A DNA stretch of 64,000 nucleotides, from assembly GCA_964465475.1 (NCBI GenBank), contig CAYXIY010000001.1:44312-108311 (forward strand). Reading direction: 5' to 3'. The notes below the pieces were generated by a model. The model was given only the letters and a program-made list of their open reading frames with translations, did no database searches and had not been told where the DNA came from. Position 1 is the stretch's first letter, and each line of letters starts with the position of its first letter. Positions 1 through 64,000 of this stretch are shown piece by piece. Made by a program: the position numbers and the translations under genes. Source of the DNA: an uncultured Acidimicrobium sp. (GTDB lineage: Bacteria; Actinomycetota; Acidimicrobiia; Acidimicrobiales; Ilumatobacteraceae).

Positions 1-570
1 CCAGTTGGAGAATGGCCAGATAGTGAGGAACGCTCGACCGACGACGAGATCTTCGTCGATCTCCCCGAACATACGGCTGTCGTAGGACTGCGGACGATTG
101 TCCCCGACCACGAACACGTGCCCCTCACTGACGGTCAACTTCTCGAGTTCAAAAACCCTGCAGCGCTCTTCGTAGTCGCTGTAGGACAAGGTGATCGGAT
201 CGAGATAGGGCTCGGCGATTCTCTTGTTGTTCACGTAGACGTTGCAATCGATGATCTGGACGGTGTCGCCAGGAAGCCCGATGACTCGCTTGATCAAATC
301 GTCATGATGGACGGTCTCGCCATCGGTGGTGACACGGTCGAACACGACCACGTCCCCTCGACCTATGCCATGGAGTCGGTATGAGAGCTTGTTCACGAGG
401 ACCCTGTTGTCCTGGAACAGAGTCGGTTCCATGCTGGGGCCCGAGATGTAGAACTGCTGCAGGACAAAGGTTCGAATCGTGAGGGCAATGACGAGTGCCG
501 TGACGATGACGACGAGCCACTCTCTGACGATCTTGAGTGTCGAATCTGTCTGTGGAGGCTGAGTATTCAT
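1..570 (-). CDS. lepB: Signal peptidase I (partial; C-terminal end runs off the window)
   Basis: Reverse-strand translation of 1..570 is open to the window edge, so it is absent from the ORF track. It gives MNTQPPQ...SGPSMEPTL...KRVIGLPGD...VVGDNRPQSYDSRMFG...TIWPFSNW. These are the catalytic Ser box, Lys box and GDNR/SxDSR boxes of type I signal peptidase. ATG at 570..568. Confidence 0.85.
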   Translation of the reverse strand, partial: MNTQPPQTDSTLKIVREWLVVIVTALVIALTIRTFVLQQFYISGPSMEPTLFQDNRVLVNKLSYRLHGIGRGDVVVFDRVTTDGETVHHDDLIKRVIGLPGDTVQIIDCNVYVNNKRIAEPYLDPITLSYSDYEERCRVFELEKLTVSEGHVFVVGDNRPQSYDSRMFGEIDEDLVVGRAFLTIWPFSNW

Positions 571-578
571 GATTGGCG

Positions 579-1934
579 CTAGAGCGACTCAATCAACTTA
601 GTGACCCTGTCGTCCTGACTGGCGAATGGGTCCTTGCACAAAACGGTGCGCTGGGCTTGGTCGTTCAGCTTGAGGTGCACCCAATCGACCGTGTAGTCAC
701 GCTTGCGAGCTTTGGCCTGACGGATGAATTCGCCTCGAAGGCGTGCACGCGTCGTCTGCGGTGGAATCGTCATCGCTCTCGTCACCTCTTCCGGTGTTGA
801 CACTCGATCTACGACCCTCCTGCGCTCGAGGTTGTAGAACACCCCTCGTCTCGTCGAGATGTCGTGATACTGCAGATCGAGTGCCAAGACCTTTGCGTCA
901 TCCAATTCGAGCCCGTCACGGGCACGCAATCCTTCGATGAGCTTGTACTTCGTGACCCAGTCACAGGTGCGTTCGAGCTGCAATGGATCCCTGGCAAGCG
1001 TCCGCAACGTGTCTTCCCAAAGCTTCAGCACCCTCTGTTCTTCCTCGTCTGTGTCATGAGTTCGGGCGAACTTGTGGGCACGCTCGAGGAATTCGGTCTG
1101 AATGTCCAACGCCGACAGCTCACGTCCGCTCGCAAGCCTGATCTTGCGAGTACAGGTGATGTCATGGCTGATGTCTCGGACCGCTCGAATGGGATTCTCC
1201 AAGGTGAAGTCCCGTAGGGAGAAGTTTGGATCCTCGATCATCCGAAGGACGAGAGATGTGGTTCCGAGCTTGAGCATTGTGGCGACTTCATTCATGTTTG
1301 AGTCCCCGACGATGACGTGAAGGCGGCGGTACTTGTCCGGATCGGCGTGTGGCTCGTCACGGGTGTTGATAATGGGTCTGCTGCGAGTCGTCGCCGAGCT
1401 CGACGAATCCCAAATGTGCTCCGATCGCTGGGCGATCGAAAAGATCGGACCTCGCGCCGTCTGCAACACGTGCCCTGCGCCGGCGTAGATCTGTCTGGTC
1501 GCCAGGAACGGGATGAGATTTGGTTCGTAGGACTCGGGTTCTAGTGCCCTTTCCGTGGAGTAGTTCTCATGGCAGCCATAGCTGTTACCCGCACTGTCAA
1601 GATTGTTCTTGAGCAGGTAGATCGTTCCTCTGATTCCTTCGTCTCGAAGTCTCTGTTCTGCCGATTCGGTCAGCTCTTCGAGGATCCGCTCCCCCGCTCG
1701 GTCGTGAACAACCGCGTCGTGGAGGTTGTCGCATTCGCCCGTTGCATATTCCGGATGGGAGCCGACGTCGAGATACAGCCGTGCACCGTTTTCGAGAAAC
1801 ACGTTCGAGCTTCGACCCCACGAGACGACCTTCCTGAACAGGTAGCGAGCGACTTCATCAGGACTGAGTCTGCGCTGACCGCGAAGGACGCAGGTGATCC
1901 CGTATTCCGTCTCGACACCGATGATGCGGCGCAC
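579..1934 (-). CDS. pafA: Pup--protein ligase PafA
   Basis: 451 aa with a GTG start and N-terminus [11 protein letters not shown]. Paralogous to the Dop ORF (shared [24 protein letters not shown] motifs) but about 45 aa shorter, as PafA is relative to Dop. Lies 2 nt downstream of prcA. Confidence 0.9.
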
Positions 1935-1936
1935 CG

Positions 1937-2614
1937 TCAGGCCGAAAGGTGGTTCGCTACCACGTCGTCAGGCAAGCGCCTGAAACAACGTCGGGGCGCA
2001 CCGCGCTCGAGCACGGCAACCTCGAGATCCCGCGCCCCGAGCGTTCGGGACTGACCCGACAACGCAGATACGGCGTTTCGAATCGCAAGACCGAGCCCAT
2101 CTGAGGGATTCGCTGCGGCCGTGCGAGTCTTCATTTCGTCGGATTCACCGCCGATGACGGCGCATCGCTCCTCGTCGAGCACGGTTCCGTCGTACATGAT
2201 TCGGTAGAGACGATCAGTCGCTTGCGTCACACCCACCTCGACGACGAGGATCTCGATCTCCAATGGCTTGACCTCGTGGGTGAATGTGTTGGCGATGAGC
2301 TGCGCGTACTGATTGGCGAGACTGCGCGCATCAACGTCCTGACGTGAGAATTGGTAACCCTTCAGGTCTGCAGCACGAACACCGGCGACCCTGAGCTGGT
2401 CGAATTCGCTGTACTTGCCGACCCCGGCAAAGGCGATGCGGTCGTAGATTTCGCTGATCTTTCGCAACGTGGAACTGGGATTCTCCGCGACGAGGACTAT
2501 CCCCTGGTCGTACTGGAGTGCAATGAGCGACCGACCGCGCGCGATTCCCTTGCGGGCATAGTCGGCCCGATCCTGCATCATTTGCTCGGGCGAGACGTAG
2601 TACGGCATGCTCAT
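1937..2614 (-). CDS. prcA: Proteasome alpha subunit
   Basis: N-terminus [33 protein letters not shown] closely resembles actinobacterial PrcA. ATGA overlap with the prcB stop. Confidence 0.9.
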
Positions 2615-3387
2615 GCGTTCCTCACCTCCTCAGAGATTGTGCTGAAGATCGACGACAACGCGCCGTTGTCGATGAAGCGGAATCCGGAAGAATCGATTGT
2701 GGCAACCGATGGAACGATTCCGCGTACTGGGTCGTATCCACCTGTCGCACTGTCCGCCTCGGCGGCCTGCCACAGAGCTCGACAGGCCAAGTCAATCGCG
2801 GCGTCAAGCGTGAGGGACGACTTCCAGCCAAGACGGATCGTGGTTGATGCATGGAGCATTCCGGAACCCGTCGCCACGAAGTCCTTCTCCTCGTAACGTC
2901 CACCGGTGGCGTCGTACGCCCAGATTCGCGACGAAGCGGTCGCCGGCTCGAACCCTGCAAAGATCGGAACCACCATGAGCCCCTGCATCGCTGCAGGAAG
3001 GTTGTTGCGCACGAAGAGGGAGAGTTGATTTGCCTTGCCCTCCAGGGAGAGCGCCTGTCCTTCGACCTTCTCGTAGTGCTCGATCTGCAATTGGAACAGC
3101 TTGACCATCTCCATCGCCGTACCGGCCGCACCCGCAATGGCGACGCCGCTGTAGGCGTCCGCTTGCATGACCTTGTCCATCTCGCGGTGTGAGATGAGAT
3201 TTCCCGATGTCGCACGACGATCGCCAGCGATTACCACGCCGTTGGTGCTCCTGATGGCGACGCACGTTGTCGCGTGGGGAACCGTGAGGGATCCCGCGTC
3301 GGACGTAGCGAGTGCGAAGGGTTCGATGCCGTGCGCGCGCAACAGTGCATCGAACCTCGGACCGATGTCGAACTCCGACGACGTCAC
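2611..3387 (-). CDS. prcB: Proteasome beta subunit (with propeptide)
   Basis: About 39-aa propeptide followed by ...PHA/TTCVAIRSTNGVVIAGDRR (catalytic Thr1 context). GTGA overlap with the pup stop. Confidence 0.9.
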   Translation of the reverse strand: MTSSEFDIGPRFDALLRAHGIEPFALATSDAGSLTVPHATTCVAIRSTNGVVIAGDRRATSGNLISHREMDKVMQADAYSGVAIAGAAGTAMEMVKLFQLQIEHYEKVEGQALSLEGKANQLSLFVRNNLPAAMQGLMVVPIFAGFEPATASSRIWAYDATGGRYEEKDFVATGSGMLHASTTIRLGWKSSLTLDAAIDLACRALWQAAEADSATGGYDPVRGIVPSVATIDSSGFRFIDNGALSSIFSTISEEVRNA

Positions 3388-3572
3388 TGGCCACCCTTTT
3401 GGACGTAGTTCTTCACGAACTCTTCGGCATTGGTTTCGAGTACCTCATCGATCTCGGACAACAAATCGTCGAGTTCCGCAACGAGTCCGCTTGTAGGAGT
3501 CGAGGGAACCTCCTCCGACGTTGATTCTTCAACGGTTTTGTGGGGAGTCGACTTCTGAATGCGCTCAGCCAT
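3384..3572 (-). CDS. pup: Prokaryotic ubiquitin-like protein Pup
   Basis: 62-aa acidic protein MAERIQKSTPHK...LDDLLSEIDEVLETNAEEFVKNYVQKGGQ ending in GGQ. Sits between dop and prcB. ATG at 3572 is preferred over the TTG-extended track start at 3590. Confidence 0.85.
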   Translation of the reverse strand: MAERIQKSTPHKTVEESTSEEVPSTPTSGLVAELDDLLSEIDEVLETNAEEFVKNYVQKGGQ

Positions 3573-3615
3573 GAGCCGAGGGTATCGCAAGAAAGCACTC
3601 GATTTCCATCGCTAA

Positions 3616-5109
3616 TCAGGTATCGATCGAGTGCCCTTCAAGGCGTCGAAGGAACTCACCCAGGTTCGGACGGTCCCGAAAGAGGTTCTCTACGAGTTGG
3701 CGTGTGCCCTTCAGCGGACTGGGCATGTCGACTCGCTTCAACACGTCATCCCCTACGTCCACGACGATCGAGTCCCAATTTGCCGAGACAATGTCGGGAG
3801 AGAAGTGATCCATCATCATTCCCCGCATGTATGCACGAGTGTCACTCGGAGGCGTGTCGATTGCGAGTGTGACTCTTTCGGGTGGAACGATCGTGTCGAG
3901 GCCACATCTGGCCGCCAAAGATTTCTCTGGTCGCAGGTCGTGGTATTGCAAATCGATTGCCTTCAGGCGCGGGTCGCCGTCTCGCAGACCATGTCTGGAC
4001 CGATATCCCTCAACGATTCGCCGCTTGGCAACCCAGTCAATGAGTTGATGTGCCCGTGGACTCATGGTCTCTACGGCAATCAACATCTCCTCCCAGGTGC
4101 GAAGGACCATGTCGACGACGTCGGAAGACGAACCGATGTCGAGTCCCCGCCGTACCGCATCGCTACATCTTTCAAAGAGATCCTGTTGGACCTCGAGCGC
4201 TGAGATCATGCGGCCATCCTCGAGAAGGATCTTGTGGTTGAAGTCGAGGTCATAGGAGACCTGTCGAATCTCCATGACCGGATCCGCAATGACGAGATGA
4301 GGGGGTATTAAGTCTTCCTCGATGAGTGCGAGCACAAGTTGAGTTGACCCAACTCGAACGAGCGTTGCAGCCTGGCTCATGTTGGCATCGCCGACGATCA
4401 CGTGGAATCGTCGCCAGTTGGTCGGATCGCAGTGTGGCTCGTCGCGGGTGTTGACGATGGGTCGCTTGATCGTCGTCTCGAGTCCGACTTCCTCCTCGAA
4501 GAAATCCGCTCGTTGGGAGATCTGGAAGCCCTCAGTCGTTGGACGATTCAGCGGGAACTCTCTTCCAACCTTCCCCGCGCCGAGAATGATCTGGCGAGTG
4601 ACGAAGTGTGGGGTGATGAACGCCGCGAGACGGTCGAATGCAACGTCGCGAGAAACGAGATAGTTCTCATGTGCCCCGTAGCTGTTTCCCTTTCCGTCCG
4701 AATTGTTCTTGTGCACGATGATTTCCGCGCCTGCCGGCAGCTGTGCGTTCGCGGCCACGACTGATCGCCGAACGATCTCATCAGCGGCGAGGTCGTAGGC
4801 GACCACGTCGAGCGCGTTCGTGCACTCTGGTCCGGAAACCTCTGGATGGGCGTGGTCGACGTAATAACGGGAGCCATTCGTCAGAACGCTGTTGACTATC
4901 TGAGTCTCGATCTCGGGCAAGAACTGGTCGTCGAGGGTGAAGCCGCGAGCATCGTCGCCAGGCCGTTCGAGCGTGTAGTCCCAAGATGCTGAACCAGACG
5001 CCGAATAACTTCCTACGACGAGTGAGGATGCAGCAATCGGGCCCATCTCAGAGCCAACGGCGAGGATGCCGTATTCGGTCTCGATGCCGCAGATTTTCGG
5101 TGTCGTCAC
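3616..5109 (-). CDS. dop: Pup deamidase/depupylase Dop
   Basis: 497 aa, TTPKICGIETEYG, HENY, NTRDEPHCD, HVIVGD. Longer than the PafA paralogue and immediately upstream of pup. The GTG start abuts the arc stop. Confidence 0.9.
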   Translation of the reverse strand: MTTPKICGIETEYGILAVGSEMGPIAASSLVVGSYSASGSASWDYTLERPGDDARGFTLDDQFLPEIETQIVNSVLTNGSRYYVDHAHPEVSGPECTNALDVVAYDLAADEIVRRSVVAANAQLPAGAEIIVHKNNSDGKGNSYGAHENYLVSRDVAFDRLAAFITPHFVTRQIILGAGKVGREFPLNRPTTEGFQISQRADFFEEEVGLETTIKRPIVNTRDEPHCDPTNWRRFHVIVGDANMSQAATLVRVGSTQLVLALIEEDLIPPHLVIADPVMEIRQVSYDLDFNHKILLEDGRMISALEVQQDLFERCSDAVRRGLDIGSSSDVVDMVLRTWEEMLIAVETMSPRAHQLIDWVAKRRIVEGYRSRHGLRDGDPRLKAIDLQYHDLRPEKSLAARCGLDTIVPPERVTLAIDTPPSDTRAYMRGMMMDHFSPDIVSANWDSIVVDVGDDVLKRVDMPSPLKGTRQLVENLFRDRPNLGEFLRRLEGHSIDT

Positions 5110-6759
5110 CTAGAGGTACTGTCCCGTCACGACGCGTTCGATCGCCTTGCCGCCCGTCTCCGCAACGCCATCACGTCCGTGCGACTTGAGTGTGCGGATG
5201 AACACGATTCGCTCTCCACGTCGCCCGGAGATTCGCGCCCAGTCATCCGGGTTCGTGGTGTTCGGGAGGTCCTCATGTTCGCGGAACTCTTCACGCACGC
5301 TGTCCGTGAGGTCATCAAGGCACACTCCCCTCGCGCCGCCGGCGAGCTCCCGCTTGATCGCGAGCTTCTTCGCCCTTCGAACGATGTTTTCAATCATCGC
5401 GCCAGACGAGAAGTCCTTGAAGTGCAGGATCTCCTTGTCGCCCGCCTGATAGGTGACCTCAAGAAATTCGTTGTCGGTGCCAGTCGCATACATCGCCTCC
5501 ACGGTGGCGTCGATCAGCGCAGTTACACCTCCGTCGCCGTGGACGCCGAGTGGGACGTCACTCGTGAGGTACCGAGAGAAGATTTGCTTGGCGGCCTCAG
5601 CATCTGGACGATCGATCTTGATCTTGACGTCGAGTCTGCCAGGGCGAAGGATCGCGGGGTCGATCAGATCTTCGCGATTCGTCGCTCCGATCACGATGAC
5701 GTTCCGCAGGCTCTCGACGCCGTCGATCTCTGCGAGCAGCTGAGGAACGATCGTGGATTCCATGTCGCTCGAGATGCCGGAGCCACGGATACGGAACATC
5801 GAATCCATCTCGTCGAAGAAGACGATCACCGGCCAGCCCTCGAAACTCTTCTCACGAGCGCGTTGGAAGATCAAGCGAATGTGACGCTCGGTCTCACCCA
5901 CGTACTTGTTCAACAGCTCTGGACCCTTCACGTTGATGAAATAGCTCCTGGCCTTGTCCGCTCCGGAACGACGAGCAACCTTCTGAGCGAGGCTGTTGGC
6001 CACGGCCTTGGCGATCAGCGTCTTGCCGCAACCGGGTGGGCCGTACAACAAGATGCCCTTTGGTGCCGGGAGCTGGTACTCGGCGAACAAATCTGCATGC
6101 AAGAACGGCAGTTCGACCGCGTCGGCGATCATCTCGATCTGTGTGCCCAGGCCGCCGATATTCTCGTAGCTCACTTCTGGCACTTCTTCCATGAACAAGT
6201 GCTCGAAGTCGTCGGTGCGAAGTTGCTCGATTACGAGGTCGGTGCGCGGCTCGACGACGACGACGTCGCCGGTGCGCAGCGTTCGCCCCCGGAGTGAGTC
6301 TGCCAGTTCGAAGACGCGATCATCGTCCCCGCGAAGGCTCACGACGACTCGCGTGCCGTCCTCGAGCACCTCCTTGAGCGTCGCGATCTCCCCGGTGCGC
6401 TGACCGCTCTTCACCGCAACGATTGCAGACGCATCATTGAGGACAACCTCCGCGCCGATCGCCAACTCTTCCGACGTCAGGCGTGGGTGGCTCGAGACGC
6501 GAAGTTTGCGCCCGTTCGACACGACGTCGTACGTCCCATCCTCGTCGTGGTGACCGACGATGACCCCGTAACCCATAGGTGGCGTCGTGAGCTTGGCCAC
6601 TTCCTCACGCAGTTTGCCGATGTGGTCACGTGCTTCACGCAACGTGAATTCGAGCTTCTCGTTCTGGGCTGTCAGTCGGGCGAGTTGGGCCTTGGACTCG
6701 AGCAGGCGCTCCTCGGCAGTCTGCTTGGGGCTTCGTGCGTTCGTGTCGTCAGATCCCAT
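5110..6759 (-). CDS. arc: Proteasome-associated AAA ATPase ARC/Mpa
   Basis: N-terminal coiled coil, Walker A GPPGCGKT, Walker [11 protein letters not shown]-terminal GQYL docking motif. ATG at 6759 is preceded by GGAGG; the track start at 6837 is probably an over-extension. Confidence 0.9.
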
Positions 6760-6892
6760 GGCGCCTCCGCTGTGTGTCCCAAGTCTCAACTTACCGAGGT
6801 CTGTCGTGCCCGTCCAATGAGGCCTTGCCTTCGGCATGTGACCTTCAGCGTGTACTCTTGATGAAGCCGAATGGCCTAACGGAAAGGTTGTT

Positions 6893-7138
6893 ATGAAGGT
6901 CTGGATTGATCAGGATTTGTGCACGGGCGACGGTTTGTGTGAGGAAATTGCCCCGGACGTGTTCACACTCCTCGACGATGGTCTCGCCTACGTGCGCGAG
7001 AAGGACAAGATCTTTGCAACCGCCAAGGGCAATCCCCAGGGTGCCGAGGGCATGGCAGAAATCCCCGAAGGCAAGTTGGATGGCGTCATCGAGTCCGCCG
7101 AAGAGTGCCCAGGAGAGTGCATTTTCATCGAGCCATAA
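6893..7138 (+). CDS. Small single-cluster ferredoxin
   Basis: 81 aa with ...[19 protein letters not shown]...[12 protein letters not shown], the CxxxxxC...CP pattern of actinobacterial 3Fe-4S/4Fe-4S ferredoxins. GGAAAGG RBS upstream of the ATG. Confidence 0.8.
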
Positions 7139-7141
7139 GGC

Positions 7142-7909
7142 TCAACCGAGATATCGCGCAACGGTGAGAAACGCCGTGTGTGCAACCATTCGGTGATCTG
7201 GTCGCACTGCCTGCCCTTCGATGTGCCACGTGCGGTGCAGGACTTCGAGTGTTCGCTCTTCTATCCAACCGCTCGACATCGACTCACGAACCTTGACGGC
7301 CTGTGTAATGCTCGGCGTGTAGGCGACGAGCAGTCCCCCGGGGCGAAGCGCGGAGCTGGCATGCGGGACGACGTTCCACGGCTCGGGAAGGTCGAGGACG
7401 ATTCGATCGAAACCATCTCCGTCGATTCCCTCGTATGCATCACGAATCGAGACGTCGTAACGAGACAGCGGTTCCTCCCCGAGGAAGGAACGAACGTTTG
7501 ACACCGCCCTGTTGGCGAAGTCCTCACGGATTTCGTATCCCGTAATGTGCACTCCTTGACGAAGCATCGCCATCGACAGAGCACCTGATCCCAGGCCAGT
7601 TTCGAACACGCGCAGACCAGGCTTCATGTCGCCGATCATGCAGATCGTTGCCAAGTCCTTCGGATAGATGACCTGAGCTCCGCGAGGCATCTCCAAGACG
7701 AAATCCTCGAGCGTCGGCCGGAGGATGTGATATCGCGAGCCCTTGGCCGTTTCGAGCGCGATGCCCTCGGACGCTCCGACGATCTGCGAGTGCGGGATGA
7801 AGCCTGCGTGCGTATGGAACTCGCCGCCCTCCTTCAGCACCTCCAAGTAGCGCCGATCCTTCGAGTCCCTGATCAGGACTCGATCACCGTAGGCAAATGG
7901 TGTGCTCAC
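7142..7909 (-). CDS. trmI: tRNA (adenine58-N1)-methyltransferase TrmI
   Basis: 255 aa with SAM-binding ETGLGSGALS. Linkage to arc/mpa is conserved in mycobacteria. GTG start. Confidence 0.8.
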   Translation of the reverse strand: MSTPFAYGDRVLIRDSKDRRYLEVLKEGGEFHTHAGFIPHSQIVGASEGIALETAKGSRYHILRPTLEDFVLEMPRGAQVIYPKDLATICMIGDMKPGLRVFETGLGSGALSMAMLRQGVHITGYEIREDFANRAVSNVRSFLGEEPLSRYDVSIRDAYEGIDGDGFDRIVLDLPEPWNVVPHASSALRPGGLLVAYTPSITQAVKVRESMSSGWIEERTLEVLHRTWHIEGQAVRPDHRMVAHTAFLTVARYLG

Positions 7910-8068
7910 GAGTTCCCACTAGACGGGCGCGAAACGTATCGACGACGAACATAGCCCGCGGTGCGCACGACTGGCTCGACCCACCACCCAAGCAGACGAC
8001 GTGCGATGCGGAGGAAGATCCACGACACGATGCGGCGAAGACGGGATGGGCGTCGTGTCGCAGCTTGG

Positions 8069-8272
8069 TCAGCGATCAAGACCCGACCTGCTCCTGCGAC
8101 CACGGCGACGGCCCAGCAAGTAGGACACGAGGAGTGCGAGCAAGCCAGCACCGACTGCACCCGCGACGACCATCGACTTGCGCTCCTCGACGTCACCGGT
8201 AACTTGTCGCTGCAAAGACCGAAACTTGTCCTCGAGGTCCGCTCTGGTCACGCGATCCTGCGGACTGCTCAT
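8069..8272 (-). CDS. Small C-terminally membrane-anchored protein (DUF3618-like)
   Basis: 67 aa: hydrophilic helical N-terminus, one TM (VVAGAVGAGLLALLVSYLL), Arg-rich tail. ATGA-coupled to the upstream gene. Confidence 0.5.
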   Translation of the reverse strand: MSSPQDRVTRADLEDKFRSLQRQVTGDVEERKSMVVAGAVGAGLLALLVSYLLGRRRGRRSRSGLDR

Positions 8273-8595
8273 CGCGTGGAATCTCCTGGGTGCAACGACG
8301 TCACGAAGATGCGGCTACGGGTCACTCCGATGACGATGACGGACCCAACAAGCACGATGAAGTACGGGGCAAACGACCAGCCGCCATCGAAGGCACTGAC
8401 GGTCTGAAGTGCCCGGAGCCCACCAATGCCGAGGAACACGAGTCCAATGGTCATGAGGACGCCGCCGAAGAGGCCAAACGCGACCCAACGCCCTACTCCT
8501 CTGATGGGCTCGACCGTCTGTTGGCGCGCGTACGTACGCACCATGTCGACGAGCTCGCGAAACGAGGAGCCTTCGGTCGTGGTCGGGGAACTCAC
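8269..8595 (-). CDS. Small 2-3 TM membrane protein (actinobacterial holin-X / Phage_holin_3_6-like)
   Basis: The hydrophobic segments WVAFGLFGGVLMTIGLVFLGIGGL and FAPYFIVLVGSVIVIGV match a family usually paired with DUF3618. GTG at 8595 with GAAGGGG upstream is preferred, because the track start at 8703 would overlap PBP4. Confidence 0.5.
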   Translation of the reverse strand: MSSPTTTEGSSFRELVDMVRTYARQQTVEPIRGVGRWVAFGLFGGVLMTIGLVFLGIGGLRALQTVSAFDGGWSFAPYFIVLVGSVIVIGVTRSRIFVTSLHPGDSTR

Positions 8596-8633
8596 CCCTT
8601 CATTCAACCAGCGAAAGGCTGAGTCTTGGCGGC

Positions 8634-10100
8634 CTAGGGAGCGACGTCGGCAGCGCTTGGAGAGGCCGACGCGCTCCCCATTGCATTGGCGAGGGCACTC
8701 CAAATCGGTCGGTAGGAGCCCTGATTGGACACGCCTTTTCCGTTCAGCAGCAATGAAAACTGCACCGCCAACGATTCCCCGTACCTCGTGAATCCACTCA
8801 GGGTCTTCACGTCAGTCAGGGTTCCGGTCTTCGCGAGGATCCGACCAGCGACCGTCGAATCGGTGAGGATGTCCCGCAACGTCCCGGTCTTGCCGAGCTG
8901 TGCGAGCCCATTCGCGATGTCGCCATATCCGCCGTCAGAGGCGAGGATCTGCATGAACAACCTGCAGGTCGCTCGATTGGCGCGATCAAGACCAGATCCA
9001 TCGGTCATGGAGAATCCGTCCGTCGTGAATCCCTGGTCGGACAGATGCTGAATGACGGCAGCAATTCCCGCCTCCCGCGAACCGACGCCCCCGGCTTTCA
9101 GACCGATCTCCTTCAAGATCAGCTCTGCCGTGTTGTTGTCACTGTTCGTCAACATTTCGGCGATGATGTCACGAAGTGGCCGGGAGACGACAGAAGCGAT
9201 TTCGCCGACGTCCGTTGCTGCAACTCCGACGCGAGGGGAACCTGACACGGTGACTCCGCGTTCTGTGAGTAGCCGGTTGACTTCAATCGCTGCTGCAAGT
9301 GCGGGCTGATCCGGCTTGATCGGAGAGGTTGCGAGAGTTCCATCGCTCACCATCAGTGCTCCAAGGGGACCGACTTCGGTTCCTTTGATTCCGAGTCCCA
9401 AATTCGGTGCGAATCTCTCTGTGTCGTAGCGACTCTCGTCGCCGACTACCGATCCGCTGATACTGGATATTCCCTTTGCGATGATCGCGTCGACCAAGTC
9501 CTCGAGCCTCGTCTGGTTGAACGTTGGGAAGAATTCCCGACGTGGATAATCGTCGGTGACGAGAACGGGGTCGCCTCCGCCCACGACGACGAGGTCGCCA
9601 ACCACACTCGAGCCCTCGACGACTCCACGGGCGGATGTGTTGAACGTGTAGTCGGGTCCGAGGATCGTCAGCGCAGCGTGGGCGACCACCAGCTTCATGT
9701 TGCTCGCGGGGATCAACGACGAAACGGGATTCACTTCGACGAGAGCTCGTCCTTCGACGTTCACGACGAGACAGGAATCCGCCGGCAGCGAGTTGGCGAC
9801 CGACACGAGTCGACGTCGTACTGACGCGATTCGGACTTCTTCCGACAGCGTTTGCGGAAAGTGACGAGCACTGATGATCGGCGTCGTCAAAGGCGGAACG
9901 TCACGAACACCATGGGTCGACACCGACGTCGCAACGTTGTCGACGAAACGCCATGCGAAGCCCAGGACCGATCCGACGACGAGGGTCGCGCCCCCGAGCA
10001 GAGTGGCGACAACCTTCGCCGAGCCGACCTTCACGTCCTTGCGGACCTGGTCGAGTGGACGTGAGCGATCAACCACGACGCATCCCCCACTTGGTGGCAT
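8634..10100 (-). CDS. dacB: D-Ala-D-Ala carboxypeptidase/endopeptidase, PBP4 (S13) family
   Basis: SxxK (ASNMK), SxN (NSDNN) and KTG (AKTGTL) boxes plus an N-terminal TM anchor. The start is uncertain; alternative GTGs lie at 10079..10073. Confidence 0.8.
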   Translation of the reverse strand: MPPSGGCVVVDRSRPLDQVRKDVKVGSAKVVATLLGGATLVVGSVLGFAWRFVDNVATSVSTHGVRDVPPLTTPIISARHFPQTLSEEVRIASVRRRLVSVANSLPADSCLVVNVEGRALVEVNPVSSLIPASNMKLVVAHAALTILGPDYTFNTSARGVVEGSSVVGDLVVVGGGDPVLVTDDYPRREFFPTFNQTRLEDLVDAIIAKGISSISGSVVGDESRYDTERFAPNLGLGIKGTEVGPLGALMVSDGTLATSPIKPDQPALAAAIEVNRLLTERGVTVSGSPRVGVAATDVGEIASVVSRPLRDIIAEMLTNSDNNTAELILKEIGLKAGGVGSREAGIAAVIQHLSDQGFTTDGFSMTDGSGLDRANRATCRLFMQILASDGGYGDIANGLAQLGKTGTLRDILTDSTVAGRILAKTGTLTDVKTLSGFTRYGESLAVQFSLLLNGKGVSNQGSYRPIWSALANAMGSASASPSAADVAP

Positions 10101-12207
10101 GCTCCAGTGCCGTCACTGCACTCCTTGCGGACGAAAAACACGGCACTCCGCGTCGAAGCATCTCCGCGACGCCAGGGTTGCCACGATCGGCGGTTCCAAG
10201 TTCCGTGACCACGAGAATTGGTTTGGAGTATTCGAGGGACAGTTCGACAGCAGCGCTCGCATACTTGACATCTTGTCCCTCGTGGAATGACACGATCCGA
10301 TCAAGGCCATGGTCGGGATAAAAACGACCTTCGCGCATCAAACGCGCCTGGTTGCTTTGGATACCCATACCGAGAAAGACGACGGAGTCAACGTCTGGCG
10401 ATTCGACCAGGATCTTCATGATCGTTGCGACCGTTTCACGCGTCTCCCCTCCTGCACAGTCGATGGGATTACCTCGACTCCATCGTGCGGGCAACAGCGA
10501 CCCGATCTCGGCGATCATGTCCGGTCCGAGTGCCGCTAGCGACAGAACTGACGATGAACCAATGCAATCCGCGACGGCTACTCCCCATCCGCCGACGGTG
10601 GTCAACACGGCGACTCTTCCCCCTCGTGGCGACGGCAACGACGCCATCAGGGCGGCTGCATCAAATGCCTCGTCGATCGATCGGCATGCAGTGATCCCGT
10701 ACTGCTCGCACGCGCCGAGAAACGCCGCAGAGTTCCCCGCAAGCGACCCTGTGTGGCTCGACGCCGCCTGAGCGCCCTGCGAGGTGGTGCCACCTTTGAC
10801 GACGACCACGGGCTTGGTGTGCACCATCTCGCGCGACACGCGCAGCAGGTCCGATGCCCGGCCGACGTCTTCTAAATAGCAAATGGCAACCGTGGTGTTC
10901 GTGTCGTGGGAAAGGAACTCGAGCACCTCCGGAATACCCACATGAGGTGCGTTTCCTATCGACAACGCCCGCGAGATGCCGACTCCCGACGCCCGGGCCA
11001 TGTTCATGAGCGACGACACGAAGTTGCCGCTCTGAGACGCAATACCGATCGATCCACGGGGCGGATATGGACCGACGATTTGAAGGCACAGATTCGACGG
11101 TGTACTCACGAGACCTTGGCCATTGGGTCCTGCAATCGTCACTCCCCGCTGGATTGCACGGTCCACGAGACGCTCTTCGGCTCGAGCACCATCCTCGTCA
11201 GTCTCGCGATATCCCGCGGTCGTCACGAACGCAGCCGTAACGCCCTTGTCCGCCAGCGCGTCGAGAATGGCCTCGTTGGCGTCTCTAGGCGTACAGATGA
11301 ATGCAACGTCGACTACACCGTGTGGCATCTCCGAGACGTCCGCATACGTCTCGGCACCGAGGTACGAACTTGCGCCTCTGCCGATAGCGATCGTTCGTCC
11401 CGCGTAGCCGCTCGCGAGCAGATTGTGAAGGACGACAAAACCAAACTTTCCTGGGTGTGTCGACGCTCCGACGACACACACGCCCTTCGGATCGAACAAG
11501 GGTCGAAGATCCACGCCCTCACCCCACCGTCCGGCTAGCGCCTCCACTGGTTCGTCGAGGGTGATGAGGGCATCTACTGCGCAGAGAGTTCCGTCATCAC
11601 GAACGATCACGGGATTGAGATCGACCGAACTGATCGAACGGTCCTGCATGACCCCTGCCAGACCCGTGGCGATTCCGTGCAGTGCGACGATGTCCAGCGG
11701 AGCACAGTGGCGCGCACCATGGAACACGGCAGACGATCGAAGGCTGGCAACCATCGCCTCGACGTCACTTTCGCTGACTGGCATTTGCCTGATCGACGTA
11801 TCTGCAATCTGTTCGGCGAATATTCCTCCCGCTCCAATGAGGAGGCAGGGACCGAGTGAGGGATCCCGAAATGCTCCGACAATCAGTTCTCGCTCCCCGA
11901 CCGTCATCTCCGCAACCGTGAGGGACACCTCTCCGTCATCGGGGCGGATACGACCGAGTATTTCGGTCGCAGCACCCTCGACGTCACCAGGGTTCGCCAA
12001 ACCGAGACGGACGAGACCCCGTTCCGACTTGTGCGACAACAGTGGACCATTCGCCTTCACGACGAATGGCGGACGATGGCTATGGGCCCAGGACGCCGCT
12101 GCGCGTGGCTCGTGAACGACTCCCTCGACACCGAACGGAATGCCATGGCGGGCCAGGACTTCCTTGGACGCCGACTCGGACAGGGTCGCGGGGTTCGGCA
12201 CGTTCAT
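10069..12207 (-). CDS. ADP-forming acyl/acetyl-CoA synthetase, single polypeptide (ATP-grasp + CoA-binding + ligase-CoA domains)
   Basis: 712 aa. N-terminal ATP-grasp-like segment, then a CoA-binding Rossmann segment (VCVVGASTHPGKFG) and succinyl-CoA-synthetase-like domains. No C-terminal GNAT domain. Confidence 0.8.
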   Translation of the reverse strand: MNVPNPATLSESASKEVLARHGIPFGVEGVVHEPRAAASWAHSHRPPFVVKANGPLLSHKSERGLVRLGLANPGDVEGAATEILGRIRPDDGEVSLTVAEMTVGERELIVGAFRDPSLGPCLLIGAGGIFAEQIADTSIRQMPVSESDVEAMVASLRSSAVFHGARHCAPLDIVALHGIATGLAGVMQDRSISSVDLNPVIVRDDGTLCAVDALITLDEPVEALAGRWGEGVDLRPLFDPKGVCVVGASTHPGKFGFVVLHNLLASGYAGRTIAIGRGASSYLGAETYADVSEMPHGVVDVAFICTPRDANEAILDALADKGVTAAFVTTAGYRETDEDGARAEERLVDRAIQRGVTIAGPNGQGLVSTPSNLCLQIVGPYPPRGSIGIASQSGNFVSSLMNMARASGVGISRALSIGNAPHVGIPEVLEFLSHDTNTTVAICYLEDVGRASDLLRVSREMVHTKPVVVVKGGTTSQGAQAASSHTGSLAGNSAAFLGACEQYGITACRSIDEAFDAAALMASLPSPRGGRVAVLTTVGGWGVAVADCIGSSSVLSLAALGPDMIAEIGSLLPARWSRGNPIDCAGGETRETVATIMKILVESPDVDSVVFLGMGIQSNQARLMREGRFYPDHGLDRIVSFHEGQDVKYASAAVELSLEYSKPILVVTELGTADRGNPGVAEMLRRGVPCFSSARSAVTALEHATKWGMRRG

Positions 12208-12219
12208 ACAGTAGTTGGC

Positions 12220-13284
12220 GTGGTCCTGAGCATCACCGCATCGAATCTCTTTGACGGTTTCGAGATGCGAGGACCGTCAACAGTGTCGTGGGAGGACGGA
12301 ATCATCGTCGAGATCCGTGAAGCGCAACCACACGAGGACAGACACGTCGACCTCCTCTCGCCCGGATACATCGACCTGCAGGTGAATGGCGTCGGTGACC
12401 GCAGAGTCGCCGACCATCCTTTCGATCTCGCCCCGATCGCTGAACTCTTGAGCGTCCAGGGAGTCACCACGTGGCTGCCGACGGTGCCCACTCAGCGAGC
12501 CGACTTCTATGCGCTCGAAAACATCGACGCACTCGTCGGAGCGTGCGTGCTGCCTCCACACCTACCGCAAGCTGTCGGCGTGCACTGTGAAGGACCGCTG
12601 CTCGGCGGCAAACCGGGTGCCCATCGCAGCGACTACTTCGCTGCGTCCCCGAGCATTCTTGATGCGCTCGCGTTGGCGCGAATGGTCACCCTCGCACCAG
12701 AGCATCCTCTGGCGTCGGAGGCGACGTCGCTTCTCGCTGCACGAGGCGTTCTCGTCTCTCTCGGACATACGACTGCGACAAGCCAACAAGTAGACGAGTT
12801 CGTTCGTCGCGGTGGACGATGTGCGACGCATCTGTTCAATGCGATGAGCGGCATAGATCATGTGACCGGGGGCGTCGCCCTGAGCGTTCTAAACGACTCT
12901 CGTATCGCGTTTTCGATGATCGTCGACCTCGAGCACGTCTCCGCCGAGGTTGTTGCGCACGCGTGGCGACACGCAGCTGACCGGATGTTCCTCGTGTCCG
13001 ATCAGGTCTCGACCATCGTCGACGCAAGTATGAACGACAGTGCGCGGCTTCGTGGCGCACGGGTCGGACTCGATCAAGGGGTTCGCAATCTGGTCCAGTC
13101 GTGCCGAGTCCCAATCGGTGACGCCCTCGCAGCGGCATCCCGAATCCCCGCCGAAGTCCTCGGCCTTTCGGACAGGGGGCAACTGAGCGTTGGTCGTAGG
13201 GCTGACTTCGTCTTACTCGACGCCGACTTGTCGGTTACCGGTGTGGTGTGTAGTGGATTCCCCAGCAAAGACCTCAGCGTCTAA
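12220..13284 (+). CDS. nagA: N-acetylglucosamine-6-phosphate deacetylase
   Basis: LSITASNLFDG...SPGYIDLQVNGVGD (E. coli-type QxN variant of the first metal motif), with amidohydrolase fold signatures downstream. GTG at 12220 is chosen because the conserved N-terminus precedes the ATG at 12265. Confidence 0.75.
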   Translation: MVLSITASNLFDGFEMRGPSTVSWEDGIIVEIREAQPHEDRHVDLLSPGYIDLQVNGVGDRRVADHPFDLAPIAELLSVQGVTTWLPTVPTQRADFYALENIDALVGACVLPPHLPQAVGVHCEGPLLGGKPGAHRSDYFAASPSILDALALARMVTLAPEHPLASEATSLLAARGVLVSLGHTTATSQQVDEFVRRGGRCATHLFNAMSGIDHVTGGVALSVLNDSRIAFSMIVDLEHVSAEVVAHAWRHAADRMFLVSDQVSTIVDASMNDSARLRGARVGLDQGVRNLVQSCRVPIGDALAAASRIPAEVLGLSDRGQLSVGRRADFVLLDADLSVTGVVCSGFPSKDLSV

Positions 13285-13293
13285 TCTCGTGGC

Positions 13294-15225
13294 GTGGCGT
13301 CCTTACCCTCGTTGAGCAGAACCACCGACGAGCAGGCCGTCTCGATCATCCGTGGCATCGCCATGGACGCGCCGCTCAGGGCCAAGAGCGGTCACCAAGG
13401 CACCGCGATGTCCCTTGCCCCACTCGGCCACGTCCTCTACAGCCGCGTGATGCGCCACCACCCCGGTGATCCGGGCTGGTTCTCGCGGGATCGGTTCATT
13501 CTGTCGTGCGGACATGCGTCGATATTGCAGTATGCGTTGCTGTACCTGAGTGGCTACGGACTCGAAAAGAGCGACCTGGAACAGTTCCGTCAGTGGGATT
13601 CATCGACGCCGGGCCACCCCGAAGCCGGCCACACCGCAGGAGTTGAGGTGACTACCGGCCCGTTGGGTCAGGGATTTGCCAATGCCGTCGGCATGGCGAT
13701 CGCCGAACGCGAGATCACCGCTCGATACGGAAGCGGGCTTGGACATCACACGTTCGTCGTCGCAGGCGATGGGTGCCTGATGGAGGGAATCAGCCACGAG
13801 GCTGCCTCCCTTGCAGGTCACCTCGGTCTCGAGAAGTTGATCTGCGTCTTCGATGACAACGGCATCACGATCGACGGGTCGACCTCACTCACGTGCTCGG
13901 ACGACGTCGTCGCACGTTTCACTGCCTACGGCTGGCGGGTCATCACGGCGCAGAACATCGCAAATGATCTCGACGGTCTCGAGGCGATGCTGAACGAGGC
14001 CAAGGCTTCTTCGGGCAAGCCGACGCTGTGCGTATTGTCGACGGTCATCGGAGATCCGTCCCCTACCCTGCGCGGCAAGCACGAGGCCCACGGCAACCCT
14101 TTCACCGCAGAACACGTGACGGAAGCCAAGGCGACGATGGGAATGCCGGACGTCCCGTTCTTCGCGCCACAAGAGGTCATCGACGAGTACAGGAGGGTGT
14201 CTCGCGAACGGGGCGCCCGATTCGTCGCCGATGCCCCGGAGCTTCCCACAGAACTTGCATCCGTCGACCTCGACCGAGTTCGTGCTTCTTTGCCAACGTT
14301 CGACGCGTCGACGGCCATGGCCACACGAGTGGCGATCCAAAAGGTCCTTGAGGCGACAGCCCCGGCATTGCCGCACCTGATCGTGGGCTCGGCGGACCTC
14401 ACCGGGAACACCGGCGTCAAGGTTTCGTCCTTCGGAGCCCAACAAAAGACTCAGCCTGACGGTCGGCAGATCTACTACGGAATCCGCGAGCATGCGATGG
14501 GAGCGGCGTGTGTCGGCATGGCGCTTCATGGTGGCTGCATACCGGTGTGCGGAACCTTCTTCGTGTTCGCCGACTACATGAAGCCCGCCATTCGGCTCGC
14601 GGCGTTGTCGAGGGCGCGAGCGGTGTTCGTCTTCAGCCACGATTCGGTCGGAGTCGGCGAGGACGGGCCCACACATCAGCCGGTGGAACAACTCGCGAGT
14701 CTTCGAAGCATCCCTGGTCTCCAGGTCATTCGTCCGGCTGACGCCAACGAGACGGCTGCGGCCTGGGTCGCAGCACTCGCATACGACGGTCCGACTGCAC
14801 TCATTCTCAGCAGACAGAACCTTGCGCAGACGACATCGGGCGTGGCCATCGAGCGTGGATTCGAAGTGTTGACACATCCGTCTGGTCCTGTCGACGCGTG
14901 CGTTGTTGCAACAGGCAGTGAGGTTGCAGTCGCGCTTGCTGCTTCGGCCGACCTTGCTTCATCCGGCATCACGCTCCGCGTCGTGTCCTTGCCGAGCTGG
15001 GACCGTGTGCGACGCATCGACCTCGACGGATTCTCTCGAGCCGTCGGCTCCTCGCCATCGTTTTCTCTCGAGGCCGCTTCGACGATGGGTTGGCACGAGT
15101 TTGTCGATCAACCCATCGGTATCGATCGCTTCGGTGCGAGTGCCCCCGGCAACGTCGTGATGGACAAGCTCGGGATATCCCCTTCCGCTGTCGCACAGGC
15201 GGTGCGAACGACGCTTGGACGCTGA
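13294..15225 (+). CDS. tkt: Transketolase
   Basis: 643 aa with KSGHQG, GDGCLMEG and GEDGPTHQPVE motifs. GTG start. Confidence 0.95.
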   Translation: MASLPSLSRTTDEQAVSIIRGIAMDAPLRAKSGHQGTAMSLAPLGHVLYSRVMRHHPGDPGWFSRDRFILSCGHASILQYALLYLSGYGLEKSDLEQFRQWDSSTPGHPEAGHTAGVEVTTGPLGQGFANAVGMAIAEREITARYGSGLGHHTFVVAGDGCLMEGISHEAASLAGHLGLEKLICVFDDNGITIDGSTSLTCSDDVVARFTAYGWRVITAQNIANDLDGLEAMLNEAKASSGKPTLCVLSTVIGDPSPTLRGKHEAHGNPFTAEHVTEAKATMGMPDVPFFAPQEVIDEYRRVSRERGARFVADAPELPTELASVDLDRVRASLPTFDASTAMATRVAIQKVLEATAPALPHLIVGSADLTGNTGVKVSSFGAQQKTQPDGRQIYYGIREHAMGAACVGMALHGGCIPVCGTFFVFADYMKPAIRLAALSRARAVFVFSHDSVGVGEDGPTHQPVEQLASLRSIPGLQVIRPADANETAAAWVAALAYDGPTALILSRQNLAQTTSGVAIERGFEVLTHPSGPVDACVVATGSEVAVALAASADLASSGITLRVVSLPSWDRVRRIDLDGFSRAVGSSPSFSLEAASTMGWHEFVDQPIGIDRFGASAPGNVVMDKLGISPSAVAQAVRTTLGR

Positions 15226-15228
15226 TCG

Positions 15229-16311
15229 ATGAATCTCCGTCGGCTGCACGAGGAGTTCGGACAAAGCCCGTGGTTGGACAATCTCCGCAGGGACGCCCTG
15301 GTCGACGGATCCCTGACGGCTGCGATTGAACGGGGCGTCCGGGGTCTCACCTCCAATCCGACGATCTTCCAGAAAGCGATAACCACCTCGACCCTCTACG
15401 ACGAGCAGTTTTCGGATCTCGTCGCATCGGGGTCATCCGTCGAAGAGGCCTATTGGGAACTCGTCGTGAGCGACATTGTTGGAGCCTGCGACCATTTCTC
15501 GACCCTCCACCGCGAGTCAGGTGGCGTCGACGGCTTCGTCAGCGTCGAAGTGAGCCCTGCCTTGTGCCATGACAGCGCGGGAACGATCAAAGCCGCAAAG
15601 GATCTCCACCGCAGGATTGGTCGAACGAACGTGATGATCAAGATTCCTGCGACGGACGCCGGACTCGATGCGATCACCGACGTTGTCGCCGCAGGCATAT
15701 CCGTGAACGTCACCCTCATTTTCGGGCTCGCGCGATACCGCCAGGTCTTGGATGCACACCGCCGAGGGGTGGAACGATTGGCGCAGAGCGATCCGAGCCG
15801 GCTTGTATCGACGGCGAGCGTGGCAAGCTTTTTCATCTCAAGAGTGGACAACGTCGTCGACCCCTTGATCCAGACTCACGGTCTCCGGCAGGGCTTCACC
15901 GCTATCGCCCAGGCGAAGGTGGCGTACCGAACGTTCGTCGAGGCAATGGTGAAGTCGCAGTGGTCCGCACTCGGAGCAAAGGGTGCCCAAGAGCAGCGCC
16001 CACTCTGGGCTTCGACATCGACGAAGAATCCGGCGTTTTCCCCCACGCTGTACGTGGATGAGCTGATCGGCCCTCGGACGGTCAACACTCTTCCCGATGC
16101 GACTCTCGAAGCATTCGATGCGCACGGTCATCTGGCACGGACCATCGACGAAGGCCTAGATGAGGCAGCCTCCCATCTCGACGCGGTATCGAACTGTGGC
16201 GTAGACCTGGAGACAGTTGCTCAACGACTCGAGGCGGACGGCTTGTCGTCGTTTCAGGCAAGCTTCGACGACCTCTTGTCGACGTTGTCGGCGAAGCGGT
16301 CTGCACGGTGA
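15229..16311 (+). CDS. tal: Transaldolase (long actinobacterial type)
   Basis: 360 aa with TSNPTIF and NVMIKIPAT (Schiff-base Lys). Starts 3 nt after tkt. Confidence 0.9.
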   Translation: MNLRRLHEEFGQSPWLDNLRRDALVDGSLTAAIERGVRGLTSNPTIFQKAITTSTLYDEQFSDLVASGSSVEEAYWELVVSDIVGACDHFSTLHRESGGVDGFVSVEVSPALCHDSAGTIKAAKDLHRRIGRTNVMIKIPATDAGLDAITDVVAAGISVNVTLIFGLARYRQVLDAHRRGVERLAQSDPSRLVSTASVASFFISRVDNVVDPLIQTHGLRQGFTAIAQAKVAYRTFVEAMVKSQWSALGAKGAQEQRPLWASTSTKNPAFSPTLYVDELIGPRTVNTLPDATLEAFDAHGHLARTIDEGLDEAASHLDAVSNCGVDLETVAQRLEADGLSSFQASFDDLLSTLSAKRSAR

Positions 16312-17342
16312 GCGACGGCGACCGCCTCGACCGAGCCCGCTCTTTGGCCGACTCGATCATTTCGGCCGACATCACGGGACCGCGACGCGAACGTTACGTC
16401 GACCTCGTCGAGACAGCCGTCCTGCTCTGTGAAGACGACCTCAGCGATCTCGACTTCAAGATTGCCGGATCCGCTCTCCGTGAGATGCGTGAAGCATTTG
16501 CCATGTTCCGCCCTTATGCGGGACTGCGCAAGGTGACCATCTTCGGCTCGGCTCGCACGAAGGCCCACGATCCCCTCTACGACCACACGGCTCGTCTTGC
16601 CGCACGGCTCGCCGAACGTGGATGGATGGTCGTTACGGGTGCAGGTCCGGGAATCATGGAAGCTGGGATGGTCGGTGCTGGAAGGGAAATGTCCATCGGC
16701 GTGTCGATTCGTCTTCCCTTCGAAACTGGTGCGAATCCGATCATCGCGGGAGACGAAAAGTACGTGTCGATGCGGTATTTCTTCACTCGCAAGTTGATGC
16801 TCGTGAAGGAGTCCCATGCGTTCGTCGCCTTGCCAGGAGGTTTCGGAACGCTCGACGAGACTTTCGAGTTACTCACCCTGCTCCAGACGGGAAAGAGCGT
16901 TCCCGTACCCGTCGTCCTGATGAATCTCGACGAGTCGATGTTTTGGGAGCATCTCGACGACTTCTTCCGTAAGACCCTGCTACCGATGGGGATGATCTCC
17001 GAGGATGACTTCAGCCATTATCTGCTGACCAGCAGTATCGAACGTGCAGTATCGGAGATTTCGACTTTCTACTCGAACTACGACTCATTGCGTTTCGTCG
17101 GACCCAACTTGTACATCCGTCACAGAAGGAAACTGACCGAATCCGACGTCGCCGAGCTAAACGTGGAATTCGCCGACCTGCTCACGGATGGAACGATTGC
17201 GGTGAGCGAACCCTCCAAGGCTGAACGAACTGAGAACGACCGACTCGATCTCGAGAGGTTGAAGCTCCGATTCGACAAGCGTTCCTATGGACGACTACGA
17301 GAACTGATCAATCGCCTGAATCAACTCGGCGCAGCGTCGTAA
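16308..17342 (+). CDS. LOG/TIGR00730-family nucleotide N-glycosidase-like protein with N- and C-terminal extensions
   Basis: VVTGAGPGIMEAG and PGGFGTLDE motifs. At 344 aa it is much longer than minimal LOG proteins. GTGA overlap with the tal stop. Confidence 0.75.
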   Translation: MSDGDRLDRARSLADSIISADITGPRRERYVDLVETAVLLCEDDLSDLDFKIAGSALREMREAFAMFRPYAGLRKVTIFGSARTKAHDPLYDHTARLAARLAERGWMVVTGAGPGIMEAGMVGAGREMSIGVSIRLPFETGANPIIAGDEKYVSMRYFFTRKLMLVKESHAFVALPGGFGTLDETFELLTLLQTGKSVPVPVVLMNLDESMFWEHLDDFFRKTLLPMGMISEDDFSHYLLTSSIERAVSEISTFYSNYDSLRFVGPNLYIRHRRKLTESDVAELNVEFADLLTDGTIAVSEPSKAERTENDRLDLERLKLRFDKRSYGRLRELINRLNQLGAAS

Positions 17343-17511
17343 TCGCCTTCTCGACAGACCGTCTCGCAATGGTGATGCTGCGCTCGGTCTCAGGCCTCCG
17401 AGTCTCACCTTTGCCGTTTGCCTCCATCAGCGCCGCGATGGCGGCATCAGCGAGCTCCTCCGAGATTGACTCCAAACGGCTGATGACATCGTCAACGTTC
17501 ACCCTCTCAGT

Positions 17512-18282
17512 ATGGCATCGGACTTTCAGATCCGATGTCCATCCACTATCGTCGCCGACGTGCCAAAACCCGCAAATGTTCATGAGTGGATCAGCTTCGA
17601 CGACGACGATCGTGACCAGACGTGGATGTTCGACGAGACGTTCATGCGGTCCAACTACAAGTGCATCTATGGGGAGGGATGCAAAGGCGTCCTCGATGAC
17701 GACGCGACACACCTCCAGCAAGGCTGCTGTAGCTATGGTGCGCATTTCTTGGACAAGAAGGACCTCGCAAACGTCAAGAAGTTCGTTTCGCGACTGAAGC
17801 CCCGTCATTGGCAGAACTTCAACAAGGGCAAGGACGGACGCTGGATGATGAAGGAGCGAGACGGGAGCGAGAAGACTCGCCGCGTCAACGGCGCCTGCAT
17901 CTTTCACAACGAGCCAGACTTCGAAGGCGGTATGGGTTGTGCGTTCCACATCGCGGCCCTCGAGGCTGGAGAACGTCCCATGGACTGGAAGCCAGACGTG
18001 TGCTGGCAGGTACCGGTTCGCCTCGACGAGCTCGACGAAGACGATGGCCATCGAGTCGCCTTCGTGCGCGAGTGGAAACGTCGCGACTGGGGCGGCGGTG
18101 GAGAAGACTTCCATTGGTGGTGTACCGACGATCCATCGGCCTTCGTCGGCAAGGAACCGGTCTACAAGTACCTGAAGGACGAGATTGTGGAACTCGTCGG
18201 ACTTCCGGTCTACAAGAAGCTCGTCACGCTCCTGGAAGAGAAGCGGTCGACCCCACTTCCCCACCCGAAGGTGCGACGCTAA
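17512..18282 (+). CDS. Conserved Cys-rich protein (YkgJ/UPF0153-like metal-binding pattern), function unknown
   Basis: 256 aa with spaced Cys motifs: KCIYGEGCKG, QGCCSYGAHF, GACIFHN...GCAFH, DVCWQVP, WWC. An in-frame stop at 17467..17469 fixes the ATG at 17512. Confidence 0.6.
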   Translation: MASDFQIRCPSTIVADVPKPANVHEWISFDDDDRDQTWMFDETFMRSNYKCIYGEGCKGVLDDDATHLQQGCCSYGAHFLDKKDLANVKKFVSRLKPRHWQNFNKGKDGRWMMKERDGSEKTRRVNGACIFHNEPDFEGGMGCAFHIAALEAGERPMDWKPDVCWQVPVRLDELDEDDGHRVAFVREWKRRDWGGGGEDFHWWCTDDPSAFVGKEPVYKYLKDEIVELVGLPVYKKLVTLLEEKRSTPLPHPKVRR

Positions 18283-20121
18283 CTACTTGCGATTGTTCTT
18301 CTTGCGGTCCTCGAGATTGAGGAACCGCTTGCGAATACGAATCGCGTCCGGGGTCACCTCCACGAGCTCGTCGTCGCCGATCCATTCGATCGCCGTCTCC
18401 AACGTGTGCGTCACCGGAGTTGCAAGCTTCGGTCCGTCATCGTGGCTGTGCGTGCGAATGTTCGTCTTCTCCTTGGCACGAACTGCATTCACCACCATCT
18501 CTTCTTCGCGGGAGTTCTCACCAACGACCATGCCCTCGTAGACGTCGTCACCGGGCGAGACGAACAACGTGCCTCGAAGCTGAAGGTTGTCGAGCGCGTA
18601 TGCGGTGGTCGACCCGATTCGATCGGCGACCATCGCTCCACCGGTGCGGTGTGGAAGTTCGCCAGCCCACGCCGTCCAGCCGTTGAGTGACTGGTGGAGC
18701 AAGGCGGTACCGCGGGTCACGGTCAGAACGAGCGAACGAAAGCCGATCAGACCGCGAGAAGGAGCCTCGAACGAAATGATCGTTCGACCAGGGTCCCCTG
18801 GGCGGAGATCCGTGATCCGACCCTTGCGCGGCGCCAGTGCCTGAGTGATCGCTCCGACGTATTCGTCGGGCACGTCACACGTTCCCGTCTCGAGTGGTTC
18901 ATGCTTCTTCCCCTCGATTTCACGCGTGATGACTTCCGGTCGGCTGACCTGTAACTCGAATCCTTCTCGGCGCATGTTCTCGATCAGCACGGCCAGCTGG
19001 AGTTCTCCGCGTCCGGCGACTTCCATCACGTCGGCAGAGTCCGTCTCGGCGATCTTGATGCTGACGTTTCCAAGAATTTCCTTCTTCAAACGGTCTCGAA
19101 GGTGTCGGGACGTGAGGTACTTGCCCGAGCGACCCGCATACGGCGAGGTGTTGACGCCGAAGCTCATGCGAAGAACGGGCTCGTCGACCTCCAAACGCGG
19201 AAGTGGGACGGGGTTCTCGATGGTCGCGATGGTGTCGCCAACTTCGACCTCCTCGATGCCCGACATGATGAACAGGTCACCTGCGACGACCTCCTGCACC
19301 TCCACCCGATCGATTCCGGCGAATGCGAACAAACCAGTCAATTTGCTCTTCAGCATGGGTGCAGGGTTCGACTCGGTCGGTTTCTGGCACAGCACGACCT
19401 GCTGCCCCTTGCGCATGACGCCAGCAACAACTCGACCGATAGCGAGACGGCCGAGGTAGTCACTGGCGTCAAGGTTCGTCACGAGCGCTTGCAGCGGCGC
19501 GTCAAGATCGTTCTGCGGGACTGGTATGTGCTCGAGGATTGCGTCGAGCAGGGGCGACAAATCGGCGTCTGGAGCAGGCATGCCGATTCCCTTCATCGAA
19601 CGACTCTCGCGCGCGACCGCCGAATACACGGGGAAGCTCAGGTGATGGTCGGAGTGAGCGAGGTCAAGGAACAGTTGCTCGACCTCGTGGAGGACCTCCT
19701 CCGGACGAGCATCACCTCGATCGACCTTGTTGATCACGAGGATGACCGGCAGGTCCTGGGCGAGAGCCTTGGAGAGTACGTAGCGCGTCTGAGGAAGCGG
19801 GCCTTCTGCTGCATCCACGAGGAGCAAGATCCCGTCTACGAGGGCGAGTGCACGTTCGACTTCTCCACCGAAATCGGCGTGACCCGGCGTGTCGACCAAG
19901 TTGATCTTGACGCCCTTCCATTCCACCTGCGCGGCCTTGGCCAGGATGGTGATTCCACGCTCACGCTCCTGGTCGTTGTTGTCCATGACGCGGTCGACGA
20001 CGGCCGCATGACTCGAAAACGTTCCTGTGCTCCGCAACAATGCGTCGACCAGTGTGGTTTTGCCGTGGTCGACGTGCGCGACAAGGGCAATGCTTCTCAA
20101 CTTCTCAGGGGGTGTAGACAT
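18283..20121 (-). CDS. typA: Translational GTPase TypA/BipA
   Basis: 612 aa with [17 protein letters not shown] and NKVD motifs. GGAAGG RBS. Confidence 0.95.
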
Positions 20122-20144
20122 GTGTCCTTCCGCCGGCGAGTGAC

Positions 20145-20363
20145 CTACTGGTCCTCGTCGGCCTCTTCTTCGTCATCATCGAACCGAACGCCGTAGCGCT
20201 CGGCAATAGCCGCATACTCGTCCTCTTCGGACTGGGGTTGACGGCTGCGGCCGAGTCCCAGGTCTTCCGGGGACGGACCAGACTGCTTCAACTTGCGCGC
20301 TTCTTCGAAGCGTCGATGTCGACCCTTCTTCACGTGGTGGCTCCAAACTTGCTGGACGACCAC
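20145..20363 (-). CDS. Small basic-N/acidic-C protein (DUF3073-like)
   Basis: ...VKKGRHRRFEEARKLKQSGP...DDDEEEADEDQ. The true start is possibly the GTG at 20333. Conserved position upstream of typA is an inference only. Confidence 0.45.
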   Translation of the reverse strand: MVVQQVWSHHVKKGRHRRFEEARKLKQSGPSPEDLGLGRSRQPQSEEDEYAAIAERYGVRFDDDEEEADEDQ

Positions 20364-20436
20364 CGAGGCGGCCGCCTATCGAATAAACATCGAGACAATC
20401 CTACCTGCCACGCCCTCTCGGAAGCGTGATCAGGCG

Positions 20437-21633
20437 CTATTCGCGGATGAGCCTGAGGTGGCCCTTGCCGTCAAACGAAAGCCCTGCCCGACCAGCGAGG
20501 ATGTCCTCGAGGTCACCTCCGACGATGTCTCGTCGCCACCCATGGAGCAATCGACACATCGGGTCTCGTCGAAGCAACGCGTCGACGTCTGCACGCGTGC
20601 CAAGCAACGCGGTGTCGATCCGTTGCTGGCGAGCAAGTTCACTGATCCAGGCAGTGATGAGGGTGACGGCCGGCTTCAGTCTCTTGTCGACGTCGTCGCC
20701 ACCGGCTTGTTCGATCACTACCTTGGTGTCACGACCCATCGAGACGGCGGCGAGCAGCTCATTGACGTCCGATCCGTGCCCCAATCGACCATCGATGCCC
20801 CTCAGCGCGAGAAGTTCCGTCGATGACCGTGGTGCCTGCTGGGCGATCGAAACGAGTGCCATGTCGGACAAGATCCGTCGCACTGGAACGTTGAGGGATC
20901 GTGCCCTCTCGTCACGCCAACGGGCGACCGCCTGAGCGACGCCCCTCGCCTCGCCTTTCAACGAACGAGCATCCTTGACCTTCAGCCAGGCGTCGTCACT
21001 CGAGGTCTGGTCTGGGCGCCGTGCCAAGGACTCCCGACACGCCTCGAGCGCCCACTCAAGGCGGTTCAACTCCATGAGTTCCTTGGTGATGTGCGCGTAG
21101 ACGTCCTCGAGATGGATGACGTCATTGGCGGCATAGGTGCACTGTGCGGCCGTCAGCGGTCGACGCATCCAATCGGTGAGTCGGTCACCTTTGGACAGGT
21201 TCACCCCCAGTTTTCCGGACACGAGTGACGCCAACGACGGCGTCGACATACCGACGAATCCAGCGGCAATCTGCGTGTCAAAAAGGACAGCCGGAGTGGC
21301 CCCCGTCGCGAGATCAAGCACTTCGAGATCCTGTTGGGAGGCATGAGCCAGCCATGTGATCGACGTCAAGCGAAGAACGGTGGCCAACGGCGCAACGTCA
21401 CACGCCAGCGGATCGATCAGATAGACGTCGTTGGACGTCGCGATCTGAACGAGAGCAAGCTCCGGGAAGTACGTTCGCTCGCGATGGAACTCGGTGTCGA
21501 TGGCGACGCGCTCGGACGAGGCGATCGCCTCACACACCTCGATCAAACGACGGTCATCGTCGACCCACTCGTGCGTCGACAGGTCAGCCCACTTCCACCG
21601 GGTAGTTGCGGGCCTTCCAGGCTCCAGTTCCAC
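20437..21633 (-). CDS. rnd: Ribonuclease D
   Basis: DEDD exonuclease motif VAIDTEF plus an HRDC-like C-terminal region. A GTG start at 21633 overlaps the rhodanese gene by 50 nt, so the start is uncertain. Confidence 0.85.
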   Translation of the reverse strand: MELEPGRPATTRWKWADLSTHEWVDDDRRLIEVCEAIASSERVAIDTEFHRERTYFPELALVQIATSNDVYLIDPLACDVAPLATVLRLTSITWLAHASQQDLEVLDLATGATPAVLFDTQIAAGFVGMSTPSLASLVSGKLGVNLSKGDRLTDWMRRPLTAAQCTYAANDVIHLEDVYAHITKELMELNRLEWALEACRESLARRPDQTSSDDAWLKVKDARSLKGEARGVAQAVARWRDERARSLNVPVRRILSDMALVSIAQQAPRSSTELLALRGIDGRLGHGSDVNELLAAVSMGRDTKVVIEQAGGDDVDKRLKPAVTLITAWISELARQQRIDTALLGTRADVDALLRRDPMCRLLHGWRRDIVGGDLEDILAGRAGLSFDGKGHLRLIRE

Positions 21634-21892
21634 CAGCCACGTTCGTCAAACCACTGATTCCAGCTTCTTCCAGCGCTTCGATCGCGCGCGCACTGCGGCC
21701 CCCCGCCTGGCAGATCACGTAGATCGGCGACGTACTTTTGAACTTTTCCACATGTGAAGAAAGCTCGGACAACGGTGCATTGATCGCGCCAGGTACTCGA
21801 CCCCCCTGAAATTCGTCGATCTCGCGAACATCGATCACCGATGCCCCGTTCTCGAGTGCCGACTTGAGCTCGTCAACCGTGATTTCGTTCAT
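21584..21892 (-). CDS. Single-domain rhodanese sulfurtransferase
   Basis: 102 aa with active-site loop CQAGGRS. The ATG at 21892 lies 4 nt after the mobA stop. Confidence 0.8.
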   Translation of the reverse strand: MNEITVDELKSALENGASVIDVREIDEFQGGRVPGAINAPLSELSSHVEKFKSTSPIYVICQAGGRSARAIEALEEAGISGLTNVAGGTGAWKARNYPVEVG

Positions 21893-21896
21893 GGTT

Positions 21897-22514
21897 CTAG
21901 TGTGCCAAGATTCGGGTCGCGCGAGACAAATCGTCGGGAGTGTTGACGTTGAGCACCTCGTCTCCGTCAACCTCGACGAACGCCGGGGCCAATCGCCCCA
22001 TCACCAGATGCAGTGCACTGACCCCCTCTTTGATCCCAGTGGCGCACGCCCGGGCAAGCGCCAGCGCGTTCCACGCCGACACGCTCCAGTGCGACTCGTC
22101 ACCTGAACGCGCTACAGCTCCACCGTTGGTGCGAGCCACCTCGACCAGGCGTCGCAACGTTGGAGTGCCGAGCAATGGCGTGTCACATGGAACGACGACA
22201 ACAACGTCTCCTGCCTCGAGATCGAGTGAGGAAAGAGCGACAGCGAGGGCGTTCAGGGGTCCGCGACGCTCCGTTCCGTCGTCGACGTGACCACAACCTC
22301 GATCGATCGCCCATGACTTTGGCCCTCCGACGAACGTGACCGAGTCGACTGCCGGTCGGAGCGCGTCAAGCACAAAATCGGTGAGTGACACCCCGTTGAT
22401 CGTCGCCAGCGCCTTGTCCGAACCAAAACGTGTGCTCGCCCCGCCAGCGAGGAGCAGGCCAATGACGTTCAGCGTTGACCCTTGGGGTCCAGTTGCAGAG
22501 CGAACTGAGAACAT
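21897..22514 (-). CDS. mobA: MobA-like molybdenum cofactor nucleotidyltransferase
   Basis: LLAGGASTRFGSDKAL...GPL...VVPCDTP. The start is taken at Met21 of the track ORF. The sequence alone does not decide guanylyl- versus cytidylyl-transferase (MocA). Confidence 0.7.
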   Translation of the reverse strand: MFSVRSATGPQGSTLNVIGLLLAGGASTRFGSDKALATINGVSLTDFVLDALRPAVDSVTFVGGPKSWAIDRGCGHVDDGTERRGPLNALAVALSSLDLEAGDVVVVVPCDTPLLGTPTLRRLVEVARTNGGAVARSGDESHWSVSAWNALALARACATGIKEGVSALHLVMGRLAPAFVEVDGDEVLNVNTPDDLSRATRILAH

Positions 22515-22894
22515 CGCGACGCCTCTGCCACCTCTCCGATTCGTCCCGCCATTCGCGCGAGCCCGTCGAGACAACGCAAGAAACCATGGTTCGACTCATG
22601 CGCCCAACGAACGTACCCGGACCCTCGCCAGCCATTGGCTCGGAGGGCATCGAGACCTCGGTGATAGCCGACTCGATATGCGCTGTAGGCCTCGACGTCA
22701 TCGCGTGCGACATCACCCAGGGTCGCCCATGCGAGGCTCGACGTCGGATACTTGGCGCACCAGTGTGCGACGGCATCACGCCGTGACGCCGCAGGAGAAC
22801 CGAGGGCTGCCGCCAGCGCGGTGATCAACTCGTCCGGATCGCGCGGAAGGATGGTCTCCCCTGGCCCGGTTCCGCTCAGGTTCACGTTCGACAC
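22469..22894 (-). CDS. DUF3151 family protein
   Basis: ...YSAYRVGYHRGLDALRANGWRG...HGFLRCLDGLARMA... matches my recollection of the mycobacterial Rv0360c-type family. GTG start chosen at 22894. Confidence 0.6.
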   Translation of the reverse strand: MSNVNLSGTGPGETILPRDPDELITALAAALGSPAASRRDAVAHWCAKYPTSSLAWATLGDVARDDVEAYSAYRVGYHRGLDALRANGWRGSGYVRWAHESNHGFLRCLDGLARMAGRIGEVAEASRCSQFALQLDPKGQR

Positions 22895-22935
22895 GGACTC
22901 ACCGTATCTCACCGTCGGGGTGCGAGAATGGGTGG

Positions 22936-23220
22936 ATGTTCGACATCGACCTCGACACGGCAAAGAACCTCTCCGTTGGTCTCATGGGCGGCTCGGTCCT
23001 CTTTCTCCTTCTCGTCCTCAAGTTCGCCAAATCGGTCGTCACGAAGCTCTTGCTCATCGTGCTTGCGGTCGGTGTCGGCTATCTCGCATTCACGCAGCGG
23101 GACGAAGTGAATGCCTGTGCTGAGGCGGCGAAGACTCTGATCGCTGAGGGGAATGCGGCGGAACTCACGTGTACGTTTTTTGGCCAACAGGTTTCGCTTC
23201 CAACCTTTACGACGCCATGA
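22936..23220 (+). CDS. Small 2-TM membrane protein, unknown function
   Basis: 94 aa with two hydrophobic helices and a C-terminal region carrying two Cys. Its stop overlaps the ATG of the M18 peptidase gene (ATGA). Confidence 0.45.
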   Translation: MFDIDLDTAKNLSVGLMGGSVLFLLLVLKFAKSVVTKLLLIVLAVGVGYLAFTQRDEVNACAEAAKTLIAEGNAAELTCTFFGQQVSLPTFTTP

Positions 23221-24467
23221 ACTACGACATCGCCACGTTGATGGCGCATCTCGACGCCTCCCCGACAGCGCGCCACGTCGTGTCGCGGGCGTCATCGATA
23301 TTGGAATCCGCCGGTTTCGTTCGGACCGACATCTCGGGCGTGCCGTCGTCCGCGGCACTGGCACGTGGCTTCGTCACGAGTGGCGGGACGCTGATTGCCT
23401 GGACCGGTCTTGACGCGACTGGGACGGACTCGCTGCGTATCGTCGGTGCTCACACCGATTCACCAGGTTTGACGCTCAAGCCTGGACAGTCGTCGCGAGG
23501 GCACGGATTCGGTCTCCTGAACGTCGAGGTCTACGGCGGACCACTGCTGAACTCGTGGCTCGATCGGGACCTTGCGTTGGCAGGAAGCGTTCTCGACGTC
23601 AATGGGACAACGCACCTCTTCGGAACGAATCGTGCGGTCGCCCGGATCGCACAGTTGGCGATTCATCTCGACCGAGACGTGAACGACAAGGGCCTCACTC
23701 TTGATCGCCAGCACCACCTCCGCCCGCTGTGGACCATCGATGATTCGGCGGACTTCGTCGACCTTCTCGCATTGGAATCCGGCCTTGCCCGTTCATCGAT
23801 AGCTGCCTGGGAGTGCCGCTTGGTGGACGTGCAGCCTTCCGCACTCATCGGGAGTGACTCCACGATGCTTGCGTCGGGCCGCCTCGACAACCAGTTGTCA
23901 TGCTGGGCAGCCGTGCACGCGCTCGTCGACTCAACTGGCCCGAACGTCGTCGTGCTCTTCGACCATGAGGAGATCGGTTCGCAATCGGCAACCGGAGCGG
24001 ACTCGTCCTTTTTCCCCCACGTTCTGGAAAGGTTGCTCATCGCCGCTGGCCTATCTCGTGACGAGTACCTTCGAACGCTGCTGCGGGCACATGCCGTCTC
24101 GAGCGACAACGCGCACGCGGTTCACCCGAACTATCCCGAGCGTCACGATCTCGACAACGCTCCGCTGTTCAATCGCGGAATCGCCATCAAGTGGAATACG
24201 AACCAGCGCTATGCGACGACGATCGATGCGCTCGACCCCCTCCTTCGTGCCGCTAAAGCACGCAACATGGAGTTGCAACACTTCTCCTCGAAGAACACCA
24301 TGCCGTGCGGTTCGACGATCGGGCCCATCACGGCGTCCGTTCTCGGGATTCCGACGGTTGACATAGGGATACCCCAGTTGTCGATGCACTCTGCGCGCGA
24401 AGTGTGTGGAGCGGACGACGCGATACGACTGCAGAAACTGTTGTCGGCCTACTTCGCTCGCGCCTAG
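23217..24467 (+). CDS. M18 family (aspartyl) aminopeptidase
   Basis: 416 aa, ...IVGAHTDSPGL...FDHEEIGS...SSDNAHAVHPNY...MHS, typical of M18 aminopeptidases. Confidence 0.85.
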   Translation: MNYDIATLMAHLDASPTARHVVSRASSILESAGFVRTDISGVPSSAALARGFVTSGGTLIAWTGLDATGTDSLRIVGAHTDSPGLTLKPGQSSRGHGFGLLNVEVYGGPLLNSWLDRDLALAGSVLDVNGTTHLFGTNRAVARIAQLAIHLDRDVNDKGLTLDRQHHLRPLWTIDDSADFVDLLALESGLARSSIAAWECRLVDVQPSALIGSDSTMLASGRLDNQLSCWAAVHALVDSTGPNVVVLFDHEEIGSQSATGADSSFFPHVLERLLIAAGLSRDEYLRTLLRAHAVSSDNAHAVHPNYPERHDLDNAPLFNRGIAIKWNTNQRYATTIDALDPLLRAAKARNMELQHFSSKNTMPCGSTIGPITASVLGIPTVDIGIPQLSMHSAREVCGADDAIRLQKLLSAYFARA

Positions 24468-25138
24468 CGGTTGGCGATCCGTCGAGCCTCGTCGTAGTTC
24501 TGCTGCAGTGCTTCCTTCAAGGCGCTGGTGAACGCGGCCAGCTCCTCACGAGTGGCTCGAGACCCAGCGGCTTGAGGCCGAATCGGAGTGCCGATCGACA
24601 TGACGCAGTGCGCGCGACGAATGCGCTTGCTGCCACTCGCCATCACGTGTTCGCTTCCATAGATTCCGACCGGGACGACGGCCAGGTTCGTCTTGTGTGC
24701 CAGAAAAGACGCCCCGTCAAAGAGGTCCGTCACCTCGTCGCCGAATCGTCGAGTTCCCTCGGGAAACAGCACAAGGGGCTCGCCCTCGCCGAGCACCGAC
24801 ATACACCGCTTGAGTGCTTCGATGTCCGCGCTACCACGAGTGACCGGGAAACCTCCGAGTGCCGACAGTGCTGCTCCGATCGGTCTGATCTTCCACAATG
24901 AGTCCTTGCCCATGAATCGCATGCGACGCCTCGTCGCAGCCGCGGCGATGGGTATGTCCATCGCCGATCGGTGTGTCGGCGCGAGGATGTACGAACCAGA
25001 CTCCGGAAGGTTGTGGCGCCCTACGACCTTCAGACCCAACCACGTGTAGGAGAACCCGACCACGATCGATCGGATCACGAAGTAGAACAGCCGTGCCCCG
25101 ATTCCGCGCGCGGCGAGCTTGCTCTTCACCCGCGCCAT
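24464..25138 (-). CDS. plsC: 1-acyl-sn-glycerol-3-phosphate acyltransferase family
   Basis: HxxxxD box (THRSAMD) and FPEGTR box. Confidence 0.8.
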   Translation of the reverse strand: MARVKSKLAARGIGARLFYFVIRSIVVGFSYTWLGLKVVGRHNLPESGSYILAPTHRSAMDIPIAAAATRRRMRFMGKDSLWKIRPIGAALSALGGFPVTRGSADIEALKRCMSVLGEGEPLVLFPEGTRRFGDEVTDLFDGASFLAHKTNLAVVPVGIYGSEHVMASGSKRIRRAHCVMSIGTPIRPQAAGSRATREELAAFTSALKEALQQNYDEARRIANR

Positions 25139-25794
25139 GCGCGCAACCTCTCCTGATACAAGCCGACCACCTCGGTCGTCACCTCGTCGATGCTCCGGTT
25201 CGACGTGTCGACGACAACGCTGTCCGAAGCCGTCGACAGCGGGCTATCTGCACGAGTGGAATCCATCTGATCACGCTGTGCGATCTCACGTTCAATGGCA
25301 TCCACGTCGCCGCCAATCTGGGCGACGCGTCGCTCTGCCCTAATGCGTGGTGACGCAGTCAGATACACCTTCAGGATCGCCTCCGGAAAGACCACGGTGG
25401 CAATGTCGCGGCCCTCGACCACGCCTGCTCCCCGCTCGTCAACCCAGACCTGTTGGCGTCTCCGAAGCTCACTGCGCACTCCAGACAGGGTGGCAACGAT
25501 GCTCACGAGCTTGGAAGTCTCCGCCGTGCGAATCTCTGTGGTCACGTCGCGACCGTCGATCGTCACCGTGTCGAGGCCGACGACGAGATCGGCCTCCGAC
25601 GCGAGTTTCGTCATCGCCTCGTTGTCGGTGAGCGGCAAGCCGCTGGACTGCGCGAGAACGGTTACGGCCCGATACATGGCTCCCGTGTCGAGGTAGTGGA
25701 GTCCGAGAGACTTTGCCACCGCGCGGGCAATGGTCGACTTCCCCGCGCCGGCGGGACCGTCTATGGCGATCACCTTGTGGCGGGCTTCGTTCAC
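25126..25794 (-). CDS. cmk: Cytidylate kinase
   Basis: IAIDGPAGAGKST P-loop, 222 aa. GTGA overlap with the upstream gene. Confidence 0.9.
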   Translation of the reverse strand: MNEARHKVIAIDGPAGAGKSTIARAVAKSLGLHYLDTGAMYRAVTVLAQSSGLPLTDNEAMTKLASEADLVVGLDTVTIDGRDVTTEIRTAETSKLVSIVATLSGVRSELRRRQQVWVDERGAGVVEGRDIATVVFPEAILKVYLTASPRIRAERRVAQIGGDVDAIEREIAQRDQMDSTRADSPLSTASDSVVVDTSNRSIDEVTTEVVGLYQERLRAWRG

Positions 25795-27227
25795 CAGCTC
25801 GTGTCCCGAGGGCGACCCTCTTCGTATCCCGAGGAGCTCTGCACGCCGACGACAGCACGCTCCTGGAACTCCTTCACGTTTTTTGCGCCCGCATAGGTGA
25901 ACGACGAGCGCACTCCGGCGACGATCTGGTCGATGATGTCCTCCACCCCGGGGCGTTGGGGGTCGAGATACATGCGCGACGTCGAGATGCCTTCCTCGAA
26001 AAGTTCCTTTCGGGCCCGGTCGAGGGCCGTCTCGGTTCGAGTGCGATTGCGAACCGCACGATTCGATGCCATCCCGAAGGCCTCCTTGAACAGGCGTCCA
26101 TCGGAGTCACGAAGCGTGTCGGCAGCCGATTCGTATGTGCCCGCAAGCCAGGAGCCGAACATCACGTTCGACGCTCCAGCGGCGAGACCAAGCGCGACGT
26201 CCCGCGGATGACGAACGCCGCCGTCTGCCCACACAGTCGCCTTCAAGAGGGATGCCTCGTCGCTGCACTCCAAGACCGCCGAGAACTGCGGACGCCCGAC
26301 ACCGGTCATCATGCGGGTGGTGCACATCGCTCCAGGACCGACCCCCACCTTCACGATGTCGGCACCCGCCTCGATCAACTGTCGTGTGCCTTCGCGCGTG
26401 ACGACGTTGCCCGCGACAAGTGGCACCTTGCCGACGACCTTGCGAACCTCCCCGATCACCTCGAGCATCTTCGACTGGTGACCGTGTGCGGTGTCGACGA
26501 CGATGACGTCGGCGCCCATGGCGACGAGTTCACGGGCCCGACTCGCAGGATCCGCGTTGATGCCTACTGCTGCACCGATGATGAGACGTCCGTGCACGTC
26601 GACCGCTGGCTTGTAAATGGTGCTTCGCAGGGCGCCCTTTCGGGTGACACAGCCTGCGAGACGTCCCGACGAATCGACGACGGGTGCGAACGACAGTCTC
26701 TTGTCGTGCAACTCCATGAACATCTCCTCGGCGGTCAACCCGTCCGACAGCGAGATGATCTCTCGGCTCATCACGTTGTGGAGTTGAGTGAAGCGATCGA
26801 AGCCGGCAGCGTCGTGTTCGGTGAAGATGCCCTGTGGGGTGCCATCGGCATCGACCACGAGCACCGCGCCATGAGAACGCTTGTGGATCAGGCTGAGGGC
26901 TTCACCGACCGTGCCATCGGCAGGCATGGTGATCGGGGTTTCCCACACCTGGTTGCGCGACTTCACGAAGTCAATGACGGTCTTGACGACATCGAGTGGG
27001 ATGTCTTGCGGCAGGATGACGATGCCACCCCGACGGGCAACGGTTTCGGCCATTCGCCGACCGGCTATGGCGGTCATGTTCGAGACCACGATCGGAATCG
27101 TCGTGCCCACCTTGTCCGGAGTCGTCAGATCGACTGACTGTCGCGACGCGACGTTCGACAGGCTCGGCACCATGAAGACGTCGTTGTAGGTGAGGTCAAA
27201 CGACGGTCGATCACCCAAGAATCGCAT
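25791..27227 (-). CDS. GuaB1-type IMP dehydrogenase family protein with CBS pair (probable GMP reductase type)
   Basis: 478 aa with catalytic loop GPGAMCTTR, an internal CBS pair and a GGAGG RBS. The length and architecture match mycobacterial GuaB1. Confidence 0.85.
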   Translation of the reverse strand: MRFLGDRPSFDLTYNDVFMVPSLSNVASRQSVDLTTPDKVGTTIPIVVSNMTAIAGRRMAETVARRGGIVILPQDIPLDVVKTVIDFVKSRNQVWETPITMPADGTVGEALSLIHKRSHGAVLVVDADGTPQGIFTEHDAAGFDRFTQLHNVMSREIISLSDGLTAEEMFMELHDKRLSFAPVVDSSGRLAGCVTRKGALRSTIYKPAVDVHGRLIIGAAVGINADPASRARELVAMGADVIVVDTAHGHQSKMLEVIGEVRKVVGKVPLVAGNVVTREGTRQLIEAGADIVKVGVGPGAMCTTRMMTGVGRPQFSAVLECSDEASLLKATVWADGGVRHPRDVALGLAAGASNVMFGSWLAGTYESAADTLRDSDGRLFKEAFGMASNRAVRNRTRTETALDRARKELFEEGISTSRMYLDPQRPGVEDIIDQIVAGVRSSFTYAGAKNVKEFQERAVVGVQSSSGYEEGRPRDTSW

Positions 27228-27274
27228 CGCTCAACCTCCACACCGTCTTTTCAGGACCAACCTATGCTACTGCC

Positions 27275-28210
27275 GTGAGTCAGCGAGTCGTTTCCCACGA
27301 GGACCCCAGCGCGCTTCATCGCGCGGCGGAAATCCTTGGAAATGGTGGGGTCGTCGCCCTTCCCACCGAGACCGTCTATGGCCTCGGAGCATCGATCGAC
27401 TCTCCTCGTGGCGTGCGTCGAATCTTCGAGGTGAAAGGTCGGCCGACGAACCATCCCCTGATCGTCCACGGTGCAACACACGCCTTCCTCGACGAGGTCG
27501 CTCGTGACATCTCGGACATGACCCGATTGGTTGCGACACATTCTTGGCCTGGACCACTGTCGATGCTCGTGCACAGAGCCGACCGCGTCTCGCCCGACGT
27601 CACCGGCGGTCGCGACACGGTCGTCGTTCGTGTGCCGGCTCATTCCTTCTTTCGAGAGCTCGTCTCGCTCCTCGGAAGCCCGATCGCAGCGCCGAGCGCC
27701 AATCGCTTCGGACGTGTGAGCCCGACGACGGCGCAGCACGTTGCAGACGACTTGGGCGACGACGTCGACCTCATCGTGGATGGGGGCGCCAGTGTCGTTG
27801 GCGTCGAATCGACCATCCTCGACATGACGACCGACCCCCCACAGGTCTTGCGGCACGGTGGAATTCCGATCGAGGACATCGAGTCGCTCCTCGGATGTGT
27901 CATTGCGGAGCCAACGGGTGCGATTCGTGCGCCCGGCATGCTCGAGAGCCACTACGCGCCTCGCTGCAAGGTCCGCGCAGTGGAGAGCCACGATGAGGCA
28001 CTCGAGGTGCTCTCGAGGCTGGATCCCGGGTCATCAGGTCTCGTACCGACGCCCACCGACGTGCCCTTGTATGCGGCCCAGCTCTACGGCCTCCTGCGGA
28101 ACTGCGACCAGCGGGGGTGGAGTGAGGCTGTGATCGTCCTGCCGCCTGCGACCGGCCTCGGCCGAGCCATCCGGGACCGCCTGGAACGGGCCAGTGTCAC
28201 GCCCGCATAG
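27275..28210 (+). CDS. tsaC: L-threonylcarbamoyladenylate synthase (Sua5/YwlC type, with C-terminal Sua5 domain)
   Basis: ALPTETVYGLGA and SANRFG motifs, 311 aa. Confidence 0.85.
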   Translation: MSQRVVSHEDPSALHRAAEILGNGGVVALPTETVYGLGASIDSPRGVRRIFEVKGRPTNHPLIVHGATHAFLDEVARDISDMTRLVATHSWPGPLSMLVHRADRVSPDVTGGRDTVVVRVPAHSFFRELVSLLGSPIAAPSANRFGRVSPTTAQHVADDLGDDVDLIVDGGASVVGVESTILDMTTDPPQVLRHGGIPIEDIESLLGCVIAEPTGAIRAPGMLESHYAPRCKVRAVESHDEALEVLSRLDPGSSGLVPTPTDVPLYAAQLYGLLRNCDQRGWSEAVIVLPPATGLGRAIRDRLERASVTPA

Positions 28211-28320
28211 GGCCCAAAATCCCGACCTCGCCGTTGCCCTCGGTGAGTACCCCTCATAGGCTTGGAAGTCCTAACCCAGGGTGGCACCCGCCACCCGACT
28301 CCTAGGGGGAGAAAAACACA

Positions 28321-29646
28321 ATGAAGAAAACCAACATGCGCCGTTTCGGTGCCATCGTTGCTGGTCTCAGCCTCGTGCTGGCGGCCTGCGGCGGCGGTGA
28401 CGACGCGGCCACGGACACCACGGCTGCAGCCGCTGGTGGCGAGTTGGAAGGCATGAAGGGCACGATGCCCCTCGTCGACCTTTCGGATGAGTTCAAGACA
28501 GGCTTGAACGACTTCTGGACCGCCGCTGGTAACGCAGCCCTCGAGGACTTCAGCTACGCAGCTGAGGCCTTCGACTCGGTGATGCTCGTCGCTCTCGCGG
28601 CAGAGGTTGCTGGAACCGATGGCAGTGCACTTGCCAACGAGATCCAGAACGTCTCGCGCGACGGTGAGAAGTGCACCGAAGTGACCGCCTGCCTCGAGCT
28701 CATCAAGGCCGGCACTGACATCGACTACGACGGCGCCTCTGGCCCGCAGGACATGAACGGAAACGGCGAGCCAGTCAATGCCTCGTACGGCGTTCTCACC
28801 TTCGGTGCAGACAACCGCTTCTCGTATGACGATGCGTCCTACGTCCTCGCCGATGCGCCCGAGTCCGACATTGTCGACCTCGTGCCAGCAGGCGTCGAGC
28901 GTAAGGGTGATGGCGTGCTCAAGATCGGTTCGCTCCTTCCGGAGACCGGTTCGCTCGCCTTCCTCGGACCACCGGAATTCGCTGGTGTTGAGTATGCGAT
29001 CAGCCTGATCAATGCAGCAGGCGGCATCCTCGGCAAGCCAGTCGAGTACGTCCAGGGTGACTCTGGCGACACCAGCACCGACACCGCAAGCACCACCGTT
29101 GACCGCCTCCTCGGCGAAAACGTTGATGCCATCATCGGTGCCGCTTCGTCGTCCGTGACCCTCACGGTCATCGACAAGATCACGGCAGCAGGCGTCGTTC
29201 AGTTCAGCCCGGCAAACACGTCGGACAAGCTGACCACCTACGACGACAAGGGCCTCTACTTCCGTACCGCACCCCCGGACAAGCTCCAGGGTGCAGTGCT
29301 CGCGAACTTGATCGCGGGCGACGGCGCAGCGTCTGTGTACATCATGGCGCTCGACGATGCGTACGGCACGGGCCTTGCTGACTCGATTGAGGCGAACCTC
29401 ACCGCAGCAGGCGTTGAAGTCCTTGGCAAGAAGATCTACGACCCGAAGGCAACGACATTCGATGCCGAGGTCGACGAGATCGTCGCTGCCAACCCGGATG
29501 CAATCATGCTCGTCACGTTCGACGAGGGTTCACGTATTCTCCGCACCATGGTGGAGAAGGGTGTTGGCCCGAAGAACAAGAAGGTCTATGGTTGCGACGG
29601 CAATATGGGTAACGCACTCGGCGAGAACTTCGACTCGGGTAAGTAA
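28321..29646 (+). CDS. ABC transporter substrate-binding lipoprotein (Leu/Ile/Val-binding, Peripla_BP_6 type)
   Basis: Signal peptide with lipobox LAAC/GGG, 441 aa, strong GGGGGAG RBS. Adjacent to the livFGMH-type genes. Confidence 0.85.
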   Translation: MKKTNMRRFGAIVAGLSLVLAACGGGDDAATDTTAAAAGGELEGMKGTMPLVDLSDEFKTGLNDFWTAAGNAALEDFSYAAEAFDSVMLVALAAEVAGTDGSALANEIQNVSRDGEKCTEVTACLELIKAGTDIDYDGASGPQDMNGNGEPVNASYGVLTFGADNRFSYDDASYVLADAPESDIVDLVPAGVERKGDGVLKIGSLLPETGSLAFLGPPEFAGVEYAISLINAAGGILGKPVEYVQGDSGDTSTDTASTTVDRLLGENVDAIIGAASSSVTLTVIDKITAAGVVQFSPANTSDKLTTYDDKGLYFRTAPPDKLQGAVLANLIAGDGAASVYIMALDDAYGTGLADSIEANLTAAGVEVLGKKIYDPKATTFDAEVDEIVAANPDAIMLVTFDEGSRILRTMVEKGVGPKNKKVYGCDGNMGNALGENFDSGK

Positions 29647-29665
29647 TCCATTCGGATCAACGAAA

Positions 29666-29697
29666 GGGCCCGGTCCGCAAGGACCGGGCCCTTTTGC
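29666..29697. terminator. Rho-independent terminator between convergent SBP and livF genes
   Basis: Perfect 11-bp stem GGGCCCGGTCC / GGACCGGGCCC with a GCAA loop, followed by TTTTGCTTTT. Confidence 0.75.
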
Positions 29698-29740
29698 TTT
29701 TCTGGATGAGAAGTCGAGCGACCGTGGCCGGAGAGTGGAC

Positions 29741-30475
29741 TCAGCCGCCGGTCATCTTGGCGAGCGTGCCGAGGTACAGCTTGATCACGTTCGGATCAGC
29801 GAGCAGTTCCCGCCCGGTTCCCGTGTAGGCGTTCCTGCCCTGGTCGAGGACGTAGGCACGATCGGTCACTTGGAGGCAGCGACGCGCATTTTGTTCCACC
29901 ATCAAGATGGCGATTCCCTCGGCGTTGATCTTCTTGCACTGAATGAACACCTCGTCCTGGAGCGCAGGTGAGAGCCCTGCAGATGGCTCATCGAGGAGCA
30001 ATAACTTTGGTTCCATCATCAACGCTCGACCCATCGCCACCATTTGGCGCTCTCCTCCGGACAGCGATCCTGCACGCTGACCGGCTCGGTCACGCAACTT
30101 CGGAAAGAGTGCAGTGACGTAGTCGAAGCGCTCGTTGAACACCTTGGGCTTGAGGAAACAGCCCATCTCGAGGTTTTCGGACACCGTCAAGCTCTGGAAC
30201 ACGTTTTGCGTCTGCGGGACGTATCCGACGCCGCGCTCGACGAGTTCATGTGCCTTTTTGCCCGTGATGTTCTCGCCGTTCAACATGACCGAGCCCGTAC
30301 GTGTGGAGCACTGTCCCAGGATCGCCTTGAGCACCGTCGACTTGCCGGCGCCGTTGGGACCGATCACACCGACGAATTCACCCGCGCGGACCTCAATGTT
30401 GCAGCCGTTCAGAATGTTGACCTCGGGGATGTACCCGGCGACGAGATCCTCGACATGGAGCACGAGACCGCTCAT
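29741..30475 (-). CDS. livF: Branched-chain amino acid ABC transporter ATP-binding protein
   Basis: Walker A GPNGAGKST, signature LSGGERQ. Confidence 0.9.
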   Translation of the reverse strand: MSGLVLHVEDLVAGYIPEVNILNGCNIEVRAGEFVGVIGPNGAGKSTVLKAILGQCSTRTGSVMLNGENITGKKAHELVERGVGYVPQTQNVFQSLTVSENLEMGCFLKPKVFNERFDYVTALFPKLRDRAGQRAGSLSGGERQMVAMGRALMMEPKLLLLDEPSAGLSPALQDEVFIQCKKINAEGIAILMVEQNARRCLQVTDRAYVLDQGRNAYTGTGRELLADPNVIKLYLGTLAKMTGG

Positions 30476-31344
30476 TGGGCATCCTCCAACAACGACTTGC
30501 CCTGGTGGCCCCCGAGATACGCCTCGATCACCGCAGGATTGGCAGAGATCTGGTCCGGAGTGCCCTCGGCAATGATCCGACCCTCGGCCATCACGACGAC
30601 CCAGTCGGAGATGTCATGCACCATGTCCATGTCGTGTTCGACGAACAGGACCGTCATGCCATCGTCGCGCAGTCCACGAATGTGCTCGTTGAGACTTTGC
30701 TTCAGGGCGGGATTGACCCCCGCCATCGGCTCGTCCAGCATGACGAGGCGCGGGTTCGTCATCAAGGCACGCGACATCTCCAGCAACTTTCGCTGACCCC
30801 CGGACAGGGTTCCGGCGTATTCGTTGCGCATGTGATCGAGCTTGAATCGCTTCAGCAACTCGTCCGCGCGCTTCTCGATGATCTCTTCCTGCCTCTTCCA
30901 TCGGAACGGCAGGAGCCCGTTCCACCACCGCTCGCCCACTTGATGGGTTGCGCCGAGTTTCATGTTCTCGATGACCGACATCTTGGTCAGGCTCTTCGTC
31001 AACTGGAACGTTCGGACCATGCCCATGGCGGCCGTCTTGTGGGCGACTACCTTCTCCAGAGCGCGACCGTCGAACATCCACTTGCCTTCGTTCGGCGTGT
31101 CGAATCCCGTGAGCAAGTTGAACAGGGTCGTCTTCCCTGCACCATTGGGTCCGATGAGTGCGGTGATCGACCCGCGTTGCACCTCCAGGTGGTCGACGTC
31201 GACGGCGACCACGCCACCGAAGTTGCGCTTCACACCTTCGGCAATGAGGATCGGATCCGGCTTGGAGACGCCAGGACGGGCCTCAACGCTCGCGAGCGCC
31301 TCCTTGGCGCGGCGGGCCGAATCGGACAAGAAATCAGCGGCCAT
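30472..31344 (-). CDS. livG: Branched-chain amino acid ABC transporter ATP-binding protein
   Basis: Walker A GPNGAGKTT, signature LSGGQRK, LivG-type C-terminal extension. Confidence 0.9.
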   Translation of the reverse strand: MAADFLSDSARRAKEALASVEARPGVSKPDPILIAEGVKRNFGGVVAVDVDHLEVQRGSITALIGPNGAGKTTLFNLLTGFDTPNEGKWMFDGRALEKVVAHKTAAMGMVRTFQLTKSLTKMSVIENMKLGATHQVGERWWNGLLPFRWKRQEEIIEKRADELLKRFKLDHMRNEYAGTLSGGQRKLLEMSRALMTNPRLVMLDEPMAGVNPALKQSLNEHIRGLRDDGMTVLFVEHDMDMVHDISDWVVVMAEGRIIAEGTPDQISANPAVIEAYLGGHQGKSLLEDAQ

Positions 31345-32347
31345 CGAGCGCCATCTCCTTGCGATTCCCGAAGATGCCCTGCGGGCGGAACGTCATGAGC
31401 AACATCAGTCCGAGCCCGATCAGCATGTAGTTCACTGGGCCCACCTGGGATTTTTGCAACAAGCCGAATCCGAAGATGGTGACCGGCTGGTCCTTCGTCA
31501 GTTCGCGCAGGAAGTTGTCAGAGAACACATACAGACCCCAGAACACCATCGGGCCGACGACGGAGCCCCGGACCTTGGCCACTCCGCCGAGCACGAGCGC
31601 GGTCAACACGTAGAACGTGACGTCTCGGCTGTAGTTGTCCGGTTGGACGGATCCGCGGTCGAGCGCAAACACGACACCGGAGAACATGCCGATCACACCA
31701 CCGATGATGAGGCTCTGCATCTTGTAGGAATAGACGTTCTTTCCAAGACTACGGACGGCATCCTCGTCCTCGCGGATCGCCTTGACGACGCGTCCCCACG
31801 GGCTACGCATGAGCAAAAAGACGAGACCGGAGAAGATGCCGACGAGTGCCCATGCGACGATCAACGTCCACAGCGTGTAACCGCTGTATTGGAACGGACG
31901 AATTCCGTAGAGGTGGCCCGGATCAAATGGACTCAGGTTACGGAACGGCGTACTGAACGAATTGATGCCATCGGATCCGCCGAAGTACTCCTTGAAGCGA
32001 ACTGAGCGAACGATCAGACGAACGATCTCGGCGGTCGCGATCGTCACGATCGCCAAGTAGTCCGCGCGCAGACGCAACGTCGGGATGCCCACGAGGATGC
32101 CGAGGACCACCACGTAGATGAGACCAATCACGATCCCCCACCACATCCCCACCCCGAAGTACTGGGACGTCATGCCCAGTCCGTATGCACCGCAGGCCAT
32201 GAATGCGGCCTGACCGAAGTTGAGTAGACCCGTGTAGCCGAACTGGACGTTGAGACCAATTGCAGCCAACGCGAAATATGCAGCGTCCATTCCGATCAGG
32301 GCACTGATTGTGTTCTCGATCACCTTCAACAGATCCATGTCAGCCAA
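31334..32347 (-). CDS. livM: Branched-chain amino acid ABC transporter permease
   Basis: 337 aa polytopic protein of LivM type. Overlaps livG (11 nt) and livH (8 nt). Confidence 0.85.
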   Translation of the reverse strand: MADMDLLKVIENTISALIGMDAAYFALAAIGLNVQFGYTGLLNFGQAAFMACGAYGLGMTSQYFGVGMWWGIVIGLIYVVVLGILVGIPTLRLRADYLAIVTIATAEIVRLIVRSVRFKEYFGGSDGINSFSTPFRNLSPFDPGHLYGIRPFQYSGYTLWTLIVAWALVGIFSGLVFLLMRSPWGRVVKAIREDEDAVRSLGKNVYSYKMQSLIIGGVIGMFSGVVFALDRGSVQPDNYSRDVTFYVLTALVLGGVAKVRGSVVGPMVFWGLYVFSDNFLRELTKDQPVTIFGFGLLQKSQVGPVNYMLIGLGLMLLMTFRPQGIFGNRKEMALDGR

Positions 32348-33653
32348 CCCTCTGCTTCCTGCCGAGGATTCCTTGCGGTCGAACGATGAGCACCACGACC
32401 AGAATCAAGAGGGCTGGTGCGTTCTTCAGCTCAGCCGGCACGACGAGTGAGGCAAGCTCGACGAACAATCCAACGAAGAATCCTCCGACGAGCGCTCCAT
32501 AGGCCGAGCCGAGCCCACCAAGGGTGATTCCCGCGAACATCAAGAAGATGAGACCACTCCCCATCTCGAACCCGACCTGCTCGTCGAGACCACGGAAGAT
32601 CCCACCCAATGCGGCGAGCGCTCCACCAGCGATCCACACGATCCGAATGATGCGCTGCGTGTCGATTCCAGTCGACGAGGCAAGCGTCGTGTTGTCCGAA
32701 ACCGCTCGAATGGCCTTGCCCGTCCGCGATCTCTGGAGGAACGTCGCGACCCCCACCAAGACGAGGAGCGAAATGATCGCGGTCGTCAGGTCACGCATCG
32801 TGATCGAGACCGGTCCGAACTTCTTGGCAACCTGCAAGCTGAAGTCGTCGAGTGGACGCGTGCGACCGCCGAACTGATACAAGTAGAAATTGCGCAGCAT
32901 GATCGACAACCCGACCGAGACCACGAGCTGGGAGATGAGTCCGATGCCACGCTTGCGCAGTCGACCAAAGATCAGCTCGTTGAACAGATAGCCGAACAGT
33001 CCCCCCAGCACCACGACGAGAGGGGCTCCGAGCAACAGAGGTATTCCGAGAATCACGTTGATCCAGAACGCCATCAAACCGCCAAACGTGACCATCTCGC
33101 CGTGCGCAAAGTTCGTGAGTCCAGTAGTGCCGAAGATGAGCGACAGACCCACGGAACAGATGGCGATGATCAAGCCGAGGCGGATGCCGTCCACCGAACG
33201 CTGGAGAATCTTGTCGACAAGCGAGGTCGAACCCGATGCAGATGTCCCGGTGAAGAAGCGCACCAACTTGTCGTTGGTCGTGAATGCATCCTTTTCGATC
33301 GTGGCAGACGACTTTTCCGCGTTGATCAAGTCGACACCGTCGGGCAACGTTGCGACGTCCAGCGTGATCACGTAGGAATCCTTCGCCGGTACCGCCAAGA
33401 CCACCTTGCCGTCCGCACCAGTCTCACCACGAACGACTTCGACCCCACTGGCGTCCGTCACGACGATCGTCACGCCGACGACCGGGCTCCGAGATGTGGT
33501 TCCACCGTCGACTTGCTGATCCTGCACCGACGCAGTAATGGTGAATTCGCTCTCCGCTGCCGACGCCCCGCTTGCGAACGCGCTCATGAATCCAAGGCCG
33601 AGCCCAAGGCACAACAGCCATGCGCGGATTCTCCTGGCCCTGGTTCCCCCCAT
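32340..33653 (-). CDS. livH: Branched-chain amino acid ABC transporter permease with N-terminal signal peptide and an extra secreted domain of about 130 aa
   Basis: The ATG at 33653 gives MGGTRARRIRAWLLCLGLGLGFMSAFASGASA..., then a beta-rich domain and the LivH core (...GLIIAICSVGLSLIFGTTGLTNFAHGE...). The longer track ORF would overlap ctaA and is Arg-rich junk. Confidence 0.8.
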   Translation of the reverse strand: MGGTRARRIRAWLLCLGLGLGFMSAFASGASAAESEFTITASVQDQQVDGGTTSRSPVVGVTIVVTDASGVEVVRGETGADGKVVLAVPAKDSYVITLDVATLPDGVDLINAEKSSATIEKDAFTTNDKLVRFFTGTSASGSTSLVDKILQRSVDGIRLGLIIAICSVGLSLIFGTTGLTNFAHGEMVTFGGLMAFWINVILGIPLLLGAPLVVVLGGLFGYLFNELIFGRLRKRGIGLISQLVVSVGLSIMLRNFYLYQFGGRTRPLDDFSLQVAKKFGPVSITMRDLTTAIISLLVLVGVATFLQRSRTGKAIRAVSDNTTLASSTGIDTQRIIRIVWIAGGALAALGGIFRGLDEQVGFEMGSGLIFLMFAGITLGGLGSAYGALVGGFFVGLFVELASLVVPAELKNAPALLILVVVLIVRPQGILGRKQRVG

Positions 33654-33673
33654 AAGTACGCCCAATCTAGTCG

Positions 33674-34552
33674 TCACACCCTCCGTGGCCCGCCCAGATC
33701 GAGGGCTCGGGCGACGAGGTTGGTGCCGACGATCGTCACCGCAACTGAGCCGGCGATATGCAACGCCACGAGTGCGGCGGGAATGTCGGCGAAATACTGC
33801 ACGTACCCGACGAACCCCTGAGCCAACAGGATGCCAACGGTCGTCGACACCAGCCCATAGAGACCCTGATGTCCACCCTTGCGGACGATCCGAGACAGGA
33901 CGATCAACGACGCAAGTGTGAGCCATACGGCCGCACTGTGAATGCGAACGACCTCTCGGACCTCGAAGCCCAACCGAATTGCGTCTTCATCACCTGCGTG
34001 TGGCCCACTTCCGGTCACGACGGTGCCCGTCACGATGGCAACGGTCGCCGCTACTCCGAACGCCAACGCGGACGTTCTCAGCGTTCGGGTGGTCTGGACA
34101 CGAGGCCCTTCTTCGCCACACTCACGGACCAGGGCCGTAGCAAGGACAACGAGCACGGCGGAGACCAAGAAGTGGACCATGTTCGACCAGGGGTTCAAGC
34201 CGGTCCAGACGACGTATGCGCCGATCACCACTTGGGCCAGTACCCCGACCACCAGTGACGCCGCCAAAACCTTGATCGTCCGCGTCGTCGGCCGCACAAG
34301 AAAGGCCCCAAGGGCAGCCACGATCACCGACGCTGCCACCACTCCGGTCAGGAGGCGGTTCAGCTGCTCGATCGCCGCATGCCAGCTGGACACGTCGACG
34401 AAGCGCTCCTCGTTGCATTCGGGCCAGTCCGAGCAACCCAGCCCGCTGCCGGTCAGGCGTACCCACGAACCGGTCAGAACGATGCCCACCAGGGCCCCTT
34501 GGGCGAAACGGGCTATCCGGCGGTATGCGACCGGACTGACGCGGGGAGACAC
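33674..34552 (-). CDS. ctaA: Heme A synthase (COX15/CtaA)
   Basis: GSGLGCSDWPEC Cys pair and a polytopic fold with conserved His residues. GTG start. Confidence 0.8.
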   Translation of the reverse strand: MSPRVSPVAYRRIARFAQGALVGIVLTGSWVRLTGSGLGCSDWPECNEERFVDVSSWHAAIEQLNRLLTGVVAASVIVAALGAFLVRPTTRTIKVLAASLVVGVLAQVVIGAYVVWTGLNPWSNMVHFLVSAVLVVLATALVRECGEEGPRVQTTRTLRTSALAFGVAATVAIVTGTVVTGSGPHAGDEDAIRLGFEVREVVRIHSAAVWLTLASLIVLSRIVRKGGHQGLYGLVSTTVGILLAQGFVGYVQYFADIPAALVALHIAGSVAVTIVGTNLVARALDLGGPRRV

Positions 34553-34620
34553 CGCCTCAGAGTAGGTCCACGCCCCCTGGCGACCACCGTCAGGCGTCAG
34601 GACCGATCGTAGAGCTCCAT

Positions 34621-34729
34621 TTCACCACTCTGCGTGGTCTTCTCAACATTTTCGGTGAGAAATTGCTCAAGAAGTTCCCCGAGGTGCCGAAACCCATTGC
34701 GGATCTCACACCACGCAAGGGAGCACAAC
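34621..34729 (+). promoter_or_regulatory. Structured 5' leader candidate upstream of the M23 hydrolase gene
   Basis: Mutually exclusive pairings are possible. CCAC (34625..28) can pair with GTGG (34634..37), or TGCGTGGT (34631..38) can pair with ACCACGCA (34710..17), which abuts the SD AAGGGAG. An inner hairpin is formed by TTCTCA (34640..45) and TGAGAA (34656..61). Confidence 0.3.
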
Positions 34730-36052
34730 ATGAAGGCATCAACCATCCGCAAGGCGCTCGTCTCGGGCGTGTCCGTTCTCGGACTCTCCATCCCACTCAG
34801 CGCAGTCGTTACCTTCCAGGCCGCGCCGGCAATGGCCGCATCCGTCGCCCAGTTGCCACAGCGCGGGGATGCCGGCCCAGAGGTCGTCCGCCTGCAGCAG
34901 GCGATCGTGGCCCGTGGCTTCACGATCGTTGGTGGAGTCACCGGTGAATTCAACGGTCAGACCGTCGCAGCCCTCCGCTCCCTCCAGAGGGTTGCGGGCT
35001 TCAAAGCCACTGGTTCGCTCGACGAGCGCACCGCGAAGTTCCTCGGCCTCGTCGACGTGGCGCCGATCGCTGCAAACGCTCTGCCGAGCGTCGGAATGTC
35101 GGGTGACACGGTCTGGTCGTTGCAGCAGGCCCTGATCAACTCTGGCACCCAGGTCAAGGGTGGAGCTGATGGAAAGTTCGGCCTTGCAACCACCATTGCA
35201 CTCGGCAAGTTCCAGTCGGCTCGAGGCCTCAAGGTGACGAAGACCCTCGACGAAGCGACTGCGATCGCCTTGGGACTGCTCCCAGCACCTGCTCCGGCAC
35301 CGACCAAGCAAGTTGCAAAGACGATTGCCCAGACCGTCGTGACGCCACAAGCTGCTCCCGCAGCCCCAACTGCGGCGACCATCACGATTGACACCCTGCC
35401 CGTTCGCGGACAGAAGGGTGATGCCGTCCGAGTCGTTCAGGAGAGCCTGATCGCCGCCGGCGTCGAAGTCAAGGGTGGCGCCGATGGCGTCTTCGGTGTC
35501 GCCACGACGATCTCGATCACCAAGTTCCAGGAAGCTCGTGGTCTTGGACAGACTGGCGCGCTTGACATCAACACCGCGGTTGCGCTTGGTCTCATTCCGT
35601 CGCTCGAGCAGCTTGGTCTCCCCACGTTGAAGGTGTTCCCGATGCAGGGTCGCTGTGGCTTCGTCGACTCGTGGGGTGATGCGCGCTCGGGTGGTCGTTC
35701 GCACGAAGGCACCGACATCACGGGACCAAAGGGTCTCGCCATCTATGCAGTCGTCGACGGTGTCATCACCAAGTCGTACACGGGTGCCGCAAATGGTGGC
35801 AACGCTCTCCGCTTGACTGCAGCTGACGGAACCTACTTCTACTACGCCCACCTCGACTCGTTCGCACCAGGAATCGCTCCCGGCGTTCCGGTTCGTGCGG
35901 GCCAGATCATCGGCTACAACGGAGCGACCGGCAACGCCGGAACCCCGCACCTGCACTTCGAGGTCCACCCCCGTGGAGGCGCAGCGGTGAATCCGTACCC
36001 CATCCTCAAGGCGATCGACGCGTGCTCAGTGACCGAGGTGCTCCCCCAGTAA
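34730..36052 (+). CDS. Secreted peptidoglycan hydrolase: three PG_binding_1 repeats + M23 metallopeptidase
   Basis: Signal peptide MKASTIRKALVSGVSVLGLS...APAMA and M23 motifs HEGTD and PHLHFE. ATG at 34730 with an AAGGGAG RBS. Confidence 0.85.
   Translation: MKASTIRKALVSGVSVLGLSIPLSAVVTFQAAPAMAASVAQLPQRGDAGPEVVRLQQAIVARGFTIVGGVTGEFNGQTVAALRSLQRVAGFKATGSLDERTAKFLGLVDVAPIAANALPSVGMSGDTVWSLQQALINSGTQVKGGADGKFGLATTIALGKFQSARGLKVTKTLDEATAIALGLLPAPAPAPTKQVAKTIAQTVVTPQAAPAAPTAATITIDTLPVRGQKGDAVRVVQESLIAAGVEVKGGADGVFGVATTISITKFQEARGLGQTGALDINTAVALGLIPSLEQLGLPTLKVFPMQGRCGFVDSWGDARSGGRSHEGTDITGPKGLAIYAVVDGVITKSYTGAANGGNALRLTAADGTYFYYAHLDSFAPGIAPGVPVRAGQIIGYNGATGNAGTPHLHFEVHPRGGAAVNPYPILKAIDACSVTEVLPQ
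34853..35593 (+). repeat. Three tandem protein-level PG_binding_1-type repeats of about 66 aa (34853..35050, 35081..35278, 35396..35593)
   Basis: Each repeat reads LPxxGxxGxxVxxLQxxL...GGADGxFGxxTxxAxxxFQxxxGLxxTGxLDxxTAxALGL. A Pro/Ala-rich linker precedes the third repeat. Confidence 0.7.
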
Positions 36053-36069
36053 CTGAAAGCGCCGACGAG

Positions 36070-36125
36070 GGCGCCCGAGTGGTGACGATGTGAGAACCAT
36101 CACCACTCGGGCGCCTTCACTCTTT
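36070..36125. terminator. Terminator hairpin between convergent M23 and phosphatase genes
   Basis: Perfect 16-bp stem GGCGCCCGAGTGGTGA (36070..85) / TCACCACTCGGGCGCC (36100..15), followed by TTCACTCTTTT. Confidence 0.75.
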
Positions 36126-36803
36126 TCAGCGTGTGCGTGACGAATGTTCGATGTGCTCGAGGTCGCTCAGGTTCTCGAGACTGAACGTGTAGCCGTCTCC
36201 GAGACGAATTGCCTTAATGGTCGTGATGCTCGCATGGCCGATGATGAATCGCTCCCACTCCCACGGTGTCGCATTCAAGCCGAGGAGATGACACACGAGC
36301 ACACTGTTGGTTCCTGCGTGAGCGACAAAGGCAATCTTTTCGCCCGGCTTTTCGATGTGCCACACCGGGAGCTCACCTTCGATTCTGTGGATTCCGCGTT
36401 CTGCAAGGAAGTTCGTCGCACCAGCATGGATACGAGCAACGAAGTCCCGAACGGGCTCCCCTCCCTCGAGGCCGTGCCACCGTTCGACGGAGCTCCGTCG
36501 CAACTCGTCCCGATACGCCTTGATGGTCACCTCAGATGGCGCGCCGTGCCATGCCGGTTCGCGAATTTCTTCCAGCCACGGTTCGATCACCTCCGGACGA
36601 CCCTGTCGCGTCAACAATGGCGCAGCGGTCTGACGCGTACGAAGAAGAGGCGAGACATAGACGTGATCCAGATGCTCGCCCGCCAACCTCTCGCCCAGCT
36701 TTTCAGCCTGCGCAAAGCCACGCGACGTCAAGGGAGGGTTGACGATACTGAGGCCATCTTTGACCCATTCGGGTTCAGCGTGTCGAATGAGCAGAAATTC
36801 CAT
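36126..36803 (-). CDS. Histidine phosphatase (phosphoglycerate mutase-like) family protein
   Basis: MEFLLIRHAEPEW (RHxE catalytic box) and a downstream FVAHAGT. ATG at 36803 is preferred; the GTG at 36863 is an alternative start. Confidence 0.75.
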   Translation of the reverse strand: MEFLLIRHAEPEWVKDGLSIVNPPLTSRGFAQAEKLGERLAGEHLDHVYVSPLLRTRQTAAPLLTRQGRPEVIEPWLEEIREPAWHGAPSEVTIKAYRDELRRSSVERWHGLEGGEPVRDFVARIHAGATNFLAERGIHRIEGELPVWHIEKPGEKIAFVAHAGTNSVLVCHLLGLNATPWEWERFIIGHASITTIKAIRLGDGYTFSLENLSDLEHIEHSSRTR

Positions 36804-36850
36804 GCGCGCAAGACTAATCCAGGCTTGCCAAAACTTAGGGTTCTCTGGGC

Positions 36851-37564
36851 TCAGCCGACGCACTTCGCGATCGTCTCAATGACGAACGCCTCGTATTGAT
36901 CTGGAGTTTCAGGAACGTTCGACTCGGCTCGAGATACGAGTGCGACGCCAATGCACGACGCCTGCTCGTCTGTCACAGCCTCCCCGTATTGGTCGGCGAC
37001 ATAGAAGCCGTAGGAACGCAAAGCACTTTCCTCTCCATCGAAGTCCAGCGAGGACTCGATGAACTGGTCTGGGTCGGTGTTCGTGAGCGGTGTCGGAAGC
37101 GTCGTCGCTGACGCGTCGTCCAGTCGTGGAAGCGCCTTCAGCTCGCTTCCGCAGTCAGATGCGAAGAACTCACGGACACTGGCCAACGCCTCGATCACTT
37201 CGTCTCGAGACAGCACTTGGAGCGACTGCCCAACCAAGGGATCCGAGTCTGCGATCGACGTATCCCACGCTATTGCCTGGAGCGCCACGGAAACCTCCGA
37301 GTAGCTCCTCTCGACGATCTCGAGAGGTTTGACGACTTGTTCTGGCGCGACCTCCAGCATCCTGCTCACCGACAGCAGCAACACCGACATGGTGCTCTGG
37401 AGCTGCCTTGGCGACGTGCGCGAAAAGTCGTCGAACGTTGCCGTCGTCGCAACCAGGCTCGACTCGAACTCAGGACCCAGTGCGCACGTTGAGGACGTTG
37501 AAGTCGTCTCTCCACACCCGACGAGCAAGCCCGCAAGGAGGATCGAACCCATCAAGCGTCTCAT
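36851..37564 (-). CDS. Acidic lipoprotein, unknown function
   Basis: MRRLMGSILLAGLLVGC/G lipobox. ATGA overlap with the upstream ABC gene. I recognise no family. Confidence 0.6.
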   Translation of the reverse strand: MRRLMGSILLAGLLVGCGETTSTSSTCALGPEFESSLVATTATFDDFSRTSPRQLQSTMSVLLLSVSRMLEVAPEQVVKPLEIVERSYSEVSVALQAIAWDTSIADSDPLVGQSLQVLSRDEVIEALASVREFFASDCGSELKALPRLDDASATTLPTPLTNTDPDQFIESSLDFDGEESALRSYGFYVADQYGEAVTDEQASCIGVALVSRAESNVPETPDQYEAFVIETIAKCVG

Positions 37565-39339
37565 GAAGACGTCGCATTCAACCATGCTGCGTACATTCGT
37601 GCGTACGGACCGTCTTTGGCGACGAGTTCTTGATGAGATCCTTGTTCCACGATTCGACCGTTTTCAAACATCATGACACGATCGGCACGGGCGGCTGTCG
37701 ACAAACGATGTGCCACTGAGATCGTGGTGCGACCCTGCGAGACGCGTTCGAACGTGCGCGCCATTCTCACTTCCGTTTCGGCATCAACGGAACTCGTGGC
37801 TTCGTCGAGAACCAGAATCGATGGGGATGCGATGAAGGCCCTCGCCAGTGCCACGAGTTGTCGCTCTCCGGCAGACAACGACGAACCACGCTGGCCTACA
37901 GGCGTATCGATTCCACGTTCGAGAGATGCGATCCAGTCGGACAACGACAACTCTTCGAAGGTCGAGAGCACGTCCTGTTTGGTGGCCATCGGATCCGCAA
38001 AGACCAAGTTTTCGGCAATCGTCGAAGCGAACAAGAAGGGTTCCTGGGGCACGACGATCAATCGGGAACGGAGATCGGTGTTTGCCACCTTACGGACGTC
38101 CACACCACCCAGAGCGACGTATCCGCTCTGGGGATCTGCAAGGCGTGAGATGAGCCGAGCGAGGGTGGTCTTTCCCGAACCCGACGGACCGACGAACGCG
38201 ACGTGTTCCCCCGGAGCGATCTCGACGTTCACGTCCCGCAGGACGAGGGCGTCGTCTTCATCACTCGAGCGCGAGCGATAGGAAAACGACACGTTTCGTA
38301 CGGATACACCAAGTTTTCCCTGCGGAAGAAGGACTGGTCGCTCGGGTTCAGGTGGTCCAATCGGAGTGTCGAGGACCCCGATCACGCGTCGCAAGCCTGC
38401 AACCGCGTTCTGCGTCTGGTCGATAGTCTCGGTGAACTCAGCGATTGGCTCGAGGAAGCGATAAGTCAAAAAGACGAAGCCGACGAGTGCTCCGGCGGTG
38501 ATTCCTCCGTCGGCACCAAGAAAGATTCCAGCCCCGATGACGGATGCCACGGTGAACGTGGCGAACACTTCTCCGGACGGAAACAGGATCGCTCCGATCA
38601 CACCGGCTCGGATGTTGGCCTTTGCTCGCGCATAGATTCCAAGCCGCGTTCGAGCGAGGAACTCATCCGTCGCACCATAGGCCTGAATGGTCTCCACACC
38701 CGCGAACATCTCCCCCACCTCAGCAAGGAAGTCGGCATTGCGTTCGCGGCTCTTGGTGTGGGCAGCGACGAGGTGCCGCTGAACGGTACGCAAGACGAAA
38801 ATCAGCGGAGCAGACACGACGAATGCAACGATCGCAAGACGCCAATCGAAGGCGATCATGACAATCGCGACCACCAACATCTGCGATCCGTCGAGCAGCA
38901 ATGCGAGCCCGCCCCAGGAAAAGAACATCGTCAACGTTTCGATGTCGCTTGTCACGCGCGACACGAGGGCACCGCGCTTTTCCTCGTTGTGGTCTGCAAG
39001 GCTCAGCCTGTGAATATGGTCGAAAAGTCGAACACGAATCGAGAACAAACCACGCTCTGCGCGCGTGCCGAGTCGAGCTGTCGCCAGACGCAACGTGAAC
39101 GACGACAGCATCACGGACGCAAACCCGAGCACACACAGCGTGGTGACGAACCCCGTCCGCATCCGACCGTCGACGAAACCGTTGTCGATGATTTGGCGCA
39201 GCAAGATCGGTATGACGAGACGCGATCCAGTTCCGATGAAGGCGAGAACGACCGTGAGCCCAAGACCGTTCCGCAAGTCAGGCGCGATATTCACGCCCTC
39301 GCGAATGACTCGTGTGGACGTGGAAAGGTCGTCGCTCAT
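37561..39339 (-). CDS. ABC exporter, fused permease/ATPase (half transporter)
   Basis: Six-TM N-terminal domain, Walker A GPSGSGKTT, signature LSAGERQ, Walker B ILVLDEATS. Confidence 0.9.
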   Translation of the reverse strand: MSDDLSTSTRVIREGVNIAPDLRNGLGLTVVLAFIGTGSRLVIPILLRQIIDNGFVDGRMRTGFVTTLCVLGFASVMLSSFTLRLATARLGTRAERGLFSIRVRLFDHIHRLSLADHNEEKRGALVSRVTSDIETLTMFFSWGGLALLLDGSQMLVVAIVMIAFDWRLAIVAFVVSAPLIFVLRTVQRHLVAAHTKSRERNADFLAEVGEMFAGVETIQAYGATDEFLARTRLGIYARAKANIRAGVIGAILFPSGEVFATFTVASVIGAGIFLGADGGITAGALVGFVFLTYRFLEPIAEFTETIDQTQNAVAGLRRVIGVLDTPIGPPEPERPVLLPQGKLGVSVRNVSFSYRSRSSDEDDALVLRDVNVEIAPGEHVAFVGPSGSGKTTLARLISRLADPQSGYVALGGVDVRKVANTDLRSRLIVVPQEPFLFASTIAENLVFADPMATKQDVLSTFEELSLSDWIASLERGIDTPVGQRGSSLSAGERQLVALARAFIASPSILVLDEATSSVDAETEVRMARTFERVSQGRTTISVAHRLSTAARADRVMMFENGRIVEQGSHQELVAKDGPYARMYAAWLNATSS

Positions 39340-41090
39340 GAACCCTCCCGCTCCCGCCTGTCACTTTCGTATGACTCGATCAACGATCGATATTCATCGG
39401 AACGAACCAGCAGGTCGTCGTGAGCACCCTCGGCCCTGACTGAACCACCTTCCACGAAGACGACTCGGTCCGCCACTGCAACCGTGGACGGACGAGACGC
39501 GACGATCAGACACGACAGGCCCTCAATTTCCTTCAGTCGTCGGACGATGGTCTGCTCCGTGGTCGGATCGAGTGCACTCGTCGTATCGTCGATCAACAGA
39601 AGCGGAGCGCGTCGATACAGGGCTCGAGCCAGGGCTATGCGCTGGCGTTGTCCACCACTGAGTGAAACTCCTCGCTCCCCGACCATCGTCTCAACGCCCT
39701 GTGGCAAATCCTCCACGAAACTCAGAGCATCGGCATCGTGCAGCGATTGACGAAGACGTTGGTCGTCGCGATCGGCACCAAGGCACACATTCGACGCGAT
39801 GCTTCCCGACAACAGGAAGGCCTCCTGAAACACCATTGCCGGTTCACCTCTCGGCCAACGCACCTCGCCCGATGTCGGTGACAGCAGTCCCCCCGCAAGC
39901 CGGAGCAACGTGGACTTGCCCGTCCCAGTCCTTCCGACGATCGCCACAACTTCTCCACGATCAACCGTGAGAGTCACATCGTCAACCACCCGTCCCGATG
40001 TCGTCGAGAACTCGAAGGACACCCCACTCAACCCGAGGACTCGAGAACTTGAGGCCTCCCTTTGAGGCTTGATCGTTGCAAGTATCGGTTCATCGAGCAC
40101 TCCCGAGACACGCTTCCAACCGCTCGCCGAGTGCGGAACTTCACTCAGCACGTAGCCGATGATGCGCAATGGGAAGATGAGCAGAGTGAAGAGATAGATG
40201 AAACTCGACAGTTCCCCAAGCGTCATGGCCCCCGCAGAGACCCGATGCGCGCCAATGAGGATGAGCAGGACGTTGAACGACGCTGGTACGAAGTCGAGCA
40301 AGGCCTCGAACGTGCTGCGGGCATACACGGCGCGGATACGGGCGTCGCGAAGTCGCCCGGAGATGGTGGACAGTCGGTGTGTTTCACGATCTTCCGCTCC
40401 GAAAACCTTGACCACGAGAACTCCCTCGAAACTCTCATGTACGGCTTCGGAGAGTGCGCCGAGTTCGTGTTGGGCACGGTCGTAGAAGACGTCGATCCGC
40501 TTCTGGTAGCCCACGTTCAGTGCCAGGAGGCATGGGATAAGCAACAATGCGACCAAGCCCAACGGGACGTCCACGACCATCAACCAGATGCTCGAGGCAA
40601 CGACGAGCACGACGACCGACGTGCTGAACGGGAGAGGGGCGAGAACGCCGACCGTGGCGTCAACGTCGACACCGACCTTCGACACGAGGTCCCCGGTCAT
40701 CTGTTGTCCGTGCCATTGGGCGGGCTGACGCATCACCTTTGTCGCCACTGAATCTGAGATCTTGGCAGCCACATTCCACTCCGTGACTCCTGCAAAGGAT
40801 CGTCGGACGACTACCCCCGCAGCTCGCGTCACACCGATCCCGACGATGAGCGACCCGGCGATGACGAACCGAGACACGGGCAAGGAACCGTTGTCGAAGA
40901 ACGCGATGATCACGTTGTCGATGGTCCAGCCGACAGCAAAACTCGAGGCGACCGTACACAGCGCGTACACGGCGGCTCCTGTTACCGCAATAGCAAAGGT
41001 GCCTGGCTCGTGGCGCACCAGTACTTTCAGCAATTCAAATGCCTGACGGACTCGCGACGCCGAATCTGACGTTGGTGTGCTGGGGGTCAC
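39336..41090 (-). CDS. ABC exporter, fused permease/ATPase (half transporter, partner of 37561..39339)
   Basis: Walker A GRTGTGKST, signature LSGGQRQ, Walker B LLLIDDTTS. ATGA overlap with the partner gene. GTG at 41090 is chosen because the longer track N-terminus looks non-protein-like. Confidence 0.85.
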   Translation of the reverse strand: MTPSTPTSDSASRVRQAFELLKVLVRHEPGTFAIAVTGAAVYALCTVASSFAVGWTIDNVIIAFFDNGSLPVSRFVIAGSLIVGIGVTRAAGVVVRRSFAGVTEWNVAAKISDSVATKVMRQPAQWHGQQMTGDLVSKVGVDVDATVGVLAPLPFSTSVVVLVVASSIWLMVVDVPLGLVALLLIPCLLALNVGYQKRIDVFYDRAQHELGALSEAVHESFEGVLVVKVFGAEDRETHRLSTISGRLRDARIRAVYARSTFEALLDFVPASFNVLLILIGAHRVSAGAMTLGELSSFIYLFTLLIFPLRIIGYVLSEVPHSASGWKRVSGVLDEPILATIKPQREASSSRVLGLSGVSFEFSTTSGRVVDDVTLTVDRGEVVAIVGRTGTGKSTLLRLAGGLLSPTSGEVRWPRGEPAMVFQEAFLLSGSIASNVCLGADRDDQRLRQSLHDADALSFVEDLPQGVETMVGERGVSLSGGQRQRIALARALYRRAPLLLIDDTTSALDPTTEQTIVRRLKEIEGLSCLIVASRPSTVAVADRVVFVEGGSVRAEGAHDDLLVRSDEYRSLIESYESDRREREGS

Positions 41091-41660
41091 GTGACGAGTG
41101 TATTCCTGTGTCTCCTTCTCGTCGTTACACTCGCCTCGGTGTCGGCTCGTCAACGTCTTGCTCGAATCGGAATCGTGACTGCCATCCTTCTGACGAGCGC
41201 AATGTGGCTCTATGCGTTCGTCTTTGCATCTCGCGAAGCCGTCAACAAGATCGCAGACTCGAGTTGGCAGCAACGTGCAGAGTCTCTGTGCGCTACCGCG
41301 CTCCTGAAGCGTCTCGAACTTGCAGATTTTCGGCTCATTGAAGATTCAGGTCCTGACGCCCTGGAGCGCCGGGCCGAGATCGTCGACAAGGCCACTGACA
41401 CTCTCGAGGAGATGATCAGATCCATCGCCTCCACACCACCGACGGACGCCAAGGGTCTTGCCTTGGTTCCGCAGTGGATCGCCGACTACATGACCTATGT
41501 GCAGGACCGACGGGATTATGCCGATCTGCTTCGATCGGGTGTCAACGAGCCATTCAGCGAGACGATGGTTGATGGATTGCCGCTGTCCGAGAAGATCTCA
41601 ACCTTTGCTGCGGACAATCGTGCGCCCAGTTGCAAGGCGCCAATCGATCTCTCAGTGTGA
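41091..41660 (+). CDS. Hypothetical membrane-anchored protein
   Basis: 189 aa with two N-terminal hydrophobic helices and then a helical soluble domain. I recognise no family. The start is uncertain. Confidence 0.4.
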   Translation: MTSVFLCLLLVVTLASVSARQRLARIGIVTAILLTSAMWLYAFVFASREAVNKIADSSWQQRAESLCATALLKRLELADFRLIEDSGPDALERRAEIVDKATDTLEEMIRSIASTPPTDAKGLALVPQWIADYMTYVQDRRDYADLLRSGVNEPFSETMVDGLPLSEKISTFAADNRAPSCKAPIDLSV

Positions 41661-42368
41661 GCCAGTGAGAAACTCGTCGCTGGGCCGCCACGATCCGTCG
41701 GCATCACGAACACGAACTACTCGCGCTGGATTCCCGACCGCGACGCAATAGTCAGGCAAGTCCTTGGTGACGACGCTTTGTGCACCGACGGCAACATGTC
41801 GTCCGATGGTCACGCCAGGCAACACAACGACACCATGCCCCAACCATGAACCTGCACCGATGCGAACCGGGCGCTCCGGTTGAGTCTGTTGCGAGATCGG
41901 CCGCGATGTGTCCTCGTACCCGTGATTCTGATCGGTGATGTAGACGTGATGTCCCGTCCACACGTCGTCCTCGATGACGATCGACAGATGACCGACGATT
42001 CCACTTCCACGCCCGATGAGCACCCTGTCTCCTATCGACACAACCGGATCGTTGAAGCACACCTGTCCTGGCATCATTCCCGCCGAGAGGGCAACGTGCG
42101 AACCGATCATCGTGTCTGATCCGATCCGTATGTACTTCTCCCCGAAAATGGTGGTTTGAGGGAACAGGATCACGCTTCGCTCCCCGAATGCGCCGAACCG
42201 CATGCCCTTCGGAGTCGAAGCGCCGATCGCGCCGTAGGCCTCAAGCCACGCCCACACCCGTGGAGCGAGACGCTCGGACAGCCGATGTGGGAGAAATCTC
42301 ACGTCCCAGAATCTACCGTTAGCCTGAATTTGTGCGCCCGCGAGTAACCGCTCCAGTCGTTCGCTCAC
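41652..42368 (-). CDS. Hexapeptide-repeat (LbH) acyl/acetyltransferase
   Basis: Repeated [LIV]-G-x4 hexapeptides (IGSDTMIGSHVAL, IGDRVLIGRGSGIVG, IGAGSWLGHGVVVLPGVTIGRHVAVGA). The start is uncertain: GTG at 42368 or GTG at 42302. Confidence 0.75.
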   Translation of the reverse strand: MSERLERLLAGAQIQANGRFWDVRFLPHRLSERLAPRVWAWLEAYGAIGASTPKGMRFGAFGERSVILFPQTTIFGEKYIRIGSDTMIGSHVALSAGMMPGQVCFNDPVVSIGDRVLIGRGSGIVGHLSIVIEDDVWTGHHVYITDQNHGYEDTSRPISQQTQPERPVRIGAGSWLGHGVVVLPGVTIGRHVAVGAQSVVTKDLPDYCVAVGNPARVVRVRDADGSWRPSDEFLTGSH

Positions 42369-43129
42369 GCAAGGGAAGCCCTCTACCCCTCACGATGATC
42401 ACCGCATATGACGCGACTTTTGCGCGAATCGTTGATGATTCAGGTGTGGACATGATTCTCGTGGGCGACTCCGTCGGGTCAGTCGTCCAGGGCGTCGGCA
42501 ACACGATTCCCGTCACCATCGACGAGATGGAATATCACGTTCGTCTCGTCGCTCGAGCCAACCCGAAGGCTCTGATCGTCGGAGACCTGCCGTTCGGTTC
42601 GTATCACGTCAACAGCGAACAAGGAGTGCGAAGCGCCATCCAGCTCATCAAAGCCGGTGCATCAGCGGTCAAGCTCGAGGGTGGCAAGACGATGTACGAC
42701 ACGATCTCGGCGATCTGTCGCGTCGACATCCCCGTCATGGGCCACATCGGTTTGACGCCCCAGAGTTACCACCGCATGGGAGGTCACAAAGTACAGGGAC
42801 GCGACTTTGAAGGTCGTGATCGGATACTCGAGGATGCAAAAGCGGTGGAGGCAGCCGGAGCGTTCTCCGTGGTCATCGAAGGTGTTCCTCGTGATCTCGC
42901 GAGCGAGATCACGACAATGGTCTCGATTCCAACGATTGGTATCGGCGCAGGACCGGAGACCGACGGACAGGTGCTCGTCCTACACGACATTCTTGGCCTG
43001 AGCGCCAATCCCCCATCTTTTGCGAGGAGTTATGCGAACGTCGGAGAGATTGCACGTGAAGCATGCGCCCAATTTGTTCGCTCTGTGCAAGATCATTCCT
43101 GGCCGGACGACCAACATTCGTTCCACTGA
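42332..43129 (+). CDS. panB: 3-methyl-2-oxobutanoate hydroxymethyltransferase
   Basis: ...MITAYDATFARIVDDSGVDMILVGDSVG..., 265 aa, GTG start. Confidence 0.85.
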   Translation: MRPRVTAPVVRSRKGSPLPLTMITAYDATFARIVDDSGVDMILVGDSVGSVVQGVGNTIPVTIDEMEYHVRLVARANPKALIVGDLPFGSYHVNSEQGVRSAIQLIKAGASAVKLEGGKTMYDTISAICRVDIPVMGHIGLTPQSYHRMGGHKVQGRDFEGRDRILEDAKAVEAAGAFSVVIEGVPRDLASEITTMVSIPTIGIGAGPETDGQVLVLHDILGLSANPPSFARSYANVGEIAREACAQFVRSVQDHSWPDDQHSFH

Positions 43130-43131
43130 CG

Positions 43132-43995
43132 ATGATCGTCCTCGACTCCGTCGATTCTGCTCTTGCCTGGAGAACATCGCTCGCTCCACAGGTTCGTGTG
43201 GGACTTGTGCCGACCATGGGTGCGTTGCACGACGGTCACGCGAGATGCATTCAATCGTGTAGTGCTACGAGCGACGTGTCGGTCACATCCATTTTCGTCA
43301 ATCAATCCCAGTTCGGCGATTCCCACGATTTCGACAGCTATCCCCGAACCTGGGAGAGCGACCTCCGTGTCGCTGAAGGTGCTGGAGCATCCGTCATCTT
43401 TGCCCCCGGTGACGACGACATGAACCAACGGATGATCAACCATCCACGCACGGCTGGTCCGTTGTCCAACCTCTGGGAGGGCGAACATCGGCCCGGCCAC
43501 TTCGATGCTGTCGTCACCGTCGTCAACCAACTGTTCGCCGCCATCCGACCACACCGTGCGCGCTTCGGCGAGAAAGATCGCCAACAACTCGCGGTCATCA
43601 CATCCTGGGCTCGCGATGAATGGCCAGCCATTGCCATCGATGCCGAGCCAACCGTTCGGGAACCCGATGGACTCGCGATGTCGAGCAGAAACGTTCGCCT
43701 CTCCCCCGATGCTCGACGTCATGCAGCGTCGATCTATGCAGCCCTCTCCGGACTACAACGAGAGTTCAACGACGGGCAGCGTTCCTCAACACGACTCATC
43801 GACAACGCACGATCCTTTGTTTCCTCCGAAGCAACCATCGACTATCTCACGATCGTCGACGCAGCGACACTCACACCGCTCGATCACGCGAAATTGGGCG
43901 CCGTCGTCCTCGTCGCCGCATCGATCGACGGGGTGCGCTTGATCGACAACCTGACGCTCTCCGACAAGTTCCTATCGATGCAGAGACCCGTCTGA
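43132..43995 (+). CDS. panC: Pantoate--beta-alanine ligase
   Basis: VGLVPTMGALHDGH motif. The ATG lies 2 nt after the panB stop. Confidence 0.85.
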   Translation: MIVLDSVDSALAWRTSLAPQVRVGLVPTMGALHDGHARCIQSCSATSDVSVTSIFVNQSQFGDSHDFDSYPRTWESDLRVAEGAGASVIFAPGDDDMNQRMINHPRTAGPLSNLWEGEHRPGHFDAVVTVVNQLFAAIRPHRARFGEKDRQQLAVITSWARDEWPAIAIDAEPTVREPDGLAMSSRNVRLSPDARRHAASIYAALSGLQREFNDGQRSSTRLIDNARSFVSSEATIDYLTIVDAATLTPLDHAKLGAVVLVAASIDGVRLIDNLTLSDKFLSMQRPV

Positions 43996-45414
43996 CTGCG
44001 ACATTCGAAATCGATACGTTCGAACGTCGTCGCCGGACAGGATTCCGCCCCTCGCGAGGGTCCTCCCGTGCTGCCAGTTCGACAGACCAAGCTCCGGCTT
44101 GTCCAGCGCGAATTGACCGTCGACCCACCTAGTCATTCCGTCCCCGACGAACGGTGAATCCAAGCGACGCCACGCCTCCGAATGATCCCGTTCTGAATTG
44201 CTGATGACGGAGACCACGAATCGAGGCGAATAGGTGTTGCACAAGTCGATTCCCTCGTCGAACGAGCGTGTGCGCACCACGAACAGCTCTGGTGCCGATT
44301 CCCACTCCCACTCTGTCGATAGATCTGTCGGCTGAGACTCTTCGACGACGATTGACTCACCCTCAGCACCGAGGTCTACCCTTGACGCTCCCACGACGTG
44401 GACGACGCACGCGGCCTTGCGGCGCTCTCCTATCTTCTTCAACTCGCCGAGGATGATCGGAACTGTGGTACTCCACACCGCTTCTGGAACGCAGATTGCA
44501 TTCACCGTATTGCACACCTTGCGATCGAGTGAATGGCCAAACGTCGATGCAAAGCGAGTCGGCTCGAATGACTCGCCGAGCAACATCCACGCTCCACCAG
44601 TTCCATGAAGGCTGACCGAGATGCCAGACGAGCGGGCTACGAAACCGAGATCGCGCACCGCCGGGCCACTTCCGCGCGCAACTGCAAGGGAGATTCGTTG
44701 ATCGGAGAAGAGCGCTAGACCTGCGGAACGTTCAACGGAGTCGACAAGGACGACGGCGCTCTCGGGCAAACCGCTCTCACGCAAGGCCGGTTTCAAACAC
44801 CCTTCCAGGATTGCCCGAGCAGTGCGAAGCGCGTCGGAGCCGATCCTGAAGACGCACGAGTTCCCCGATCGAAGGACACCGGCCGCATCCACGCATACAT
44901 TCGGTCGACCCTCGAAGACGAAGGCGACGACGCCCAACGGCGCAGCCACCTTCTGCACTTCCCATCCATCGTGAACGACCACATCCACGGTCTCCTCTTT
45001 GCGAACCGGCGACTCGGCCCACACCAACGCGCTCTCGACCATTTCTCGTCGCATCTTCTCGTCGATCACGAGCCTGCCGATGTGCCTCCCAGCCGACTGC
45101 GCGGCCTCGACATCCAACTTGTTCGCATCCAAGATCTCGCCGAAGGTCTCGTCGTGCGCCAACCGCGATGCGAAGAATTTGAAGAATTCACTGATCTGTG
45201 AATCTTCCACGCCTCCAAGCGCAGTAAAACCCTCGACGGCGCGATCTACTGCGTCACGTACGAGTCGATCGACATCGCCTGGAATGACTTCGACACGGGA
45301 TGGCAGCGCCACCAATCGACCGCCCTCGTTCAGGCGAGCAGCCTCCACCTCAGACAGCAGATGAACGACGCCGCCCACGAAGAACCGGTCACCCACTTGA
45401 AAGTCAGCAGACAT
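43972..45414 (-). CDS. Glutamate-5-semialdehyde dehydrogenase (ProA)-like aldehyde dehydrogenase with N-terminal extension of about 50 aa
   Basis: Aligns by eye to E. coli ProA at PLGVVAFVFEGRPNV, CNTVNA, TRWVDGQFAL and a HARGP-like end. No proB is adjacent. Confidence 0.7.
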   Translation of the reverse strand: MSADFQVGDRFFVGGVVHLLSEVEAARLNEGGRLVALPSRVEVIPGDVDRLVRDAVDRAVEGFTALGGVEDSQISEFFKFFASRLAHDETFGEILDANKLDVEAAQSAGRHIGRLVIDEKMRREMVESALVWAESPVRKEETVDVVVHDGWEVQKVAAPLGVVAFVFEGRPNVCVDAAGVLRSGNSCVFRIGSDALRTARAILEGCLKPALRESGLPESAVVLVDSVERSAGLALFSDQRISLAVARGSGPAVRDLGFVARSSGISVSLHGTGGAWMLLGESFEPTRFASTFGHSLDRKVCNTVNAICVPEAVWSTTVPIILGELKKIGERRKAACVVHVVGASRVDLGAEGESIVVEESQPTDLSTEWEWESAPELFVVRTRSFDEGIDLCNTYSPRFVVSVISNSERDHSEAWRRLDSPFVGDGMTRWVDGQFALDKPELGLSNWQHGRTLARGGILSGDDVRTYRFRMSQSDGSLHR

Positions 45415-46519
45415 AACCAACCTCCTCGAGAGTGACACGGCGGCGTTGCGCAATGGACATCTGTGCGGCTACACCGACGGCAACCGAACGGAGTCCGTCG
45501 CGCAACGACGCAATCGCCGATTCTTCACCCCTGATCGCTGCTGCAAACGAGAGGTGCTCACGATACGAAGAACCATGGTGTAGGCCCTGATGAGGAGCGT
45601 CCAACTCGACGACCTTCCGATTGACACCTGATGAACCTTCTGCTCGAAGCCCCAGTGAACACTCTCCGGAAGGGATCCGGACATCAGCCTTGGCCCTGTC
45701 CCCAACGACGCTGATCATCTGCTCGTCTCGCGAACCTTCGGCGAACATGCACAATTCCAACATCCCCCGCGAGCCGTCGTCGAATTCCACGATCACGTAA
45801 GCGTTGTCCAGGATGTCTGGTGTCCTATCCCCATAGCGCTCGTCTCGATGGTTCACGACGTCGGCAGCCGACGCCATCACGGCAAACGGTTCGGATCTCG
45901 TGATCTGGTGCATGAGATCGAAGAAGTGACAACACTTTTCGACGAGCGTTCCTCCTGTGAACTCGTTGAAACGATTCCAATCATTTACCTTCACCAAGAA
46001 AGGGAACCGATGTTCGACGATGGTGACCAGACGAGTTGTCCCAAGGAGGCCCTCTCTGACGGTCTCCAGAAGCCACTGTGTGGGGGCCATGAAGCGATAC
46101 TCGAGACCAACCTTCACGCACAGGTTCGGATGACCAGCCGCCAATGAGGACAAAGTAAGGCAGTCCTCGACCGAGGTCGCCAGTGGCTTTTCCACGAGGA
46201 CATGGAGGCCATGACCGACCACCTTCGAGGCAATCTCCGCGTGCGTGTGGTTGGGTGAGGCAATCACCGCAACGTTCGGGTGTGATTGCGCGATGACTGA
46301 GTCCAGGTCCTCGCCCACGACGACGTCGCCATCGACCATTCCGCTCGCAAGCGCCCTCGACTTCTCGTTGGTGTCCACCACTCCCACGACCCGCGCATCC
46401 GGCACGTGTGCGATATTGGCGATGTGCTCACGCCCCATCATCCCGGCCCCAATGACGACGTATCGAAGGTCCGTATCGGTAGCGGGATGTGGCACGAAAG
46501 TAGTGTATTGACGTGCCAC
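45404..46519 (-). CDS. Gfo/Idh/MocA family NAD(P)-dependent oxidoreductase
   Basis: RYVVIGAGMMG Rossmann motif and EKPLA motif. An alternative GTG start is at 46495. Confidence 0.8.
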   Translation of the reverse strand: MARQYTTFVPHPATDTDLRYVVIGAGMMGREHIANIAHVPDARVVGVVDTNEKSRALASGMVDGDVVVGEDLDSVIAQSHPNVAVIASPNHTHAEIASKVVGHGLHVLVEKPLATSVEDCLTLSSLAAGHPNLCVKVGLEYRFMAPTQWLLETVREGLLGTTRLVTIVEHRFPFLVKVNDWNRFNEFTGGTLVEKCCHFFDLMHQITRSEPFAVMASAADVVNHRDERYGDRTPDILDNAYVIVEFDDGSRGMLELCMFAEGSRDEQMISVVGDRAKADVRIPSGECSLGLRAEGSSGVNRKVVELDAPHQGLHHGSSYREHLSFAAAIRGEESAIASLRDGLRSVAVGVAAQMSIAQRRRVTLEEVGYVC

Positions 46520-47229
46520 AGAGTCCCGTGTACTTCAGGCAGCTGCTCTCGGGACGAGACTTCGCGCGGAGTGACGAACTCGCCACCCAGATGGTCAACA
46601 ACGTCTATCTCATTGGTGACAGCCAGACGAAAGAATGCGTGATCGTCGACCCCGCGTACGCGACACAGGAGATTCTCGACATCGCATCCAGCGACGACAT
46701 GACTGTCACAGGAATTTTGGTGAGCCACTACCACGCAGACCACATCGGTGGCTCGATGATGGGCCATTCGATAGCTGGCATTGCAGAACTGCTCTCGACG
46801 CACGATGTTCCGGTCCACGTCAACGAGCACGAAGTTCCGTGGGTCACACGAACTACAGGGGTTACAGCATCCCAGCTCGTTTCTCACCAAGGTGGCGAAC
46901 AGGTGACGGTCGGATCTCTCGCCATCGACCTCGTCCACACCCCAGGGCACACCCCTGGCAGCCAGTGCTTTCATGTTCATGGTGCCCTCATCTCGGGCGA
47001 CACGCTCTTCCTCGACGGGTGCGGGCGCACAGATCTTCCCGGGAGCGATCCCGAGCAGATGTATCACAGCCTTCGCACTATCGCATCGCTACCCGACGAG
47101 ACGATCGTCTTTCCAGGTCACAGGTATTCCCAGCACCCGTACGGCGATCTCGGATCGATCAAGGCCTACAACCACGTCTTTCGGCCCGAATCGGCCGAAC
47201 AATGGATGCAGTGGTTCGGCGGAAACTAG
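46513..47229 (+). CDS. MBL-fold protein, persulfide dioxygenase (ETHE1)-like
   Basis: HYHADH and PGHTPG motifs, and GDTLFLDGCGRTD...MYHSL, which closely parallels the ETHE1 GDALLIRGCGRTD...LYHSV. N-terminal YFRQL. Confidence 0.8.
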   Translation: MPQSPVYFRQLLSGRDFARSDELATQMVNNVYLIGDSQTKECVIVDPAYATQEILDIASSDDMTVTGILVSHYHADHIGGSMMGHSIAGIAELLSTHDVPVHVNEHEVPWVTRTTGVTASQLVSHQGGEQVTVGSLAIDLVHTPGHTPGSQCFHVHGALISGDTLFLDGCGRTDLPGSDPEQMYHSLRTIASLPDETIVFPGHRYSQHPYGDLGSIKAYNHVFRPESAEQWMQWFGGN

Positions 47230-47951
47230 ATCGCCGACAGCAGTGTGCTGAGACCGCTGACGGTCAACAATCCGAGAACCGCAAGTCGAAATCGCTCTTC
47301 GTTGATGTGTCGTCGTATCAACACCCCGACGAAACCCCCGAGGATCAAGAAGGGCACCGAGGCAGCCGAAAGCGCGACTTCATCGAGCGAGATCTTGCCT
47401 CGCACCGCGAAGATCACCGCCGCGTACAGGCCACTGAAAACGAAGACGGTGTTGAGGGTGGCCCTGAAGACGTCGGGTGCAACTTTTCTGGCCTGGAGCA
47501 CGAAGACGAGTGGTGGACCATTCGTCGACGTTGCCGTGTTCAACACTCCGCTCACGAGCCCGAAGACGTAGTCGAACCATCGACCCTTCCTCGAACCGTC
47601 GTAGCCGCGCTGTAGGACGAGAACACCGAACAGGATCGACACTCCAAGCACCAACTTCAGCCATCTCTCGTCGACCGTGAACAGGACGAACGCACCGAAC
47701 GGTCCTCCAATGACAGTGCAGGCGAGAAATCGTCTGGTGTAGGCAGGATGGATCGAGCGACGACCCTGCACAGCATGTCCGAGGTTCCCCAGAGTGCCGA
47801 CGAGAGTTGCAATGATGACCGCCTCGTCGAGATTGAGCCGCAACAGCAAAAACGGAACGGTGAGGAGGGCGAAGCCAAAACCAGCTGAGGCCTGGACGAG
47901 CGACGTCGCGAGGATGACACCACAGACCAACACCAGATCTGCTGCACTCAC
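47226..47951 (-). CDS. TauE/SafE (TSUP) family anion/sulfite exporter
   Basis: 241 aa polytopic protein, Gly-rich TM helices and an internal duplication typical of TSUP. Confidence 0.8.
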   Translation of the reverse strand: MSAADLVLVCGVILATSLVQASAGFGFALLTVPFLLLRLNLDEAVIIATLVGTLGNLGHAVQGRRSIHPAYTRRFLACTVIGGPFGAFVLFTVDERWLKLVLGVSILFGVLVLQRGYDGSRKGRWFDYVFGLVSGVLNTATSTNGPPLVFVLQARKVAPDVFRATLNTVFVFSGLYAAVIFAVRGKISLDEVALSAASVPFLILGGFVGVLIRRHINEERFRLAVLGLLTVSGLSTLLSAI

Positions 47952-47952
47952 G

Positions 47953-49290
47953 TCAGATCAGTTTCTCTACAGCCTCGACGAAGGCGGCCGTATGTGCGTC
48001 AACGTCCTTGTCGACGTGACTCGGGCACATCAACGCCATGTTGTGGAATGGAGTCAGCAAGATGCCCCGATTGAGAGCGCTCAGATGGAAGTACTCCTCG
48101 AGCTCGTGGTCGACACGTGAGGCAGCCTCAGCACCATCGTGTGGAGCGTCGCTGAACCAGTACTCCGCCCTGCAGCCAAGCTGCTGGACTGACCAGGGCA
48201 GCGAATGTTGCGTGATGACGCCCTGCACACCGTCGGCCCACCGCGTGGCGAGCGGAATGGTGTGCGCAAAGTGCTCCGCGAGGAGCGACGTCGTGAGGGT
48301 CGCCTTCATCACGGCCATCGCGAGTGCACTTCCGCTCAGCGTTCCACCCACTCCACCAACGTCGATCGAATCTCGGTCGAGCATCTCCTCGAGCCGAGTG
48401 GCGACTTCCGCCGACATCCCATATGCCGCTACGGGAACGCCACCACCGATCGTCTTGCCGATGACCACGAAGTCCGGGTCCAGATTCCACAAGGACGTAC
48501 ATCCGCCAGGCGATGCACAAATCGTGTGCGTCTCGTCGATCACAAGGAGGACGCCATACCGGCGAGTCAACTCGCGCACGCCTTCCAAGTATCCGTCTTT
48601 CGGCAGGACTATGCCGATGTTGGTGAGGGCCGGCTCCATGAGTACGCACGCCACGTCCCCCTGTCGCAGCGCGTCTTCCATTGCGCGAAGGTCATTGAAG
48701 GGCACGGCACGTGTGGTGAGTGCCGGATCGACCTGCGGACCGATCGCCCCAGGTCGACTGACGGTCCTGCCCGTCTCGTCGAGTACCACGAGGGTTTCGT
48801 CGACCGTGCCGTGATAGCACCAATCGTTGACCACGATCTTGGGTCGCTTGGTCATGAAACGTGCAAACCTCAGGACGAAGCGGTTTGCATCCGTGGCACT
48901 CAAGGCAAACTGCCATTTTGGAACACCGAAGCGTGCCGCCAGGTTCTCCGCGACGACAAGTGCATCGCTACTCGGCAGCATCGAGGTGAGGCCGATCCGA
49001 GACTGCGAGACCAACGCGTCCGTCACGGCAGTTGTCGAATGACCGACCATCGAGCCCGTGTCACCAAGGCAAAAATCGACGTATTCGTGGCCGTCGACAT
49101 CGACGAAACGGCCTCCTTGGGCTTCGGCGATGAACAACGGAAATGAGCCGGCCCATCGCGTCATCCATGGCATCGGAACGCCCGAGACCAAATGCTGTCT
49201 GGCCTCGTGTGCAAGTTCCCGAGAACGACGGTGACGGGACGCAAAGACTTCCATCTCTTCGCGCATCGCATCGGCTAGGCGTCTCTTCAT
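47953..49290 (-). CDS. Class-III (GSA-aminomutase-like) PLP-dependent aminotransferase
   Basis: ...DFCLGDTGSMVGHS..., DETHT and GKTIGGG (PLP Lys). ATG at 49290 with a GGGGG RBS. Confidence 0.8.
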   Translation of the reverse strand: MKRRLADAMREEMEVFASRHRRSRELAHEARQHLVSGVPMPWMTRWAGSFPLFIAEAQGGRFVDVDGHEYVDFCLGDTGSMVGHSTTAVTDALVSQSRIGLTSMLPSSDALVVAENLAARFGVPKWQFALSATDANRFVLRFARFMTKRPKIVVNDWCYHGTVDETLVVLDETGRTVSRPGAIGPQVDPALTTRAVPFNDLRAMEDALRQGDVACVLMEPALTNIGIVLPKDGYLEGVRELTRRYGVLLVIDETHTICASPGGCTSLWNLDPDFVVIGKTIGGGVPVAAYGMSAEVATRLEEMLDRDSIDVGGVGGTLSGSALAMAVMKATLTTSLLAEHFAHTIPLATRWADGVQGVITQHSLPWSVQQLGCRAEYWFSDAPHDGAEAASRVDHELEEYFHLSALNRGILLTPFHNMALMCPSHVDKDVDAHTAAFVEAVEKLI

Positions 49291-49345
49291 CACGCCCCCA
49301 GTCTTGCCGACGACGACCACTCGACTCGCTCTCTAGACTGGCGAC

Positions 49346-50611
49346 GTGACCATCGCGACCTCGATGCCCTCGGACGTGAGGATTTCGTTTCCTCGTCTGA
49401 GAGGTCGGATCGACGCTCTCGCCTCGATCGGCGCAACCGATGCCGGTGGCTCGTGCAGGCTCGCGTTGACGGACGAGGATCGGCAGGGCCGCGACCTCAT
49501 CGTCGGATGGATGCGAGACCTTGGGATGGACGTGACCATCGACGTCATCGGCAACATCGTCGGGGTGTGGAATGTGGGCACGGGCCAGCCAGTCATGACT
49601 GGTTCCCACATCGATACCGTTCGCACGGGCGGCATCTACGACGGAAACTACGGCGTACTGGCCGGCCTCGAAGTCGTAGAGGCGTGCCAGCAGGCAGGAA
49701 TCACACCAAAGCGACCCCTTGCAGTTGCAGTCTTCACCGACGAGGAAGGGGCACGATTCGCCCCGGACATGCTGGGCTCACTCGTCTACGTCGGCGGGCT
49801 TGGCGTTGAAGAGGCGCTCGACATCCGCGCCATCGACGGTGCTCGGCTGGGTGACGAATTGACCAACATCGGCTACGCAGGCATGACCCCGTGTCCTGGT
49901 CTCGTTCCACACGCTTTCATCGAACTGCACATCGAACAGGGCCCGGTGCTCGAGGCGAAGTCAATGCGTCTCGGAGCTGTGACCGGTGTACAAGGCATCT
50001 CGTGGCAGGAAGTCACGATCGTCGGCCAGTCCAACCATGCCGGGACGACACCGATGGCACTGCGTCGGGATCCCGTTGCGGCAGGTGCAGCCCTTACGTC
50101 GTTCCTCCACGATCTCGCCCACCGCTATGGCGGCAATCAGGTCTGCACGGTGGGCAAGTTCGACGTCCATCCGAACCTCGTCAACGTCGTCGCCGCTCGA
50201 GTGCAGATGACCCTTGACGTGCGTAACACCGACGAGACTCTCTTGCGACAGGCAGAGAACGAGATTCACGAGTTTGTCCGTACGCTCGAGTCCTCCTTTG
50301 GGGTGTCCGTTTCATTCCGCACTCTCGCCCGCTTCGAGCCCGTCGACTTCGACCCTGCGGTCATCGACTTGGTCGATTCCTTGTGCCGCGAGGTCACCGA
50401 CAAAACGATGCGAATGCCGAGCGGAGCGGGCCACGATGCCCAGATGTTGGCTCGAGTCTGTCCGACCGCGATGATTTTCGTTCCAAGCCGAGACGGCATC
50501 AGCCACAACCCGGCTGAGCACACGGACGATCACGATCTTGAAAACGGCGCGAACGTGTTGCTTCGCGCGATGCTCGCACTTTCAGAACATGACTTTGAGG
50601 CTGCATCGTGA
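49346..50611 (+). CDS. M20 Zn-amidase of the hydantoinase/carbamoylase family (allantoate amidohydrolase / N-carbamoyl-L-amino-acid hydrolase / beta-ureidopropionase type)
   Basis: 421 aa, ...GSHIDTVRTGGIYDG..., TDEEGARF, HAGTTPM, GAGHDA, and ISHNPAE at the C-terminus. Confidence 0.85.
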   Translation: MTIATSMPSDVRISFPRLRGRIDALASIGATDAGGSCRLALTDEDRQGRDLIVGWMRDLGMDVTIDVIGNIVGVWNVGTGQPVMTGSHIDTVRTGGIYDGNYGVLAGLEVVEACQQAGITPKRPLAVAVFTDEEGARFAPDMLGSLVYVGGLGVEEALDIRAIDGARLGDELTNIGYAGMTPCPGLVPHAFIELHIEQGPVLEAKSMRLGAVTGVQGISWQEVTIVGQSNHAGTTPMALRRDPVAAGAALTSFLHDLAHRYGGNQVCTVGKFDVHPNLVNVVAARVQMTLDVRNTDETLLRQAENEIHEFVRTLESSFGVSVSFRTLARFEPVDFDPAVIDLVDSLCREVTDKTMRMPSGAGHDAQMLARVCPTAMIFVPSRDGISHNPAEHTDDHDLENGANVLLRAMLALSEHDFEAAS

Positions 50612-51555
50612 CCCGAAACGTCCGCATCGCCGCTGCACAACTTGGCCCAATCCAACGAGCGGACGACCGACCCAGCGTCGTCGCCCGTCTGGTGTCGCTC
50701 ATGGACGAGGCGCATCGTCACGACGTCGACCTCGTCGTCTACCCAGAATTGGCGTTGACCACGTTCTTCCCCCGATGGTTCGTCGACGACATCACGGAGG
50801 CCGATCACTGGTACGAGCGTGAAATGCCGTCCCCAGTCGTCGCTCCGCTCTTCGATGCTGCTCGGGCTTATGGCATCGGCTTCTGCCTCGGCTATGCAGA
50901 ACTCACCCCCGAAGGCGAACGGTTCAACACCCAGATGCTCGTCGAACGAGATGGAACCGTCGTTGGTAAGTATCGCAAGGTGCACATCCCCGGCCATGAG
51001 CACCACGAACCCGATCGGCCTTTCCAACATGCTGAGCGCTACTACTTCACGCCAAGCATGGAGGGCTTCCCCGTCTGGTCGGCCTTTGGTGGACGCGTCG
51101 GCATGATGATTTGCAACGACCGTCGTTGGCCCGAGTCCTATCGAGTCATGGGGCTACAGGGCGTCGAAATGATCCTGTGCGGCTACAACACTCCGTTGCA
51201 CTACGTCCCGGATCCGACCCAAGACCCGCTACAAGGATTCCACAACGCCCTCGTCATGCAATCCGGTGCGTATCAGAACGGGACGTTCGTCGTCGGAGTC
51301 GCAAAGGGAGGTGTCGAGGAAGGCGTCGACAGCCTTGCCGACAGCATGATCGTCGCCCCATCGGGCGAGATCCTGGCCAAGGCCAGCACATCCGGCGACG
51401 AACTCGTTTGGGCCGACTGCGACCTGGACTGGTGCTATCAGTACAAGGACACCCTGTTCGACTTCAACCGATACAGGAGACCTGAGCTCTACGGGCGCAT
51501 CTCGGGACAGCGAGGGGTCGACCCCTCCGACAGGGGTCCTTTTAACAAACTGTAA
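50608..51555 (+). CDS. Carbon-nitrogen hydrolase, N-carbamoyl-D-amino-acid hydrolase (DCase)-like
   Basis: Collinear by eye with Agrobacterium D-carbamoylase. Shared segments are YPELALTTFFPRW (Glu), GKYRKVHIPGH (Lys), MMICNDRRWPE (Cys) and GYNTP. Confidence 0.85.
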   Translation: MTRNVRIAAAQLGPIQRADDRPSVVARLVSLMDEAHRHDVDLVVYPELALTTFFPRWFVDDITEADHWYEREMPSPVVAPLFDAARAYGIGFCLGYAELTPEGERFNTQMLVERDGTVVGKYRKVHIPGHEHHEPDRPFQHAERYYFTPSMEGFPVWSAFGGRVGMMICNDRRWPESYRVMGLQGVEMILCGYNTPLHYVPDPTQDPLQGFHNALVMQSGAYQNGTFVVGVAKGGVEEGVDSLADSMIVAPSGEILAKASTSGDELVWADCDLDWCYQYKDTLFDFNRYRRPELYGRISGQRGVDPSDRGPFNKL

Positions 51556-51586
51556 AAGCGTTTTCCTTGCCCTGTAAGGTGAACCT

Positions 51587-54181
51587 ATGTCGTTGGGGGC
51601 ACGCGAGGCGGTCGTCGGCTTTGTCGTCAACGGCACGCCCGTTTCCGTCCGGTCATCCCACCCACACCTGCTCGCAGCCCTCCGCGAAGAGTTGGACATC
51701 ACCTCACCAAAGGATGGTTGCTCCCCAAGCGGCCAATGTGGCTGTTGCACCGTCATCGTCAACGGCAAGGCCGTCGTCAGCTGCCAGACACCGCTTGACA
51801 AGGTCGAAGGCGGCACCGTCACCACTCTCGAGGGCTTCGATCCAGCAGTTCGCAAATCGTTTTCGGATGCATTCTCCGCCTGTGGAGGTTTGCAATGCGG
51901 ATTTTGCATACCCGGAATCGTCGTCCGCGCGCACGCACAGATCGAAAAGAAGGGTGCCGACCTCACCAAGGCGGACATGGCACGCCATCTCGGAGCGCAC
52001 CTCTGTCGCTGCACGGGCTACTCGAAGATTCTCGATGCGATCGAATGCGTCGCCAAAGGAACAACCGTCACACCGGCGCCACTCGGGGGCATCGGGGCTC
52101 GGTCGTCGAAGGTCGAGGCAGCCGAACTGACGCTCGGCGATCGCGGCTACGTCGACGACATCAGAATCCCTGGAATGCTGCACGCAGCGCTCGTCTTCAC
52201 CGCCCATGCACGAGCTGACGTTGTCGCCATCGATACGAGCCGCGCTCGACAGGCACCAGGAGTCGTTGCCGTCTATACGGCAGCCGACATCCCTGGTGAT
52301 CTCATGGTCGGGATCATCTACAAGGACTGGCCGGTCATGATTCCGGTCGGCGGTCGAACCTCGTATGCCGGAGACGTGCTTGCGATCGTCGTCGCTGAGA
52401 CGAAGGACGAGGCGCGTGCGGCGGTAGCCGACGTCGAGGTCGACTACGTCGTGCACACACCGATCACCGACCCCCTGGTTGCCCTCCACGGTCCTGACAT
52501 CGCGGTCTGGAAGACGGAGTCGAACGTGCTCAGCACGAGCTCGTACACCCGCGGAGACGTCGATGCGGCCCTCGCGTCGTGCGCGCACGTCGTCAGCGAG
52601 CGCTTCACCACGCAACGGATCGAGCACGCCTTCTTGGAGCCCGAGTCGACCCTGGCGGTCTACGACGGCGACCGAGACCACCTGCACGTCTATTCCGGTG
52701 GCCAGGGCATCTGGGACGATCGCAACGACATCGCCAGAGTTCTCGGCATCACCAACGACAAGGTGACCGTCGAACTCATCACCAATGGCGGTGCTTTCGG
52801 TGGCAAGGAAGACATGTCGAACCAAGCACACGCCTCGCTGGCCGCGTGGCTGCTGAAGAAGCCCGTGAAATGCACGTTGTCGCGCGAAGAGAGCTTCCGC
52901 ATGCACGCAAAACGCCATCCGATCACGATGGATTACGTCGCCGGCTGCGACGCCGACGGCAAGCTCGTAGCACTCAAGGTGCGCGCGATCGGTGACAGTG
53001 GTGCATACGCCAGCGTGGGCATGAAGGTGTTGGAGCGCATGGCCGGACACGCAAGCGGCCCGTATCACGTCCCACACATCGACGTCGAGGCACTCGCCAT
53101 GCGGACCAACAATCCGATCTGCGGCGCGTTTCGCGGCTTCGGTGCCAATCAAGCACAGTTTGCGATGGAAGGCGTCCTCGACCGGCTCGCTCAAATGTGT
53201 GGAATTGACGGCTGGGAGATTCGTTCCCGGAACGTCATCAAGCCGGGAATGGTGTGGGGACCGGGCCAAATCATGGATGACGGTTGCCTCGGTGCTGAGG
53301 CGTGCCTTGAAGCGGTCAAGGACACCTACTACGAAGCCAAGAGTGCGGGCAAAGGCGTCGGGGTCGGTCTTGGTCTCAAGAACAGCGGACTCGGAAACGG
53401 GTTCAAGGAAATCACCAAAGCGGTCGTGCGCCTGCGAGCAGATGGAGTCACCGAAGTCCGCCACGGATGGACCGAAATGGGCCAGGGAATCAACACCATC
53501 GCCGCTCAGGTCGTGGTTCACGAGCTCGGCGTCGACCCAGAGTCGATCGTCGTCATCGTCGACACGACCCGTGAGCTTGGACTTGGACAAACGACCGGCT
53601 CACGTGGGACCCTCATGGGGGCCGGCGCCGTCAAAGCAGCGTGTGACACGGCGAAGGCGAACGGACTCGCCAAGGACGTCGATCACCTCGGCGAGTACCG
53701 GGTCGACTGGACGACGAAGCTCGGGGATCCCGGCGTCACGAATCCGATCATCCATTCGACCTTCGGCTATGCAGCACAGCTCGTCGTCATGGACCGTGAC
53801 ACACAAAAGATCGAGAAGGTTGTCGCCGCTCACGACGTCGGCAAGGCAATGAATCCGCTGTTGTGCGAGGGCCAGATCGAAGGAAGCGTGCACATGGGCC
53901 TCGGATACGCACTCACCGAGGACTTCCCGTCGGATCCCGAGACGGGATTCCCCACGTTCTCCACGTTGCGTCAGCTCGGGATCATTCGCGCGAAGGATGT
54001 GCCGCCGATCGAGGTTCGCCTCATCGAGTCACCGCAACCGAATGCACCGTACGGGATCAAGGGCGTAGGAGAAATCGGCCTGGTTCCGACCGCTGGCGCC
54101 GTGGCTGCTGCGCTCCACTCGTGCGACGGTCGTTGGCGCACCTCCCTGCCGATGAAGGACGCCGCGGGCGAGGAGGACTGA
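51587..54181 (+). CDS. Fused [2Fe-2S]x2 + molybdopterin hydroxylase without FAD domain (XdhD / aldehyde-oxidoreductase architecture)
   Basis: N-terminus has GCSPSGQCGCCTV, CGFCIPG and CRCTGY. The Moco domains of about 700 aa end in ...PYGIKGVGEIG (catalytic Glu context). Confidence 0.85.
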   Translation: MSLGAREAVVGFVVNGTPVSVRSSHPHLLAALREELDITSPKDGCSPSGQCGCCTVIVNGKAVVSCQTPLDKVEGGTVTTLEGFDPAVRKSFSDAFSACGGLQCGFCIPGIVVRAHAQIEKKGADLTKADMARHLGAHLCRCTGYSKILDAIECVAKGTTVTPAPLGGIGARSSKVEAAELTLGDRGYVDDIRIPGMLHAALVFTAHARADVVAIDTSRARQAPGVVAVYTAADIPGDLMVGIIYKDWPVMIPVGGRTSYAGDVLAIVVAETKDEARAAVADVEVDYVVHTPITDPLVALHGPDIAVWKTESNVLSTSSYTRGDVDAALASCAHVVSERFTTQRIEHAFLEPESTLAVYDGDRDHLHVYSGGQGIWDDRNDIARVLGITNDKVTVELITNGGAFGGKEDMSNQAHASLAAWLLKKPVKCTLSREESFRMHAKRHPITMDYVAGCDADGKLVALKVRAIGDSGAYASVGMKVLERMAGHASGPYHVPHIDVEALAMRTNNPICGAFRGFGANQAQFAMEGVLDRLAQMCGIDGWEIRSRNVIKPGMVWGPGQIMDDGCLGAEACLEAVKDTYYEAKSAGKGVGVGLGLKNSGLGNGFKEITKAVVRLRADGVTEVRHGWTEMGQGINTIAAQVVVHELGVDPESIVVIVDTTRELGLGQTTGSRGTLMGAGAVKAACDTAKANGLAKDVDHLGEYRVDWTTKLGDPGVTNPIIHSTFGYAAQLVVMDRDTQKIEKVVAAHDVGKAMNPLLCEGQIEGSVHMGLGYALTEDFPSDPETGFPTFSTLRQLGIIRAKDVPPIEVRLIESPQPNAPYGIKGVGEIGLVPTAGAVAAALHSCDGRWRTSLPMKDAAGEED

Positions 54182-54182
54182 C

Positions 54183-55253
54183 GTGTCAGACACGACGCCC
54201 GGCTTCGTCTGCGCCCACCACCACCTCTATTCGACGCTTGCGCGAGGCATGCCCAGTCCTCCGCGGACACCAACCGACTTCATCGAGGTCCTTCAACAGG
54301 TGTGGTGGCGCCTCGATGCCGCACTGGACGACGAGATGATCTACTGGAGTGCCAAGATGGGCGCAATTGAAGCCGTGATGGCAGGAACGACTTGCATCAT
54401 CGATCATCACGAGTCGCCGAACGCGATCAAGGGATCACTGGCGCTGATCGAACAGGCCTGCACCGAAGTGGGAGTGCGCGTGAATGCGTCCTATGGGGTG
54501 ACCGATCGCTGGACCGAGGACGGACGACTCCTCGACCGGGTCGAACCGTCGTCATCGATGACATCGTCCGCACGAGCGGGTCTCGAGGAGAATCGTCGGC
54601 ATTTGGCGGCCGGCGGTCGCGGGATGGTCGGAGTGCACGCCGCCTTCACCGTCTCTGATGAGACGTTGTCTGCCGCGGCAAATCTTGCGCTCGAGTTCAA
54701 CGTCGGTGTCCATGTCCACGTTGCCGAAGGTCCAGACGATGCCGGTGCGTACGAACGCTTGGTGGACCTTGCCACGGATCGATGGCTGATCATCCATGGA
54801 GTACACCTCGACAAGCCACTCAACGGAACGCTCGTGCACAATCCCCGATCAAACATGAACAACTCGGTCGGCTACGCACATCCAACTCGCACGTCCATGC
54901 CCGTGGCACTCGGAACGGACGGAATCGGTGCCGACATGCCGGAGGAAGCGCGCGTGGCCTTTGCTCGGTTGAGGGAATCCGACCTCACTGCAGGCGCCGA
55001 TGTCATTGGCTCATGGATCGACAACAGTCGCCGACTCTTTCCAGAGTCCCTTTCGGACACGGTGACCTGGAACTACGACTCCATGGACTCCCCGTGGCAC
55101 CTCGCCTACACACCGGGAACGCGACCACGCACGGTCGTCGTCGATGGGCGCACCATCCTCGACAACGGAGTACCCACTCTCGTCGACATCGACGAGGTGC
55201 GACATCACGCTTCACTTCAGGCAAAACGTCTCCACGAAAGGCTGGCAGCATGA
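54183..55253 (+). CDS. SsnA-like amidohydrolase (COG0402 group), N-terminally short
   Basis: Starts ...[18 protein letters not shown]...[16 protein letters not shown], the SsnA-type HxHxYSxxxRG/WWRLD signature. It begins 2 nt after the preceding stop. Later His/Asp metal ligands are present ([17 protein letters not shown]). Confidence 0.7.
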
Positions 55254-56293
55254 GCCTCCCACGACAGGCAGTCAATCCGAGCACTGGACACGCCCGCATG
55301 GCGGTGTACCTCCAAGATGCGCATCCCATCCGTGAGGGGATGGAGATCGCCAAGTATGCCGAGGCGAAGGGATTCGAGGCGGTGTGGCAGGCCGAAAGTC
55401 GCCTCGTTCGAGAGGCGACCGTGCCGATGGCGGCATTCGCATCGGTGACCTCGACGCTCAAGGTCGGCTCTGGAGTCGTCGATTGTTGGAGTCGTAACCC
55501 GGCTCGTCTGGCAGCGACGTTTTCGACCCTCGATGACCTCGCCCGCGATCGCGTGATCCTCGGCATCGGCGCCTGGTGGGATCCTCTCGCACAGAAGGTC
55601 GGCATTTCGCGAGCCAAGCCACTTCGCGCAATGAAGGAGATCGTGCTCAACGTACGAGCACTCCTGAACAACGAAAACGTCACCTTCCATGGAGAATTCG
55701 TCAACTTTGACGGAATCGAACTCGACTACGTCTATCAAGAACGTCGACCCAAGAACGTTCCGATCTACATCGGCGCGACAGGGATGCAGATGATGGAACT
55801 CACGGGTGAGATTGCCGATGGAGTCGTTCTCAACTACCTCGTCTCCCCCGACTACAACACCACTGCGATCGAAGCGCTCCAGAAGGGCGCGGACAAGGCG
55901 GGGCGTCGCCTGGAGGACATCGATCGTCCACAGCTCGTCGTCTGTAGCGTGCACGAGGATCGCAAGACCGCGCTCGACATGGCGCGCCAGATGGTCACTC
56001 AATACCTGGGTCAGCAGCCGCACATCATGAAGGCATCAGGAGTCCCCCAGTCGCTTCTCGACAAGGTCGGCGAGGAACTCACGTGGCCTGCGACTCACGA
56101 GCAGGTCGTCGCTGCGTCGCGTCACGTTCCAGACGAGATCGTCCAAATGCTGACTGCAAGTGGAACGCCTGCGGAGGCCCGCCAGCAAGTTCGCCACTAC
56201 ATCGACAATGGCGCGACGTGTCCGATCCTCTATCCGCTCGGCGACACGAAGGCGATGATCGACGCCTTCTCTGGATGGGACGGCACCACGTGA
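55250..56293 (+). CDS. LLM-class (luciferase-like, F420/FMN-dependent; Mer-like) oxidoreductase
   Basis: ...[18 protein letters not shown]..., with TIM-barrel LLM signatures. ATGA overlap with the upstream stop. An alternative ATG is at 55298. Confidence 0.8.
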
Positions 56294-57138
56294 GCGTTGC
56301 CACACCCCGACGCCTCGACGAGGCGCTTGCATTCAGGCGCGACAATCCCTCTGCCCTCGTCATCACTGGCGGCACCGACTTGATGGTTGAGGTCAACTTC
56401 AACCGCCGCAAGCCCGAGGACGTGCTCTCCCTCGCGCGAGTCGATGAACTGCATCGCGTCGACACGTCGTCACCATCGGTCGTGCGAATCGGAGCGGCGG
56501 TTCCGTGGGCCCGGATGGAACGTGGCGATCTCGCACGACTACTCCCCGCTCTTGCGGAGGCAGCGCGCACCGTCGGATCGCCGCAAATCCGTCAAGCCGG
56601 CACTCTCGGCGGCAATCTCGGCACGTGCTCACCCGCTGGTGACGGACTCCCCGTCCTTGGCGCCCTCGACGCATCGATCGTGTTGAGGTCCACCTCGACA
56701 GAGCGAATCGTGCCGTTTAGCGACTTCATGGTTGGGCCGAAGCGAAACGTCCTCCAGCCAGACGAACTCATCACGGCTGTCGAAATTCCCTTGACCTCCT
56801 CGTGGCAGGGGTACTCGAAGGTCGGAGTACGCAATGCGATGGTCATCTCCGTCGCGTCTGCCTGCGCCGCGCTCTCGAAGGATGGATCGCACCTGTCCAT
56901 CGCGCTCGGAGCGGTAGGTCCCACGATCATCCGATGCACTGCCACCGAGCAGTGGCTGACCGGTCTTGGAAGGCCCGCTATCGAGACCTTGACCTCACCC
57001 ACGACTCGCCATGAACTCGGCGAGCGGGCTGCGGCAGAGGCACGACCGATCACCGATCACCGATCGACGGCGGACTATCGACGCCACGCAATTTCCGTCA
57101 TCGTTCGTCGCCTCGCCGAAAGGGCCATCAATGAATGA
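56290..57138 (+). CDS. Xanthine dehydrogenase family FAD-binding subunit (CoxM-like)
   Basis: [15 protein letters not shown] and GTLGGNL motifs. GTGA overlap with the LLM stop. Confidence 0.85.
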
Positions 57139-57613
57139 GCAGTATTCCCTGAACGTGAATGGCGAGTCGCGGGAGGTTCGCGACTCGTGGGTCGGAGAAT
57201 CACTCCTCTACGTGCTTCGTCAGCGACTCGGCCTTCCGGGAACCAAGGGAGCCTGTGAACAGGGCGAGTGCGGTTCCTGCACGGTGCTCGTGGATGGGAA
57301 CGCGGTGTGCTCATGCCTCGTGATGGCCGCCACCTGCGTCGACACACAGATCACGACGGTCGAAGGACTCGGTGACGGACAGGCGTTGACGGACGTCCAA
57401 CAGGCATTCGTCGAGGCCGGCGGTGTTCAATGCGGCTTTTGTACTCCAGGGTTGATCGTCGCAGTTCACGACCTGCTCGAGGACAACCCGTCACCGACGA
57501 CGTCTCAGGTGAAAGAGGCGCTCTCGGGCAACATCTGCCGTTGCACCGGGTACGGACGGATCTTTGACGCCGTCCAGCTCGTCATCTCAAGGCGCACCGG
57601 AGTGAGCCGATGA
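57131..57613 (+). CDS. Xanthine dehydrogenase family [2Fe-2S] subunit (CoxS-like)
   Basis: CEQGECGSCTV, CGFCTPG and CRCTGY motifs, 160 aa. Confidence 0.9.
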   Translation: MNEQYSLNVNGESREVRDSWVGESLLYVLRQRLGLPGTKGACEQGECGSCTVLVDGNAVCSCLVMAATCVDTQITTVEGLGDGQALTDVQQAFVEAGGVQCGFCTPGLIVAVHDLLEDNPSPTTSQVKEALSGNICRCTGYGRIFDAVQLVISRRTGVSR

Positions 57614-59871
57614 CCATCTCTACCTCGACTCGTACCCGCGACGTCCTCGGAACGAGTGCGCTACGCCCCGATGGTGCTGCCAAGGTTCAGGGAAGTTTCG
57701 AATTCTCCTCTGACGCCAACGACGACAACATGGCGTGGGGAGCCACCCTTCGAAGCCCCCACCCCTATGCGCGGATCGTGTCGATCGACGTCTCGGGCGC
57801 ATACGCGATTGCCGGCGTCCACGCCGTCGTCACCGCCGCAGACGTTCCTGGAAAGGCGACGTATGGTCTCATCAGTTCCGACCAGCCCGTCTTTGCCTCC
57901 GACTACGTGCGGTACATGGGCGAGCCAGTCGCTGCAGTCGCAGCAGACCATCCCGAGACCGCTCGTCGGGCACTCCAGGCAATCTCGGTCACCTACGAGG
58001 TCCTCCGACCGCTTACCGACCCCGAGGAAGCCATCTCGGGCAACCACGAGCCGATTCATCCCCATGGAAACATCCTGCGCAAGCAGAACATCGTGCGCGG
58101 TGACCAGACCATCACGGGCGAAGTCGTCGTCGAAGACACCTATGACATCGGGATGCAGGACCAAGCGTTCCTCGGTCTCGAAGCGGCCCTTGCTCGACCC
58201 CTTGCGAAGGGAGGCGTCGAGCTCATCGTTGCCACCCAGTGGCTGCACGAGGACCGAAAGCAGATCGCCGACTGCCTCGCACTCGCCGAGGAGGACGTGT
58301 TCCTTACGCTCGGTGGTGTCGGGGGTGCGTTTGGCGCTCGAGAAGACATCAGCTTGCAGGTGCACTGTTGTCTGCTCGCCCTCACCATCAATCGACCCGT
58401 CAAGATGCAGTACGGGCGCGAAGAGTCGTTCTTCGGACACGTCCATCGTCACCCGGCCAAGATCTGGATGCGCCACCACGCGACACGAGAAGGAAAGATC
58501 CAACGGATCGAAGCTCGCATGGTCTTCGATGGCGGTGCGTACACCAGTACGTCTCCCGCGGTCTTGATCAACGGCATCACGCACACCCAGGGTCCGTACG
58601 CGTGCGACAACGCCACGGTCGAGGGATTCGCCGTGCGCACCAACAATCCCCCATGTGGAGCCATGCGTGGCTTCGGTGTCGTGCAGGCGTGCTTTGCGCA
58701 CGAGTCGCAGATGGACAAACTGGCCGAAGCGTGCGGGCTTTCGCCAGTCGAGATCCGGCTTCGCAATGCAATGAAAACCGGAGATCCCTTGATCACGGGC
58801 CAGCCCGTGGAGAGCGTCGCCCCGGTGGAACGATGCATTCGCGAGACCGCCGCCATACCCCTTCCCCCTGCACTTGACGGGTCCGACCCACTCAACTTGC
58901 CTGGCGGTTCAGGGCTCACGACGCGCTCGGCCCACGTCGTACGCGGCATCGGTTGGGGTGTGTCGATCAAGAATCTGATGTACAGCGAAGGATTCGACGA
59001 CTACGCAACCGCCCGTTGCATCCTCCGTGACGGCGTCGCGTACCTCAAGTTCGCCACGTCGGAAGTTGGGCAAGGCTTCGTCACCCTCGCACCCCAGATC
59101 GCACGAACCCTGCTCGGTGTCGACGAGGTTGTCCTCGAGCCAATGGACACCGGGATCGGGTCTGCGGGCTCGACATCTGCTTCACGCCAGACCTGGATGA
59201 GCGGCGGAGCCGTCGACGGAGCCTGTCGCGTCGTCCGAGAACGGCTGTTCGAACACGTCGGCGCGGTGCATGGGGTTGACCCGATCCGCTTGTCGATCGA
59301 CGGTACGGACGTCGTCGACCAGCTGGGGACCCTCCGCGTTCCGGTCTCTGAGGCGAGTGCGGGAGTCGAGTTCTCCCACACCTACGAGCACCACCACCGC
59401 AAGACAGAAGATCTCGACGAAAACGGGCAGGGAAACTGTCACGTGGCGTTCGCCTTCGTGGCACACCGTGCCGTGGTCGACGTCGACGTCGAGCTTGGAC
59501 TCGTGAAGGTGGTCCAGATCGCGACCGCTCAGGACGTCGGTCAGGTCCTCAACCCTCTGTCCGTCCTCGGACAGATCGAAGGCGGCATAGCCCAAGGTCT
59601 CGGCCTTGCGATCATGGAAGAAATCATCGTCGACAACGGAATCGTCCGTAATCCGTCGTTCACCGACTACCTGCTACCAACCGCACTCGACGCCCCTGAC
59701 GTCGTTGCGGTCACGATCGAAGAGCCCGAGCCACAGGCCCCTCTTGGTGCAAAGGGAGTCGGCGAACCACCCTGTATTTCGGTTACGCCCGCAATCGTTG
59801 CCGCCATTCGCGACGCTACGAAGCGCTCGCTGACGAGGGTTCCGGTTCGTCCTTACGACATTTGCATTTGA
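57610..59871 (+). CDS. Xanthine dehydrogenase family molybdopterin-binding subunit (CoxL-like)
   Basis: 753 aa with GGVGGAFGARED and ...PLGAKGVGEPP (catalytic Glu). ATGA overlap with the FeS subunit stop. Confidence 0.9.
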   Translation: MTISTSTRTRDVLGTSALRPDGAAKVQGSFEFSSDANDDNMAWGATLRSPHPYARIVSIDVSGAYAIAGVHAVVTAADVPGKATYGLISSDQPVFASDYVRYMGEPVAAVAADHPETARRALQAISVTYEVLRPLTDPEEAISGNHEPIHPHGNILRKQNIVRGDQTITGEVVVEDTYDIGMQDQAFLGLEAALARPLAKGGVELIVATQWLHEDRKQIADCLALAEEDVFLTLGGVGGAFGAREDISLQVHCCLLALTINRPVKMQYGREESFFGHVHRHPAKIWMRHHATREGKIQRIEARMVFDGGAYTSTSPAVLINGITHTQGPYACDNATVEGFAVRTNNPPCGAMRGFGVVQACFAHESQMDKLAEACGLSPVEIRLRNAMKTGDPLITGQPVESVAPVERCIRETAAIPLPPALDGSDPLNLPGGSGLTTRSAHVVRGIGWGVSIKNLMYSEGFDDYATARCILRDGVAYLKFATSEVGQGFVTLAPQIARTLLGVDEVVLEPMDTGIGSAGSTSASRQTWMSGGAVDGACRVVRERLFEHVGAVHGVDPIRLSIDGTDVVDQLGTLRVPVSEASAGVEFSHTYEHHHRKTEDLDENGQGNCHVAFAFVAHRAVVDVDVELGLVKVVQIATAQDVGQVLNPLSVLGQIEGGIAQGLGLAIMEEIIVDNGIVRNPSFTDYLLPTALDAPDVVAVTIEEPEPQAPLGAKGVGEPPCISVTPAIVAAIRDATKRSLTRVPVRPYDICI

Positions 59872-61046
59872 TCGAGAAGCGATCTCGTCGGAACCGTGCC
59901 GATGGCACCGATGGCGTCGGCCACCGCCTCTTCGGGGGCGTCGAACGGGAAATCGGTGAACTCCACCTCCACGTCTGACCCCTTCAACAGCCGCTGGGTC
60001 GATTTCTTCGCACTCGCATCGATCAATGACACGACGACCCCGTCTCGTCCGGCGCGTCCTGTTCGGCCCGAACGATGGATGTAGTCCTTCACGTCTTCGG
60101 GTAGGTCATAGTGGACGACCAACGGAACGTCGTCGATATGAATTCCACGCGCCGCAACGTCCGTCGCAACCATCACGGTCGCCTGCCCCTTCTTGAACTG
60201 CTGGAGGGCCTTCTCGCGCTGCGCCTGAGAGCGGTTGCCATGGATCACGCAGGTCGATACGCCGGCTGCGTCCAGGTTCTTCGCCACACGGTCGGAACCA
60301 TGCTTCGTTCGACAAAAGACGATCACCTTTTCGTACGAATTCGCAAGGACCGTGAGTGCCTTCATCCGATCGTTGCGATCGACGACGTGGAATCGGTGTT
60401 CCACCTCTCCGCCGTCGTCAGGGACCTCGACCTCGTGTCGAACCGGCTCGCGCTGGAACTCCTTGACCAACGACTTGATGTCGCCGTCGAGGGTCGCCGA
60501 AAACAACAGCGTCTGGCGATCGGCTTTTGCCATCCTCATGATCTTCTTGACCGACGGCAGGAAGCCCATGTCCGCCATTCGGTCGGCCTCGTCGATCACC
60601 GCAAGGTTCACGTCCTGCAAGGAGACCGCTCGCCGTTCGATCAGGTCCTCGAGACGTCCCGGTGTGGCGACGAGTACGGTCGCGTTCCTCGCGAGTTTGA
60701 CCTGAGGTCCGTAGGCCGCGCCTCCGTAGACGGCAGCGACTCGAACGTTGCTTCCCTGGATCAGCTTCCCGATCTCTCCTGCAACCTGCGACGCGAGCTC
60801 TCGGGTCGGAACCAGGACGAGCCCCTGCGGGTGTCCGGGACGACATGAGCCGACCGCAGATGCGAGGACGATGCCGAATGCGAGGGTCTTGCCGCTTCCG
60901 GTCGGAGCCTTGCCACACACGTCCTTGCCGGCGAGTGAGTCGCGCAGCGTCGCCTCCTGGATCGGAAAGGGAGCCGAGATGCCCCGTGATTCCAGGTTCT
61001 TCACGATGTGGGCCGGGACGCCCAAATCTTTCCAGCTCGTCGTCAT
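59853..61046 (-). CDS. DEAD-box ATP-dependent RNA helicase
   Basis: APTGSGKTLAF, PTRELA, DEAD (VIDEADRM), SAT and HRSGRTGRAG motifs. Confidence 0.9.
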   Translation of the reverse strand: MTTSWKDLGVPAHIVKNLESRGISAPFPIQEATLRDSLAGKDVCGKAPTGSGKTLAFGIVLASAVGSCRPGHPQGLVLVPTRELASQVAGEIGKLIQGSNVRVAAVYGGAAYGPQVKLARNATVLVATPGRLEDLIERRAVSLQDVNLAVIDEADRMADMGFLPSVKKIMRMAKADRQTLLFSATLDGDIKSLVKEFQREPVRHEVEVPDDGGEVEHRFHVVDRNDRMKALTVLANSYEKVIVFCRTKHGSDRVAKNLDAAGVSTCVIHGNRSQAQREKALQQFKKGQATVMVATDVAARGIHIDDVPLVVHYDLPEDVKDYIHRSGRTGRAGRDGVVVSLIDASAKKSTQRLLKGSDVEVEFTDFPFDAPEEAVADAIGAIGTVPTRSLLDQMQMS

Positions 61047-61056
61047 TTTGCTCCGT

Positions 61057-62370
61057 TCAATCAGGAATACCTGATTGGCGACCGAGGACGCGATTCAGAT
61101 ACGCATTGGAGAACATGCCAGTTGGATCGAGGCGATCCCGCAGTTCCACAAACTTGTTGAATTCAGGATAGAGGTCTCGAAGGGTCGAATTGTCCTGAAA
61201 GTGGATCTTTCCCCAGTGCGGGCGCCCGCCATAGTCCACCATGATTGCCTCAACCGCTCGAAAATACGGCTCGTAGTCCATTCCTCGATACATGTGCACC
61301 GCAACATACGCGCTGTCGCGCCCATACGCAGTAGACAACGGGATGTCATCGCCCTTCACCGATCGAACCTCGACGGGAAAACTCACACGAAAGCCACGAT
61401 CATCGACCATCTTGCGGACGCGACCGAGCGCTTCGGGCAGGGCGTCGTAAGGAATCGAATACTCCATCTCGCAGAATCGCACCAGACGCTTGCTTGCGAA
61501 GATCCGATGGCTCGCATCGATCCGCTCCTGTCGACCTTGCGCGGGAAGTGCGGTCGCCAGACGTGGGATGAGTGCGGGAACGGCCTTCCCAACTCGGCAT
61601 ACCGCACCGAACGCCAGGTTCTCCATCACCATCTTGTTCCAGAACGTCGCAACTGGACGTCGAGTGGTATGGGCGGCGGTCGAACGATTGTTGCGTTTGG
61701 TGAGTGCCCACTTCGTATGCGGCACCCAGTAGAACTCAAAATGATCGTTCTCCCTTGTGTATCGATCGAAGTTGTGCTCGACGTCTACGACCGGTTGTGG
61801 ATACTCGACTGCGTGCAACGAGAAAGCGGGGACGACTCGTAACGTCACGTCGAGAATCACCCCGAGCGCCCCGAGTGACACCCGACCCGCCGACCACACC
61901 TCTCGGTTCTCGTTCTCCGAGCACACGAGGACCTCACCTGAAGACGTCAGCAAGGTGAATGCAACGACCTGCGTGGCAAGACCACCGAGAGCGATACCGG
62001 TGCCGTGCGTCGACGTCGACAATGCCCCGACGATCGACTGATAGGTCACGTCGCCGAGATTGGGCATGGCATAGCCCCGTTCCGCGAGAAGTTCGTTCAA
62101 ATCCGCGATCGTCGTGCCTGCGCGCACGGTTACGGTTTGCCCTTCGGTGTCGAGATGGATGATTCCTGCATACCGCTCAAGATCCAGGATGATCTCTTCA
62201 GGTCGCGCGATGCCCGTGAAGCTGTGTCCCGAACCGACGACCTTCACCCGCCGTCCCGTCCTGCGGGCTTCGGCAATCACGCGCTGAATGTCATCAGAAC
62301 TACTCACCGAGCCATACGACGAGAGACCGCGCGCACGTTGGTTTCCTGCCCAGTTCCTCCACGATGTCAT
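61057..62370 (-). CDS. FAD-linked oxidoreductase, L-gulono/D-arabinono-1,4-lactone oxidase/dehydrogenase family
   Basis: MTSWRNWAGNQ..., VVGSGHSF (PCMH FAD domain) and C-terminal GGRPHWGK (ALO domain). The ATG at 62370 overlaps the MFS stop (ATGA). The longer track N-terminus is rejected. Confidence 0.8.
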   Translation of the reverse strand: MTSWRNWAGNQRARGLSSYGSVSSSDDIQRVIAEARRTGRRVKVVGSGHSFTGIARPEEIILDLERYAGIIHLDTEGQTVTVRAGTTIADLNELLAERGYAMPNLGDVTYQSIVGALSTSTHGTGIALGGLATQVVAFTLLTSSGEVLVCSENENREVWSAGRVSLGALGVILDVTLRVVPAFSLHAVEYPQPVVDVEHNFDRYTRENDHFEFYWVPHTKWALTKRNNRSTAAHTTRRPVATFWNKMVMENLAFGAVCRVGKAVPALIPRLATALPAQGRQERIDASHRIFASKRLVRFCEMEYSIPYDALPEALGRVRKMVDDRGFRVSFPVEVRSVKGDDIPLSTAYGRDSAYVAVHMYRGMDYEPYFRAVEAIMVDYGGRPHWGKIHFQDNSTLRDLYPEFNKFVELRDRLDPTGMFSNAYLNRVLGRQSGIPD

Positions 62371-63602
62371 TGCACGTCGCCTTGACGACCGGAAAGCGAA
62401 TAGACCAACAGGAACCCCGTCAGCACCGCACCGAGCACTGCCAGAGAGTTGTAGCCGATCCCCTTTCGAATAAACCCACTCGAGAAGCCAGCGATACCAC
62501 CGCACAAGCTCATGACGAGGTCCGAACTTCCTTGAACGCGCACACGAGACTCGATCGGAATGCTGTCTGAGAGCAGCCCAGAACCTCCGACGAGACCGAA
62601 ATTCCAACCGACGCCAAGGAGGATCAACCCGGGCCACAGCAAGGTCGGGGAATCTCCTGCAAGGCTCGAAAATGCAGACGCAACGATCAGCACCGCTGCC
62701 CCCACTTGGATCGACCGGTGCCGACCGAACTTGTCCGAGAATCGGCCGATGAACGGACTGAAGGCATACATTCCGGCGATGTGGAGCGAGATGATGAAAG
62801 CGCTCAATCCTTCGTGCCCGTGGAGTTTGAGATGTACGGGCGTCATCGTCATCACGGCGACCATCGTCATCTGCGAGATCGCCATCGAGATCAGTCCGAG
62901 TCGCGACTCGCGGGAGTGTCGCAGCGGGACCGCAATATCACCGATTGACCTGTTCGAAGATTCAACCGAGCCCAATCTTCCCGCGACTTCCAATGGGTCG
63001 GGACGAAGTCTGATGAACACGTTCAACAAAGACGCACTGAAGAACAGTCCGGAAAAGATCCACGGACCGGTGTAGATGTTCCACCCGAACATCGATTCGC
63101 CCAGACGCTCCGCCGGCTTGATCAAGATGGGACCGAACACTGCGCCAAAGGTAGAGGCGAAGAGCACCCTGCTCATCGCCCTACCTCGACTGTCGGGCTC
63201 AGCGAGGTCCATCGCCGTGTAGCGCGACAGGAGGTTCGACGCTTGTCCATTGCCGAACAGAAAGAGACCGACCATGAAGACCGCGAGATTGGACGTCTCG
63301 ACACCAAGACCTGCAACCAGCCCACCGAGGAGTGCGAGCCCGTATCCAAGCGCGAGTCCCTTACGGCGTCCGTTTGAGTTCATGAATCGTGCAAGCGTCT
63401 GAGCCATCACAGCCGTTCCAACAGTGACCGTCGCCGTAGCCATTCCCCCAAGGGGCGTCTCTTGGCCGAGGATGTCCTGGATGACGAACGCACCGACCGT
63501 CACCGCGGCAGACAGGGCCGCCGAGCCGACGATCTGACCAGCGGTCAGAACACGAAGAACCCTGCGTTGTATCAGGGCCTTCTCAGCAACGTCAACGCTC
63601 AT
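62367..63602 (-). CDS. MFS transporter
   Basis: About 12 predicted TM helices. The ATG at 63602 overlaps the pyk stop (ATGA). Confidence 0.8.
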   Translation of the reverse strand: MSVDVAEKALIQRRVLRVLTAGQIVGSAALSAAVTVGAFVIQDILGQETPLGGMATATVTVGTAVMAQTLARFMNSNGRRKGLALGYGLALLGGLVAGLGVETSNLAVFMVGLFLFGNGQASNLLSRYTAMDLAEPDSRGRAMSRVLFASTFGAVFGPILIKPAERLGESMFGWNIYTGPWIFSGLFFSASLLNVFIRLRPDPLEVAGRLGSVESSNRSIGDIAVPLRHSRESRLGLISMAISQMTMVAVMTMTPVHLKLHGHEGLSAFIISLHIAGMYAFSPFIGRFSDKFGRHRSIQVGAAVLIVASAFSSLAGDSPTLLWPGLILLGVGWNFGLVGGSGLLSDSIPIESRVRVQGSSDLVMSLCGGIAGFSSGFIRKGIGYNSLAVLGAVLTGFLLVYSLSGRQGDVQ

Positions 63603-64000
63603 GATTCTTGGTGCAACCACAAGGTGTCTGCGTCCGAACGTGGATTTGTTCGTGAGGCACACACGACGATGCGATCCCCTGGCGATGTCAGACCTTGCAG
63701 ACGGGCTTCGCGCAACGCCTCAGAGATCGCCTTGTCCACGTCGGGTTCGCGCTCCTTGACGAGGGGCATGACTCCTTTGACGATGCGCAGTTGTCGAGCG
63801 ACGTCTGGAGATGGAGTGATCGAGATGATGGGGCAACTGGGCCGACATGCCGACAACAACCGCGCCGAATAGCCGGTGTAGGTAAGCGACACGATCCACT
63901 CGGCACCGATTCGCTTTGCCAAAGCAGCGGCCGCCGCGGTCACTGCCGCCGTCTCAGGATTGGCATCGGCGAACAGATTCGGCATCGACACGTGAGTTTC
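63599..64000 (-). CDS. pyk: Pyruvate kinase (partial, C-terminal domain only; N-terminus beyond the window)
   Basis: ...WIVSLTYTGYSARLLSACRPSCPIISITP...RQLRIVKGVMPL...GDRIVV... is typical of the PK C-terminal domain. The reading frame is open to position 64000. Confidence 0.8.
   Translation of the reverse strand, partial: ETHVSMPNLFADANPETAAVTAAAAALAKRIGAEWIVSLTYTGYSARLLSACRPSCPIISITPSPDVARQLRIVKGVMPLVKEREPDVDKAISEALREARLQGLTSPGDRIVVCASRTNPRSDADTLWLHQES

Follow-up and report, generated by a model that had tools for sequence, protein, structure and literature searches.

The eight-gene operon described here most likely represents a re-tooled form of the uric-acid breakdown route of gut anaerobes, carried by an aerobic freshwater actinobacterium. 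It probably encodes a variant of the 2,8-dioxopurine (reductive urate) pathway that is oxygen-tolerant, F420-linked and hydrolytic throughout, together with a xanthine dehydrogenase; the link to the urate pathway rests on comparative genomics. The operon occupies positions 49346-59871 of the window (the whole 64,000-nucleotide stretch analysed). Its eight ORFs all lie on the plus strand, next to a divergent transaminase gene:

47953..49320, minus strand: class III (GSA-aminomutase-like) transaminase, divergent (NF005453 627.6 bits, cut-off 425)
49346..50611, plus strand: M20 amidase of the hydantoinase/carbamoylase family (TIGR01879 391.6 bits, cut-off 204)
50608..51555, plus strand: N-carbamoyl-D-amino-acid hydrolase (D-carbamoylase) homologue, a CN-hydrolase (PF00795 168 bits)
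51587..54181, plus strand: fused 2Fe-2S (Fer2_2) and molybdopterin enzyme, FAD domain absent (TIGR03311, XdhAC-like)
54183..55253, plus strand: N-terminally short SsnA homologue, Amidohydro_1, 356 aa (SsnA models best)
55250..56293, plus strand: luciferase-like (LLM) oxidoreductase, F420/Mer type (PF00296 221 bits)
56290..57138, plus strand: FAD-binding subunit of a three-subunit Mo hydroxylase, XdhB/PucC-like (PF00941 152.6 bits, PF03450 44.3 bits)
57131..57613, plus strand: 2Fe-2S subunit, PucE/XdhC-like (PF01799 109 bits)
57610..59871, plus strand: molybdopterin subunit, PucD-type xanthine dehydrogenase (TIGR03196 829.7 bits, cut-off 783.65)

The first-pass annotation had described eight tightly packed genes; its coordinates and overlaps were all reproduced exactly, and its family assignments were borne out by Pfam and NCBIfam profile searches. 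Successive intergenic spacings are -4, 31, 1, -4, -4, -8 and -4 nt: a GTGA overlap at 50608 between the M20 amidase and CN-hydrolase genes, a 31-nt gap before the FAD-less Fe-S/Moco gene (start 51587), a 1-nt gap before the SsnA-like gene (start 54183), ATGA at 55250 (SsnA-like/LLM), GTGA at 56290 (LLM/FAD subunit), an 8-nt overlap at 57131 (FAD/2Fe-2S subunits) and ATGA at 57610 (2Fe-2S/Moco subunits). These junctions are of the translational-coupling type. Each of genes 2-8 has a Shine-Dalgarno-like purine-rich motif 6-12 nt 5' of its start, and no such motif lies upstream of gene 1, the M20 amidase. The first-pass annotation had seen no internal terminator hairpin; a scan of 47500-61500 gave 6 weak terminator-like sites, against 8.7 +/- 3.7 in shuffles, with none at the gene junctions. 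An Rfam search returned zero matches. A transporter, said to be lacking, is indeed absent from within the operon, but genes for a membrane protein of the TauE/SafE family and for an MFS transporter lie just outside it. The arrangement is not due to chance: 16 species-representative genomes have all eight genes in this order, and dozens more have parts of it.

The E. coli/Clostridium cluster was characterised in 2025 as a reductive 2,8-dioxopurine pathway (PMC12507026; bioRxiv 10.1101/2025.04.24.650524). This known pathway is described as confined to anaerobes and selenium-dependent. The reduction of urate to 2,8-dioxopurine is carried out by XdhD-YgfM in E. coli and by XdhAC in C. sporogenes (PMC12507026; 10.1101/2025.04.24.650524); the product is then dearomatised, in E. 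coli by YgfK and in C. difficile by UacX (PMC12507026). The host of the present operon is an aerobe (CtaA/COX15 was found). In the scheme that we infer, from its substrates and F420 use to the pairing of carbamoylases with ureido groups and the direction of the FAD-less reaction, the three-subunit FAD/FeS/Moco enzyme (56290-59871) would convert hypoxanthine/xanthine to urate. The FAD-less enzyme (51587-54181) would strip the C6 oxygen from urate, giving 2,8-dioxopurine, and the Mer-like LLM enzyme (55250-56293) would dearomatise this with F420H2. The short SsnA (54183-55253) would then cut the C4 amidine, opening one ring of the reduced 2,8-dioxopurine to yield ureidomethyl-hydantoin / 5-ureidodihydrouracil. 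The remaining hydantoin/dihydrouracil ring would be opened by an enzyme encoded outside the window, and the end products would be 2,3-diaminopropionate, CO2 and NH3. Four hydrolytic steps would be needed; three hydrolases are encoded.

The window contains no homologue of YgfK, YgeW, YqeA, YgeY, the hydantoinase HyuA or the DAP ammonia-lyase YgeX of the E. coli cluster, nor of YgfM, YqeB/YqeC, MocA or UacT; it holds no selenium-trait genes and no urate permease. Uricase, HIU hydrolase, allantoinase and PydA/PydB are likewise missing from the window, as first reported. The substrate had been considered unreadable from the sequence; the evidence now points to urate / 2,8-dioxopurine. The proposal that the ygeV-guaD / clostridial urate logic has been rebuilt from other parts gains support from the 2025 pathway papers and from the canonical partners encoded in relatives. 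Replacement of these partners appears to hold for the LLM enzyme, the D-carbamoylase and the M20 amidase, but not for HyuA and YgeX, which have no replacement in the window.

The short SsnA is found in at least 590 species genomes, mostly Acidimicrobiia, and a neighbourhood survey covered 80 related loci. Where partners are swapped, the short SsnA is 58-64% identical to the window protein. At one such locus (L041) the SsnA-like gene is directly followed by YgfK (TIGR03315 888 bits, cut-off 835), and the upstream position of the M20 and CN-hydrolase genes, neither of which is present there, is taken by two carbamoyltransferase genes together with one for a carbamate kinase (TIGR00746 364, cut-off 358). 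A YgfK-like gene also lies 3' of the SsnA-like gene in L077 and L073, and in all three loci it stands at the LLM position. A DAP ammonia-lyase (NF006058 309, cut-off 276) adjoins the short SsnA in 6 loci; an 8-oxoguanine deaminase (NF006055 538, cut-off 532), whose product is urate, occurs in 6, a D-hydantoinase (TIGR02033 506, cut-off 393; 42% identical to E. coli HyuA) in 3 of the 80, and YqeB/YqeC in two (L052 and L068). Because canonical partners adjoin the same short SsnA in relatives, the LLM enzyme, D-carbamoylase and M20 amidase are interpreted as non-orthologous replacements. The FAD-less (XdhD-type) enzyme and the LLM enzyme co-vary: they occur together in 38 loci and are both missing from 10, while the LLM enzyme stands alone in 4 and the XdhD-type enzyme in 3, two of these last carrying a divergent LLM and one YgfK. 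The five-gene core (M20, CN-hydrolase, hydroxylase, SsnA and LLM) travels as a unit while the xanthine dehydrogenase trio shifts, being found in the operon, upstream or divergent, and once beside a cytidine/deoxycytidylate-deaminase-family (PF00383) gene.

The SsnA-like protein is best matched by SsnA models, NF005540 (245 bits, cut-off 444) and TIGR03314 (236, cut-off 455), with the next-best family at 86 bits. Its identification as SsnA-like stands, with the qualification that both scores fall below cut-off and that the 356-aa protein lacks the first ~55 residues of canonical SsnA. The alignment covers profile positions 58-353, and over the barrel the protein shares 38% identity with residues 56-332 of E. 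coli SsnA. Motifs in common with SsnA are WWRLD-ALD, IDHHxSP, HNxRSNMNN and LGTDGIG, and the metal/catalytic residues HxH (12-14), HVHVAE (177-182) and GTDG (244-247) are present. Foldseek neighbours of its AF2 model (pLDDT 87.9, pTM 0.90) are deaminase-type amidohydrolases. The protein is unlikely to cover the missing hydantoinase step, since the model resembles mononuclear deaminases and not hydantoinases.

The FAD-less enzyme falls short of the TIGR03311 cut-off by ~2 bits (828.0 against 830.45); this is the family that we take to be that of clostridial XdhAC. It had been called XdhD-type, but it is not an XdhD orthologue: it shares just 23% identity with the XdhD assayed from E. coli and scores 166 bits against TIGR03313, the E. 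coli XdhD family. Against the Mop-type aldehyde oxidoreductase model it reaches 400 bits. Its motifs are GGAFGGKE (401), AFRGFG (514) and GVGE (826). In P0263 / L083 the hydroxylase is fused to a short SsnA-like domain, with a PALP gene next downstream of P0263. The enzyme is probably a urate dehydroxylase rather than a hydroxylase, and may act as a urate 6-dehydroxylase, i.e. 2,8-dioxopurine dehydrogenase.

F420 LLM families take the first 15 places among the NCBIfam matches of the LLM protein, although none reaches its cut-off (Mer 175 bits, cut-off 276), and in the PDB every match at E<=1e-8 is an F420 enzyme (Mer 1z69, 131 bits; FGD; fHMAD), consistent with a role as an F420H2-dependent 2,8-dioxopurine reductase in place of YgfK/UacX. 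The window carries no F420 biosynthesis genes. LLM is the most conserved protein of the operon, with 85-94% identity in most freshwater-clade loci against ~60% for the SsnA-like protein, and the exact protein was found again in 15 freshwater metagenome contigs. Chloroflexota are a known F420-producing phylum. The exchange of YgfK for an LLM/F420 enzyme is not a new element, as it was noticed earlier, by bioinformatics, in SsnA neighbourhoods of that phylum (Li et al. 2025, PMC12507026).

The M20 amidase passes the NF006771 'allantoate amidohydrolase' model (421.5 bits, cut-off 399), and allantoate is a close analogue of 2,3-diureidopropionate (PMC12990295). Its top PDB match is 5thw (347 bits), and it also matches an L-carbamoylase (3n5f, 274 bits), an N-carbamoyl-beta-alanine amidohydrolase (8c46, 260 bits) and AllC (1z2l, 216 bits). 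It is only 25% identical over 170 aa to E. coli YgeY, which belongs to a separate M20 subfamily, but may be the functional counterpart of YgeY, hydrolysing one ureido group, either in 2,3-diureidopropionate or in albizziin. The CN-hydrolase matches solved D-carbamoylases over its full length (8i99, 378 bits; 1fo6, 344 bits) and carries the motifs YPELA (45), YRKVH (122) and ICNDRRWPE (168); it would be the hydrolytic counterpart of YgeW+YqeA or UacY. Of the 50 related loci in which 5 kb or more of sequence upstream was covered, 36 have the M20 amidase and 42 the CN-hydrolase.

The three-subunit hydroxylase had been proposed to substitute for a missing partner; it is instead a PucD-type xanthine dehydrogenase that would supply urate. 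Its molybdopterin subunit contains GAFGARE (239), AMRGFG (351) and GVGE (716), its FAD subunit has FAD_binding_5/CO_deh_flav_C domains (XdhB_XDHase 168 bits, below cut-off), and its 2Fe-2S subunit has both cysteine motifs (pucE 163 bits, below cut-off). The transaminase, whose PDB match 5ykr (415 bits) is a structure of no assigned function, adjoins the M20 gene in freshwater-clade loci whose upstream sequence was covered and is absent from loci bearing the DAP ammonia-lyase, a pattern confounded by phylogeny. It is a possible pathway partner.

With the E. coli ygeW-xdhD cluster (Li et al. 2025, PMC12507026) the operon shares a fused Fe-S Mo enzyme whose neighbours are a ring reductase and an amidohydrolase of the SsnA type, a pair of enzymes for ureido cleavage and a separate xanthine dehydrogenase nearby (xdhABC in E. 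coli). It differs in its reductase and in its predicted hydrolytic decarbamoylation, which would yield no ATP via carbamate kinase. The C. sporogenes / C. difficile cluster (XdhAC = DOPDH; Liu et al. 2025, 10.1101/2025.04.24.650524; Li et al. 2025) likewise has a FAD-less Fe-S/Moco enzyme without YgfM, D-specific hydrolysis that cleaves the 2-ureido group (by UacY in C. difficile, and presumably by the D-carbamoylase here) and urate fed by a separate xanthine dehydrogenase. However, its reductase is UacX (PydA-like) or YgfK, UacY is a D-aminoacylase homologue with that amidohydrolase fold and not a CN-hydrolase, and its enzymes are selenium-dependent, accompanied by SelD and YqeBC. The Chloroflexota variant, with LLM (PF00296) in place of YgfK/UacX next to SsnA, is described from Pfam co-occurrence alone; the paper (Li et al. 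2025, PMC12507026) says nothing on the order of the genes, on the types of carbamoylase or on a truncated SsnA. The operon from Acidimicrobiia adds a D-carbamoylase, an AAH-like M20 amidase and, within the operon, the xanthine dehydrogenase. Ring reduction, ring opening and decarbamoylation also follow one another in the reductive pyrimidine (Pyd) pathway and with the enzymes of the industrial 'hydantoinase process', and the D-carbamoylase and M20 beta-ureidopropionase / L-carbamoylase families are shared as well. PydA and PydB/hydantoinase are lacking in the window, and the two Mo enzymes and SsnA play no Pyd role.

The same logic, with redox chemistry by a Mo enzyme, ring reduction with F420, hydrolysis of an amidine and two decarbamoylations, might instead serve another N-heterocycle (a different oxopurine, a methylated purine, a compound of the pteridine/lumazine type, or a pyrimidine, for instance uracil or barbiturate), with the PucD-type enzyme performing its first hydroxylation. 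The specificity of Mo hydroxylases and SsnA-type hydrolases is unreadable from sequence, the SsnA-like protein and hydroxylase score under curated equivalog cut-offs, the nearest solved relative of LLM, Mer, acts on a pterin, and HyuA and YgeX are absent in the window's clade. In addition, one clade has an M20-CN-hydrolase-SsnA-xanthine dehydrogenase arrangement with neither the FAD-less hydroxylase nor LLM nearby, which the urate model does not predict unless those genes have moved elsewhere. Nevertheless, this alternative seems rather unlikely: the score exceeds the cut-off of the PucD equivalog model, the presence of two carbamoylases implies a pair of ureido groups, which fits a purine but not a pyrimidine, and the YgfK, carbamoyltransferase, carbamate-kinase, DAP-lyase, D-hydantoinase and 8-oxoguanine-deaminase contexts of the short SsnA fit a purine-derived C3-diamine as end product.

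Carbamoylases of the D and L types have a classical association with hydantoin utilisation. One transcript could join two unrelated modules, purine oxidation by the two Mo enzymes and hydantoin / N-carbamoyl-amino-acid use by the D-carbamoylase, the L-carbamoylase-type M20 enzyme and the amidohydrolase; the close D-carbamoylase homology fits this, and the NF006771 match would allow the M20 enzyme to belong to the oxidative pathway as a true allantoate amidohydrolase. We regard such a union as improbable. The window and surveyed loci contain no hydantoin racemase, uricase, HIU hydrolase, OHCU decarboxylase, allantoinase or ureidoglycine hydrolase, hydantoinase is rare among the loci, the core genes move together while the xanthine dehydrogenase relocates, and the two carbamoylases are exchanged jointly for carbamoyltransferases and carbamate kinase beside SsnA-YgfK. 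A pyridine-ring pathway in the style of nicotinate breakdown by Eubacterium barkeri would share the hydroxylate/reduce/hydrolyse logic, starting with hydroxylation by a nicotinate-dehydrogenase-like enzyme and ending, after ring reduction, in an enamidase-like amidohydrolase, and E. barkeri nicotinate dehydrogenase (3hrd) is the top PDB match of both Moco proteins (254-276 bits, the fused enzyme searched with its Moco part alone). Such a pathway is very improbable: nicotinate catabolism yields no ureido intermediates, leaving two carbamoylases without a role, the residue that follows the GGxFGG(K/R) motif is Glu in both Moco proteins but Leu in 3hrd, NCBIfam groups both with xanthine dehydrogenase families, and the neighbours in related loci are purine-related.

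If the reductive urate reading holds, it suggests that the 'anaerobic' urate route also works in abundant oxygen-breathing bacteria of lakes and the sea.

The eight-gene operon at 49346–59871 is probably a variant of the reductive urate pathway of E. coli and Clostridium, which proceeds through 2,8-dioxopurine. In the known pathway, E. coli XdhD–YgfM or C. sporogenes XdhAC converts urate to 2,8-dioxopurine ('yanthine'), which is dearomatised by YgfK, or by UacX in C. difficile. Ring opening by SsnA gives ureidomethyl-hydantoin as the major product together with 5-ureidodihydrouracil, and the product of HyuA is 2,3-diureidopropionate. Its two ureido groups are taken off by YgeW (with the carbamate kinase YqeA) or UacY, and by YgeY, and YgeX converts 2,3-diaminopropionate to pyruvate. 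The pathway was worked out in 2025 in two studies (PMC12507026; bioRxiv 10.1101/2025.04.24.650524; commentary in PMC12990295). XdhAC is selenium-dependent, and SelD and YqeBC are present in all gut carriers (bioRxiv 10.1101/2025.04.24.650524). The pathway is said to be restricted to obligate or facultative anaerobes (PMC12990295), and it has been described as a defining trait of bacteria that are anaerobic, for the most part host-associated, and dependent on selenium (PMC12990295; bioRxiv 10.1101/2025.04.24.650524). Replacement of YgfK by a luciferase-like (LLM) protein has already been noted for Chloroflexota (PMC12507026).

The genes of the operon are numbered below in the order of transcription.

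Features of the operon and its surroundings (window coordinates)
49346–50611, + strand: gene 1, M20 amidase
50608–51555, + strand: gene 2, CN-hydrolase
51587–54181, + strand: gene 3, fused 2Fe-2S and Moco protein
54183–55253, + strand: gene 4, SsnA-like amidohydrolase
55250–56293, + strand: gene 5, Bac_luciferase (LLM) protein
56290–57138, + strand: gene 6, FAD subunit
57131–57613, + strand: gene 7, 2Fe-2S subunit
57610–59871, + strand: gene 8, Moco subunit
47953–49320, − strand: class III GSA-aminomutase-like transaminase, divergent, bounding the operon upstream
59853–61046, − strand: DEAD-box helicase, convergent, bounding the operon downstream with a 19-nt overlap with gene 8
47226–47951, − strand: TauE/SafE-family membrane protein, next after the transaminase
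46513–47229, + strand: metallo-beta-lactamase-fold protein, beyond the TauE/SafE gene
579–6837 (− strand), 33674–34552 (− strand) and 42332–43995 (+ strand): housekeeping genes, comprising two Pup-ligase-family genes (PafA/Dop), an Mpa/ARC ATPase, a proteasome subunit, CtaA/COX15 haem A synthase and panB–panC

The junctions of −4 (GTGA), 31, 1, −4 (ATGA), −4 (GTGA), −8 and −4 (ATGA) nt agree exactly with those of the first-pass annotation, and Shine-Dalgarno-like purine-rich motifs lie 5' of genes 2–8. A consensus scan of 47500–61500 returned six weak terminator-like sites, compared with 8.7 ± 3.7 in shuffled sequence, and none of them falls at a junction. A search of the whole window with Rfam for riboswitches or other known RNAs gave no matches. 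IMPDH is also among the context genes of the window; together with the Pup ligases, Mpa ATPase, proteasome, CtaA/COX15 and panBC, it is in keeping with a location on the chromosome of an aerobic actinobacterium.

The operon encodes two different molybdenum enzymes. Gene 3, located 1 nt 5' of the SsnA-like gene, fuses 2Fe-2S (Fer2_2) and Moco domains and carries no FAD domain. With 828.0 bits against the NCBIfam model TIGR03311, 'selenium-dependent xanthine dehydrogenase', it narrowly misses the equivalog cut-off of 830.45; it is a family-level match and a putative urate dehydroxylase. TIGR03311 is presumably the family of clostridial and enterococcal XdhAC. The E. coli XdhD family, TIGR03313, gives gene 3 only 166 bits, and identity to XdhD itself is only 23%. 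Assignment of gene 3 as an aldehyde oxidoreductase was rejected, the Mop-type NCBIfam model scoring 400 bits versus 828 for TIGR03311; the Mop-type structure 1dgj is its top PDB match because the architecture is shared. Gene 8 passes the PucD equivalog model TIGR03196 (829.7 versus 783.65 bits), and it is adjoined by the genes for the FAD and FeS subunits, each of which falls under its own pucC/pucE cut-off. Genes 6–8 thus qualify, by family assignment, as a predicted PucD-type xanthine dehydrogenase (XDH) with FAD and 2Fe-2S subunits. Both Moco proteins contain GGxFG(G/A)(K/R)E, RGFG and GVGE motifs. In PDB alignments to nicotinate dehydrogenase, 4-hydroxybenzoyl-CoA reductase and quinoline oxidoreductase, neither the bovine XOR positions F1009V and A1078T/S (published differences of 2,8-dioxopurine dehydrogenase) nor Arg880 could be mapped reliably onto either protein, so the active-site reading is confined to the GGxFGG(K/R)E, RGFG and GVGE motifs.

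Gene 4 encodes a short relative of SsnA. Its best NCBIfam families are the two SsnA models, NF005540 (245 bits versus a cut-off of 444) and TIGR03314 (236.3 versus 455.5), ahead by about 160 bits of the next family, 8-oxoguanine deaminase (86 bits). The match is limited to SsnA profile positions 58–353, and the protein, under the cut-off and N-terminally short, is not placed in SsnA by the curated model (TIGR03314/IPR017700). Identity to E. coli SsnA is 38%, and the two proteins align (MAFFT) from residue ~56 of the E. coli one through the C-terminus; a longer reading frame is impossible because the upstream gene stops 1 nt before the start of gene 4. Four motifs, WWRLD-ALD, IDHHxSP, HNxRSNMNNxVGY and LGTDGIG, are common to gene 4 and SsnA and missing in GuaD and 8-oxoguanine deaminase, and the HxH, HxxE, His and Asp catalytic positions are all in place. 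The AlphaFold model is confident (pLDDT 87.9, pTM 0.90) and has isocytosine deaminase 7ww2, TM0936 and 3hpa as structural neighbours (TMq ~0.8). These neighbours are mononuclear deaminase/chlorohydrolase amidohydrolases and not hydantoinases, and such a deaminase-type, SsnA-like fold argues against the protein doubling as a hydantoinase. When a protein library is clustered at 50% identity, a single full-length representative (P0013), apart from fragments, stands for the short family, and the next full-length neighbours, at 40–50% identity, are mostly of SsnA length (400–450 aa) and align from their own residue ~55. The collapse into one representative and the length of these neighbours point to the short form as a tight, derived, N-terminally truncated SsnA lineage.

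All of the top 15 NCBIfam families for gene 5 are F420-type LLM families, each under its cut-off (the best, Mer, at 175 versus 276 bits), and its PDB matches at E ≤ 1e-8 are F420 enzymes only (Mer 1z69 at 131 bits, FGD and fHMAD). Gene 5 is a candidate F420-dependent LLM enzyme, in the position of YgfK/UacX. It is the most conserved protein of the operon, with 85–94% identity over most loci of the freshwater clade, compared with 58–64% for the SsnA-like protein, 53–59% for the FAD subunit and 65–70% for M20 over the same loci. The exact LLM sequence of the window is found on 15 freshwater metagenome contigs, all of 6 kb or less.

Two carbamoylases stand at the head of the operon. Gene 1 lies above the cut-offs of both TIGR01879 (392 bits versus 204) and NF006771, 'allantoate amidohydrolase' (421.5 versus 399); its identity to E. 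coli YgeY is just 25% over 170 aa. Gene 2 matches solved D-carbamoylases over its full length (8i99 with 378 bits over residues 1–305; 1fo6 with 344 bits) and carries the motifs YPELA, YRKVH and ICNDRRWPE, in which Glu, Lys and Cys form the presumed catalytic triad, as in the Agrobacterium enzyme. It is a predicted N-carbamoyl-D-amino-acid hydrolase of the CN-hydrolase superfamily. Of the family models that the first-pass annotation suggested for checking, TIGR01879 is thereby confirmed; the score on the selenium-dependent XDH model (TIGR03311) falls narrowly below the cut-off, and those on the SsnA models, though the best families, lie below theirs.

The first-pass annotation had proposed that a known catalytic logic is here built from other parts; this is supported, and the logic can now be named as that of the 2,8-dioxopurine pathway. 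In the proposed scheme, XDH (genes 6–8) would supply urate, which the TIGR03311-type enzyme would dehydroxylate to 2,8-dioxopurine. This would be reduced by the Mer-like LLM protein with F420H2, the resulting amidine would be opened by the short SsnA, and the two ureido groups would be hydrolysed by the D-carbamoylase and the allantoate-amidohydrolase-like M20 amidase. We infer that these exchanges suit an aerobe, with an F420 hydride enzyme in place of a multi-[4Fe-4S] flavoprotein and hydrolysis in place of ATP-conserving phosphorolysis.

The canonical partners are absent from the window. Searches with E. coli and Acidimicrobiia queries found none of HyuA, YgeX, YgfK, YgeW, YqeA/B/C, MocA or UacT/XanQ within it. 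For the reductase position, E. coli YgfK gave no tblastn match in the window, and neither YgfK nor UacX was recognised there; the ureido-cleaving set of YgeW (+YqeA)/UacY and YgeY is likewise missing from the window, which has the two other carbamoylases instead. Diaminopropionate ammonia-lyase (DAP lyase, YgeX-type), YqeB and YqeC are absent, and no genes for Moco-CDP formation, the selenium trait or F420 biosynthesis lie within the window. The pathway needs four hydrolytic steps and only three hydrolases are encoded; E. coli HyuA and the hydantoinase of a related locus (L080) found no match in the 64 kb. A 417-aa reading frame at 12031–13284 (+ strand), which overlaps the end of an acetyl-CoA-synthetase-like neighbour, has a weak C-terminal Amidohydro_1 match. 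It was rejected as the missing hydantoinase, the Amidohydro_1 match being of 44 bits, the gene 37 kb away and tblastn giving no hydantoinase match.

Several of these partners are found in related loci that carry the same short SsnA family (designated L with a number), where short SsnA proteins in canonical contexts are 58–64% identical to that of the window. At L041 (4083–14402; Acidimicrobiia), the short SsnA is preceded, in this order, by two carbamoyltransferases, a carbamate kinase (TIGR00746, 364 versus 358 bits) and two PLP enzymes, and directly after it comes a full-length YgfK (TIGR03315, 888.5 versus a cut-off of 835.3); neither M20 nor CN-hydrolase is present at this locus. The arrangement indicates that LLM and YgfK are interchangeable next to the short SsnA, and that M20 plus D-carbamoylase are interchangeable with the two carbamoyltransferases plus carbamate kinase, a swap that is expected if M20 and D-carbamoylase remove two ureido groups. 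The PLP enzymes of L041 are threonine-synthase-like and CysK-like, and the same two recur in L050, L064 and L072. A YgfK-like gene is likewise located 3' of the short SsnA in L077 (Chloroflexia) and L073.

DAP lyase genes (NF006058, 309 versus 276 bits; 30–40% identity to E. coli YgeX) lie directly after the short SsnA or LLM gene in L036, L046, L065, L073, L079 and L080, and a D-hydantoinase (TIGR02033, 506 versus 393 bits; 42% identity to E. coli HyuA) is found in L036, L068 and L080. Six loci contain 8-oxoguanine deaminase, the product of which is urate (NF006055, 538 versus 532 bits). The nearly full set is assembled in L036 (Microthrixaceae), with hydantoinase, XDH trio, M20, CN-hydrolase, FAD-less hydroxylase, SsnA, LLM, DAP lyase and 8-oxoguanine deaminase. 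The transaminase and TauE/SafE genes are kept beside the operon within the freshwater clade; the transaminase is missing from loci with DAP lyase and, conversely, present in those that lack it, in a pattern that tracks phylogeny, and this divergent class III enzyme may be a substitute outlet in place of DAP lyase.

A protein from a farmland-soil metagenome contig (P0263; L083, 8001–11510) joins the FAD-less hydroxylase and a short SsnA-like domain in a single chain of 1169 aa. Its hydroxylase part is 47% identical to the product of 51587–54181 and its SsnA-like domain shows 42% identity, and a 473-aa PALP gene follows with a 4-nt overlap. The fusion is natural-looking and provides a Rosetta-stone link between the two enzymes. 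Three other apparent fusions (P0227, P0266 and P0154) were set aside as likely frameshift artefacts, containing Arg-rich stretches read in the wrong frame.

Other neighbours vary. YqeB/YqeC-type genes are markers of the selenium-cofactor trait; L052 has homologues of both, and L068 one of YqeC, at no more than 10 kb from the cluster. These YqeC-like and split YqeB-like genes (L052, 13871–16252, − strand; L068, 20362–21003, − strand) come from marine Acidimicrobiia MAGs, and in each locus they adjoin a second, distant LLM paralogue (26–27% identity). In two loci of 'Ca. Poriferisodalis' sponge symbionts (L046, 8885–9895; L079, about 8914–9920), a divergent LLM (PF00296, 170 bits) is found directly 5' of the short SsnA, with DAP lyase directly 3'. 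The divergent protein is not picked up by the window LLM query at E ≤ 1e-20 and seems to represent another LLM lineage, also recruited to this place in the cluster. In L001, from an Acidimicrobiia genome of 4.7 Mb, a protein of the cytidine/deoxycytidylate-deaminase fold (PF00383; 4550–5125, − strand) sits between a divergent XDH trio and the five-gene core; its NCBIfam match is weak and TadA-like, and it may act as an enzyme of the guanine-deaminase type that supplies the pathway.

A pattern scan for the short SsnA over one genome per GTDB species gave at least 599 matches, with at least 590 confirmed relatives as a lower bound. The best 80 of these are nearly all from Acidimicrobiia (Ilumatobacteraceae/freshwater acIV, marine MAGs and sponge 'Ca. 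Poriferisodalis'), the exceptions being one Chloroflexia MAG and one Egicoccus MAG. By tblastn with the window proteins, 16 loci share the complete eight-gene order, often along with its flanking genes, and in L001, L008, L036, L044, L058, L064, L068 and L072 the core M20–CN-hydrolase–hydroxylase–SsnA–LLM is accompanied by an XDH trio that is divergent or lies upstream. Complete Acidimicrobiia genomes with the operon include CAXNLE010000001.1, NZ_OZ240249 and NZ_OZ244793. Where the flanks are long enough, 42 of 50 loci carry CN-hydrolase, 36 of 50 the FAD-less hydroxylase, 36 of 50 M20, and 33 of 47 LLM. The operon is real and strongly conserved.

The FAD-less hydroxylase and LLM co-vary, with both found in 38 loci, neither in 10, LLM only in four and hydroxylase only in three; two of these last three have a divergent LLM and one has a YgfK-like gene. 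A clade nested in the freshwater group retains M20–CN-hydrolase–SsnA–FAD–FeS–Moco and lacks both the FAD-less hydroxylase and LLM nearby.

Loci of the clade without FAD-less hydroxylase and LLM
L011, L014, L016, L024, L032, L034, L043, L047, L078

The flanks in this clade contain no substitute reductase, only panBC, esterase, thiolase, beta-lactamase-fold and pyruvate kinase genes. The SsnA-like gene of L070 has unrelated neighbours (WS/DGAT, acyl-CoA dehydrogenase and ion exchangers) and is thus taken as an orphan copy; that of L067 resembles it, with no partners found by tblastn.

Other readings of the operon were weighed against the 2,8-dioxopurine pathway. The same logic might act on a different N-heterocycle, which we regard as unlikely. 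It is still less probable that one transcript unites two unrelated modules and that M20 is a genuine allantoate amidohydrolase, since the five genes of the core travel together and neither the window nor the related loci surveyed contain genes of the oxidative pathway or for a racemase. A nicotinate-type pathway is very improbable: it would have no use for two carbamoylases, both Moco enzymes have Glu after GGxFGG(K/R), a position occupied by Leu in nicotinate dehydrogenase, and XDH is favoured by the family scores.

The 2,8-dioxopurine pathway thus remains the preferred reading. No literature linking SsnA to Acidimicrobiia was found, and the carbamoylase pair, the truncated SsnA, the inclusion of XDH in the same operon and the abundance in aerobic aquatic Acidimicrobiia appear to be undescribed. 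A bolder proposal, which we hold tentatively and consider rather doubtful when taken jointly with the LLM, carbamoylase and truncated-SsnA swaps, is that the reductive urate pathway extends beyond anaerobes and that its re-engineered form is a main purine-nitrogen salvage route in abundant aerobic freshwater and marine Acidimicrobiia. An F420H2-dependent LLM would there stand in for the O2-sensitive Fe-S flavoenzyme, hydrolytic carbamoylases for the ATP-yielding carbamoyltransferase/kinase pair, and the ring would be opened by the truncated SsnA; the pathway may run without a dedicated hydantoinase or selenium. If so, XDH and the FAD-less dehydroxylase would together make the conversion of xanthine to 2,8-dioxopurine an almost redox-neutral isomerisation.

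If the assignment is correct, the Mer-like LLM protein would offer a testable candidate for a new F420-dependent reaction, in which 2,8-dioxopurine is reduced. The three natural swaps (YgfK to LLM; carbamoyltransferase and carbamate kinase to D-carbamoylase and M20 amidase; full-length to short SsnA) could aid the engineering of oxygen-tolerant uricolytic strains. A differently built urate pathway would be present in at least 590 species-level genomes; most of the best 80 belong to aerobic Acidimicrobiia that live as plankton or with sponges, among them the freshwater acIV lineage. Both the ecological reach of the pathway and its part in recycling nitrogen in aquatic habitats would then go far beyond what has been assumed.
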